Shown: in pieces, positions 1-64,000 of the stretch
How the letters are laid out: each line of letters begins with the position of its first letter
Position numbering within the stretch: the stretch's first letter is position 1
Source: Phoronis australis
Taxonomy: Eukaryota > Animalia > Phoronida
Assembly: GCA_002633005.1 (NCBI GenBank)
Contig: NMRA01000117.1
Span: 567,653-631,652 of the forward strand
Direction: 5' to 3'
DNA length: 64,000 nucleotides
The notes under the pieces: generated by a model
Told to the model about the DNA's origin: nothing
Databases searched by the model: none
The model's input: the letters and a program-made list of their open reading frames with translations, nothing else
Translations under genes and position numbers: made by a program

Positions 1-3000
1 CTGCCGATAGACCCCGCTGTATGCTCACCTGTGTTATATTTTCAAAGCAACGTTTCTGAAACCGACACAAATGGCCAATAATCGACACATTTTCTTTGAA
101 CTTAGAAAATTTTTCAAAGCAACGTTTCTGAAACCGACACAAATGGCCTATAATCGACACATTTCGTGTGACTTAAGAAATTTTTGAAAGCAACGTTTCT
201 GAAACCGACACAAATGACCAATAATCGACACATTTTCTCGGAACTTAGAAAATTTCGCACATTGATACGCAGGGGACATACCAGCAACCGCGCTCCGGCC
301 TCGGCACCGCAGACCCCGCAAGCTGCCGGACTTGAAACTCCCGTGGACCGCCGTCTGGGGAGTTTTCACAGATACTCGGTACACAACTAGGGACTGTATC
401 CCGGCCTGCCGATAGACCCCGCTTCATGCTTACCCCGTGGACCTCCGTCTGTGGAAACGTATCGGGCTCCAGCGGAGCGCGGCTGCTGGTCTGTCCCCTG
501 CTTAAATGTGCGAAATTTTCTAAGTTCCGAGAAAATGTGTCGATAATTGGCCATTTGTGTCGGTTTCAGAAACGTTGCTTTGAAAATATAACAAAGGTAA
601 GCATACAGCGAGGTCTGTTGGCAGGCCGGGATACAGTCCCTAGTCGTGTCCCGGGTATCTGTGAAAACTTCCCAGACGGCGGTCTACAGGGTTCAAGTCC
701 GGCAGCTTGCGGGGTCTGCGGTGCCGAGGCCGGAGCGCGGTTGCTGGTCTGTCCCCTGCGTAAATGTGCGAAATTTTCTAAGTTCCGAGAAAATGTGTCG
801 ATTATTGGCCACTTGTGTAGGTTTCAGAAACGTTGCTTTGAAAAATTTTATAAGTCCAATGAAATGTGTGGATTATTGGCCATTTGTGTCGCTTTCTCAA
901 AGGTGCTTTGAAAATATAACAAAGGTAAGCATACAGCGGGGTCTATCGGCAGTCCGGGATACAGCACCGTAGTCGTGTCCCGGGTATCTGTGAAAACTCC
1001 CCAGACGGCGGTCCACGGGGTCAAGTCCGGCAGCTTGCGGGGTCGGCGGTGCCGAGGCCGGAGTGCTGCAGGCCGGTCTGTCCCTGCGTTGGCGGTTGTG
1101 ATGCCGCGGATTAAGTGCCGGCATATATATTTTATGTGATCTCCCAGTATGGCATCTGAAGCGGTGCACACATAAGGCCTGATCGGCTGCCCTGCGCCCA
1201 CGTATCCATTACTCCTGGATTGGTGGAGGACACACTGGGAGAAGTTCGCGCCCGCTGTCCCGCTGCCGGAAAGTGACGATCCATTCGGTGATTGTAGTTT
1301 GAGGATCAGCAAGTTTTTGCGGGTTTTAGTTGTGAAAAACGAAATGTGTCGATTTCACCGTCAATAACCGACACATTTTAAAATGCGCATTTTCACATTA
1401 CTCTCAGTATAACGTGCATCGACCCCGCTATGCTTACCTTTGTTATATTTTCAAGACTACTTGAGAAACCGACACAAATGGCCAATAATCGACACATTTC
1501 TTGGGACTTGGAAATTTTTCAACACAACGTTTCTGAAACCGACACAAATGGCCAATAATCGACACATTTTTCGGAACTTAGAAAATTTCGCACCTATACA
1601 CAGGGGGGCAAACCTGCAGCCACTCTCCGGCCTCGGAAGCGCAGACCAGACCCCGCAAGCTGCCGGACTTGACCGCGTGGACCGCCGACTAGGGACTTTT
1701 CACAGATATTGCCGGGACACGACAAGGGGTTGTATACCGGCCATCGACCCCGATACGTTTGCTTTTTGATACATTTTCAAAACACCTTTGAGAAAGCGAC
1801 ACAATTATGGCCAATAATCGACACATTTCGTAGGACTTAAAATTATTTCAACACAACGTTTGAAACCGACACAAATGGCCAATAATCGACACATTTCTCG
1901 GGACTTGGGCCATTTTGTTTATCGCCGCGGCCTTAGGCCTACGCTTCGACATAATCCCGTAATTGTCACGGAGCGACTACAAACAGATTAGTTTTCTGGT
2001 ACATGCATTCCGCCAGTATGTCGCCGTGGGCCCGACAAATCTCCATTCATCCCACTCCGCACGCAGGGACCTTGTACTTTAATTGCTTCATTAGACCCCG
2101 ATGTCTTTGTGAATAAACGTTTGATGTTAGATTGAGTAAGAGGTCCCCAATGAGACTGCGCTACTGACTTCGGTGACGCTAAGCTATCGTGGCACAGCGT
2201 ACAGTAAGATATTAGATGAAAGGGGAAGGGTCGAGATACATGTCGTAATATTTTAACTTTGTTGTCTCCAATAGATTTAATTTTGAAATTCTGTGATTAG
2301 AAATCTGCACCCGTCACCGAAAGGTAAGTTTCCTGTGGTAAACTGTACGTCATGGGTCACACCTAAGATCATTGTCATTTGCGTCGATTAGTACGAGGGC
2401 CACCTTAGTTTTTTTTGGCGCTAAATGGGACTCAGAAACGTCACATTGAAAAATTTTCTAAGTCACTAGAAATGTGTCGATTATTAGGCATTTGTGTCGG
2501 TTTTGAAAATTTTGCTTTGAAAAATTTTCTAAGTCCTAAGAAATGTGTCGTTTACTGGCCATTTGTGTCGCTTTCTCAAAGGAGCCTTGAAAATATAACA
2601 AAAGTAAGCAAACATAGAGGGTCGAGCGGCGGGCTGGGATACAGTCCCTAGTCGTGTCCCGGCTATCTACAGAAAGTCTCCAGACGGCGGCTCACGCAGT
2701 CCAGTCGGAATGCGGGTCTGGATTGGGCGAGGACGGGGCGCTACAGTCCCCCTGAAGTTCTGTCTATGCGTATGTGCGAAATTTACTAAGTCCCGAAAAA
2801 TGTGTCGATTATGGGCCATTTGTGTCGCTTTCAGAAAAGTTGCTTTGAAAAATTTCCTAAGTCCCATGAAACGTGTCGATTATTGGCCATTTGTGTCGGT
2901 TTCAGAAACGTTGCTTTGAAAAGTTTCGTAAGTCCCACGAAATGTGTCAATTTTTGGCCATTTGTGTCGCTTTCTCAAAGGTGCTTTGAAAATATAACCA

Positions 3001-4647
3001 AGTTAAGCATACAGCGGGGTCTATCGGCAAGTCGGGAAGTCCCTAGTCCTGTCCCGTGTAACTATCTCAGCCGTGAAAACTCCCCAGACGGCGGTCCACG
3101 GGGTCAAGTCCGACAACTTGCGGAGTCTGCGGTGCCGCGAGGCCGGAGTGCTGCAGGCAGGTATGTCCCCTGCGTAAATGTGCAAAATTTTCTAAGATCC
3201 GAGAAAATGTGTCGATTATTGGCCATTTGTGTCGGTTTCAGAAACGATGTGTTTAAAAATTTTAAAGTCTTACGAAATGTGTCGATAATTAGCCATTTGT
3301 GTCGCTTTCTCAAAGGTGCTTTGAAAATATAACAAAGGTAAGCATACAGCGGGATCTATCGGCAGGCCGGGATACAGTCCCTAGTCGTGTCCCGAGTATC
3401 TCAGTATCAGTGAAAACTCCCCACACGGCGGTCCAGGGGTCAAGTCCGGCAGTTTGCGGAGTCTGCGGTGCCGAGGCCGGAGCGCTGGAGGCAGTTATGT
3501 CCCCTGCGTAAATGTGCAAAATTTTCTTCTAAGTTCCGACTAAAATGTGTCGATTATTGGCCATTTGTGTCGGTTTCAGAAACGTTGGGTTGAAATAATT
3601 TTAAGTTCCGCGAAAATGGGTCGATTATTGGCCATTTGTGTCGGTTTCAGAAACTTTGCTTGAAAAATTTCTTAAGTCCCACGAAATGTGTCGATTATAG
3701 GCCATTTGTGTCGGTTTTAGAAACGTTGCTTTGAAAAACTTTCTAAGTTCAAAGAAAATGTGTCGATTATTGGCCATTTGTGTCGCTTTCTCAAAGGTGC
3801 TTTGAAAATATAACACAGGTAAGCATAGAGCGGGGTCTATCGGCAGGCCGGGATACAGTCCTAGTCGTGTCCCGGTTACTCTGTGAAAACTCCCCAGCCG
3901 GCCGTATACGGGATTGCCAGGCCCGGAAGCTTGCGGTGTCTGCGGTGCCGAGGCCGGAGCGCTGCAAGCCCCCTGCGTAAATGACATAATGTGTGAAATT
4001 TTCAAAGTTCCGAGAAAATGTGTCGATTTTTGCCCATTTGTGTCGGTTTTAGAAACGTTGCGTCCGCGAAAATGTGTCGATTATTGGCCATTTGTGTCGG
4101 TTTCAGAAACGTTGCTTGAAAATCTTTCTAAGTTCAAAGAAAATGTGTCGATTATTGGCCATTTGTGTCGCTTTCTCCGAAGGTGCTTTGAAAATATAAC
4201 CAAGGTAAGCACACACAACGGGGTCTATCGGCAGGACGGGATGCAGTCCCTAATCCTGTCCCGGTTACCTCAGTGTGAAAACTCCCCAGACAGCGGTCCA
4301 CGGTGTCAAGTCCAGCAATTTGCGGGGTCTGCGGTGCCGAGGGCGGAGCGCTGGCAGGCCGGTCTGTCCCTGCGTTGGCGGTCGTGATGCCGCGGACTAA
4401 GTGCCGACCGGCATAAATATTTTATGTGGTCTCCCAGTATGGCATCTGGAGCGGTCCACATACTAAAAGGCCTGACCGGCTACCCTGCGGCCACGTATCC
4501 ATTAGGCCTACGGTTGGCGGAGGACTGTCCAACTGGAAGAAGTTCGCGCCCGCTGTCCCGCTGCCGGAAAGTGACGATCCAGTAGGTGATCATAGTTTAA
4601 TCAGCAAGTTTTTGCGGGTTTTAGTTGAGAAACGAAATGTGTCGTGC
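1..4647. repeat. Complex higher-order tandem array (satellite-like) with orientation switches
   Basis: Two modules alternate: a ~58-60 bp AT-rich one (aaatgtgtcgattattggccatttgtgtcggtttcagaaacgttgctttgaaaa...) and a ~170 bp GC-rich one (cagcggggtctatcggcaggccgggatacagtccctagtcgtgtccc...gccgaggccggagcg). Orientation is reversed in ~1-430 and ~1360-1910, forward in ~470-1350 and ~2430-4647. A ~270 bp closing block occurs at ~1085-1350 and ~4370-4647. ORFs here are repeat translations. Confidence 0.9.
1964..2203 (+). mobile_element. Possible solo LTR / LTR fragment inside the satellite
   Basis: Starts TGTCACG and ends ...CGTACA, with AATAAA at ~2112. Flanks gtaat (1959-1963) and gtaag (2204-2208) resemble a 5-bp TSD with one mismatch. 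Unrelated to the surrounding satellite modules. Confidence 0.35.
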
Positions 4648-5083
4648 CATATATCGTTTCATGGGTTTTTTTCGACAGATATTTTTCAAACGACGAGTTA
4701 AGTTGCAAAATTTGGGCTGCGAACAAAAAGTAGAGGGAATTTGCCGAGTTAGTTTACATCTTTAACGACTTTGATGACAGCCAGTAGCAGGTCAGGCCTA
4801 GAAAAATCGCGGATACTTTTCCAACGGGCATTTTCTCCCTTTTCACATGGCAAACTTAGCTACTGGAATGCACGTGTCAGTTAGAGAGCACTGATTCAAC
4901 TTTCACGTCGGCAATTTGCTCTGTGCTCTAGAGCCTTTCAATGGCGGTAGCGAAGAACAGTAATACCGTACCTGCATGAACGAATTCAATTTTGCGATTT
5001 GAAATTTGTGAGTATTTAACGCATATTACCTAAACATTTTCTCGATGATCTAAAATCAATTTTGGCGCGTAAAAATGGCGGGA

Positions 5084-5180
5084 AAATTTTGCGACCTGGC
5101 ATTTATGAATGCGAGCTGGATTTTGAAAATGCGACCTGGCATTTATGAATGCGAGCTGGATTTTGAAAATGCGACCTGGG
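5084..5180. repeat. Short tandem duplication (~40 bp unit)
   Basis: gcgacctggcatttatgaatgcgagctggattttgaaaat is repeated about 2.3 times. Confidence 0.8.
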
Positions 5181-5911
5181 ATTTTGGCTAGGTCGCAAAA
5201 TGCGATCTGGTGATTTTAATAGCGTCGGAGCCCTGGCTTCAAGCACGCGGCTGTTAAACATCACTGCAGAAACGAAATAGTTGCTGCGACCCAACATGCA
5301 TGACAAGGTTAAAAATCGTTCACAGTCCGCCATTCTTTCACCGTGTTGTAAGTAAAGCTAACCAATGACTGCCGAGGTTACATCGACCAATGCTAAAGCG
5401 CATGCCACTGCGTGATGCCTGCTGGCAGGGCTAAGCACGCAGGGAACCAGTGAGAGTCTCGCGCTAGCCTTTGCCTAATTCTCATGACTCAGTTGACATA
5501 CTTTGTGGTTATCGCGCGCGTGGTGAAAAAGTTAACGCCAAACGGTAAACAAAAAAGTGGAGTTGGAATTCTTCGCCAAAGTCATCTAAATTACCTCATC
5601 TTCATCTTCTTTTCTAGGTCGATCTTTGGCTCTTCCTGGCTGGCGCACAGAGTCGTCAAATGTAATCTGGTCAGCTAAAGATGTGCTACGACTTTCGTTC
5701 CGAACATGCGACTTCAATCGTTTAGATTTCCCCATATTTTGAACCTGACTTTTAAAACAATTCCATGTGGGATAAAGCGGAAATACTACTGCGCCACCAG
5801 TTGGCAAGATTTTTACTTCCGGTTCAACAGCAGAGACGTTCAAAGTCCATTGCTGAACGAGTTTTCAATCGTGCCAAGCACATGTTTCGTGGTTAGTCCA
5901 GCACTTTCATC

Positions 5912-8900
5912 ATGTCAGAAGTTGTAAAATTTCTTACTCTTATTGTTCAAGTATTTCTGTCCTACTTGGAATACTTTTACAGGCTGATCATTCCAAAAGC
6001 CGAGAAGAACATCAAAGGAAAAATCGTGCTTGTGACCGGCGGAGGACGTGGTCTAGGGCGGGAACTTTGCCTTGAGTTTTCAAAGCGTGGAGCTAAGATC
6101 GTTTCTTGGGATGTCTTAAAAGTAATTCTTCTTATTTCCAGTTATTGTGTTCAGAATACCAAACGTGATGTTATCTGAATATCGAGCTGTCATAACTTAA
6201 CGAGTGTTAGTGTTGTAGATGTGCTTCTGCCTGGTGAATCACATGAGCATCTGTTAGCTACTCGCGAACTGGCAATTGCCTATTAGCTGAATGGCAGGTT
6301 AGCACGCTCGCCAGTTTTATGGGGGTCGCTGGTTCGATTCCCGGGTCGGGTAATCTCGGCTATTACTACAAGTGGCATAGTCGGCAAACATGATATACCG
6401 ATGAAGCACTGCCAACTAGTATAGTCCGGATACCTATCGTCGTCAGGCTCCAAAGGTCGTCCGCCATCTTGTTTCGCGTGCAGCGCAACCACGCGGGACT
6501 TAGCGTTCCAATTTGGAGTGCTCGTCTGTACGTTAGGTACTAACCTCTCAGGAGAAACACGCATGGAAGAACTGAGACTAAAATTAATGCATTTACCGAC
6601 TGTTTTTTTGAGACCACTTAAAAACTTGTCAATTTTACTAATGCACTTTTTTGTTCATTTTCAGAAGATATTTTCGAAATTAAATTTTCTTCAGACGGAA
6701 CAAAAAGCAACTCAGGGATTGTCTATGCAATGTATCTATTTGTCCCAGGCACTAACCGACACCTGTTAGGCCAAAGGAAAAACGCAGCAGACAAATGGAA
6801 CACGCTGGGTGCTTAACAGTTTCGACCCACGCCTTGGTCATCAAAACATTGTCCACTTGTTTTTTTATTGCAAAACACAGTACTGAGCTCGACATTTATG
6901 TTGACATTTTTGATTAAAGCATTTTGAATTTATTTGAAGAAAATTAAAATACTTGAATTGATAGAGAATGGCCACCAATAAAGTAAAACATTGACTTTAT
7001 TTCACTATATTGCATTGTTACATACAACACAGCATGACATAATCAAAAATAAAAGAAGAGATTGAGCAATAAAATTCAAATGCGACTTGGGTATTTATTT
7101 ATTTATTTATGATTGCATAAGCCTGTTAAAGATGAGAAAAAATCAAACAATATGATTATGGGTAATTTATTAGAACAATTGTATTGAGGTTCAATGATCA
7201 ACTTGCGCCGACAAAGTCTCAAAGGGTTATAGAACTGTTCTGGCTGACAAGGTATTAACAGAGAATGAAGAGAAACTGAAAAGAAAAAGTAAGACAGCAA
7301 AGATAAGTGGTGTTAAGTACAACAAGAGCAAAAAGTCAAATAAAGAGGTCACAAACAGAAATAAGTAAGGTATTTCTTGAATAAAACAATCCAGGGCTCA
7401 GCCGTGATTTATTTTCCAGAACTGAAATTCTAAATCAATTTTAATCTATTTAAAAATCGATATCATACTAGTAAAGCAGTTTGTGGCTGAAGTAGAATTG
7501 CTGTATACCACTTTCCACTATTTTCTTGGCCTTTTTCTGTGTGGTTTGCTGTTCTTTCATATGACAACCATAGGTGTCGTTATAAAATGGCTGCCGAAAA
7601 GCAATGCACAGTTGAACAACTCGGCATAAGTAAAAGAAAACGTTTGAATCAACGAATACTATATATTTGTGAGAGTTAAATCAAATCCTATTCAGATCAT
7701 AACTTTGAAGTGGAATGATTGGGTGAGTACGACAACAAGCCGGTTTTATGCTTAGGCGGACGACCATTGGGTTCCCGAGTATACCCACGGACCTCGGGAC
7801 GGCGCGCATGGAATGTTACAGGAGTCAAGGACCTGTATGAGAGACTACCTTGTGTTCACCTGTGTTGTGGTGGTAAAGGTACCAAGGGACGTTGATGACC
7901 TGTATGAGAGACATCCTGGTGTTCACTTTCCTAGTGGTTTGGCTGTTCCGTAGGAAAGGGGAGTGTTATATAGTGTATTGTATTGTATATAGGGGGAATG
8001 TTTTAGAAGTGCTTCCGGTGAATCACATGAGCCTCTGTTAGCTACTCGCTAAGGGGCAATTGCCTATTTGCTGAATGGTTAGCACGCTTGCCGGTTTTAT
8101 GGGGGTCGCTAGTTCGATTCCCGGGTCGGGTAATCTTGGCTATTACTACATTAGTTACGAACTTCCGGCATTCCTGATTTGTTTACAGTTACAATTCAAT
8201 TAATTAACCTCTGAAAACAGGTGTGTATTATGAGGAACACTAAAACCTGTACGTCAAGTAGATCTTTTCCCTCACAGTTTGGTCTCGAGATGGGATAATC
8301 AAATACTCATGATCCTTACTAGCGTACTTGTTGTGGTGTTGTGTTTTGAAGAGAAAAACTTCACTAACACTTGGTAGAACAGGGCTGCGTTCCAGTGATG
8401 CAACATTCTTCCAAAAATGCAAGTCTTCATTAGATATTGGCATGCATTTTAAGAGAAGCTCGTATTCTTTCTAGCCTTTCCCGTGAGTATCTTGGATCTA
8501 CAAAGACCGCCAAGGTCTTTACTGTGACCATAATTGTTCACAACTCTACAATCATTAATATGTTGTTATGAATTTTTAGTTCCATGTAAGCAAAGTCCTA
8601 GGTGGTGTCACATTCTAATCCATCCTGTATGCTGGAAGATTTCTGCAAATTAAGCTTAACCCTGGTTGAACTATGAAAGTCACATTACTATGTGTATCTT
8701 TTTATTTTTAATTATATATGGACACCTTTTGAATCAGTTGATATCTTTAAATCATTCCAGCTCAAACAATACTCTCTTTTAGTTTTTAATTACCGGTATA
8801 TATGTTCACCTTTTGTAGCAGTTGATATCTTTAAATCCTTCCAGCTCGAACAATACTCTTGAAATAACATTTTTCTGAGTAATCCTTCATTTCATCTATG

Positions 8901-11900
8901 AAGTTGAAGACTAAACCACTTGACAGTTAAGTGTTGAAGGACATACAGAAATGTAAAGAGGGTTGTGGCGAGGTCACCTATCTGTTGGCCATTCCAAGAG
9001 GAAGCAGCGCAAACAATAAGTCCATGCCACACAAACTATATTGTGTCTGATACACAATAGAGGTCTTGCCAGATCTTGCTTTATTACCTATATTTTTGTA
9101 TGAATGTGGTACTTCATGCATAGTACTAAGTGCCTAATGTGCATAAGTGACACTTATGGTACATTTGATACAGGACCGATTCAGTTTACTGTCTAACTAC
9201 ACTGTATGCAGTATGCCATATGAGCCTACACCTCTATTATTGTATTTTTGAGACATTTAATCTTAATTTATTTTCTCTCCACTGCAGAAATATTTGGGGC
9301 TAGTATATTACAGTCATTGTAATTCCTACATTATTAAACATGATCCTTTGAAGATATATGGTCTTACTGCTAAAGCTCAACTTTCGGTTACCAAAAAGTA
9401 CCATGTGCATTTTCAGTTGTGATAGAACTTTTAGGTGTCTGTACACTTTGTACAAAAAGTGAATTTCTCCCCTAATTTGTCACTGAACTCTTGAAAACCT
9501 CCGGGGATGGTAAGATTGCCTGCTTTACTATCTGTTGAGACGTTTGTTCATTTAAGGATGGAAATGATGCTACAGCTGCTGAAATTACAAAACATGGAGG
9601 ATATGCACGCTCGTATCTGTGTGATGTGACCAAGGTGGACGATGTAAAACGTGTTGCAGAGAGAGTACGCACAGACGTAGGCGATGTGGACATTCTAGTG
9701 AACAATGCAGGCGTCCTATACAGTGCTGATATCTTGAGTGTTGACGAGGCTACAATACGACGCACATTTGAAGTGAACACGTTAGCTCATTTCTGGGTAA
9801 TGACAAACTATTTCTGTAAACCAAGCATATATGAAAGTGGATTTCCAAAATTTCAGCGTTTGGTATGCTAACTGCAAATACAAAATGTGTGTGTCTGAAG
9901 TGAAGTTTGTTCCCAAAGTTCATGTGAATTTTTATTCACAAAAAACCCTTAGAGCATTTCGGTGCACGTAGTGTCCAATGATTTTGAAGATAAGTGCCTA
10001 TCATTCCTGCACATTTTGAAGGATATTTACTGCGCATATTAACATGTTATTTATGGTTTTGCGTAATTGATCGTGTAAGCTAATGACTTGGCAGTTAATT
10101 TTCATGTGCACATATACAAAGTGTGCACATTGACCAGACATCTTATCTAGTTCACACAAAATGTCAACAGTTATTTGATTTGGAACCTCAGCCCCAGTCT
10201 CAGATTAACTTTGTACTGGTAGGTCACTCACCTCAAAACATCTTGTGCAAACAAACATGAAGAATTTCATACTTGAACATTTTCATGTTCCAATTTAATT
10301 TGATATTTTTGTAATTCAGACAATTAAAGAATTTCTTCCAAAGATGCTGGAGACTAACAGTGGACACGTAGTAACAATAGCCTCCATGGCAGGAAAGTAT
10401 GGCTCGGAATTCCTGACGGAATACAGGTAATGAAATTTTTGCTGTTTAATTTGCAATTAAAGTCAGTCCTATAGTTGTTTTAAAAAGGATACCAAACCCG
10501 GTTTTGGCCTATTAACAGATACTAAAAACGACTTTCCCATCCAGTCTCTGAAACAAAGTAATGCTCTGTTACCCTCGGCACTGTTCAGAAGTTTGGAGAA
10601 AAATTTGAAAACACCTTTCAAAGTCTGCTAAATGGTAATGTTGATTTGTGCTCTTAGCGAATTACCTGGCAATTGTTGGAAATGACTACTCACCAAGGAC
10701 CATAATGTCCACTCTGTAACATAGGGAGTATGAGTTTTTAGTTGATTCCTGCTTTTAACTAGGAAGATTGACGCCTGTGATGCATTAGCAGGTAATTGAA
10801 GGAGGCTTTAATATCCCTTTAATGTTAGTGTCTTGTAAATGTATATAGTCTTTTACTTGTTATGGTTTAGGATAAAGGTCCAGCACAGTGCTAACTAGCT
10901 GAAGCTGAATCCACAAACTTCAAAGTTGAATAAATCTATTTAGTGGTGGTGAAACGTTGAAGCAATCAAAAAACTCCATTCGGTCCTTGGTGCTTTTATG
11001 TGTAATCAAGAATGCTAACTCACTGTATCACAGAAACTAACAAAGGGTTCTATGCCAAAACATGAAATGAGACGAGGTTTTTTAAATATTGTTCTGCTCA
11101 GGGCTTTAAATGTGCATTTTAAAAAATCACCTTTTCAGTGCATCGAAATTTGCTGTAGTTGGTTTGACCCAGTCTCTTCAGAATGAGGTGGAACGTCTAG
11201 GAAAGGATAACATCAAGACAACAACTGTCTGCCCAACGTTTATAAACACAGACCTAATCAAAAACACCTCATACAGTGCTGGGTAGGTGGAGTTGCACAA
11301 TAGCGGATTTGCAGCGCAAACGAACTACGCATTGCGCATGTGTGAGTTACTTCCTGCGCGAAGGCTCATGGGATAGCTTGTGGTCAGGCATGTCTTGAGC
11401 AGGCTGGATAGTGTGTGCATTTGGAGTGATTTGCAAACTAAAAACCATGTTTCATTTTTTTGCTTTATAATACCAAGCAAGTCCTCTCTCTCGTTTGTGA
11501 ACACAGCGTAGCTATGATCAGTGACCGTGTGACCGAGGGCACAACTGTCGTCATGATGTTCAGTATTGGGGCTATCGGCGTTGATTTCGAAATCTCCTCC
11601 GGTTTCAGACAAGTTGAGAGTTCTTGGGTTGCTTAACTTTTGTAGCTTTCGCCGTGGATATGCTAGAGACGTTAATTTTAAGAGGAAACTCCGTGGGAAT
11701 GTTGTTCTCATACATCTTTTTTCCACCAGGAAAATGTTCGCTGCACACACGATGGCCCCTAGGCAATTACATCGCACTGGATGCCGCAGGCATTCAGGGG
11801 CGATAGTACATCCTCACAAAAAGTTACTCATTTCAAAATGCAGCAAATAAAATCAAATGAGCCATACATGTAGGAACACNNNNNNNNNNNNNNNNNNNNN

Positions 11901-13752
11901 NNNNNNNNNNNNNNNNNNNNNNNNNNNNNNNNNNNNNNNNNNNNNNNNNNNNNNNNNNNNNNNNNNNNNNNNNNNNNNNNNNNNNNNNNNNNNNNNNNNN
12001 NNNNNNNNNNNNNNNNNNNNNNNNNNNNNNNNNNNNNNNNNNNNNNNNNNNNNNNNNNNNNNNNNNNNNNNNNNNNNNNNNNNNNNNNNNNNNNNNNNNN
12101 NNNNNNNNNNNNNNNNNNNNNNNNNNNNNNNNNNNNNNNNNNNNNNNNNNNNNNNNNNNNNNNNNNNNNNNNNNNNNNNNNNNNNNNNNNNNNNNNNNNN
12201 NNNNNNNNNNNNNNNNNNNNNNNNNNNNNNNNNNNNNNNNNNNNNNNNNNNNNNNNNNNNNNNNNNNNNNNNNNNNNNNNNNNNNNNNNNNNNNNNNNNN
12301 NNNNNNNNNNNNNNNNNNNNNNNNNNNNNNNNNNNNNNNNNNNNNNNNNNNNNNNNNNNNNNNNNNNNNNNNNNNNNNNNNNNNNNNNNNNNNNNNNNNN
12401 NNNNNNNNNNNNNNNNNNNNNNNNNNNNNNNNNNNNNNNNNNNNNNNNNNNNNNNNNNNTCTTGTTGTTTTTGAAGCAGCCAGGAACACAAGTGTATCCG
12501 CCGTAAGTTTTCTTCGCGCTCATACCGCGTATTATGCTTGTTACTATGGCCGCTTTCGGAATCCTGACCACAGCACCCACAATGCACCATTTTAACCTAA
12601 TTTCAATATGGCGTCGCTGCAAATCCGCTATTGGTATTTACGGAGTTAGAAATTGTGTTGTTCTGACCGCCTTATCAGAATATTTGTATGTCTAAACGTG
12701 GTATGGTAAAACCTCACCTGGACACAATACACTAGAAATGTGATATTTATTTTCTCATTTTTTCATAAATGATAAATAGCACCAAGTACTACTTAATAAT
12801 TTTGAAGTTCTGTGCCAAAGTTACGGCAACATGTTTTGAAAAGAAGTGGGAATTCACTACAGTGTTGGAAAACTTTGAAAAATGAAAGAAAAGTTCAATT
12901 CCAAGAATTGATTTTTGCTGAATTTGGTGACATTTTGCCATTATTGCTTATGTTCGTATTCTCTAAACATGTGAAATATACTTATGCTGCCATAGTGGAA
13001 TGTACAGTACCACAAGGAACTAATCTAGGCAGATTTTACAATAAATATAATATATTAATTAAATTGTGGTAATATTACAATAATTTGCATTTTGCACGAG
13101 TGTTTTGTCAAAGGCGTAGTGTCAACAGTGACGATTTTTGAGTTGTTCAAACCATTTCAGGAAGTTTGGTGTTCTTGAGCCCGATGCCGTGGCCAAGACA
13201 GTTGTGAATGGTGTCCTCACAGATGTCACTACTGTATATATTCCCAAGAGCGTGGGAGTCGGTGTATTTCTTGGAAAGTGAGTGGAGAAACATGGTTAAT
13301 GCTCCAAGTTACTCTGTAGAGTGAGTGCACTGAGTTTGAAAACTCATACCCAAAAGATGTCTGAACAACTTTTTTGAAAACTTTTTTATTGTGTAGCGGA
13401 AAATGCGAAGTTCAAACATGTCCGTTGTAAGCGACATTTGACAAAACTTCAATTGGTTAGTTGTCGATTCAAACACAGCGTGGTATGGAAAATTTTATAT
13501 TTGAACCAGTAACAACAAACTGCTCAATAAGCACTTATCATACGAATCCAGAGAATATATTGGTAACAAACAGAAATTTTAAAAATATTGTTTTGATATG
13601 TAAAATATAATATGAAGTAATATGTTTGAACATGGGTCCTTAAATACATATAATGCCCTTATTTATTTAGTGTGCTGCCTGAAAAAGTGTCAAAGATTCT
13701 AGCCAAGGGTCCTGGTGCTCATTTCAACTTGACCTCAAAGAAAACTGAATAA
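5912..13752 (+). CDS. Short-chain dehydrogenase/reductase, SDR16C family (retinol dehydrogenase / 17beta-HSD11-like), 6 exons, 299 aa
   Basis: Exons 5912-6121, 9557-9796, 10320-10426, 11139-11282, 13161-13277, 13671-13752. All introns are GT-AG and phases agree (900 nt total). Motifs: N-terminal hydrophobic anchor, TGGGRGLG (TGxxxGxG), [24 protein letters not shown], catalytic YSASK, TTVCP. Confidence 0.93.
6211..8150 (+). mobile_element. Non-autonomous LTR retrotransposon (TRIM) with tRNA-like sequence in both LTRs (Helenus/TRIMp3-like)
   Basis: LTRs 6211-6370 and 7999-8150 are TG...CA direct repeats. 4-bp TSD ttag at 6207-6210 and 8151-8154. PBS tggcatagtcggca (6373-6386) resembles the tRNA-Ser PBS TGGCGTAGTCGGCA. 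PPT agggggaa at 7991-7998. A box tagctgaatgg (6284-6294) and B box ggttcgattcc (6331-6341). No gag/pol ORF. Confidence 0.88.
8707..8860. repeat. Tandem duplication (~85 bp x2)
   Basis: caccttttg..cagttgatatctttaaatc.ttccagctc.aacaatactct occurs twice. Confidence 0.75.
10484..10818. mobile_element. MITE-like element flanked by TTAA (Kolobok-like termini); related copy ends at ~29264
   Basis: Ends are ttaa|aaaggatacc and atatccct|ttaa. The internal block gagtatgagtttttagttgattcctg...ttgacgcc..tgatgcattagca is shared with 29146-29264. Confidence 0.5.
11302..12629 (-). mobile_element. TIR DNA transposon carrying a THAP-domain relic (ISL2EU-like, AT target duplication)
   Basis: Perfect 15-bp TIRs agcggatttgcagcg / cgctgcaaatccgct, flanked by AT (caAT...ATtg). 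The minus strand encodes THAP N-terminus [16 protein letters not shown] (~12523-12470), THAP C-terminus [21 protein letters not shown] (~11757-11690) and a DHSY motif (~11520). Spans the N gap. Confidence 0.75.
11880..12459. other. Assembly gap (run of N)
   Basis: About 580 N. ORFs running through it are artefacts. Confidence 1.
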
Positions 13753-14959
13753 TGAGAGACACGTAGGTTTTAAAATGTTTCACCTCTAAGTAATGTCTGG
13801 ATCTATGTAGTCTGCACATGTTGTTTCAAGTCACTGTGTTATTCAACTTTAGTTCAAAGTTAAACTTTTTGTGTATTGAACAATGTCAGATGATTTTGAA
13901 GCACAGTTAATAACTGAACATTTGAAAATTTGACTCACCTGTTTATTACTTTCAGTGGTAACTTACTTCTTTAATTTGGCTTTGCTTTTTGGTAAGAAGT
14001 CTTCAGTTTGGGAGAAAAATTACTCAAATCGTGAATTTAACATTGCTTGATGGCTTGTTACCAATGCTAAACATTTAAATCAGTATTCTCTGATTACAGC
14101 TGTATTGTGATCTCTGTGTTGACATTGAAGTCAAACTTCCTGAATATTTATTTTGCCAATAAATTGACAGCCTAAATTTCACCATTCATTTATTTTTATA
14201 AAAATACTTTACATTAATATTTTATGTCTGTATTCTTAATTAAAATTTTAAGCATTGTAATGTCACCATAGCTGCACTCTGCTTTCCATCTTGTACCCAA
14301 AAATGAAGACTTTTTACCCATAATTCTTATTTCCTTTGCCTTTCAGTTACTTCCTTCCATACAAGGCCCAGTTGTTATGTGCAGATTACGTTGGAACAGG
14401 TTGGAGGCCACCTTACTACGTACATAAGAAGTGGAAGTGGGGTTGAGACCGCTGGTTTTTGGAATTAATTCAAAGGTTCATTTTACCACAGCTGTGTGCC
14501 CTGAATCACGGGTGAGAGCGTCTTATCTCAGGTTTTCACAGGCACACTGTTCTTTAATAATGTGTTGCGAAGAATTTAGTATTATAGAATCTTGATTACG
14601 CTATTGTATATTTGCATTTTGTTGTGTTAAATTTTCAAAGTTAATAAGGTGATGGAAGGAACTTATGCACAAGATTATCCCTGGTTGTGATTTAGTGAAG
14701 TGATGTTGCATAACGGATTGTTTCATGCAGATAGTGTCCGTTTCTCCAAAAGTAAATTTTTGTCTACTTCCATCTGGCTTTATTAAAGTTATGGCAAAAA
14801 CAGACAAAATATACATTAAATTATTTGAAAATTAGATGAACGTTTTTTTTAAGTCTCATTGATTTATTAAATTTCACTGATTTTCGAGGAGAAGAAATAC
14901 CCACTTTTGTGTTGCTTAGTCAATTGGTGATATTTTGCGTGTTGTGTACTTATCAAAAT

Positions 14960-15214
14960 AACTCTGATTATGTAATATTACTCCCATAAATAATAGGCGT
15001 AAGTTCGGAGTATTGCCAGTTTAGCTGTGACCCAATGCTGTTATTTCATGCCATTTACGTGTTTTGTAGAGAAACTGAAAAATAATATTTAACTCTGTGA
15101 TTATGTAATATTACTCCCATAAATAATAGACACAAGTTCAGAGTATTGCCAGTTTAGCTGTGATCCAATGCTGTTATTTACATGTTTTGTAGAGAAACTG
15201 AAAAATAATATTTA
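14960..15214. repeat. Tandem duplication (~130 bp x2)
   Basis: gattatgtaatattactcccataaataatag...gagaaactgaaaaataatattta occurs twice. Confidence 0.85.
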
Positions 15215-16033
15215 GTGTTGCATTTTAATTGCTTTTAATTTGTTGATATTGAATTTGCTGTTTTATCTTTACCAGAAAGTGTTTCCATTATGAAATTTAA
15301 TTTTCTCCTTATATTCATGAAATTTGTTTCCGAAAACTTTATAATGAATACAGGAGCTTATGTATGTAAAGAGTGATTTTGTGTATAAACATATGTCTCT
15401 TAAGAACAAGTTTTTGTAAATTTAAATTTGTTTTACTTATTACTGTGCAGGGGTCATTTTAGAAAAATGCGAGTATGGGTGAATTGACCCAAACAGCTTC
15501 AAGTCTATGGCCCAATTGGGAGGACCTATGTGCCATGCTTTTTTATCCTTTTTCACTTCCTATTTAAATGGGCCCATTGTCTTGAGATAATCACAGTGTG
15601 TTAATGAAATTATATTTGCTTCAATGATGTGGGGCGCCCTCCTAAAATTATTCTAGCTTCAGGTATGGTTGTGAAAAATAAAAAGTAATTTATGATTACC
15701 CAGTAACTACATTGTAAGATAGGTCAAACCCATAACACATCAAGCCTTGTGGGATCGTTGTGTTATGAGTTATGTGTTTACAAATAAATTATTTTAGCAG
15801 GTTAAAGGCAATAACTTCTGTCCATTCGCATTTACAAACACTGGGGGTTACTGGACTCCTAAATGCTGTTGTAAGACTCTCAGTCTATTTCAGCTAAACA
15901 ATTGACACATTTCAGCAAGAGATGAGATAGGCCCAGCCTACTGTGAGTCGCAGCTGATTGAACAGGGTGGTCAAGTGTTTTTCCACGAGATGTTTCTCCA
16001 GTCTTCTATCTTAGAGAGTGACATACTCTCCGT

Positions 16034-19000
16034 TCACTTTCCAAGGCGAATATTGTCATCTAGCCATCTCCAAACTGTGCTTTCGTGTTTGTTCATCCAA
16101 GAAATGTTTCCACGAATGAGTTCTAATGCTTGGGCTCGTAGTCTCTGTGCTGGGCCGGAGACTGGATGCCTAGCAAAGAATTCCAGCACCTGCAAAAGTA
16201 ATGCATGTTTCGGCTTCCTGAGTTGTGATGTTTAAAACTGCAGTTTGCTCTGTTTAATCTTTTACTTTCATAAAACTGGTCTCGTAATTTTACCTTAGGA
16301 TTCTATTTCCGTTTCTAACAAGAACATTGAAACCACACAACAGAAACTTCAAGGTTTATTGGGGTTGGACAACCCTAAAGTCGCTATTTCGAAGTGGCTC
16401 AAAAATTGTAGGCATTGCCTGCGACTTGTGTTGGTAACGAAAATAGAATCCTGGAATATTATGAGATGATTTTACGAGATTTAATTCGGGTTGTTTTTAG
16501 GCAGCTGAATAGCAAAATGCATCTTTAAAGGTACATACGCCGACTTTTCCTAGATTAAAGAGCTGTTGATTTCTGAATCGGACTAATGCTAAGTTCAGAT
16601 ATTTTTTAGTCTACATATGGGTGCGCTTCAGGTCATTATTTTTGGCGTTTCTTCATTGCGCAGCGATAGGTAATGCCGTGTGCGTTATAGGGCAGACATT
16701 GAAGTTGTAGAGTTCCCGACGCTTAGTGTTTTACCTTGTAAATATCCGCGTCGTTATGATAGTTTATGCAGGTTCTGGTGTTAAAAACTTTTTTTTTTTC
16801 AAACACGTTTGCTCAGCTGAAGCAACTATGCTATGTTTGAATTGAAATTTTGGTTAATGGTAAATTGCCTGGAGTTACCTCAAGGCGACTGAAAATATCG
16901 GTCTGACAAGCAACTTCATGGGCCTCGTCTAAAGTAAATAACAACCTCCCAGTTCTTCTCAAGCCTAGAAATCGTACCTAATCCGAATAAGGAACAAGAG
17001 GAGGCTTATTTCATAATAGTATAAGCGAGACCTGGTTCTTTAGTCCGAAAAGCGAATTGAGCCTTTTACTCTCATAAAATCGGTCTCGTAATATTCCTGA
17101 CCAGGGTAGAATCCTATTCATGTTAACAACAAGAACCTGAGAACCATCAGCGACTCGTGAAAATGTGTCACAGACTGTCTGACCGGGTTGGACAAACTTA
17201 AATTAAAAATGGCGCCGGCATAGGTGGGTATATGTACAGGCTGCCAATGACTTGATTTGGTATTTGAAATAGAATCCTATCACGGTGTGCAATATAATTA
17301 CATCGTGTAAGGTCTATTTCAATTTTCAGCTAAACATATATTAGCTGGTACACGTTGAACCAGACGTGCGCCGGCAGCTCGGGTGGGCCCCTTTCACTGA
17401 TCACCAGCTAATCAGATCGAAATGCAGTTTTAACACAGGATGTCACTGAGACATGCGTCACAGGCAACACATACAAAGAATAATACTGACAGTGCGAATT
17501 CCCTCATAGTCTCAGCAACACTGCATCTTGCTTCACTTTTCATTACAGTCGATGTTTGAAATGCCTACCTCTTGCAGCTGAGTATCTGTGTTGAATAGTC
17601 GAAGAATATAAGATAGTACCCGACCCAGGTATCTGTAGTGGGAACCAATACTGGAAAAAGATGATTATTAATTAATTTATTTATTTTTGATGGGACAAGC
17701 GATGCAAAGCTAAATTGCGTCTCATGGTTTAACTAAAAGTGAAACTTTTCTAAGAGATTCAACAAGTTCAAACTTAAAATAAAAGCAACGGGAACTCACA
17801 TGGCCTCAATAGCCTGATAATTATCCTTCAGCCATGTCCAGAGAACCTCCCGACCAATAGGGTTCTCACTTACGAAGGATATGGCGTACAGGAAGTCTTG
17901 ACGGTAGATCTTTGTATTGTCCATGGTCCAGCTTAGTAACCTAAATAAACACCTTATAATCTAAGCATTTGTCTTTTCCACAAGCCAACCACCGCAAAGG
18001 ATTTTCTTTTATGAAAAAGTCCCAGAACGAAACGTGTTGTATACTTTTATCTTGATCATTATTATAAAAGACTCTCCTCATTAACAGTCTTCTATCGTTT
18101 ACATTAGGCAGTGTGTTATTGTTGTACGTTCATGCTTACCATTATTATAAAGGAAGCATTTCAATAACTGTCTTCTGTCGTTCACATTAGCCATTGTGTT
18201 TTTGTTGTACGTTCATGCTTATTATTATAAAGGACTCGCCTCATTAACAGTCTTCTGTCGTTCACATTAGCCAGTCCATAGAGAAGTTTCATTTTCTCTT
18301 GAATAACACTTTCATTTCTGTATCGCCGATACATGAACTGAAACTCATCTTCGCTACCCAGATATTGCATTCCATACTGGTAAGTCATTAATCGCATGTC
18401 TGGATGCACGCTAAACAATAATTACACAATAAATGACGTAGAAAATATATCTGAAACTAAATAAGGCGATCCAGATCCTCCCAAGGATACTATTGTTTCA
18501 TGAAATGAAGAATATAAATCGGTAAATAAATCAACAAGAATGGGTCAACTGAAATTTGAAATTTTCGGATGTAATAACTTCCTTTGTCAACAGAAATAAA
18601 GTAAAATCAAACACAAAATGACAATAGACTTTTAGGTGGATTCCAATTGCTTTTTTCTTGAAAGAATTAATTTCTAAAGGGGAGTTCTGGTTTTCATCTT
18701 TGGAAGAATTGGCAAAATATGCTGCCAATCTAAGACGTCTAGCGAAAGTGTAAATATCAATTAGTAATTCATCTTTGTCAATATTGGTTTTGGTGGGACA
18801 GAAGTTTAGTCCTTTAGAAAGTAGGCTAACCTAATCATTTTGTGTTTGATTTTACTTTATTTCTGTTTTTGTTGACAAAGGAAGTTATTACATCCGAAAA
18901 TTTCAAATTTCAGTCGATCCATTCTTGTTGTTTTATTTACCGATTTACAATAAATGAAAAATTCAGATCACTTGTTTAATTCACTCATACAGCTTTTGTA

Positions 19001-22000
19001 TATGTCCACGGCACATGTTCTTGTAAGAACTAGAGTTACTTTAAAACATAATGTACAAACACAAGCTGATAGATTTACACGTACTGTTCTTTCCTTAAGA
19101 CTGTCGACAGAATTAAATCACGCTGTGTATACGTTTATCTACATGTATGACCGCGGAACTAGTTTAAATGAGTTTTAATGCACACTAATAAAATAATCTT
19201 CATGGAATGAAATTCAACTTCATCATCGTAGAAAATTCCAAACGTGTCACAGAACTTGTCTAGTGCGTTGGAGGTCGCCTGCGATTCATCTGTTTTGTCA
19301 CAGGTGTACTATACTTACGTTGACCCATTCATCCATTCTCGTAGCTTGTCTCCGGCCATTTGTAAGCAACCTAAGTCACCATGGCTACAGGCAGTGTGAA
19401 TAAGCAAAGTTCGCAAAAACCTAAAACAATCACGATTATCTGTATTTATCTATATTTATGACGATTTCGCTGAATGAAAATTTCGGTAGCTTCACTCAGC
19501 TCGTACAAAGCTACATTGCTTCAGCAGTTAGCAAAAAGAGAGGCCTACGTTCCTTTCACTGCGTAAGCCTAGTGTTTAGCACATGCGGTATGTGTACGCA
19601 TTGTGGCCCATGCACCTGTATGTGCAGGTGTGCTGTTATTTGAATTGAGGTTTAATCATCATGTACGAAACATGTACAAACCATTTCGCCACAGTTTATC
19701 TGTCGCCGAAGTTTTAGCTGAGGCGCTTAGGGGTTTAAAAATGTTACCACGCTCACCCGATCATAAGATGCTGCTGAATGGACCGGCAACTCAAATCGCA
19801 GGCCATGTGCCATTTTCAAAATCGCAATTTTAGGGTTTGTCAGATACCATTTTCTTGAGTCGCTGATGGGTTGCGATGTTCTTTTTAGTAAGGAAATTAA
19901 AATCATGACACGGTAAGAAATACCACGAGACCTATTATATGAGAGGAAAAGTACTAATTCTGTTTTCGGTTTCAGTCAGCTAAACAGGGCGAAATGTAGT
20001 GTTTACTAAGTAAAATTAAAAATCAAGTCTTGAAACGGTGCGATATTGGCGTATTTTCAATATTGAAATCTAGTAAAAATTGTTAAAAGATCTACAAAAA
20101 TCCAGTTTAAGATGTGGTCGTATATGACAAGAAACATTAATGTGCGAAATAAAAATATTTTTTGAGACTGTATTATTTTGAATAACGACGCAAGAGTCTT
20201 AACTTCGCTTTTGTAAAATGCATGTAAGATATATCTGAAGGGAATGAATACTTCTCCAAGTTGTCCCCGTGCTCGTTATTCCACGTGAGGTTTCGTAAGA
20301 CTGGACCACACAATCCAACTATAAACGTCTGAAATACAAAATACGTCAAAGTAAATAGGAAAATAGATTTAAATGTGTTGCTTACAATGGTTGCAATTTA
20401 CGAATGAAAATACGTTAAAATCTCCCCAGTGTTGGGCAAACGCAAACATTGTGTGTGTGCTTTTTAATTTGCTGTGGCCAGTTGAGAGGCTATGTGTTAT
20501 AATATATACATTAGCATAGCGCTTTTGCATTGTTATGTTATCATTTTCTTATGTCGAAAATAAAACACAGCAGCTACGCATTGAATTAGCCGTGTTACAG
20601 CTTTTGTTATATAATATAATTTCATAACTAAAAGCAATTAAACTATACCAAAACAATCTAGAAAACATTGGTAATTGCAAAAATGCGTTTACATTCCATT
20701 TATCGACTAACGGTCTTCCCCGCAGCATTTCCCTGATCTGAGTGATTCCCATGGTTGCGCTCTCCCACGGTAGGTAGTGGTACTCTTTACGTAGGTAGCT
20801 TGCCAAACTGAGGGTAGCGTAGTAGTCCAAGCGGCCACTTCGCGCCAGAGCAAAGGCATCGTTCAATAGACCAGCTCTATCAGACGGCCAAAGCGACTGA
20901 AAATAAGAAAATGATTTTTAAACAGTAAAAACTGTTGCTCGTATCTATACTGTAGTGATGGATATCGCATTTAATTTTCTCTATCTCCACTTTATGGTCA
21001 GAACAGATTAAAATCCCGAAGTCGTGAGGCATTCCTGAAATCTGATTTCCTCATCTTCCGCATGACATCTTCGCTTACATTTTCGCATTTCAATGCTGAT
21101 GTTGCACTGGGCACCGAATAATACAAATTCTCAGATTGATGAGGTTGGAAGCTTTCATCACCATATCCAAAGGGACTTCAGGGTTAGCGATTTAGGAGAA
21201 ATTATTCCCCTTCTTGTTGATTCTGTAGTAAGACATTTTACAGTTGGTCTTGTAAAACATTAGACTGAGTAAAAATATGGATGTTGCGCAAAGCTACTGC
21301 ATATAATAAGTTACTTTTGTTAACTCATTGTGTATTTTGAGTTGAGACCTTCTTAAAGCTATTAGTATAGTGTGCTAATTACATTTTAAAGTTAACAGAG
21401 TCACCTAACTAAACGTTATCATCAACACTTGACAAAACAAGAAACGAAAATAACATGCAATAAAAATAATAAAGAGTCATGAAAATATGCAAATAAAAAT
21501 GGTTAAAAAATAAAACGTACATGTAACCGAAGATATACATAAAAAATGGATTTGCTAGAAACCGATGAATACCTTAGTAATTGAAACAGATTTAAAAATC
21601 TCAATATACTATTTATAATAAGAGATGTTAAGTGGAGTATACATCTATGCACCATTTATTTTTATTTTCTCCAGTCACTGAACGTCGATGGACGTCGCAC
21701 TGCAATCAGTTCTATTGAAAAGCACCAGTACATTTAGATTACGAACGATCTCCAGCCTCACACCAGTTTCTGCCCAAGGGCATTTGTCACATAAAGTATT
21801 ATCAGGGTAATGGAACTAACAAGGTCACCTTCATAAACAAAGTGGTCGTCATCACAAAAAGCAATGCATGTCATTTCGTTGCGACAGTCACTAAACCACG
21901 ATATGATAGAACAAGTGAGAAATTCACTCACATCGATATCACGATTAAGGATATCGGCGAACTTCATCCACTCCGATGTAGGATAATTGACCCGGTAATA

Positions 22001-25000
22001 ACCCGTCACGTTCACGTTAAACTTGATCCAACCCGAATTGGTGCTGACGTTCATCGGGGAAACAAAGGTGACTGAAAAAATATAGCTATTATCATGGTTA
22101 TGACTCTTCATAAATGGAGGGGATAATGTTTCCTTTAACCCGTTCTGTATAATTTATTATTCCAACCAGATACTGACCTAATGGAAAAGATGCATATTCC
22201 GGGTAGGCATATTTTGACCGACCTAATGGAAAAAATGCATATTCCGGGTAGGCATATTTTGACCGACCTAATGGAAAACATGCATGTTCCGGGTAGGCAT
22301 ATTTTGATACAATTGATTGCTCACGAAGACGGAACTCACGTTAGGAAATACTGCCAACGAATTCTTAAAATATCTTTGAGGTGGTGATGTAGTATAATTG
22401 TTTCTAATTTCTACTGGTCTATTTACACCTATCTCAGGTAGCACATTTAAGTTGGCAACTGAGACCTATCGGTAGGTCATTTCTCTGGCCGCCAGTAATT
22501 GTCTAGTGATTAGCCAGAGTGATGTATTAACAACTAGAAGACACCAGGTTCAAACCCTGTCGTACACCAGACAGAGCAAAGAGCCCAAGTGCCCACCACG
22601 AGTGTACCCATTCTTTGTCCTCTAAGAACACTGTAACATCTGAAGATGACCGGAGAAATGGCCGAACGAAACGTCGTGCCAATGTAAATAGGCTGGAGGT
22701 GGGTGTAAAGCAATTTTAATGTCATAGACAACATACTGGCTGGAATGCAATAATAACACTTCACTTACTGTCGCCCATCTCCATCCATTTTGTCACCTGA
22801 GTTTTGTCGTGTGACGTCACATAATGCAAGGGAACAAACCACTTATACCTGTGGAAATGAGGTTAGACCAGTGATCACGGTTATAGATGTTTGGTAGAAC
22901 TGTTGTAGACTTTGAAAATCACATTTCAGTTTGCAATATAACACTTTTTACATGTCCACCTCACTACACGTTGTGTCCTACTTCAGCTTTCAAAAGGAAT
23001 CAAAACATATTATTTACCTATTGTTAATGCAACGCCAAGTAATTCATTGGTAATATTTTTGTTACGTTGCAAACAAATGATTACCAAATCGACATTTTCA
23101 AAAGCTCGGATAACCTAAGTGCAAACAATGGATACTTTTTCAATTCTTGCATGATATCTACATTGTACAAATTTAACTAGTCAAAGATTAAATTTTTATT
23201 AACGTTAATTTCAAAGTAAAATTTCACTTGTTAGCCATATCTTGTGCTCGACAGATGATAATTTATCGTGTAAAATTGAATGGTCTATCAATGAAAGCAC
23301 TCTACCCTGACGCAACTTAATTTTGTAATGGATCATATTTTAATGAATTATATTCTTAATTATATTATAACTTATACATGTTTGGTTTGTGGTTTAATGA
23401 TATTAATATTCTGTATCTTAAAGCGGCTATAAACCCACCTTACATAAGAAAACCTCTATGCAGACCATTTACAGTTACAAAATTGGAATGAACTTTTTCC
23501 TTAGTCAAAAAGTACGTGATTTCAGGGGTTAGAAAGAACTGACAGACCATTAGACTACGGCAAGGCTGCACAAGCTGGCTTGTCACGGCCTGCACTAACC
23601 ATTAGACTATGGCAAGGCTGCACCAGTTGGCTTGTCACGGCCTCCACTAACCATTAGCCTATGGCAAGGCTGCACAAGCTGGCTTGTCACGGCGTGCACT
23701 AACCATTAGACTATGGCAAGGCTGCATCAGTTGACTTGTCATGGCCTGCAGTTATTTTATGCTCCACGCATGCTAGTAGGCCTAGTTATACATGGCCCTA
23801 AGAGGTATTATTTCGAGGATCCCTGTGAGGTCCCACGAAGACGCCCAAAAAGTGGTCACGCCTCCCAGAAGGTCACTGAGTTAAAGGTCAATGAGGAGTC
23901 GTCGCCATTTTGCATGTGAGGACGTGTCGTCATTAAATTGTTTTACGTCATGATCTAAAAATAGATGGACGGAAAAAAAGTGTCACTTGAACAGTATCTG
24001 GTGATGCTTATGAGTATGGTTTGATTCCACACAAACAATAGTGGTTTTCTATATTTAATATATATTTATTAAACAAACAAGACGATCAATACAGATTTAC
24101 ACTCAGAACAAATCGACGGCAGTAGGCCCTACTACGCTGAGAGGTCACAGCAACCTAATTGGCAAAAAAGCTAAGCCGCATACAAACACAGGTTGGCCAG
24201 CCACGAGGTGGCATACAGGAGAACGTACATGTGCCAAAAATGTGGAAAGAGCTATACGAGGTATTGCACACATGTAATGTTCTGATACATGTCATGAGTT
24301 TTAATACACGTTTTATCAAGACCAGAATGTGAAGAATAGTCATTACATTAAGAAGTCGAAGTTCTCAAAGCGTTTAGTTTTTCAAGTTCATCAGTGTTAA
24401 AACGTTACTGTTCTTCTTCATGCAGTGTTGATGATTGCTGTTTTCGTTTTTTTAGGAGCGACCATAACACAAACGGGCCCACGTGGGCTTGAAAATGCTA
24501 AGTAAGTTATATGCGACCTCTGTAGGAGGAGTTTTTCAAGTTTGCAACAGATCAAAATGCATTGCCAAGGTTACGCGTTTTGTTATTGCCGTTTATTTTC
24601 AACTCATTTCTCACCTCATTAAGTAAAATGTGCGATAGGAGCTAGATTTGAAATCAGACAGAACACTAAACTCGCTCAAAATAGACGTTCGATTACAGCC
24701 GCATGTTCCCACGTAGCTGCACCTGACCTCGTGCGGTAACACCAGCAGAGCGATTAGATTGTTGGAACACGATCAAACCATCCACCACCCGACAGGGTCA
24801 CGTGGTGTTACGGCGGATATCAAGAGGACTTCAAACGTACGTATGGAACATGTGAATCTTAGCGAGGGATAGTCGGATCCAGAAGATTTCGTCCCACGAC
24901 TTTGATGGTTGAATTAGACAGTAGTGTGACTAAATTGTTTACATAAAAGAGACACTATCGGAACGTGACGGTGATTTTGCAGGCACAAAACTTGTTTTTA

Positions 25001-28000
25001 TAAAAACAGGAAATGTACACTTTGATGAAGTACGAACATAGTTGTCCTATCAAGACACCTACACACAGATGAACTCTGCTGGAGCGGATGCAAAAAGTGA
25101 ACGCTCAAGAGTAGAGTATCCCTCACATCAAACGGACAGGCACTGGCCTCTTTTTGGAACCCGAGTACCGAAGAAATAAATCGCAGTTTACCATCCCGAC
25201 AGAAAATCATCTCGTCAAAAGCATTCAAGGCTTGCTGGACAAAATGCAAAGAATACGAGTGGCTTATAACGACATCACCAACAAGGTTCACTTTCGCCTT
25301 CAACTAGGCTCCTACATGCTGAAATCAACTTCAGCGGCAAGCTGACAGACGTGTTAGGATTAACAACATCACTACACACACCTAAACCGGGTGAGCAGGG
25401 TGTTTCCTATGCCTACAAGGTGGTGGACGTCCATCAAGGGTTTTAAATATTCGCTCTACTTATAACCTGCGACCTGTTACAATACGTGGTTGTCGGAGAT
25501 ACACAGTGCACAGTGCTTACGTGAGTAACTACATTCCCGGCATGGGGTGCCATATGCCTGACGGACAGCAAGCGTGGAGAATATTTTGATTCCTATGGTA
25601 CTGTACATTTAATCGAACACATTTGCGATTTTATGCGCCACTGTTTCTTGGAAAGACGTACACCACGAAACGACTTCAAGATACAAACTCTTCAGCTTGC
25701 GGTCAATATTGTATACCATATATTAAAAAAAGTTTTACCTGATGTACTATTGTAGAGGAAAAAGCTTGGAATCTATTGTCAGTATGTTTGCTGATAATTA
25801 AGACCTTAATGACGAAGCCGTGTCTCACTTTGTTCAGTCTTTATAATGCAGTATAATCTTTAGTATGTTCATGTTATTTGTGTTAATACAATCATATAGA
25901 AACAACAACAGTTGTCTGTTTAAGTACAACCGAACAACACAAACATTAAAGTCATCAACCGAACAAGACAAACATTAAAGTCATCAACGGCGTTCTTTAA
26001 TGTAGTGGACAGAGCGTGACGTCCGTAGATGTCAAACATTTTTTTATTTTTATATTTTCAGGTGTAGCATTTCGGCCCGGTCAGGTGTAGCATTTCGGCC
26101 CGGTCAAGATCTGCCACTCAACGTTTGATCGTTTATTTTTGTACAAAATCCATTGTTCTAAATTGCGTCTTAGTGTTGTGTGTTTAATAACTATATAAAA
26201 CCACTATTGTTGTCTGTGTAATACAACCGTATTCATAAAAATCTCTGGATACTGTTCAACTGGTACTTTTTTGTTTTTTCCGTTCATCTATTTTTAGATT
26301 ATGACGTAAAACACTAGGATGACGACACGTCCTCAGGTGCAAAAAATGGCGACGACTCCTCATTGGTTGACCTTCCAGCAGGCGTGACCTTATTCCAGGC
26401 GCCTCCGGGGGACCTCAAAGGAATCCTCGAAATAATACCTCTCAGGGCTATATTATGCTCTCAAGGTCTTGAGGAATAACGAACTGTCAGTTCTTTCCAA
26501 AACCAAGAAATTATTCTTCGTCTGAGTGTGGAACAATGTTAGATCAATTTCATAGCTGCAGAAAGTAGTCTAAATCAACAGTTCACTTCTTGGACGGAAC
26601 GTGGGTTTCGATCCGCTTTAAGACAACAAAATGGAAGTATAATTTGATAGCTAGTACACTGAAATAAGGCCTACCATTACTTTTCCAAGAACGGGATATA
26701 TGGTTGTGGGTTTCGTGAAGAAATCATGTTGATAACATACGGAGCAGTAGGTAACATTGACCAAATATTTTATTTTTGTCGTGAATCGAGGCTGCGTTCT
26801 TAACAGAACAGGTAATTACTCACCCAAATGGAGCGTCATCTGTTTTAACACCACCCTTGTTGTCAGCAAGAAATCTCGACTGTCTGGCTTTAATTGTCCG
26901 TCCTTCATAGGAGATATCTATCACCGGCAGACCCATTTGTCGAGTCCAGGTATTCATTACTTCAGGGACCGGTGGAATTTCCGACAACGCGTTGTACTAC
27001 ATTTCATGAAAGTAGTTTCAATTAATGCATGCAGCTTAGCGACATAAACCCGCCGCGGACTTCAGTGAATAAACAGATTATGGTTAACGCGCACGCGAAT
27101 TTTCCGTGTTTTAATCCAACTGTTCTGTGAAAATCCCCACGTTTGGCCTTGTGACAATTTTCCGTCATTAACTTACTTAATAAACATGAGCCGAAAAAAG
27201 AGTCTCGGTCCTTTTAAGGACTGAAACTTACTAAAAGTAGTAATAATAAAAACATTCTTTGGTCATGAAGACATTCATCAACGAAGCGTATACTAGAAAT
27301 TACGAATATGCGAAAAGCACACTACAGACAGTTGAAATATTTGAAAGAAATGTGTCCACAGGTGTTATGACTAACGCAGCCGCACCTTACCACTGTAATC
27401 TCTTTCCATAGATCTGCAGTCTTCGCATTCTTGTATTTGTGCATCTTTAGATATTTCTGAAATCACAGCATGCAGAAGGCTAGTATGAATTTTTATGCAA
27501 AAGCTTTACAGACGTTAAGTTAACGAACAAATTGTAAATTAACACTATTACGTATTCTTAAGAACGCTGCTAGATTCCAAGTTAACGCCTATAAATGGTT
27601 ACCCTATACTCACACGAATTCCGTTTCTGAAGTTTTCTTTTCCCAGAAATCCTTCCAACATTCTAATTACCGATGATCCCTGCGTAAGAAACTAATTAAT
27701 TATACAAAGTGGCGAAAAACAATTTTTTTCTAAGCATTTTAACAAGTGGTAGATTTATCGTGTGAACACTCAGCTAGTCGGGGGCTTGTTTGCCTGGGCA
27801 TAGTTGAATATTTTCAGGTTAACTATCAAGTCAAGAAATACAACAGACAATTAATTAGTGCAGTACTTATAGCCTGCTTGCGACCGCACGACTTCAGCGT
27901 GTTGTTTCGTACCTTCAAGTAGGAAATCGGTCCAAAAGTTGCCTGTATCTCCTCAGGGTCAGTTGCTTCAGAGACAATAGGATTTGAGTTGACACGAGAG

Positions 28001-31000
28001 TCGTCAACGAACACTCTCTGAACGTCATTGATGACAAACTGTTCTTGCTGTAAACACGAGAGGTTTCTTTGATGTATCGCAAATAATACATGGATATAAA
28101 CAAGAATAATTAGTCTTCTGCCACATGTTGGTCACGGCACGTCTAGTCTGAAAAAATCTCTGCGCGACCGGGGTTCGAACCGCGGAGTTTCTGTTAGCCA
28201 AGCAGATGCTCTAGTCCACGGAGTTATCGGAAATCCAAACAGACTTGATAGAAACCATTTACCCAAACTTGGGAGTGCATGTACACATTTATAATCATGT
28301 TGCTATAAATCATTGCGTTGATATCTTGTAAGCATATATGGAAGAATTTTTTGCAACATTGAAAAACTAAGAGTAACTTAAGACATAAAAATAAGAGTAA
28401 CTTAAGACATAAAAAACATGTAGACGAGAGAAAAGTTTACTGAGAAAAAATTGTCAATTACTATAAGCTGGAGATTACCCTTTTACGGCCCTGGTACGGA
28501 ATTTGGCGTTTGGGACATCTAGTTATTTTAAACAGTAGTATGGCTCACCATTTGAAAAAGTGCTTTCATGAATACGGATATGTAAATCTTGAACCCGAGT
28601 GGCCTCGCAAACATTTTTAAGTCTAGTCTGCACGCCACCTGTTGATGAGCAGGTTCTAGCTCAACGTGTCTGGCGGGGCTAACCCACCACTAAATTTGTC
28701 TGGCAGTGTTCATTCGTGATACCTGGTCTCAGGGTGAATATTATGCAACTAGTTTCAGGTGGTTACCTCTTGGATTGATCTAGCTCAATTTTTTACCTTG
28801 TTTATAACTGTCTGGCTGATACTCCCCACCACTGAAATTGTCTGGCAGCCAGTGATCAATTTTGATACAGTGAATTACATGGTAGGTATCGAAGGCCATT
28901 TGAAGTGGTTACCAGAAAAGTTGATCTAGCCCAATTTTTGAGTGCCATTCTCTTGGCTCCCCTGACCACACCCACCAGAGCGAACCTGCCAGACGACCAT
29001 TTCCAAGCATCAGGATACCCATAGACCACTGTGGTACCAAAGAAGATTGTTTACCTTTTCATGCCCAAAAAAGCTCTGGGATCCCAGTCTAATAGGGAAA
29101 GACCACCACCAACCAAGAACCATAATCACCAACCTGTGACACAGTGAGTATGAGTTTTTAGTTGATTCCTGTTTTTATCTTTCAGTATTGACGCCAATGA
29201 TGCATTAGCAAGTGGCAGAACGGGATTAGTTGAAATCGTCAAAACAGGGTTTAGTATCCTTTTAACAAACGGCAATGAGTTAACTCATATTGATCGCTGA
29301 GTGTGTTGTTGGGCCTGATCTCTACTCACGGAAATGAACTTTTTTTACCAAAGTTTTCGACATAATGTTCCATCAACTGATTTCGAGGTCATGCTGTTTT
29401 TCCCCGTATTTCTCCAATTTCGCAGCCCGCAGTGAAGGTTTCTCAGGTTACTAGTGATATTTCTGAGTAATTTTGGCAATACGTCATCTGGGCACCACAA
29501 TAAAGTGAAAGTCATTGAAAATGTGCCCCTACACGTCAAAACCATACCACAAGCGTGTAACCGCGTAACGTGCTCAGATCTAAAAACATTTCTACCCGTT
29601 TCTGGTGGCTGCCTCCTCGGGGTTTGTCCCCCAAACAACAATGTCCGCTTGCCCTATAACCAGAAGGTGCGACATTGGCAATGACCAGAAGAGGAGTTGA
29701 AGTGGTGTCGATAGATAAGAATCTGACTTCAGGACAAGAGCTTGGTAAAGTCGGATTAGTTTGTAACTCGAAAATTTTAATGATGACGGATTTTAAGAGA
29801 TTCAAGCTTTAATTTCTTTAGTAGAATTGAGGGCTGCTTCGGCTGGTCAGAAATGACCAATTGACCAAAAATTGTTCCAGGGACACAAATATCTAAAGTA
29901 TAAAGTAGGGCTTACGAAATTAGAAAGCAATCAGCCAGCAAATTGTGTATGTTTGACTTACCGAAATTTTCAGATAGAATTTTTACCGATGAGTATTTCG
30001 TTCAAAGCAGGCAATCAACGACAAGCGAACAGAAGCGCATTACTTATTGGGGTTTATTGTGGTATTTATATTGTAGTAAGTACCTTTCGCGTACACTTAA
30101 CACACTAATGTTGGCCTACATAGTAGACTTACCATATTCCAGTTTGGCTCCACAAAGTCCACGCCTTTATACTCCATAAAGCTGGCGAAACCTTCATTCA
30201 ACCATAAATCATCCCACCAGTCCATGGTTACTATGTTTCCGAACCACTTGAACAAAATTGACCACGTGACTTCAATTAGCGCTTCAAAATCCAAAAATTG
30301 TGCGCCATTTTTTGGTCTTCTGGGCATAAGAATTATGAATGAGAAGGACTGTATCCACCAAATGGGGAAATGATGTTGCACGACAAATGAAACGAAACAA
30401 ATATGATAGTGTAACGTTTCTAGCACTGCTGTCTTTACATAAGCAGTAAAAGATCATGTGCAGACCTCCATCAGTCATTCTCACACCAAAACCTGTGGTT
30501 GAGTGTGCCTAGCGAACACAGAATTATAGTGAATTTCTCGACGAAAATAGCAACGTCGGGAAGAAACACTGTCTGTAATTCGGTGGAATTCACAGACACG
30601 TAAAACCTTTCAATCTTCAACACTGACAATAGTAAACGGAGCGGATCGAGGATCGATCACATCACCAGAGGGGGAATGCCAAATATTTGAAACATTACAA
30701 ATTAAAACTGAGCAGGTGCAGGGGGTCAGAAACCTCCCCTGTATATATGCCTGATTATTACACATGTCTCATTAATTTAATTACCTGATGGGCTAGCTCG
30801 TGCGCCACTACCTCGGCAATGCGTTGTTTGTTACGAGTGGACACTTCCTGTTGAATGTAGAGAAGATTGTTTTCTCGGAAAGTTATGGCTCCCCAGTGCT
30901 CCATGGCACCCGATGAGTAGTCCGGCAAGCCAATCAGGTCTGGCAATAACAGGGTTGATATCAGTGACCAGGGAGATAACGGGTTCATTTAAAATTGTAC

Positions 31001-33690
31001 AAGAAGTTCCATTTGTATGCATACAGACATTTGAGGTTATGAACCACAATTATGCTTTTTATTTGTTGTTTCTCATATACAGATCCTCAAGATATTCTTC
31101 CCATGTATTTCATGTGTATTTTCTTCTTACGGAGTTGTCTGCCTCTGTGTTTTGTTTTTCACCGAAAGAAAGATAAATTTTCATCAGAAAGGGGAGCACC
31201 TACAAGGAAATTAAAATGTGAGTTTCGAAAAACCCAGTAGCACAAGCTACTGACCTGCTAAGTAATCTACATGTCAATTTAAGTTGCGATGACCTTTCGG
31301 TACGATGCAAAAGGCAAACGTTGCCATTTCTAAGTATACCTATACCCCAGCGCAAGTTCTTAGATTAGTATTAAGATCTAAATCATCCTCGACTCCGCAC
31401 GTTGCTTTTCACTACCACTTTCACTGGTCAATTTTCTTACCTATTTTTGGTAAAGGATATTCCATATCAAAGTATTCTTCAAAACCGTCGAAGACGCCTT
31501 TCCCCACAGCCAAGGCGTAGTCTACCTGATCAACCTTCTCCGGCACGGCATAAACTCGTATCTGGAAACAAATCTAAACTTTTCGGCAGGAGGAGCCAAT
31601 GGTTACTGGAAGTTTTTCTGCCGACAAGTCCGGTTATACCACTTAATGAGCTATATTTATCTCATTGGGTTGTACATTTGGAAAATGTTCAAATACGACG
31701 TCTGGCTCGGAGTGACGAATATACGCTCGCCGGTGCATGGCGGCATGAACTCTTTCATATTTTCGTTAGAAAACTTGTCTTACTGATAAGCGATGTAAAA
31801 TAATGTTCAAATTTCAAACTTACTGGTTTTCCGCTGCGTGTTGCAAGCTCCTTGTAGTCAAAGTCACCTATCACTAAACATACCAAGTAAGTACTCATCG
31901 GAACCGACTTCTGGAATGTTGTTATTGTCATCCCGTCATCACTTGTTTCATAAAACTGTAAGATAGTAAAGAATAAAATATATTTCCGATTTGTTTTCAT
32001 GACAGTAATTAATATCGGAATTTGAGAATTTTGTTTCCAAAATAAGGGGCCCCGACCTCAAATTTGAAACTGAAAGGTTTTAGGCTATTGAGGTTTTTTA
32101 AAATACTACGACATCAATTTCTTCAAAAGGAATAGACATTTAGAAAAAGTTTTAGATTTTTTTCGTTTACATTGGTGAAAAAGAAATTCTACAACACCAT
32201 GTGTGTACAATCAAACTTTTGAAGATGCCAGTTAAAATAAGGAAATATATTGTTTTAAAATTCACGAAATGAATACGAAACAACTTTTGGTTTGTAAACG
32301 GGTTTTGTCTAGCGAAGCTAAGCTGATGTTCCAAACAAATGAGTAGTCAAAAATGATTCCGGTGGTCTGTAACTGTGAGATATTCCATGTATAGACCTAC
32401 CTACCTGCATGGGCATGTTGGACAGAGCCGTGTCATTAGATCTATGTCTCAGCCGAATGGTGAAGGTCGCCTTTAGATTTGGCTCGTCAAAGCAAGGGAA
32501 TGCTCTCCTGGCATCGACAGGCTCGAACTTGTTAGCAGCAAATACTCTATTACGACGAGGGTGAAAATAAAATCAGAATTGGAAATAGTCACGTCATAAA
32601 AATACTATAGGGGAATTTCAAGACTATCGGTATCCTTTAGTCACTATAAACCCTGTTCTGGTGTAAAAAGGATTTTCTTCAAAGGCGTATTTACTCTTCC
32701 AAAGCAAGAGCATCGTGTTTTATCATTTTATCAAGAACTGAAATTGGTTGCAAAACGCCTGAAATTGCTTTGACGACCATACTACACCGGCGGCTGTAAC
32801 AACCAGTCATGTCAAGCAAACTCAATGATCCTGATCTGAAACAGCACTTCTTTAGCTATAAATTATCTCTAATAGGAATAATAACAAGATGTGATCGATT
32901 TTATAGGAGTAAATGGCCTAGATGATTTTTTTCGCAAAAGTTGCGGAGCTCATTGTCCTTAATAGTGGTTAGTAGACCAGTAACGTTTGCCAACACCCCC
33001 CCCCGCGTGCCAAAATTCTGGTTAAGGTAACTTCTTGAGCCAACCGGATAAGAATTCAAATTTCGTAAAACGTATCTAGTTCTATAGCATTTTAATATGC
33101 ACGCACTTTTTCTTTCCAGTAACACTGTTAATGTATTCGCCTCTGTAGAAACCTTCTATACCACGGAGAGTGCCAGTAAAATTCATCTCCAGGATAACAG
33201 TCCTGGCTATAGCTATTGGTTGAAACAGTTCCACGACCCAGAACTGGTTGGGCGCGTATTCAAACGCTCGCTTTATTCCAACGTCCACTTCTGTGTAGGC
33301 ATGATAAAGTTTCGTCGATGTAATGTTCATCAATTTCACATGGACAAGCAAGAACGAGGTAATGTTTTTTACTTCAACTGTGATCCGGACGTTACCAGAA
33401 AACCGTAAATGATCGTTGTAAATATCAGGAAAAAGATAAAGATCATAATGGACTGGAACCACAGAGTCGGGCAGTCGTACATTCAGCCAAGGTCTTTCCT
33501 CCGAGCTCTCTTCTTTCAGTTCAGCGGACGAACCATGAAAGTTTTGAACGACACATCGGCCACCGTACAAACCCACTAATACGCCAACAAGAACAATGGT
33601 CGCTATTACTAATATGGCCGCTACGATGTACTTAGTCTTCCTACTTGGCGCGATCCGTGTAGAACTTAGGCCCAAGTCAGGATGTTCCAT
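16034..33690 (-). CDS. ENPEP: M1 zinc aminopeptidase, type II membrane protein (glutamyl aminopeptidase / aminopeptidase A-like), 19 exons, 946 aa
   Basis: Exons (-): 33690-33107, 32546-32405, 31955-31824, 31561-31441, 30939-30785, 30246-30133, 28047-27913, 27679-27614, 27456-27391, 26996-26824, 22848-22769, 22071-21932, 20896-20693, 20328-20252, 19420-19319, 18410-18240 (GC donor), 17940-17800, 17650-17569, 16189-16034. Total 2841 nt, in frame. Motifs: N-terminal TM anchor, [36 protein letters not shown]-x18-E (WLNEGFA), ISYLKG, GYYRVNY. The family is secure; exact ENPEP orthology is an inference. Confidence 0.92.
16233..16528. mobile_element. Palindromic MITE; related pieces at ~17050-17435 and ~50560-50712
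   Basis: Imperfect TIRs taaaactgcagtttgct / agcaaaatgcatcttta, with an internal inverted pair ggattctatttc / gaaatagaatcc. Confidence 0.5.
18057..18274 (-). repeat. Tandem triplication (~82 bp) of the aminopeptidase exon-16 end plus donor
   Basis: cctcattaacagtcttct.tcgtt.acattag.c occurs three times. Only the exon-contiguous copy keeps the GC donor. Confidence 0.85.
18515..18947 (-). mobile_element. Penelope-like retroelement 5' ORF relic between ~105-bp inverted repeats
   Basis: Arms 18515-18621 and 18835-18947 are reverse complements. The loop on the minus strand reads [38 protein letters not shown]...NWNPPK, matching the LxxGLxFxP / FxRxxRL / WxPP pattern of PLE N-terminal domains. Confidence 0.7.
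22172..22308. repeat. 45-bp minisatellite x3
   Basis: gacctaatggaaaa.atgcatattccgggtaggcatattttgacc repeated. Confidence 0.9.
22487..22720 (+). mobile_element. tRNA-headed SINE-like element with a hammerhead-like (PLE-type) 3' motif
   Basis: A-box-like ctagtgattag at ~22503 and B box ggttcaaaccc at 22547-22557, then ctgaagatgaccgg...cgaaacgtcg at 22640-22676. Confidence 0.45.
23546..23750. repeat. ~52-bp minisatellite x4
   Basis: accattagactatggcaaggctgcac.ag.tggcttgtcacggcctgcacta repeated. Confidence 0.9.
23793..26450. mobile_element. Long-TIR element (~260 bp arms) with a degenerate Polinton/Maverick-like ORF
   Basis: Arms ~23793-24058 and ~26192-26450 are inverted copies (gccct.agaggtattatttcgaggat, gaggagtcgtcgccatttt, gacgtgtcgtcat, tacgtcat.atctaaaaatagatg). 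A frameshifted + strand ORF at ~25150-25530 reads [13 protein letters not shown]...[10 protein letters not shown]...[22 protein letters not shown]. Confidence 0.65.
28110..28232 (-). mobile_element. tRNA-derived SINE head
   Basis: The minus strand reads ccgataactccgtggactagagcatctgcttggctaacagaaactccgcggttcgaaccccggtcg: A-box-like start, B box ggttcgaaccc. It does not fold into a clean cloverleaf. Confidence 0.55.
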
Positions 33691-34257
33691 TGTCGAATGG
33701 TCTCGTAAAGACGGTCAAGCTAATCCGTTTCATTTTATACAGACGTTTTGCTCCGACGAATACGTCGTGCCGTTAGTGTAGTCGAGTCACCTTGAACTAA
33801 TGGCTTCAGACGACCACATTTATATAATGTATGCTATAATTAATGTCTATCCAAAGATGTACCAGCCTTCAGACCTCTTCTGACTAGTGAATCTAGGACA
33901 TAGTCCGTACAAGACCTAAAACTGTCATGCCGACGGCGTTTTTTGGTCATATCTGTGGATGGTTGCGAATCATCTCAAGCTTCCAAATGAACGATAGTCC
34001 ATTGTTCTCACATGGGAACCTTTTTTAAAATGCATAGAAGCACGTGTAAAGCACGTGTAAAGAGATTGGAATTTAGGCCTAGGTGCCTTGAAACACGCAG
34101 ATAATGGGCAACCACTCTGTTATTGTTCATAATCCTGTTCTTGTAAGACACTATTTTAAAACATGTTGTAAGTTCTCAACTCCATGAAATTAACTTTCAG
34201 TACCCACACTGAAATATCACAACATGATAAAAAAGTCCAGCTCATTAGTTAAAAAAC

Positions 34258-34263
34258 TTTATT
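34258..34263 (-). terminator. Probable polyadenylation signal of FKBP11
   Basis: AATAAA on the minus strand about 100 nt after the stop codon. Confidence 0.55.
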
Positions 34264-34364
34264 ACCTTAGGAGAAACACTAGCAACAGAGTTACATATAA
34301 AAATATCATGAATAACAGTCTGTCATATAAGTAGGTCTCAGCAACACCATTGCAGAGTGAACAG

Positions 34365-37300
34365 CTACTTTCTTTTCTTTCTTCGTTTTTCTTCTTTTAA
34401 TTCCTTCTTACTTGGGCCTGAGTTACTAGACACTTTGTTGTAGAGATAATAGACACAGTACAAGACAAACGCAGGCAATGCTAAAAACTGTGCTAATTTT
34501 AAAAGATATCCCTCCACAGTTTTTTTCTTTAAACTCATTAGTTCAGTCTCAAACAGAAGGGTGGCACCACCTGCAACAAAACAGCATGAGTTCACCATTT
34601 GCCACAACAATTAATTATTTTCCCACGCTGCCCCCCAACACATTCATACTGACGTGTACATTTTAACTCAGTAAACGTGTTTATTTTGTGAAAGTAGAGG
34701 GCCTGTAGAACTTACGACTACGTGATTCCAGTAAAAATTACCAAAACAGTAAATGGATAGCAAAACAACAATTTTGTTTTACATAAATGTTCAGAAATCT
34801 AAATTATCATGTTGTTTTCGTTTGACACACTTTTGGATTATTTTTCATAAACACCATAAAAGTCCTATTATTGATAGCCCTCTTCAAAGTAGAATATTTT
34901 AAAAACAATTCCCAACAACATAACGAACAACAGCGCATAAACCATAGTATCTGACTTTTATATGAATCTTATCAGCCATTTCTGAAACACGATGTTCCAA
35001 AGTTAGCAGCCAAATTTGCACGTTTTTCTAGTGTCCAACATAACCTTAAAGTGATACAGGATGTGCACAACTAACACAACAATTATCTTGGGACATTAAA
35101 CAAATAATAAGTTTTGTTTACATTCGGCTGTTATCTATTTTTTTAACTAGTTTTAGTCATGAGATAATGCCACAAGTTTTAACAATTGTCGAAACACTTT
35201 TAGTTATCCATGATTGTACTAACTATTGTGGCTTGAAGCCCATGTATGACACAACTATCACTCTCAAAATTTCCAAATTATTACTTTTTAAAGCCCATAC
35301 TTGGCCTAATGGCCAACACCAATTAAAACAAGCGGGATTTCTTCAAAAAAGCCCACACCATTGTGAACGCTAGTCTCACAAAAATTTTGAATTCCAAAAT
35401 GTATGCATCTTGCCCTATTGGGATGGGAAAATATGAACTCTATGAAGTGAAATAGTCCTTTTGGCTAATGAGCATTCTACTATCATGGTACCAATGTGCA
35501 AAAATGGTGAAGGCTTTCGTTTAAGCAAATCAGCCCTCCCGGTTAATGCCAACCCCTGGCTTCTCAAAAGGACCAGTGCAGTAGAACTCATAGCCAGACA
35601 TTTGTTGCTCGTGAAACTATCTCTTGAAGTTCTGATCACCAAAGGTGCACTTGCTATTATTTTAATTGCATTTATAATTTTAAGTATAGCCTACCAGGTA
35701 TCTGTGGTGGATGGCCCTGTTTACCATAAGCAAGATGGGGCGGAATTTTCAGTTTACGCTTCTCCCTGCAAGACAATTGACAACCTTCAACTTACTTCAG
35801 GTGAGTCATCAATATTCTTCATCACATGCTGCGACTTTCACTCACCTTATATTGAATGCAACATGAAGTCGCTATCATAGGGTAACCACTCACCTTATAC
35901 TGAAGGCAACATGAAGTTGCTATCATAGAGTAAGCACTCGCCCCAAATTTCTGTCCCACATTCCTCTCGCATATGAATTGCACTCACTGAGCAGAATGTA
36001 ACCACGCAATCTATAACTGCTAGCTAAACAGCAATGACTAAGTAACATTTTTAATATTAAACCACACCCTCTTCAGCATCGTGATGAGTATTCTTTAACA
36101 GTAAACAGATTACAAAAAGACATAAGAGGCCTTTTGATGCAACTTGTAACATTGTTCTCCTCTTGAAGTTAAAGAGTTAAGCCCCAGGTTCTACCTTTCA
36201 CACTTACAAAAAGGCACACCATGTGGTGAAACAAACCCATAAGACATGGGTGCAACTATATGTATACCAGTCAATCAACAGGTACGTTTTGGCCCCACAA
36301 TATATATATACAGGCACACGTACACACACACACATAGGGTGTCCAAAAATGTTGACCACCAGGGGAATAATGGTGTTTTTTTGATTCCAGAAATCTCAAA
36401 GTTGCATATTTGTTATGCACAGAAAAATGATGCTGCAGCAGACTCTTTCAACTAAAGAGAAACTATGCATGAATTTTTCAGTCTCCTCAGAGCTTTCTCA
36501 TTAGAAGCCATGACATGGTCCAGAGAACGAGCTCTGGACCTCATTCAACTAAGGCATTACATGCTGCTCGAATGTCACATGGTCCAGAGAATGAGCTCTG
36601 GACCTCGTTCAACTAAGGCATTACATGCTGCTTGGATGGCACATATTGCTACTCACGATCTGACCAATCAAGCGACTGAAACCATAAGACCTCGACAGTG
36701 ACAAAAAATTGGAGGAAAGACAAGGAAGTGGTTGTGTAACAAAGCAAATACAGACTGATCCCTTGGGAATATAGAGTCATGTGAGCTTTGAGCAACATTG
36801 TTCTCCCTTAGTCCTTATATGATATCACAATCAGGATCCGTCCTTCAAATAAAAGACAATGACAACTTTCGACACCATATTGCACATACATATAGCAGAA
36901 GTGACACAGTTGTCTTTAAATAGACGTCAACTCAACAAAAATTTCTTACCACCTACCCTACACACATTCCTTTAATACCTTGTTCCCAGCCTGAAAATAG
37001 AAATATAAAGTATGTACATTATACATTATATATACCCTGTTCCCAGCCTGAAAATAGAAATATAAAGTATGTACATTATACATTATATATACCCTGTTCC
37101 CAGCCTGAAAATAGAAATATAAAGTATGTACATTATACATTATATATACCCTGTTCCCAGCCTGAAAATAGTGATATAAAGTATGTACATTATACATTAT
37201 ATATACCCTGTTCCCAGCCTGAAAATAGTGATATAAAGTATGTACATTATACATTATATGTACCCTGTTCCCAGCCTGAAAATAGAAATATACATTCATA

Positions 37301-40300
37301 TCAACAATAATGAAAACAGCAAATGTTTAACAACTCTTTAATTTGTTCAAAAATGTCATGCCAGAGCCAGAGCATAGGACGAAGTACAAATTAGTAACTT
37401 ATGGCATCAATGAGACCAAACAATGTTACTGACAGCCACTTTCCCTACATACCAAGAATCACACGGCCTTGGCCTAGTTCAAACTCTAGAGGCTCCCGGC
37501 CCTGAGTTCTTGATGAGTCAAATAGCTTGCCATCTTCAAAGGTTCCCTGAAATGGTGTATTAGATTTACAAAACCATATGCAAGACAATTCAAGCTACTT
37601 GGAACAGTAGTATCAAGCACCATTCCAAGAAGTTGTGAGCATTACCTTAATGGTGTCTAACATTCTTAAAAGCTACCTGAACCTACAGGTGATAAGATCA
37701 TGATACATATAAACAGGGCTCCTGATTGCCTGGGGCAATTAATTTCCAAGATGGGAAAGTATGACCTAGGAAACAGCTGCCTGACCTGGCAAGTGAAAAT
37801 AATCATGTAAAAATTTTAAAATCCTTCGTCCTTTAATTATGATTTGCTCTAAGTCAATGTCTCTCACTCAATCTCACCCCTAAAAATAGATAATTTGTAT
37901 TGGCTAACTGAAGCAGGCCCATGTCAGGGAAACTCATAGCACTAAATATACAAAAATAATATTCAGTTATGAAATATATCTAGCAAATAAAGTTGTTTCT
38001 GAAAACAAATTTAACAAGTTCTATACATATTTTCGCAACTGAATATCTGGATTGTGAATCATGTATCTCAGGCACCTGTGGAGTGAATAGACTATGAAAT
38101 ATCGACTATGATGTTGCACGATGGCAAAACAGCAAAAAGTACCCACTCGACCAAGGGGCTTCCCCACTAACAGGTGCCGCAGCACACAGTAACAAGTCAT
38201 GTGGTACTTTGCCGAACACTAGGCTGTGATTCCGGGGGTGTAATTTGGCCACTCTTTGATCAAATAATAATGACAAATATGATAACAAAATGGCAAAAGT
38301 TTCAGACTTTACTTTTGCTAAATGATCTTATAGTGCGATCATTGTAACAGTTTGTGGATATCAGAAATTATCATTATTCTATCTAAATTAGAATATGTCT
38401 AATCAGTACGAGAAGAGTCACCTAGGTCGAGTGAAAATCTTTTGTCAAAACATACATGACTTTCTTGTTTAATAAAAAATGATCTTTAAAAAGTCGAGTG
38501 ACTATGAGAAATCAAAAAACGCTTATACAGCAAAGGAAATCAGGCTATCTATGAGACGTAAAAATGGAGGGATTCATTGTTTGTAAACACTGCCCACTTT
38601 TCAAATCACACAGTTGCTTTGCAAAGATACCCTGGTGGCACACAATCGATAACAAACAGTTTTGCCTAGGTTATTGATTTTTGTTTAATAATGAATTTCC
38701 TTGTTACTGAACTTTTCATTAAAGTTGTTTTAAAGTGACAGACATTTTATCTTAATGCAGCACAGTTTCATTCCTTTTGCTTTATAATTTAACATCAATA
38801 AAATTTCAAATTCCAGATTATGTGAATTTAGTGTTCGGAAAAGAAATTTTGAGTGGACTTGCCCTCATTTGCAAGTGGAAAAAAAAATTGTTTTGAGCCC
38901 TGATACATAAACCTGAAACTCTAAATAAGACCTGTAGAAATATTCCATACTCATAGTGTAATGTACAGACACTACATTTCCCGAGTCTGTTCGGACAAGA
39001 AAATTTTGAGTGGACTAATTTTTTCCACACTTGCAAGTGGAAGAAAAAATTAGTTTTGAGCCCTGATACATAAATCTGAAATTCTAAATAAGACCTGTAG
39101 AGATGTTGCATACTCACAGTGTAATGTACAGACACCACATCTCCAGAGTCTGCTGTCTCATAACAATCATCTGGCTTAACCTGAGAATAAAAAAAAACAA
39201 TGACTGAAACAAAATGACATTAGAAAAGGCATGCCTTATTGAATCAATACACCGGCATGCAGTGCAAGTACTCAATGACACTTGGCTGTCTTGTCAAACT
39301 CCAGGGGTATGTGAATAGGCACTGATGTCCTGGCAATCCTTTCCATTGCATCCAGCAGTAATTTAAGGAGCTTTTATTAGTACATCTAAAAAGTTTCAAA
39401 TTTCTCCAATTGATCGTTTGAATATGGCGTGCAGTGAAGTTAGTGATGAATGGTCAAAGTGGAGGAAAGAAATTTTAACCTTCAATGCATATGCCTGCAT
39501 GGTTTTACTTGGCTATTGAAAAACAGTTTCAGCTTCTTAAATTCCTTAACAAAAGATGAAGGTCTGAGAGTGATGATATTGTACAGTACAGTGACGGATC
39601 TAGGATACCATAAGGGGGGGCCCAACATGTTGTCTCGGGGAATCGGGCAAAGCACGATTGTATGTGCAGCGCAGGCCCAAAGTTGCGGGAGCCGGGTATG
39701 TGGACATTCTGTTTGGAAAATCTACCGATGGAATAAAAAACGGCAACGCCGCGATCTGGGGCACCCCCTTCTCTGCGTCCTAGTTGCTTACTCAATATTT
39801 CCTCACGCTTCACGCTGTTGCTGTTCCATTTTTGTTTACCCCCTAAATCCGCCTATGCATTAAAAAAACTAATTATGTATGCATTTTTATCAAAAAAGTG
39901 TACACTCAGGATTTAATGAAGTTTGACATAAATATCATTAGCATCAGTCACGTTATAGCCACTTAGCAGCACAAAATTTGACAACCGGCAAAAGTCACAA
40001 AAACTGCTGGTGTGTTAACAATGAGTGAGTAGGCCTAATACATTAATATATTTTTTTTAATGGCTGCCGTATTTGTAGTGGATGTCTACAGAAAAAGGAA
40101 GGGCTAAATACTTCACTAATATTTGTTAAGTTTCATTTTTCATCAATCTGCGTGTTAATATAGATATGAACCTCTGAATATTTCCAAAAATGGCAAAATT
40201 TAACACCAGCTGAATTTCCACCATGTTGCTTTGGCTTTGCCCTTGCTATTTACCAGGTAGATCCGAAGGGAAGGCCAGGTCCTTTCTAAAGCAGTAAAGC

Positions 40301-40714
40301 CTAAAGCCCTAAAGCCAAAGGTCTAAATGTGGTCTACCGGTTCCAATGTTTCATAGTTACGCAGAGTGTAGTGAGCTTGGAAGTCGTCGTAGGACTTTGC
40401 CGGAAAGCAATACTGTCTCACTTCTCAATGTGGTAGTAGCAGTAGTAGCATAGTACGTCTAGTGTAGTGAGTAGAAGTAAGCTTACGACCACCGACACTG
40501 TGCCAGGCCGAGAACAAGGTGCGTGCGAAGTGCCAGGCCGGTCACACGTCCTTGCTCTCGCGGTACGGGGATTGGCACTTCGCCTAAGGGGTAACGATTC
40601 ATTGTGCAAGTCTAAAACGAAACTGTATTTACTCACAACAACATCGACTTCCAGCTCTTTCTTTTTTGCACTCAAAGCAAATGAAACAAAACAGAGAAGT
40701 ACGATAGCCCTCAT
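34365..40714 (-). CDS. FKBP11: FKBP-type peptidyl-prolyl isomerase with signal peptide, C-terminal TM helix and lysine-rich tail (FKBP11), 6 exons, 181 aa
   Basis: Exons (-): 40714-40637, 39180-39118, 37546-37453, 36990-36957, 35765-35695, 34570-34365 (546 nt). Protein: MRAIVLLCFVSFALSA...SGDVVSVHYTGTFEDGKLFDSS...[36 protein letters not shown]...ATLLFETEL...LALPAFVLYCVYYLY...SKKELKEEKRRKKRK. The tail matches FKBP11. Confidence 0.93.
36978..37297 (-). repeat. 57-bp minisatellite (~5.6 copies) duplicating the FKBP11 exon-4 splice acceptor
   Basis: The minus-strand unit contains ttttcag|gctgggaacagg. Acceptor junctions fall at 37275, 37218, 37161, 37104, 37047 and at the true exon start 36990. 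Confidence 0.93.
38832..39152 (-). repeat. ~160-bp tandem duplication containing the FKBP11 exon-2 3' end and donor
   Basis: The intronic copy reads ...cattacact|atgagt (38954); the true junction reads ...cattacact|gtgagt (39117). Confidence 0.85.
39589..39857. mobile_element. hAT-type MITE-like element
   Basis: Imperfect TIRs cagtgacggatctagg / cctaaatccgcctatg with G- and C-run subterminal motifs. Similar pieces lie at ~45290-45380 and ~63700-63865. No TSD seen. Confidence 0.4.
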
Positions 40715-41072
40715 GTCGGCCAAGCATCGACCATCCGGATGTTAAAAAAGCCCACCACAGATGGCAGCAGCGTACAACAAACACGAACACCAAAGTTCAG
40801 TAACGGGACCTCCCTAAAAATGCGATATTACGTGAGATAATGTAGTGTATTTTAAATGAAAACACGTGATTTTGGCTAGATTTTGGGGAGGTTTTAGCCT
40901 TACTGAACTCTGCCCAGCTTCGTCTCCAAGCCTCAATCTAGCGCTAGTCTCCTCCACAGATCCTCTGTATTGGAACGTACAACGTACAAAAAGTCATGTG
41001 ACATGCTGCAAAGTTCAAGGTCATTGATGTTTGAGTCTGGTGCCGACTGACGACGGCTATAATTCTACCAAT
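40715..41072. promoter_or_regulatory. Bidirectional promoter region between FKBP11 and the amine oxidase gene
   Basis: Divergent start codons (40714 on -, 41073 on +) are only 358 bp apart. E-box-type motifs cacgtg (~40863) and gtcatgtgac (~40993) lie between them. Confidence 0.6.
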
Positions 41073-44000
41073 ATGACTACGAATACAGTGGAAGACGATC
41101 ATAACACAGACGTAGTAGTTGTTGGGGCTGGTATCTCAGGGTTGTGTGCTGCATATCAACTGCTTTCAAAAGATCCTAGCATCAGCGTTGTTGTACTTGA
41201 AGCCAAGGGTACATTTCTTCTTCACATTGTTCGACTTGGGCACTGCCAGTGTTGTTGCAGCCCAAACTGTACTGTAGACAGTGACCACCGTTTCAAGCTA
41301 GCCAGTAGAGACGGTGCATACGCCAGAAGCTTTTTGGTGAATTATGTATCGCACTGATTAAAAGATCAAAGTCATGTTATTATTATTATTAAGTACCTTT
41401 TGCGTGAAGAGGGACACCTTAGGAGGCCGTCAATGTCTTTAATTCCTTCTTACTCAAACAAATACTCTCGTTATCAAACTTTTTCTTCCTGCAGTCCTTC
41501 GTTCAGTTCTCAAAATTGGAAACTGGCCATTTCTACACAGCGCACGCCAGGGAATATGACGTCATACCACCTGCTGCATGCAGTGTTAAAAATGGCCAGT
41601 TTCCAATTTTGGGAACTGAATGAAGGACTGGTCGAAGAAAAAGTTTGATGACAAGAGTTTTTGTTGAAGTTGTGTTGTGAAGCATGACTTCCAGTTGTGA
41701 CGACGCATTCAGTCAGATAAAGCCTCTAAGTCGCTTGCCAAGCGGCAATTGCCCGTTGGCCAAATGGTTTATGCTTGACTGTCGCTCATGCAACTGGGGT
41801 TCAAGTCTCAGCGGAGACACTGAAATTTTCTACAGTTGGAAGGAACTAAAGATATTGACAGTCTCTTTATCCTCTATGCGCAAAAGGTACTTAACGGGGT
41901 ATAACAATGTAATTGATTTTTTAATCATTGTAGCCATAATTCATCGAAAACTTCCGGCGTATGAAGCGCCTGTAGAAGCTTCACCATCTGTATCAACTAG
42001 AGATGGTGGTCACTGTCTACCCAAACTGATGTCTGCATCAAACTGACTTGGTGCACTTCACTTTGGCATGGGTTGGTAAGCCAAACTGATGCCTGCGCCA
42101 AACAGAAGCCACCATATATTCCCAAATTGCTGCCACCGGTTTATGGATTTTTTAACAGTTATTAGAACAGAAATTGACAGTGAGTACTCATGTATGTGCA
42201 AGTCACAAGGAGTAATCACATTGGAGAAGTGTCCTGAGAAACTATTATTCTGCACTCGTAATTTTCGTCAATTTCGGTTCTGATAACCATTAAAAAATAT
42301 AAACCACTGGCAGTAATTGGGGAACTTACGGTAGCTTCATTTTGGCTCAGGGATCAGTTTGAGTTGCAACAAGGTCACCGTCTTTACTTTGCTTTAGAGC
42401 CGGTGATGCTCCCATGCCTTCATCTTGAAGCTTTTCGACAAAGTATGCCTCACACTGATTAAACCCTCAAAGTCACATTGTTATAAGTACCTTTTGCACA
42501 TAAAGAGACACCTTAGGAGGCTGTTGATGTCTTTAATTCCTTCCAATTCGAACAAATACTCTCGCAATCGAACTTTTTTCAAGCATTCCTTCGTTCAGTT
42601 GTCCAAAAAGGCAACTGGCCATTTTTAAACTGCTCGCGCCAGGGGTATGACATCATGTGCTGTCAGCATGGTGTTTTGTTGCATTGCAGCAGACCTTTGG
42701 GGCATTCTTGATGAAGATGTCCTACTTTGTCATTTTTGAATATTAGCACTTGTGTGTGTAATCATTATGGCAATAGGTGGCGCTCACTGAGTAGACTCAT
42801 TCTGTTACTACTTCAGAGATGTGCCCTGGTTGGTTCAGTTTATATTGTTGACCACAAATGGAACATGAGTATAACTGAGTGTAGTTGGTCCACCGTCTGT
42901 GTCCTTCAAGGATTTTGAAAATAATAATGGTTTGGGTATACAAGCAATTGTCAAAATTATTTAATAAATTTGATCCTTGGTAATAAATGCAACCAATTAT
43001 CTGAGCGCCATCTTAACAGGCATCTGAACTTTACGTTTTTCATATTTACGTCAACAGATTTACGCCTACTCATGCTGTTGGTCGTGGGGTGGGGTGGCAT
43101 TCTACATGTAATGCATGAAAATTTGTTTTTACAGCCAGAGTTGGTGGCCGAACACTTTCACAAAACCTGAAGGCAGCTAATGGATCCAGAGATGCATGGG
43201 ATTTGGGCGCACAGTGGGTTGGAACGTAAGAACACAGTTCATTCTTGGCCGTGCCAAAACCGTACAGATCACCTATAATAGTTTGAATCCATGCATGATT
43301 TGTTGGGTCAAAATACCAAACTTGGCTCAACTCGAACCATTTGGTTTGTTTTCATAGCACAGTGTGTGGTTATGCTTATGAAGTCACAGAATCGGCACCT
43401 TAGAATAATATTTACTGCATCCCAGTTTTGGGTTTACTCTCATAAAATGAATATAGTGTTGAAAACATTATTAACCACTAACATAATATATTTTATTTAA
43501 AAACTCATTGTGCGGGAGGCAACAACAACTTGTTGTTTACCCTTTAGTTTATTCCATATTGATGACATCTTTTGGCCAGTTTCGTTGTTTAACATTTGTA
43601 AGTAACTTCAATGCGTACAGCAGTGTATATCATTCAAATTAGAAGCAGTAACTGAGTGCTGGAAAGCTAAGAGCCTAGTCATATGTTAAGTTTTAAAAGC
43701 ATGCTTTCAGTAACGTTAAGGCTAAGCTTGTAGCGCAGCTACCATCAAACAACGTTTTGGAATTTTATGGGGATTCGCAACAGTGTTAGAAGTGTTTAAA
43801 AAATTAAAAAGAGCAAATTCCACAAGTACGGAATTGGTGAGATTTTTGCGTAAGTGTACCCATTGTATGGGATTTTACCATGTACAGCTGTATTTATTGA
43901 TTATTACTTTTACTTGATTTCTAGTTGTCAGCCTCACATCATTCAACTCTTAGGGGAGCTTGGTCTTGAAACATACAAGCAATATGTCACCGGCACAAAG

Positions 44001-47000
44001 TTCATGAGGTTTGGATCCAACAAGATCTCCAAGTTTCAAAGTGTGATTCCTCGATTGTCTCCCCTGGCTTTGCTGGACCTTCAACTTTGTTGGAGCAGGG
44101 TTTGTTTGTTTGTTTTTATTAAGAATATGATCTTAGTGATGTAACGTGCCTAGTATATCAACACCAGTTAGCGTATATGTACTAGAGTTTTCCGTTGACA
44201 ATCCTGGGCTGTGCATTTGGAAAATGACATTTTCCGGACCAACAGTTAAATCCAAATATATGCCCAGGGGTAATGGCGGAGATGAATATATGCTTGGGTG
44301 TAATATGTGTTAGCTATCACTCATTAAATGGACAATTCCTGGGACTTTCCGCTCAATAAAATAACAGAACAGGAACCTTTCTTTAATAACAGAATCGTTT
44401 ACTTTTGAAAATCTTAACTCCTACATCAACAGGTAGCACGCTAACTTTAAAGCTTACTGCTGTTGAAAAATTTGTAATTCATCTCAACTGGTCATGCCAT
44501 ATACTTGCCTATGGATACTGAGGTTGTTGTTCTGGAGAATCGTGTGGCTTTGACATTTACAGTTGGAACACATGAGAAAGCAGGTTCCTGTAGACAACCC
44601 GTATAGCTGTGAACATGCTGCCAAGTGGGATTCCATGTCTGTGGGGACGTTTCTACAGAAAACAGTCTGGACAACAGGTATGCGTGTGTGTGTGTTTGTT
44701 TGTTTGTGTATGTGTACGTGCGCGTGTGCATGTGTGATTGGAGCCCAAGAGTACTTGACTCTATTTTTGTTGACCCATTTAGAGAGTGGCCTTGAAAAAA
44801 GGGACTCGTCTGTAGGAAGTTCCTGTGGCAAAGTCACCTTTTGTAGAGATTTACTCCAGAACCATCCACTTTTGTTAGGGTTTCTTCCATAAACCTAACA
44901 TTTCATAGGAACCAGATTCTTTTAACCTTTTAACCTTTTAACCCTGAAGCAGTCCAACAAGATTGCCAAGTTTTTGAAAATGTGATACAGTATCTTTTTT
45001 ACAACCAATGTTTGAAACTTTTTTTACATAATGTTAAAAATCTTCTGTAGATTTTTGTACTGAGTTGTGAGAGAAGCTCATTTGTAGAGTTTCCAACCAC
45101 CAAGGTGACTCCCTTCAGAGGAAATTATGTTGGAAATGGCATCCTTTCCTAGGAAAATAAATTCCCATTTGAGAGCCTGATTCTCAAGCAATGCGGTCAT
45201 CTGAGAAATGCGTTTTTTTGTTTATGTTGGAATTTAATACCTACTGCATCCTGGCACCTCCCCCCTACAGTAACTACCAATTAAAAAAATATTGGCATGC
45301 CATTTTTAGGGGCTGATGTGGACTCTTTTCCCTTAAAAATTGTGGTTGCCCCTCTTGCAACATCCTAGATCCACCAGTGTGGGTTTCACTTAACATCTGT
45401 TCCTAGGAACTTATAATTTTTTGTTAAATGCTATGGACATTTACCTGGATGGATATGGATGCAGACACAAAGGTTAAATACTTACACAGAACATAAACTG
45501 TGTGGCTAATGTTCCAGCATGTCAGGAGGCAATCAGTGCTGCATTTGGTACAGTGTTTGGTGTGGAAACCAGTCAACTATCCCTGCTGTTCTGTCTAATG
45601 TACATGAACGCGGCAGGAGGCATGGAACCACTATTGGAGGCTATGGAGAACTGCGGACAGGAGTCTAGAATTAAGGTGAGTTTGGGATCTCTGAGGCAAT
45701 GGAGAACTGCAGGGAAGAGTATAGGGTTAAGGCAGTTTGGAATCTTGAAAGCAATGCCAATGGAGAACTGCATACAAGAAATAGCATAGTGGTCAATGGA
45801 TACTGTGGGGAGTTTTTGGCTCCTATTGGCATTTATGGAGAACTGATTACAGGAAATTTGTATGAGCTTGCAGTAGATTGAACTAGCAAAAATGGAACAT
45901 TAAGAGTTCTTATGTTCACATAAATGCATTAAATAAGAAGAATTATTTCCCCTTGATTCATTAGAAACTCAGCCCATTTAAATGCATTAAATAAGAAGAC
46001 TTCTTTCACCTTGATTCATTAGAAACTCAGCCCATTTAAATGCATTAAATAAGAGGAATTCTTTCACCTTGATTCATTAGAAACTCGGCCCATTTAAATG
46101 CATTAAATAAGAAGAATTCTTTCACCTTGATTCATTAGAAACTCAGCCCATTTCACAGGACCGTCTTCAATGGATTTGTACAATTTCTGCTGTCATCAAG
46201 AGGCCTGTTTATCAAGGAATCTAATCTAAGGTCCTATTGTAGAGAGAAATTCAATTACCGCTTTAGTGATGGGTTCATGGCAAGATAACGTTGGCTAAAT
46301 TAAATTAGTATATTGTAGACTTGAAAAGGTGATTTTTTGACCTGTTTGGCTTAAGTTAAGTTAGGATACACAAAGAAGTGTGATAAAATTAGCCAAATTG
46401 GTTCTCTGGTACACATTTATGATTGTTTTTAGTAAGTCTTTAAACCATGGAAGATAATTGGCCAGCGAGGCTTTTGTAATGTGATACTTTCTTGCATTCA
46501 ATGTAAAGTATCTGTTATGGTAATTTTATGTTGGTAGGATGCTAGAGACGTCAATTTTTTGAAGTAGTTAGGTTATTTAATGGTTGTGGCTGTTTTGGAA
46601 CATCTGAGTGTTTGACACTGAAGTACTGGCAATGAAGTATTTAAAAACGTTTTTCCTTGCAGTGTTATTTATGCCAAGCAAATTGTAGATTTAACTGCAG
46701 AGATTGCGTCAAGTGCAACCAACCAATCAATCAATCATTCAATCGATCAATAATCATCTATTTTAGTGACCTGTAGCAATTGCTACCCAACCACAACTTG
46801 GGCCTATAAGTCACCATTTCCAAAGAGAACGTACAAAAAAATAGGCAACGCATACATGTATACAATGACAAAAAGAAAATCCGACCAACCTTCTCATTCA
46901 TTATTAATTAAGTAGTAAAAAACAACATTTTTGCCAGAGAAATGCATTATAAATAAAACACTATGTGGTCTTAATCATCAAGAAAACAAAGTGGTTCTGA

Positions 47001-50000
47001 ATTCCTAGCTCACCAAATGAGGGGCAGACCAACATAGTTCACCAAATGAGTGGCAGACCAACATAGCTCACCAAATGAGTGGCAGACCAACATAGCTCAC
47101 CAAATGAGTGGCAGACCAACATGACCTCTGTAAATAACAAGGTTCTGAGATCAGAGTTTGTACTAGCAAAAGAAATGTATTTTCTCCTCTATGCATGAGG
47201 CAGTACAAAAATCACACACACGCTCCTCAACCGGAGTAAAAATACTGAAACGGCCAGTTTCTACATTCAGCAGCAAGCCTGCTTATCTAAATTGAGAAAA
47301 GAGGGATGTCTTTTCTGTAGAAATGCTCATTTTTAGATAAACTTCCGATTGATAGCTAGTTTTAATTAATTTATAATTTTTTAGCTTGGGTTTGCTCAAA
47401 ATTTCAGCCCTCCATTCAGACTTTGAAAGATCATCAGTTTCATTTTAGCATTTTCCAGTACATTAGTTAAACCAATGCAATTTGTTTAATGACTGTCTTT
47501 GCTTGTATTTCTTCAGGGTGGGGCTCAACAGATCTCATTGAAATTGGTGGAGAAGATCAACAGTGATAAAGTCTGGTTAAACCAACCCGTCGTCAGTATC
47601 TCTCAGGTAGGTATTACTTCAGGGGTTTAAGCCCCTCAATAAAGGACCTCTGTGACTAAAAACTTTTATTTTTGCAACAAGATTGCAGAGTGAACTGCCA
47701 GTTGATAAAACCACAGATCCTTCACCAAAGTATCGCTCGAACGTTGTTTTAAACTTTTTGCAATAGCTCTGTAGAATTCCACCCTGTTGTTATTTTTACT
47801 CTTTTCAGGATGAAAGTTCAGTTAGTGTCCGCACAGCTACAGGGTCTACCATTCATTGTAGTCGAGTTATTTTAGCATTACCACCCTGTCAACTTGGTGA
47901 GTTGAGCGCTTCTGTAGTATGTGTACTTTATTGACCCTTGACCTTTTTACAGGTAATGTGAGAGGTCATATATGTAAAGTATTGAGTGGTATCTGTTTTC
48001 AAAAGTAGTGTCTCTGGAGATCACTTTCTTTTAGTTAAATTTAAAAGCTGCCAGGAGTTTATCATAGACACGCGTATACAGGTGGCCTGAGTCCAATATC
48101 AACTGCCTGCTTATCGAACACACTTTTACCTACGTGTCCATTCCTCAATTCTGGATTTATTGACTGATGTCCTATAAATCTATTCATCAGTGTGGGGATC
48201 ATTTTATCTGACATCAGCATTTTTAGAGTTCTAACTGTGATGGCTTACTAAAAAATGCCAATATCTTATAACTATCCTTGTTCCCTTACATAAAATGCAC
48301 AGAATGTCCCCTGACCTAATCAAAAAGGTTAATTCTTGCTGGCCATACCAGGAATTTCTAATTGCCAACCCCATGATCTTGTGCGTAGTGACCCCATGAC
48401 CTTGTGCATAGTGACCCCATGACCTTGTGCGTAGTGACCCCATGACCTTGTGCATAGTGACCCCATAACCTTGTGCATAGTGACCCCATGACCTTGAAAG
48501 AAAGAGCATTAAATGTAGCTATGTAGCCGCCAGAAACTGAAAATTCTGATTCCAATATTTTTTTGCAAAATATCACAACTATATAATTGCATTGAAGTAT
48601 TGGTAATTCGGTTTTTGATTACTTTTTGTTGTTTCAGCCCACATGCATTTTCATCCTCATCTGCCTGTAGAAAAAGACTTGCTCATTGGCCGTATGCCTA
48701 TTGGTCTAATTATAAAGTTCATTGTCACTTATGAAAAGGTAAACAACTGTTTGTGAGATTGCACTGCTCTGATAGGAATTTCAATTTTAAGCAAACTTGC
48801 TTAGCTTGTCTGAGTGACTGGAGATTGAGTTGTTACTGTAGCTGCAAGTATTGTCAGTTTTAAGTGCTTAAAATGACCAATTTCATCTAAAAAATAAAAA
48901 AACAACCCCACCAGTCGATCACTTTTCAAATTATGATAAGAACATCTGCGAACACTGACATTAGGTTAATTAGTTGATCTCAAGTTACGTGCATTTATTG
49001 GTCGATATATTCCGGTACTACATAGAATCATGACAACCAATCACACATTAGTCACCTTCTATTGTGTTAAGTGTGAAAAGTCATTGGATATTGCTGATTG
49101 TTTTCCCATGGTTTATGAAAAATAAAGAATGTCGAGGCATTGCGTTTGTTGTAGTTGTGACAACGCAGCACGTGACCACACTGTGGCTTTTGTTACTTTC
49201 CCAACAGACATTGGAGAAGTGTGGATGTGGCACAAGTTTGTACAAGAAACTTGTGTGTTGGTGGACATGACACACTTTGTCTGAGTTCATTCTTATGTCT
49301 CACTCATGTCCATGGTGCTAAGAAATTTTCAGTTAAAGTCTCTTTTCTTCTATTTTCGCTTTTTTGGGATATTAAATTCATGGTTATTACTATAAAGAAA
49401 GATTTAATAATGTTGACGATGTAGCCATTCATCGAAACAAGGTAAATGGTGCTTTTAATAAGCACTTAAATGAAAAATGTTAATTTTGGGAATGCTTGCA
49501 AAACTCAAGTTTTAGTTACTCTTTGCATCACTAGTATGCTTTACTGTCATTTATTGTTGGTAGTGATTTGTTTCCAAAAAGTTGACGAATGTCTTCGTTT
49601 TGAAAGTTCAACAAAATGTCAAATCAAATGTTTTGGCTGCATTTTTTTTAATTTTCAATTAATTTTCATCAACACTCTGCCATGGCTATAGCTATGAATT
49701 TGACAAAGCTAAACAAACATTTGACAAAAAACTTTTTGGAAAACTACTATATAGCGCATGAATTGTAGATGTTAGTGCTTATACTAATTTTTATATATTC
49801 CAGGCATTTTGGAGAGAAGCAGGTTGCTCTGGTGAAATTACATCTAATAGTCAGTGGTCTCATCAGTCACTTGGTTCCTCAACCAGATGCTGTCCTCTTA
49901 GTATTGTGTTTGATGCCACTACAGCGTACGACAATCCAGCACTGGTTGGTTTTATAGTCGGTGCTCAGTACATGGAGTGGAGTAACGTCTCGGTGAGATA

Positions 50001-52248
50001 TTGTTCTAAAGTCTCATAAGGTTTGAGCTTTGGGATTCATGACCTGAAACTTTCATTGAAATTCATTCAATTTATTTCCCTTAAGCATTATTGTGGTCAA
50101 ATATGTAATTTTGGGACAAACAAAACTAGCGAGTCCTCAAGCAGTGTAAATCTTTGAGCAAATTGCTATGGCCAGACTCCATTTTAGATACCCTTATTTC
50201 AATGTGCGGTGTGAATGGTCATATACCCGGCATTTGAAATCAGGTGTCACAAACCACAAGCTGTTTCTTGATTTGTCTTGAAATAAACTTCTAGTGAAGT
50301 CAGTGGCCATTAATGTGCATAGAAATTAGCTTTGGGGCTCTGCCCTCATCAATCCATGGAATTAATGGTCAGGCTGGCAACCAATACTGCTTCTTTATGG
50401 CTTTTCTCAGACCCTGTTGGTATTGTTCATTGGTGAAGCTGTGTTTCTCCCTATTTTACTGGCTGAATATGGAAAATTGACCGAGGCTTTACGCTCTTGA
50501 AATCTATCTCTTGTTATTTGTGACCATGACAGGATCTATTTCCGTTGCCAAAAGAAACATCTGAACCATCAGCGACTCAAAAAGTGCTCAAGTTGGTAAT
50601 GGAATTAGAATCCTATCACAGTAAGAAATATTATAGGACTGATTTTCTGAGTAAACAAGGTCCAAATCGATTTGTGTTTTATCCAGCTATGGGGACAAAA
50701 TGCAGGTTTAAAATGGGTACATTGTAGATTATTGAAAAATTTGCTTTTCTCATGTAGGAAAGTGAAAGACAACAAGCTGTAATTGATGCTTTGGCTGAGT
50801 TCTTTGGTCCTAATGCACTCAACTATTTAGAGTACGTTGACAAAGACTGGAGACTTGAAGACTATAACTGTGGAGGTCCTGTGAGTGTAGTCCAGCCTGG
50901 GGCTATGATGTATTTTGAGGAGGGAATCAGACAGCCTTATAACAGGTAAACTGAGGTCAAATAACCTCCTTCATTAACATTTGTCCTGCTAACAACATGC
51001 AATTTGTGGGCTGAGTGACAGATAGCATAGTAACGATACCAAACTCATGACCAGCAATGGAGTGTTATTCTTTGCGTAATACAAAACACCGCTACAAGAA
51101 TCCAATCCAATCCATTTGGTACTCCATCTGTCTGTGTGCCAGACCTATGCTGTGACATCCAGATGATGAGAGATGATAAGTTGTATGTAATTTGCTCAAT
51201 ATTTTGGATAGGAATGTCTTGATTGAATAACTGCAACTCCCAAAAAAAATTTATCCTGGTATAGATGACCCTCACTTGGTGATAAAGAACTGTATCGTTG
51301 TCGGATGCAGCACATTTTGATTACTTTCGTAATGTTTTCTTAAATGAGACGAGAATGTGTACGGCAACTGAATTGGAGATGAGAAAGTGCATCCGACTTA
51401 ATTCTGCTTTTGGTGTTTTAGAGTGCATTTTGCTGGTACGGAGACGGCCACTGTGTGGTGTGGATTCATGAATGGTGCAGTGCAAGCTGGAAAGCGAGCA
51501 GCCAATGAGGTGAATATCAGCATCCACCTCACAGCAGGGTGTCCAAATGTCTTGTAGTTGCTGTATACGGTTTTTTACCAGTAACCTCAGGGAAATGTCA
51601 AAATAAACATCGTATTTCGGAAAAACGCTTTCTGACTGGTACTATTAGTGTTCAGTGTGCTGTTCTTCAAAACTTAATTATCAATTATCTTTAAAATGTT
51701 TCATGGTGGATTTTTATGATTGTTATGAAAAATAATCAACTTTCTTCGGCCTTTTGTTCTGTAGTCTTGCGGTGATGTAATTTGGCAGGAAAAGGCTACT
51801 TCAGGTGTCATTAGAAATGCACCCGCTTGAGTGATTAAACAATATTTTGTCATTAGAAATGCACCCGCTTGAGTGATTAAACAATATTTTGTCATTAGAA
51901 ATGCACCCGCTTGAGTGATTAAACAATATTTTCCCCTGTTGCTTATATATTGCTGGGACTATCTGTATGGCCCAATATATCTATAACAATTCAAGGAAGA
52001 CTTTAATTAATTTGGAAAATGTTGACTTGTATGTAAAACACTTGTCATTGCAGGTGCTGTATCATTTACGCCCTCAAGCTTTAAGTACTAGCGAACTTGT
52101 GGAGACCGCGTATGGACCAAAGAAATCACAGAAACCAAAGAGGTCTAATGGGAAAAAGTTGGTGAAAATAACGGTACTTGTGGGATTAGCTGTTGCAGCT
52201 TGGGTAGTAGTAAAACGTGGATATGTAAGAAACGTGTTTTTAAGGTAG
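41073..52248 (+). CDS. Flavin-containing monoamine oxidase-family protein with C-terminal membrane anchor, 12 exons, 537 aa
   Basis: Exons 41073-41208, 43135-43225, 43925-44099, 44563-44677, 45518-45675, 47517-47606, 47809-47896, 48638-48738, 49804-49992, 50758-50945, 51422-51509, 52054-52248 (1614 nt, all GT-AG). Motifs: [70 protein letters not shown]-terminal hydrophobic helix. Confidence 0.93.
41389..41894. mobile_element. Palindromic MITE (host of the solo LTR); partial second copy at 42484-42655
   Basis: TIRs ttaagtaccttttgcg / cgcaaaaggtacttaa. The arms are complementary along most of their length. Confidence 0.75.
41673..41834 (+). mobile_element. Solo LTR with tRNA-like Pol III promoter (second Helenus-like family)
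   Basis: tgttgtga...ttctaca with 4-bp TSD gttg (41669-41672 and 41835-41838). Palindrome ggcaattgcc (41744-41753), A box tggccaaatgg (41757-41767), B-box-like ggttcaagtct (41798-41808). Removing it restores the symmetry of the host MITE arm. Confidence 0.8.
45637..45790 (+). repeat. Degenerate ~56-bp tandem repeat of the amine oxidase exon-5 end plus donor
   Basis: gaggctatggagaactgc...ttaag|gtgagtttggga is followed by gaggcaatggagaactgc...ttaag|gcagtttggaa and a third decayed copy. Confidence 0.7.
45921..46153. repeat. 58-bp minisatellite x4
   Basis: taaatgcattaaataagaagaattctttcaccttgattcattagaaactcagcccatt repeated. Confidence 0.92.
47005..47121. repeat. 29-bp minisatellite x4
   Basis: tagctcaccaaatgagtggcagaccaaca repeated. 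Confidence 0.92.
48368..48496. repeat. 23-bp minisatellite x~5.5
   Basis: gtgaccccatgaccttgtgcata repeated. Confidence 0.92.
51807..51932. repeat. 42-bp minisatellite x3
   Basis: gtcattagaaatgcacccgcttgagtgattaaacaatatttt repeated. Confidence 0.92.
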
Positions 52249-54261
52249 AGGCAAATTAATTACACGAGTGTATTGTCTAAAAAACAGTTCACTAAGTAAG
52301 GTTGCCCTTACAATATTGTTTGTTTACCCAGCGCATCCCTCATTGGTCAGAAGTGGGGAGGTAGGTAAAGTATTTAATTTTCACGCTTTTGCTTATTAGA
52401 CATTGGCCTCTTGTTTTTGTTGCAACAAATATGTTATATCTATGGCTGACAGAAATCATGTCAGATGTCAAATGAAATATTTTGAGTCACGTTTGCACTA
52501 ATATGTTACAGTCGGTAGTGTAATGCGAAAAAAATTAATTGAGTACGCCTATAATAATGTATATACTTACTTCCTTAATTGGACTTTCAGTGATGGTCGT
52601 AAATTCATTTTTCTTGTCTTCATAAATCACATCAGGAAACCAATTGTCTGAGCTCATGTTTAGTGCAAATGCCACATAAACTATGACTTGTGACCACAAA
52701 TATAAAGTTTATGAGAGATTACTCGAAATGTTACCAGTCGCATCGCATGAAATTAAAGAGTTTAGTCGAAGTGTGACTAGTGATTGGTCAGTCTTTGAAT
52801 TGAGTCTCAAGAAAAGGTTAATGATCACAATACCTAATGTTGCATCACTTATCATCGATTTGAATCTGTCTTCTGTTGACACAGCAGAAAAACCAAACAC
52901 ACAGTTTGTGGTGTGTATAATTTTAGAGGAATCTGGTCAAATGTTGGGATAGCATTTTACAAGTTTCCTATGACTTCAGCAGTCTATTAACAGCCGCTTG
53001 CTATGTCAGAATTTCAGTGCGATTCAGTAGCATGTCAGTATAAAATATGAACCACTGGAGTACCAGTAGTAGCAAATATTTTGTTTGACGGTTACACATA
53101 ACTAGTCTAGGATAGGTTGGGCAAATTAAAGCCATGCAAATCTAAACAATGTTAAGGTTTTCCTTGAATTGACAAAACTCGAGAGTGTAAACTGCAAAAG
53201 ATACCCATGTACAATACTTGGGAAAAGGGCCAAGGTAGCCAGATGTGAGATATACTTTCAATTCTCTCAACTCAGTATTCCACAACTGATTAAAGGTCTT
53301 CCAAATTTGCAGCGCTAGTTGCAGAAATTATGTAATATGGGTGAGAAATCTAGGAATGTGCATCAAATTCAAATGATTTAGCGAATCATGCTCTACTGTT
53401 CATATATTATGGTGGCTATAAGCCCGTTTTCCATCTCAAAACAACTTCGACTTAGATGTCAGATTCATCTTTATTGTTCCTAGTCCAATTGGCTCTCAAG
53501 GCTTGGAATGACCAATGACAAAAAAGGAAAATTTTCCAGGTGATATATCATTCCACAAGTAAGTAGGCTGTCGTGATAGAAATATTTTTTGTCGTAAAAT
53601 TGAACTGTAATGAACGTTTTTGCATGAATAATCAATAGTAAAAAAGAGACAAAAAAGAGGAAACTGTAAATCAAAAAACAGGAAATTGAAACCAAAAAAG
53701 AGGAAATTCTCTATAAAGTGGAAAATTCCAAGCCCTGGGCTCTAGAGATTGACTTGTCACAGCAAGTCATTTTATGAGCTGAGCACGGTCTCGAGGAATA
53801 ACGAAGACAGGTTGTTGCAAGTCCAGAAATCACCTTTCATCTGAGTGAGGAACAAACTGTGACCCATTTTAAAGCAGTAACAGGTTTAACTAAAAATGCT
53901 TCTCCAGCTGTTTTAAATGAACATGTAGATCTTATTTATGCGTTATAGTGTGCCAAAACATTTCATGCTGAAAGATGTGTGAACTGTGCATTGTAAGGAT
54001 GACCTCTTTTCATTGTACAGTAAATTCTCACCAATTTAGGACAACATGGCGGCCAAGTGAGATTTCATTTCTCATTTTTTTCATGTTCAATCTCTGTACC
54101 ACAGCTACTGTCAGATGAGATTCAAAATTTTCAATATAGTGTTAGCAGCCTTTGAAAAATGTGTTAATTATTTTTGTTCAAAATTGGTGAGATTTTAAAA
54201 TAGCTTTTAATCTGTCATACTTAGAACCAATGTGAAACAAAAACATGACATAAAGCAAACC

Positions 54262-54273
54262 AATAAATTTATT
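54262..54273. terminator. Back-to-back polyadenylation signals (AATAAA on both strands)
   Basis: The palindrome aataaatttatt lies between the convergent amine oxidase and ARL6IP1 genes, near a switch from T-rich to A-rich plus-strand composition. Confidence 0.4.
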
Positions 54274-55553
54274 TCGTGCTTTATAGACTAACTTTCTCAA
54301 CCAAAATGATGCAAACAAGTAACAATAAAAAAAAAACAAAAATGATACAGCGACCTTTAAAATGAGATTTTACGTTTAAGTTAAAACACCTATGCCAATA
54401 CAAACAGCCACACATAAGACAATCAGACGATGACTAAGACTGTGATACATAAATACTGACGCGAGAACTCCATGTTAAATCAGATTATTGAGTTAAGAAA
54501 TATTACACAGGCTATATGTTACCAGATTTACAGTCACATTGCATTACAACAAATCCTAGAACCTGTCTCAAGCATTCGTTGTAACCCACGTTTGCTGTAA
54601 CCAAATCAGAATTGGCTTGGAGCTTGTGGAATGGAACGAAAGTAAGCAAACCTAATAAACAAGGTTCATTGCCAAACATGCAGACTGTACAAGATGAGTA
54701 TGAATTATTAAACGCTCCAGTTGCACTCTAATTAAACTAAGCACTACTATAATAGTTAATATTATTAGTGAGGCCATCAGAGGCGATTAATTGGAATTTC
54801 TACATTAATTCTAGGTTCACTACCATTTATATAATACAACGAATGCATACATACTCTAATAATCGTTACATAATTTACATACAACAAATGACCTTATAAC
54901 AAATCAACGCAAATATCACAAACTCAGCAGCACTTTAACATGAATAACCATATAACCAACAGGTGGCGTGCAAGAGATTACTAATGTTAGCTAACTACAC
55001 GTGCAACACAACTTAGAAAATCCTAAATAATAGACACACAAACAGCTCGATTTGCATACTTCACAAGCAAGTTCACTTTCACACAAGATTTTGTCCTGCA
55101 ACTACTTTTCAATTCTTTCCTGTGAGAATTGACAAGGTATGTTGGTGGTGTTTCTAGACTTTAAAATTCAGTTAACTGTCATGCAGTATAACAAAAAGAC
55201 CAACCACAAAAAGCATCCTGAGGATTATTTATTTTTATAAATTGACTGACTTACACATAATATTGCATGATATTAAATAAAAAGTTCTAGATGGTATCTT
55301 TTTAAATCAAATATAATTCAGGTTATTTCGCCAATATTTCACCCAAAATAAAAGTTTTGACTTTTTGTCGGAGTAAAAATTTGTGCGTAAGCCTGTCAGT
55401 AACATAATTCAACAAAATCCTAGGTCAGTCATGATTGTTCCAGAGGCATAAGACTGTAGTGATCCATTTATATAACAACAGATACCCACAGTACAACGGT
55501 AATAAACAATTAGGCACACAAGACATCGTGATGGCTCTCTTCTCACTTCTAGA

Positions 55554-58500
55554 TTACGTTTTCTTCTGCTTAGCTCCCTTAACCAGGTCTTGGAACACCT
55601 TTAGAGCCATATTGGTATACTTCTGCATGATACCATGGTGACGGAGGCCAGGAGTTAAGACCAGGAGACAGACTGAAAGGAATAGAACTAGTATACTATA
55701 GGAGTCTCAGGCTCTGCTTTAGAATAGTCGTAATACAGGGAGCAGCAATCCCGATGAAGGGTTAGTGGAAGGCTATCCACAAATCTATTCAGGTATTTTG
55801 CCTGACTTAGTCTGACTTGAATGGTGGCTAGAGTTCCCCCACCAACACCTAGGTACAAAATATGCACACAACCTTAAGTTTCCCTCTTGAGATATCATGC
55901 CCACAACTGATAAGGGTTGTGTATGTGACGTTAAGATATATGATAAGATCTAGACGGATAAGAGAGTCAATCTCAGCCAAGAAAAGTGGATCAATCATGA
56001 ACAGGGACGATGAAGGTTATAAACTGTCCAAAGTTTGGAATAGCCTGATCACCATGCCACCTAGTGTCCAATAACATTGCAAGATGGCTGCTGATAGGAG
56101 CCGAAAATGTCAAAGGTTATTATGTTCTTACTGGCTGTGAAAAAAGAAATTACAATTCATGAACTCTACCAACATTATGAAACTATTTAGTAATACTTTT
56201 ACCTGCTTCATATTAACGGGCAGTGGGGACAAAAACATTCATGACTATAATAAAGTAGCAGACAAAATAACCTACCAACAAGGTAAGTGAGCAACAAGTT
56301 GTCTATGAGGCTACCAATCCAGGCCATGGTGGCTAAGGTTGAAATCATGACACAGTAGTACTGAAAGAAGATAACAGATGGCAATAAGTGTGTTTGTTTA
56401 ATGTGAATGAAAGTTGGGTATTGGCAAGAGTGGATTTAAGGTCACACTGGATTAATTAATACACATTTGCTGCGGAAAAATAAATATCAAAAATGATATT
56501 GCTGAACTACACTCTTGTCCTCAGTTTAATTGTGCAGATTCAAGAATGCTGACTTGTCCCATCAAAAAAAATTAAATAATTCCAGTTGGCTAGGGGATTT
56601 GATATTCACTAAAAGTAGAGTTAACGATGAGAGTTGCTTCTTTTCAACATCTGAATTAGATTGAGAGCACAGAGTCCTCCATCAGGTGCTGGATGATTAC
56701 CTGATAGCAGGTATATCTGTGGATAGACGCCTTGCTGTGCTACACTAGCACCACCTAGTGACTTTAGAGTTACACATTGCAACAAGATAACCTGATAAGT
56801 TTCTCTGCACATTGGGCAAATTTGGCATGTTATAGGTTTTACATATATACAGAAGATATATTGCATATAGCAACAGGTTTTAACACTTATATTGAGTTAT
56901 ATCTGCTGGCTAAAAATAGCCGACTTCAAAGTATTCTAGTATTCTAAGACAAAATAAGAATGAAGCAATATATTAAGCCCAAAGAAAACACCTATGAGCT
57001 CTATTCTGATGACAAAATGAAAGAAGTGGTAATTTCACAACTTATTTTTTACGAGGACCACAAACTTGAAGTATTCAGCACACGTCATTGTGTGAAAAAG
57101 AAAGTCACAAGATAATATTCGTATTACCTAAACAGTAATCAGTATGACTAAAAAAGGGCTTAACAATGTGAAGCCCCATGTACATACACTATAAAAGAGG
57201 CCACAGTTTTCAAAAGGCTTACATAATCTTTCACAGACGAAACATATTTTTGTTGTTTTATTCTGCACTGTAAGTGGCCAACATCAAGATTGATTGTGAA
57301 ATTTCTTGCTCTAATGTTGCACAGAAAACAAGTGACTGCACAATAACATACATTGTATAGTCAGGGTTGGTGTTCTCAAGATTATTTCACCCAAGTCAAA
57401 GATGTGCTTTGCCAAGAGAACTGGCTGAATATGGATAATTTTAAGGACACGACAGGCTGATTATTTATGACACTTTGTATGTCCACCAAGCAAGCATTCG
57501 CTATCTAGAATTTTGCAGGATACTTCATTATCGACGGACAATTTTTCCTGGTCTAAAATGCAAAAAAAAATCATTGCATATTTGTAGCTAGTGTAACGAT
57601 ATTTTTTCAAAAATTTTCATGTCCATGGAAACTACAATAATCTCTGTGAAAAATCCCAACATTTTAGGAAAAAACATGGCCATGAGATTGTAAACACCCA
57701 GGCATTATATTTGTGGACATATTGTATTTCTTTGATTATCAAGGTGTTGACTTCACAAGCAGGAATTTAAAATTTAAAAAGAATAGACCCTTGCTTAATA
57801 AAAGCGTTTAATTGATAGTTCAAAGGCCATAGTCACAAAGATATAGAGGATCTTACAACTTTAGGCCGGGTTGACTTCATGTTTGAGAGAGATGCTTGCA
57901 TATTGAAGACGTGGGTCTTGAGGTGAAGCAGGCGACCACAGATCTGTTCATACTGGCGCTCTTGGATGGCAGTCCTGAAATAACATCATAACTATTATAA
58001 TAACCTACAATAGAAACCAACCTAAGAAGTATTTTAATGTTATCTGGGCCATATTTTGGTTAGAACATACTTTTTCTGGATTGTGGCTGGTTATGGATTT
58101 GACAGCATGTCAACAACAGTGGCTGATCACAGGGAATACTAAAGGTAACAAGAGGTTACAAGAGTGTCGGTAAAAGTTTTGTGTGCCAACTTAACAAGCC
58201 ATAACTTCTCTAGTTGTATCTTTTGGTATACAACAGGTCTGTGACCTATGACTCCAGTGGACAAAAAATTCAGATAAATCAGTATGACATCATGCTGCAT
58301 TGGATGGTAAGGATGAAATTCCTCCAATGCTTTAAGTGAATGTAGTCCAGTTACGAAGCAGGGGCCATGCGTAGACTCTAGCGACATGTGCTGAAAACAG
58401 TTGAATTTTCTTATACAGAACTGGTGGCCTCAGTTCTGTATCAAAAGTTACTTCATTGTTGATGATCACACCACAGAGAATTCATTTATCTTTAAAACAC

Positions 58501-61500
58501 TGCTATAAACACACAAAAATATAAAAAAGATTCACACGCTGATGCACACGTTGAGAGGAGGACCTCCCTCGAAAACTACGCCTGTGTTACATTGAACTGA
58601 TACATACAATAAAATTCTACCATTTTCCAACAAAGCTGTCCTACTCACAGTATATTTTCTGCAGAATAAGATTGATGAACACACATAACTACGTTGTGAA
58701 TATTAGTGCATTGTTACACATCTCCCTATTAATGCATAAATCAATCACAATTTGTTTTTGGCCAAAACATGAGTACGAACTTTCAAATCAACGTTGACTA
58801 ATACAATGATTTTAAAGTTTGCATTGAATCAAATAATAACAAGTCCTCTTCCAAGTGGGTTTTCGTAATACTTGTAACAGATCCCATTGATAACATATTA
58901 AATGTATTCAACTTACAATCACACATGCACTACAGACCTCTCACCAGGGTACTTTACCTTAACAGTATGTAAATGGTGCTCCTTCCTGATAAAATTGTGA
59001 ACAGAAAAAGCTACAAAAAGTAGACTTAATAAAACCAGAACCACAGAAGTCGAACTGTGTTGTTCAAACTAAAAAATATTCACTAATGGAAGAGCTTGAG
59101 TGAATCTCGTGGAACTTTACTGAACATTGTTGCGCGTTCAACAAATTTTGTCTAATGGAAAATTAATATGCAACTAACACCCATGAGTTGAATAGTTGTG
59201 CTGAGAACATTGCACTATTTACATACCAGATATCTGTACTGAATAGTTATTCTGAGAACATTGCACTATTTACATACCAGCTATCTGTACTGAACAGTTT
59301 GACGACAATTGTCGGCACCAGATAATCAGCCAAACACAGCAACATGCCCAGAAGTGAGAACGTCGTTAGAACGGAGGGTTCAAAATACCAGATCATCCTG
59401 GGGGAAAACAGTAATATTGTTACGTTAACAAAACAGTCATAAGTGAAAATGAAACTCAAATACCTGTGAAGTGAATTTATTTCAAACATTCAACTTGTAA
59501 AGTAATATGGACAAATTGAGTAGTCAAACCGTGCTACGATAAAATCCAACCAATTTAGGACACAATATGGTAGCAAGTGAATTTTCATTTTTTGTTTTTT
59601 ATAAACAGTAAGTAACACCAATATAATGCTTCACCATTTTAAAGAAATTTACTGCACTGTTGCTACCAACAGATGTTTTGTGAAATTGAAGTATTCAAAG
59701 TGTTAGAAACCTAAGAAAAATGAAAACAATGTTATTCTGACAATTACTTTTGTACACAATTGGCAAGAATTTCCTGGTTAATTTGTAATTTTTGCTCACT
59801 TAATAATTCTCTACACTGTACAAACACTGATTCGGTCAACAGCACCCCCTTTGACAACTGAATATGCTTGTATTAAGAACGATACACCTGTACCTGAACT
59901 AAGACATTTATCAAAGGAAATTTTTTCCTCAAGTGTGTTTCACATGTAGGTGCATATGCCCGTGCTTCATGTAAGAGTGCAGGAAGCTATTCCTTTGCAT
60001 TTGTGCATGTTTTAAACTGAGTGCTATTTGTAGGTTTTATTCCATACTTAACACTTTTCAGTTGATATTCCGAGTTAAATTGAATAGACGTCAACATTTA
60101 CTCCTCTGTTTTACTCCAGCCTTTCACATAATTATGGACATAAGTGCAGATTGACTTATAGGGGTATGAGGCTAAATACACGCATATACAGTAATTAAGT
60201 ATCAGTCCACCGATCCTCCGACCACTGTACAGCCAACAAGCGGCAAGGTCGGGGGTCAGCCATTCACAACCATGTTCAGTCCAATAAATCACATTAGGGA
60301 TGAGAGAAATTGGGTGAAGTATGACACCACAGAGTTCGGTGCTTAAGGAATTACAAGGGAAGACTTCTGGGGGGCACAATGAGGCAATTTCTTGATGCGG
60401 AATGAGTCATTTTTTACTACATTTTCTGCTGTAGTTTCTGCTTCAAACAGAATCGTTTCTGAATAATTTTGATATCACATGATAAGTTCATGACCAGTGT
60501 AAGCAAAAATGGCATCGACACTAAAATATCGGTTACCATGGTAACACTGGAACTGTTTCCGTGGAGGTACTTTGCATGCTTGTTAAAAATCAGCAGTAAG
60601 TTATACCCTAATAGCGAAGCCGACCCCACGAGGAAACTGGTCCTGGTTTTCAAATGGCGAACAGTTTCGCCTATATAACTAGAGCCACATCCAGCACAGA
60701 TAAATTTGTATACTACCTTGGACCGTAGAACCATAGAAATTTTGTCCTTAGGGTTAAATAAATTCGACAGTTTTAGAGACTTGAATGTTAATACAACTCT
60801 TAAGTTCACACAGTAATCATTCACCAATTTGTTGAGTTTTCGTTGAGCAATTTTGGCGTAAAACCCAGCATAGGGTATTTTAAAGTACTCGCTTGTAGTT
60901 AGTTTCGTCAAGATACAAGATGAATATTATCAGGGTTACGTTGGAGTCTTGCTTTCCGTACCCTATTGACTAATTCTAGGGGATATCTATTCTTTTTCAA
61001 ATTCGTTGTAAGTTCTTTAATATTAGAATCAAATCTAGCCCAAGTGTTGTACATGTGATATACCCTGTCTATTACCGTAGCCATTTGAAAACCAGGACCA
61101 AGGAACATCTAAATTCTGACAGAAATTCACATGTATATTCACCTACAGAGCTACAATCATTGTTTTCAGCAGTGCTCTTTCAATAACTTTGCAATAATAG
61201 ACCAGGCAGTAACAACAAAGGAGCTTAAAATTTGTGCAACTTTACACATCAGTTGGTGCAAGCCCAATCTCAATAGGCAACTGACACATCACAGGTTGTC
61301 ATTGTTGGTCGAGTTCATTGTCATTCCCTGTAACTGACTGTATCTGTGCTTCATTACTTGTTGCTGGGCTTAGCTAGGTGGCCACTGTATTATCACTTCT
61401 GAGGATGGTGTTGAACAAATGACACCGAAACATGTCAAGTCTTAAAACCGTTGTTGTTTTCTTGAATATATGTTGCTACTTGCGATGATGGAAATCTACA

Positions 61501-62592
61501 GGCACCACTTAACAATGCCAAGTGAATAATAACAGTTAAAATTGGACAGTTTTTACAGCGTAAAAACATGGCTGCGAAGCCGTGAAATGTGTTTGAGCCT
61601 ATAACTTTGGTAGAATGTAATATTTTGGGGAAATATTTTACCACTGTTTATAGATCCCACAGGGCTACCTATGTGTCAAATTTGGTGAAAATTGGCTGAC
61701 CCCCACCTTGCCGATGGATGGCTGGTGCTTTTGTGGACAAGCACTTAACATAACAATGTGTTCTGTCAATGAACTATTAACTATAGAGGCAATTTGACAA
61801 CACTTACATAGCAATGAGAAAAGGTTAGACACATCCACTGAGTGTGTGGGGATACATTATTAAGAATCTGGCACTTACCTTATTCTAATGAACTGTTTGG
61901 GAACAAACATTTACTATATAAGGTGTCATTTTATAACTTTGGGTTTCACTCCTAATAATTACAAGGCTAAAATATAGCACAATCAGTTCAGCTCTGGGCC
62001 CACTCATTTTGAAACCTGTTTAAGGAAAAAGGCTCAGTCTTAATCAATTTCAGATTGCACCAGGTGCCTCAGGGGAAAAATTCTAGTAACTTCAGGTTAA
62101 GCTAGTCAAAATTAAAGTTCCCAGCCCATTTCAGATGGCATCAGGTGATTTTTCTTTTTGCAAATACAGAAAACTACAAAAATACCAAATGAATTTAAAA
62201 AAACAGAACCAAATAAGCTATTTGCTTAGCCTAACAACTAACCTTTCAGTAAGCACGATTATTTTGTCCAGGATTCAAAACATATGGTGTGCCAAAGCAA
62301 TACAGTGCAACAGTGAAGTTAGCTAACCTTTCAGTAAGCATGATTTTGTCCAGAACTCAAAACATATGGTGTGTCAAAGCAATATAGTGCAACAGTGAAG
62401 TTAGCATTTAACATAGCTAACTTGCTCGCTATGACTAACTAATAGTACATGTACTTACAAAAACAAGAATGTGATGGCAGTCACAATAATGGCAGGGTGT
62501 TGAGGTTTGTCCCAGTGAAGGACCTTGTTGAGAGGCAGTAGAACCTCCCTCCAACCCTCAAGATCTCTCTTCAGCTGCTTCAGATCTTTACT
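55554..62592 (-). CDS. ARL6IP1: ARL6-interacting protein 1 (ER-shaping protein), exons 2-6; first exon not located
   Basis: Exons (-): 62592-62459, 59397-59278, 57974-57857, 56360-56276, 55672-55554. Protein: LKRDLEGWREVLLPLNKVLHWDKPQHPAII...IWYFEPSVLTTFSLLGMLLCLADYLVP...WTAIQERQYEQIC...AWIGSLIDNLLLTYLV...PGLRHHGIMQKY...KQKKT, ending in a dilysine ER-retrieval signal. Confidence 0.92.
55945..56130 (+). mobile_element. Penelope-like element 3' end fragment
   Basis: Translation RRIRESISAKKSGSIMNRDDEGYKLSKVWNSLI resembles the post-GIY-YIG C-terminus (E.I.I.....NRD.G..L...W). A decayed hammerhead-like aagatggct...agccgaaaatgtc follows at ~56081-56111. Confidence 0.65.
59201..59299 (-). repeat. 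51-bp tandem duplication of the ARL6IP1 exon end plus intact donor
   Basis: ctgagaacattgcactatttacataccag.tatctgtactgaa.agtt occurs twice. Both copies keep tg|gtatgt (donors at 59277 and 59226). Confidence 0.9.
60633..61470. mobile_element. Penelope-like retroelement (GIY-YIG endonuclease region) with an inverted 5' part
   Basis: Minus strand ~61075-60636 reads ...LKKNRYP...KIPYAG...VVYKFICAGCGSSYIGETVRHLKTRT. Plus strand from 61080 continues HLKTRTKEHLNSDRNSHVY..HLQ...FAIIDQA...LHISWCKPNLNRQL. Confidence 0.88.
61395..61440 (+). ncRNA. Minimal type I hammerhead ribozyme of the Penelope-like element
   Basis: ACUU-CUGAGGA-u-GGUGUU-gaacaaau-GACACC-GAAAC-AU-GUC/AAGU. Stem I ACUU:AAGU, core CUGANGA and GAAA, 6-bp stem II, palindromic short stem III (ACAUGU), GUC cleavage triplet ending at 61436. 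Confidence 0.8.
62239..62405. repeat. ~85-bp tandem duplication
   Basis: taacctttcagtaagca.gatt..tgtccag.a.tcaaaacatatggtgtg.caaagcaata.agtgcaacagtgaagttagc occurs twice. Confidence 0.85.
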
Positions 62593-64000
62593 CTGTCAAA
62601 GTCAAAGTAATCTTGAACAAGCATTTTTCACCAAGCACACCTGTATACCAAAATTTGTTCTTGTCAGTAGCAGGTAGGATTCTGCCAGAAGTTTCAGAGT
62701 TTTTGTCAGCAGTCACAACAACATTAGATTTAGGAAAAATTCACTCATGTTGTTGGGGAGACGGAATTCATATTTTGGAAGAAATAACTTTACAAATCTC
62801 CATAAGGAGCGTTGATTTAAACATTTTAGAAAAAACAAAACCACAAGATCTTAAATATGCTTTTATTTGTATCGACTCACTTTTCAGCACATCTGAGAAA
62901 AGTGTGAAAAAAGGAACAAATAATAAAACAATGACTACTTGGCTCACATTTTCTCACAGAATTCTCAAAATGTCTCAAAATTTCAGGCAAGCAAGTTTTG
63001 TTACAGAATGTCACAAAGAATCCCATCTCGGGACTTTAAGACACCAAAATTACCAGGGATGCCAAATTGCGAAGAATTTACACAGAAAAAGCAACATGTT
63101 TCTCGCCTAGAGTGGAGTGTGAATATACAAACTGTTGGCAGGAATGAAAAAGAATTTGATATTGTTACACACGTGATTCTGAACTGTTTTCTCACAGTGG
63201 AGTGGTAGACCGATCAACTGTTAAAACGGAGTATATCGAAGATGACCGGACATCCATTTCCAGCTCATTTTCTCAAACAAAACAAATCTATTTAGGGCCG
63301 ATTGCTTGCCCGTTTTTTGCACGTTACGTGATGCTCTGAAAAAATTTCACTGCAAAACCATGGAGGCCGAGAATGCAGATGGCATTTTTTCACTCAGGGT
63401 GCATACTTTTGTTTCAGAAATGGCATTTAATGAAGTTTGCATTTTAGCCTCAATACTTCTTTTATTAGAATCAACATGGTATATAGAATATCAGGTAAAA
63501 TTTTTGAAGTATACTCATTTAGTTTTTGAGATTTGGACTGTTGAAATAACAAAAGTGTGGGTTATGGAGAATACATCATTGGTATTGTCACATCCATTTT
63601 GGAAAAAAAATTAAATCTGGCTTGGGAACAAGAAAGTTTATTACTGGTAACTCATGTACTAAATCACTGAACATCAATATAAAAAACTAGATTCACCAGA
63701 AGCTGATTTAAGGGGGGCCAAGGGGGCCATGCCCCCCCTCCCCCCTAAACTTCTCCCAGATTCTATTTGGCAGTTCGGAGGTGCGAATGTCTGGCGGGTA
63801 CATTCCTGGCAAATACTCTGCCCTGGCCCCTTTGCCCAACTCAAAATCCTGGATTCTCCGCACCTGTTCACACCTGAGTATGCTTCACAAGGTGTGAGTA
63901 TACAAATAAAATGTAGCGATTGTACTTAATCCTTAGACATACTCAGGACTTAACTATCATCAGAGTCACATCACTGTCAAAAGCAAAGCATAATTCTATT

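What the first reader, a model, noticed from the sequence alone, without database searches (positions are those of the whole stretch)
6211..8150. Complete miniature LTR retroelement whose LTRs contain a tRNA-like Pol III promoter
Seen: two ~155-160 bp TG...CA LTRs, 4-bp TSD ttag, a tRNA-Ser-like PBS 2 nt after the 5' LTR, a PPT abutting the 3' LTR, and no coding capacity. Each LTR holds the palindrome GGCAATTGCC directly followed by a tRNA-like unit. The A box (TAGCTGAATGG) and B box (GGTTCGATTCC) are consensus in the 5' LTR and one base off in the 3' LTR. Established: TRIMs with small-RNA-derived Pol III promoters exist (plant Cassandra with 5S; Helenus with tRNA-like LTRs and 4-bp TSDs in animals) but are thinly sampled. 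Inference: a possibly undescribed family of this SINE/LTR hybrid type, mobilised by a Gypsy-type partner primed by tRNA-Ser. A TTTT run between the A and B boxes could terminate Pol III early and needs explaining.
Basis: partly seen in the sequence, partly recalled or inferred. Interest (0 to 1): 0.75.

Follow-up and report, generated by a model that had tools for sequence, protein, structure and literature searches.

The report
tRNA-bearing mini-retrotransposon with nested transposon
This is a small, gene-less jumping element whose two end repeats each carry a decayed tRNA-type promoter, likely a new family of the "Helenus" kind described in 2024; this copy is padded to 1.9 kb by a second, unrelated jumping element and is likely dead.

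Summary
In detail: TG...CA LTRs (160 and 152 bp), 4-bp TSD, PBS, PPT, A and B boxes. The real TRIM is 578 bp here and about 540 bp in a sister copy. It lies in intron 1 of an expressed SDR gene of a lophotrochozoan, likely a mollusc or close relative. It meets the published Helenus definition (Kojima 2024) and is a new family: its tRNA-Ser-type PBS is in no listed family. The T4 run is kept in sister copies and is likely a leaky terminator, read through in the 5' LTR and used in the 3' LTR. By eye, the arm-arm-palindrome module before box A recurs with different letters in 33 of 51 published bivalve LTRs and in nemertean and fish LTRs; the paper does not mention it. Pol III transcription, the helper and TSDs of other copies are untested. 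This scan has already noted Helenus-type elements in at least 15 other genomes.

The parts
5912..6121 (+). Host SDR (HSD17B13-like) gene, exon 1; GT donor at 6122
   Evidence: Pfam adh_short; tblastn; sense RNA depth 7-37, next intron bins 0
6207..6210 (+). Left target-site duplication TTAG
6211..6370 (+). 5' LTR, TG...CA, with two 4-nt insertions relative to the 3' LTR
   Evidence: the 4 nt at 6293 are absent from 111 of 204 X8 reads
6253..6280 (+). Arm 1 (6253-6258), arm 2 (6264-6269, mutated in this copy) and palindrome (6271-6280)
   Evidence: 6266 reads T in 143 of 144 and 54 of 55 X8 reads, which restores arm 2 in sister copies
6284..6294 (+). Box A, 5' LTR
6315..6318 (+). T4 run between boxes A and B; predicted leaky Pol III terminator
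   Evidence: kept in the loose-end lines of 40 X8 reads, 35 X9 reads and 19 X3 contigs
6331..6341 (+). Box B, 5' LTR
6373..6386 (+). Primer-binding site, tRNA-Ser type (13 of 14 here; 14 of 14 in most sister reads)
   Evidence: 6377 reads G in 42 of 45 and 13 of 14 X8 reads
6371..6421 (+). TRIM internal region, 5' part (51 bp, ends in the left TA duplication)
   Evidence: 42 X8 reads leave at 6421 and continue as window 7784 onward
6422..7781 (.). Nested 1,360-bp non-coding element with imperfect inverted ends (17 of 23), flanked by TA at 6420-6421 and 7782-7783; likely a non-autonomous DNA transposon, superfamily not assigned
   Evidence: joint 6419-7782 in 5 X1 contigs; 56+92 X8 and 31+75 X9 reads enter at 6419/6420 from mixed flanks; 0 of 20,000 random pairs reach 17 of 23; 16-nt subterminal inverted repeat 6450-6465/7755-7770
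7782..7998 (+). TRIM internal region, 3' part, with a 67-bp-spaced tandem duplication (7830-7871, 7897-7938)
7952..7998 (+). Polypurine tract, split in this copy: 12 purines at 7952-7963 and 8 at 7991-7998
   Evidence: joint 7958-7992 in 3 X1 contigs; 38 X9 reads run into the LTR start from a purine-rich line (agreement 0.45)
7999..8150 (+). 3' LTR, TG...CA: arm 1 8037-8042, arm 2 8048-8052, palindrome 8055-8064, box A 8068-8078, T4 8095-8098, box B 8111-8121
   Evidence: the off-consensus letters at 8069 and 8111 are private: sister contigs read A (113 contigs) and G (92 contigs) in X1
8151..8154 (+). Right target-site duplication TTAG
9557..9796 (+). Host SDR gene, exon 2 (end approximate); places the element in intron 1
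   Evidence: an X5 contig runs from exon 1 into this exon; AG acceptor; Pfam adh_short E 1e-14

Best explanation
A 578-bp non-coding LTR element with tRNA-type promoter boxes in both LTRs sits in intron 1 of an SDR gene and is interrupted by a separate 1,360-bp TA-flanked element; it is likely an old, dead copy of a new Helenus-type family that would be transcribed by RNA polymerase III and copied by the proteins of a Gypsy-type helper. Shown: the two LTRs, TSD, PBS, PPT, boxes A and B at tRNA spacing, the multi-copy family, the empty site of the nested element. Inferred: Pol III would start near the palindrome just upstream of box A in the 5' LTR, read through the T4 there about half of the time, and stop at the same T4 in the 3' LTR, giving a roughly 400-nt RNA with a terminal repeat of about 40-50 nt. 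A host tRNA-Ser would prime at the PBS, the PPT would prime the second strand, and the helper integrase would leave the 4-bp TSD. The nested element brings 14 sense-strand T runs of 4-7 nt and so likely blocks any unit-length Pol III transcript from this copy.
For: Anatomy. Family: 2,772 X1 contigs lay on 3,001 bases, with summed depth 46 on the unique flank and 8,661-165,424 on the element (not a copy number). Fixed LTR ends with mixed flanks: 74 X8 reads, 62 X9 reads and 48 X3 contigs leave at 6370 (agreement 0.35-0.45), 38 X9 reads enter at 6211. Uninterrupted form: 42 X8 reads join 6421 to 7784 (agreement 0.87); one 416-nt X5 contig holds LTR-PBS-internal-LTR with 199 letters where the window's TRIM-only parts give 233. 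Boxes A and B are intact in most sister contigs while this copy's 3' LTR has drifted. The only T runs of 4 or more in TRIM-only sequence are 6315, 8001 and 8095. T4 gives 52% termination by human Pol III in vitro, 73% with an adjacent hairpin (PMC13385618, passages). Helenus definition, 4-bp TSD in animals and Gypsy-like PBSs: PMC10886601. Sense RNA depth rises across the LTR after box A (X8 52 to 128; X9 53 to 96) while antisense depth stays at 110-154.
Against: No Pol III transcript is shown. Over most of the LTR antisense RNA exceeds sense RNA and flanks are mixed, as expected for passive co-transcription inside other genes; about 36 of the extra sense-side reads in X8 share one flank, so one locus may explain much of the rise; the sense excess over the PBS is seen in X8 (46 against 14) but not in X9 (27 against 29). 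No helper element was found or searched for in this genome (no genome held). TSDs of other copies could not be read. The 52% figure is human and in vitro. The T4 at 8001, at the start of this copy's 3' LTR, would cut readthrough further (the 5' LTR has G there). Pol III activity is also unvalidated for published Helenus.
Confidence: 0.75

Rival explanations
1. Same element, but transcribed by Pol II or only passively inside host transcripts; the tRNA-like boxes are a relic of an old SINE insertion into the LTR and the T4 has no role.
For: LTR RNA is mostly antisense with mixed flanks; no cloverleaf; folds are no better than shuffles (z -1.43 to +0.94).
Against: Boxes A and B and their 43-nt spacing are kept in most sister sequences while nearby U3 letters vary with many indels; box B variation at 6339 stays within the box consensus. 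These RNA libraries may exclude short non-polyadenylated RNA (selection not on record).
Confidence: 0.17
2. The whole 1,940 bp is one mobile unit (a larger non-autonomous LTR element) and the middle part is its own internal region.
For: The window holds it as one stretch between two LTRs with a clean TSD. A composite copy could in principle have moved after the insertion.
Against: Empty-site joints and reads; the middle part enters from mixed flanks in 148 X8 and 106 X9 reads; inverted ends and TA duplication; GC 36% against 45-51% in the TRIM parts.
Confidence: 0.04
3. Two independent tRNA-derived SINE copies happen to flank unrelated DNA.
For: Each repeat has boxes A and B and SINE-like length.
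Against: TG...CA ends, PBS after the first, PPT before the second, one TSD around the pair; fixed ends and no tails in sister reads.
Confidence: 0.02

Closest known systems
Helenus (TRIMp3), animal families, Kojima 2024, PMC10886601; by eye closest in layout to bivalve and nemertean families such as Helenus-1_CGi, Helenus-6_SaGl, Helenus-2_MoPh and Helenus-1_LiLo
   Same: Short TG...CA LTRs with boxes A and B, PBS, PPT, no coding capacity, 4-bp TSD, 578 bp without the insert (published range 311-1,263; Helenus-2_MoPh is 156 + 268 = 580 bp); arm-arm-palindrome layout before box A.
   Different: PBS letters are in no family of Fig. S2 and not found in the supplement (the two listed Ser PBSs differ); palindrome letters not found (a FASTA line break could hide a match); the T run lies between the boxes with none after box B; host not placed among the listed species; this copy carries a nested element.
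Cassandra (5S-derived TRIMp3 of plants)
   Same: Pol III promoter in both LTRs; transcript reported to start in the 5' LTR and end in the 3' LTR with a short terminal repeat (as summarised in PMC10886601; the 2008 paper was not held); readthrough of LTRs in tandem arrays (PMC7215508, passages).
   Different: 5S type-1 promoter, plants, experimentally shown; here a tRNA type-2 promoter and untested.
biv-TRIM of bivalves (PMC6934838, passages)
   Same: Small TRIM in molluscs.
   Different: No canonical PBS; hairpins and palindromes reported in the inner domain, not in the LTR.
TA-targeting non-autonomous DNA transposons (Tc1/mariner-type MITEs; recalled, no call)
   Same: For the nested element: TA duplication, inverted ends, no ORF, many insertion sites.
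   Different: Inverted ends are imperfect (17 of 23) and no transposase link was found; superfamily not assigned.

Membership tests
Helenus (TRIMp3) | Two short LTRs with TG...CA ends | tested here: met
Helenus (TRIMp3) | tRNA-derived sequence in the LTR with box A (TRGCY, YGG) and box B (GGTTC) | tested here: met
   spacing 43 nt in the 3' LTR, 47 in the 5' LTR; paper's criteria. Not a recognisable tRNA, as for most Helenus.
Helenus (TRIMp3) | PBS complementary to a tRNA 3' end just after the 5' LTR | tested here: met
   compared with human tRNA-Ser letters, not with the host's own tRNA
Helenus (TRIMp3) | PPT before the 3' LTR | tested here: met
   split in this copy
Helenus (TRIMp3) | TRIM size (under about 1 kb) and no protein | tested here: met
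   578 bp once the nested element is set aside; about 540 bp from the X5 contig; no Pfam cut-off reached in 16 frames. Not met by the 1,940-bp copy as it stands.
Helenus (animal) | 4-bp TSD | tested here: inconclusive
   Met at this one insertion; other copies could not be read with both flanks (no genome).
Helenus (animal) | PBS shared with an autonomous Gypsy element | not testable with these tools
   No host genome; paper searches for this PBS in retrotransposons found none.
TRIMp3 | Transcription by RNA polymerase III from the LTR | tested here: inconclusive
   RNA-seq shows a sense rise after box A but more antisense than sense RNA overall.
tRNA-derived SINE (SINE2) | Head-body-tail with variable 3' tail and variable TSD, no PBS/PPT | tested here: not met
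   Fixed CA end, PBS and PPT in sister reads.
Functional tRNA gene | Cloverleaf with anticodon arm | tested here: not met
Tc1/mariner-type MITE (nested element) | TA TSD and terminal inverted repeats | tested here: met
Tc1/mariner-type MITE (nested element) | Ends shared with a DD(E/D) transposase-coding partner | not testable with these tools
   No host genome; no transposase remnant in the frames scanned.

The most novel reading that the evidence does not exclude
The arm-arm-palindrome module in front of box A marks one ancient lineage of animal Helenus shared by molluscs, ribbon worms, coelacanth and ray-finned fishes, against the published view of separate births in each group, and it is an RNA fold switch: because the upstream (U3) part is transcribed only at the 3' LTR, two identical LTRs fold differently, so Pol III reads through the first T4 and stops at the second. 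This would be a general solution to how a Pol III-driven LTR element defines its R region.
Probability: 0.2. Interest if true: 0.65.

Novelty: new member of a known kind. Interest (0 to 1): 0.36.

Why it matters
As a record it is modest: one more Helenus family, with a primer not yet listed, in a lophotrochozoan, and a clean case of a TRIM killed by a nested transposon. The more useful point is mechanistic. No Helenus has been shown to be transcribed by Pol III, and none has a mapped R region. This family has a single T4 per LTR downstream of box A, so it predicts exact RNA ends, and the shared module before box A gives a testable handle on both the origin of animal Helenus and on how identical LTRs act first as promoter and then as terminator.

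Tried and rejected
No whole genome is held, so copies could not be collected with both flanks. No second copy in the window. Exact-pattern scans for LTR motifs: 0 matches in viral contigs, 0 and then 3 in metagenome contigs, 1 in prokaryote genomes; all 4 loci match only over 19-20 nt and were dropped as chance. ARAGORN and Rfam found no tRNA, ribozyme or other RNA family (4 Rfam matches, all far below gathering score). My first version of the switch (arm 1 pairing with arm 2 in the 3' copy) is not supported on the window's copies: pair probability 0.00-0.19; arm 1 pairs with the 3' side of the D-arm region instead. No fold beat its shuffles (7 folds, z -1.43 to +0.94). No RNA holder was listed by the index; RNA evidence comes from same-species raw reads. 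Aminopeptidase exon searches placed the host poorly (3 of 10 clusters looked up carried a species name, all molluscs, at 42-44% identity). Kalendar 2008 was not held. Look-ups of earlier scan notes by sequence found nothing for the TRIM or the nested element, and none held the words for the hairpin module. Supplement parts 2-4, 8 and 9 of PMC10886601 (most fungal and most wasp sequences, Fig. S1) were not read and may bear on how far the module extends; they were covered only by the motif search.

Full report
OBSERVATION. The repeats are real. The 5' LTR is 6211-6370 and the 3' LTR 7999-8150, both TG...CA, differing by 12 substitutions in 152 columns and two 4-nt indels. TTAG flanks the pair (6207-6210, 8151-8154). 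A PBS starts at 6373 and matches 13 of 14 letters of the complement of a human tRNA-Ser 3' end, as printed in one passage of PMC3299991. Box A is at 6284/8068, box B at 6331/8111, T4 at 6315/8095. ARAGORN finds no tRNA and Rfam none up to E 10, so the unit is a promoter relic, not a tRNA. None of 16 frames scanned in the element reaches a Pfam cut-off.

The span is two elements. Five contigs of run X1 join 6419 to 7782, skipping 1,362 bases with TA at both ends. In RNA run X8, 42 reads leave the window at 6421 and continue with the letters of 7784 onward (agreement 0.87), while 56+92 X8 reads and 31+75 X9 reads enter at 6419/6420 from unrelated flanks (agreement 0.37-0.43). The ends of 6422-7781 match as inverted repeats at 17 of 23 letters, which 0 of 20,000 random pairs reached, with a further 16-nt inverted repeat just inside. 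It is 36% GC against 45-51% for the rest and holds 14 T runs of 4-7 nt. I read it as a non-autonomous DNA transposon that duplicated TA (inference; superfamily not assigned). Without it the TRIM is 160 + 266 + 152 = 578 bp. One 416-nt contig of run X5 holds LTR, PBS, internal region and LTR again, with 199 letters where the window has 233; the difference fits a 33-nt stretch that splits this copy's PPT and that 3 X1 contigs lack. A typical unit is thus about 540 bp.

FAMILY. 2,772 X1 contigs lay on 3,001 bases, with summed depth 46 on the unique flank and thousands to 165,424 on the element (the tool warns that this is no copy number). Sister sequences end at fixed points: 74 X8 reads, 62 X9 reads and 48 X3 contigs leave at 6370 into mixed flanks, and 38 X9 reads enter at 6211. 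They repair this copy's private changes: 8069 reads A and 8111 reads G in nearly all X1 depth, 6377 reads G in 55 of 59 X8 reads, 6266 reads T in 197 of 199, and the 4 nt at 6293 are absent from 111 of 204. No variant of the T4 is among the 40 of 51 rows shown, and the loose-end lines keep it. Contigs from runs labelled as two other organisms align to the LTR (X7: 7999-8150, 12 differences, no gap; X6: 8010-8146, 11 differences, with a PBS-like loose end) and to the nested element; relatives or contamination cannot be told apart.

HOST. The element lies in intron 1 of an SDR gene: exon 1 ends at 6121, exon 2 starts at 9557, an X5 contig joins them, exon 1 has sense reads and the unique intron bins have none. 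The best named hits of exon 2 are scallop, abalone and mussel HSD17B13-like proteins at 58-62%. In a tree of 30 rows (29 of the 60 hits plus the host) the host joins that molluscan clade (100/99) on a long branch, with no annelid, brachiopod or phoronid orthologue sampled. So: a lophotrochozoan, likely a mollusc or close relative. Two earlier unchecked notes on this genome say the same.

COMPARISON. I read parts 1-5 of 6 of Kojima 2024 (PMC10886601), passages of the legends and supplement parts 1, 5, 6, 7, 10 and 11 of 11. The element meets the stated Helenus features. Its PBS is not among those of Fig. S2 and the motif search of the whole supplement found none of four motifs, so it is an unlisted family. 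Repbase and Dfam could not be searched. The scan has 51 earlier notes with Helenus words in at least 15 genomes.

A SHARED MODULE. Before box A this LTR has arm 1, a 5-nt loop, a complementary arm 2, a 10-nt palindrome, then box A, whose first letters are again complementary to arm 2. By eye, without any computation, the same layout with different letters is in 33 of 51 bivalve LTRs, 3 of 3 nemertean, 2 of 2 coelacanth, 13 of 14 ostariophysan (one lacks the arms) and, in a looser form, 2 of 2 sturgeon/paddlefish LTRs; it is absent from 3 of 3 Lingula and 1 of 1 ctenophore LTRs and from the other 18 bivalve LTRs. The words palindrome and hairpin do not occur in the paper's main text; a search of 2024-onward papers listed no other Helenus paper among the 15 shown of 312, and the one later paper citing it does so in passing (passages). 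The paper proposes separate origins in bivalves and fishes; a shared module argues for one lineage or horizontal spread, but a by-eye count cannot exclude convergence.

MECHANISM. Shown: structure, family, nested insertion. Inferred: Pol III starts near the palindrome, about 7-20 nt before box A (position recalled from tRNA genes and SINEs, no call). Human Pol III terminates at T4 in 52% of events in vitro and 73% with an adjacent hairpin (PMC13385618, passages), so a single T4 per LTR would give readthrough at the first and a stop at the second in roughly a quarter of starts, with a terminal repeat of about 40-50 nt. Cassandra is reported to work with such a short repeat. Folding the window's copies shows that context changes the fold: with U3 present a stem closes directly before the T4 in both LTRs (6231-6235 with 6310-6314; 8015-8019 with 8090-8094, one pair being T-A in one copy and C-G in the other), while RNA started at the palindrome folds weakly. 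Against this: no fold beats its shuffles, the U3 side of that stem lies beside an indel-rich stretch, one two-sided change in two sequences is slight, and the arm 1-arm 2 pairing I first expected is not predicted. RNA-seq is inconclusive: sense depth doubles after box A, but antisense RNA is higher over most of the LTR and one locus supplies about 36 reads. Priming by tRNA-Ser and a Gypsy-type helper follow from the PBS, the 4-bp TSD and the published pattern for animal Helenus; no helper was seen.

VERDICT. Interest 0.36; the fold-switch and single-origin reading has probability about 0.2 and would deserve about 0.65.

Noticed in passing
window 6422-7781: The nested TA-flanked element is itself a high-copy family with imperfect inverted ends and a repeated subterminal motif; present in contigs of two other organism labels; no earlier scan note matched it.
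   Followed up: partly
another locus, seen at window 6368: 36 X8 and 34 X9 RNA reads run from the LTR end into one and the same foreign flank (agreement 0.95, 0.85), with a linked variant mostly on the sense side: one LTR copy may start or lie in an expressed transcript.
   Followed up: no
window 1-4650: GC-rich patchwork of 72-bp-period repeats in both orientations, 75-95% alike, followed by a 20-bp tandem array at 5087-5189 inside a 15-nt inverted repeat; looks like nested copies of another repeat family.
   Followed up: no
window 11325-12700, minus strand: Fragments with C-x4-C and H-F motifs resembling a THAP zinc finger (recalled motif; the one frame scanned had no Pfam match) around a 580-N gap, inside a later intron of the SDR gene; possibly a DNA transposon remnant.
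   Followed up: partly
window 16061-33714, minus strand: Multi-exon M1 aminopeptidase (aminopeptidase A-like) gene converging on the SDR gene; one exon near 18035-18409 appears partly duplicated.
   Followed up: partly
window 60417-60926, minus strand: ORF with a C-x2-C...YIGET motif resembling a GIY-YIG endonuclease of Penelope-like elements (recalled motif, not scanned).
   Followed up: no
window 41306-42656: Inverted repeats of 130-240 bp and a 209-bp palindrome at 41457-41665, MITE-like.
   Followed up: no
window 5700-6326: Contigs of X1 and X2 spanning the unique flank lack 4 letters relative to the window, while the X3 contig over 5880-6326 matches it exactly: a small allelic or assembly difference, place not resolved.
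   Followed up: no
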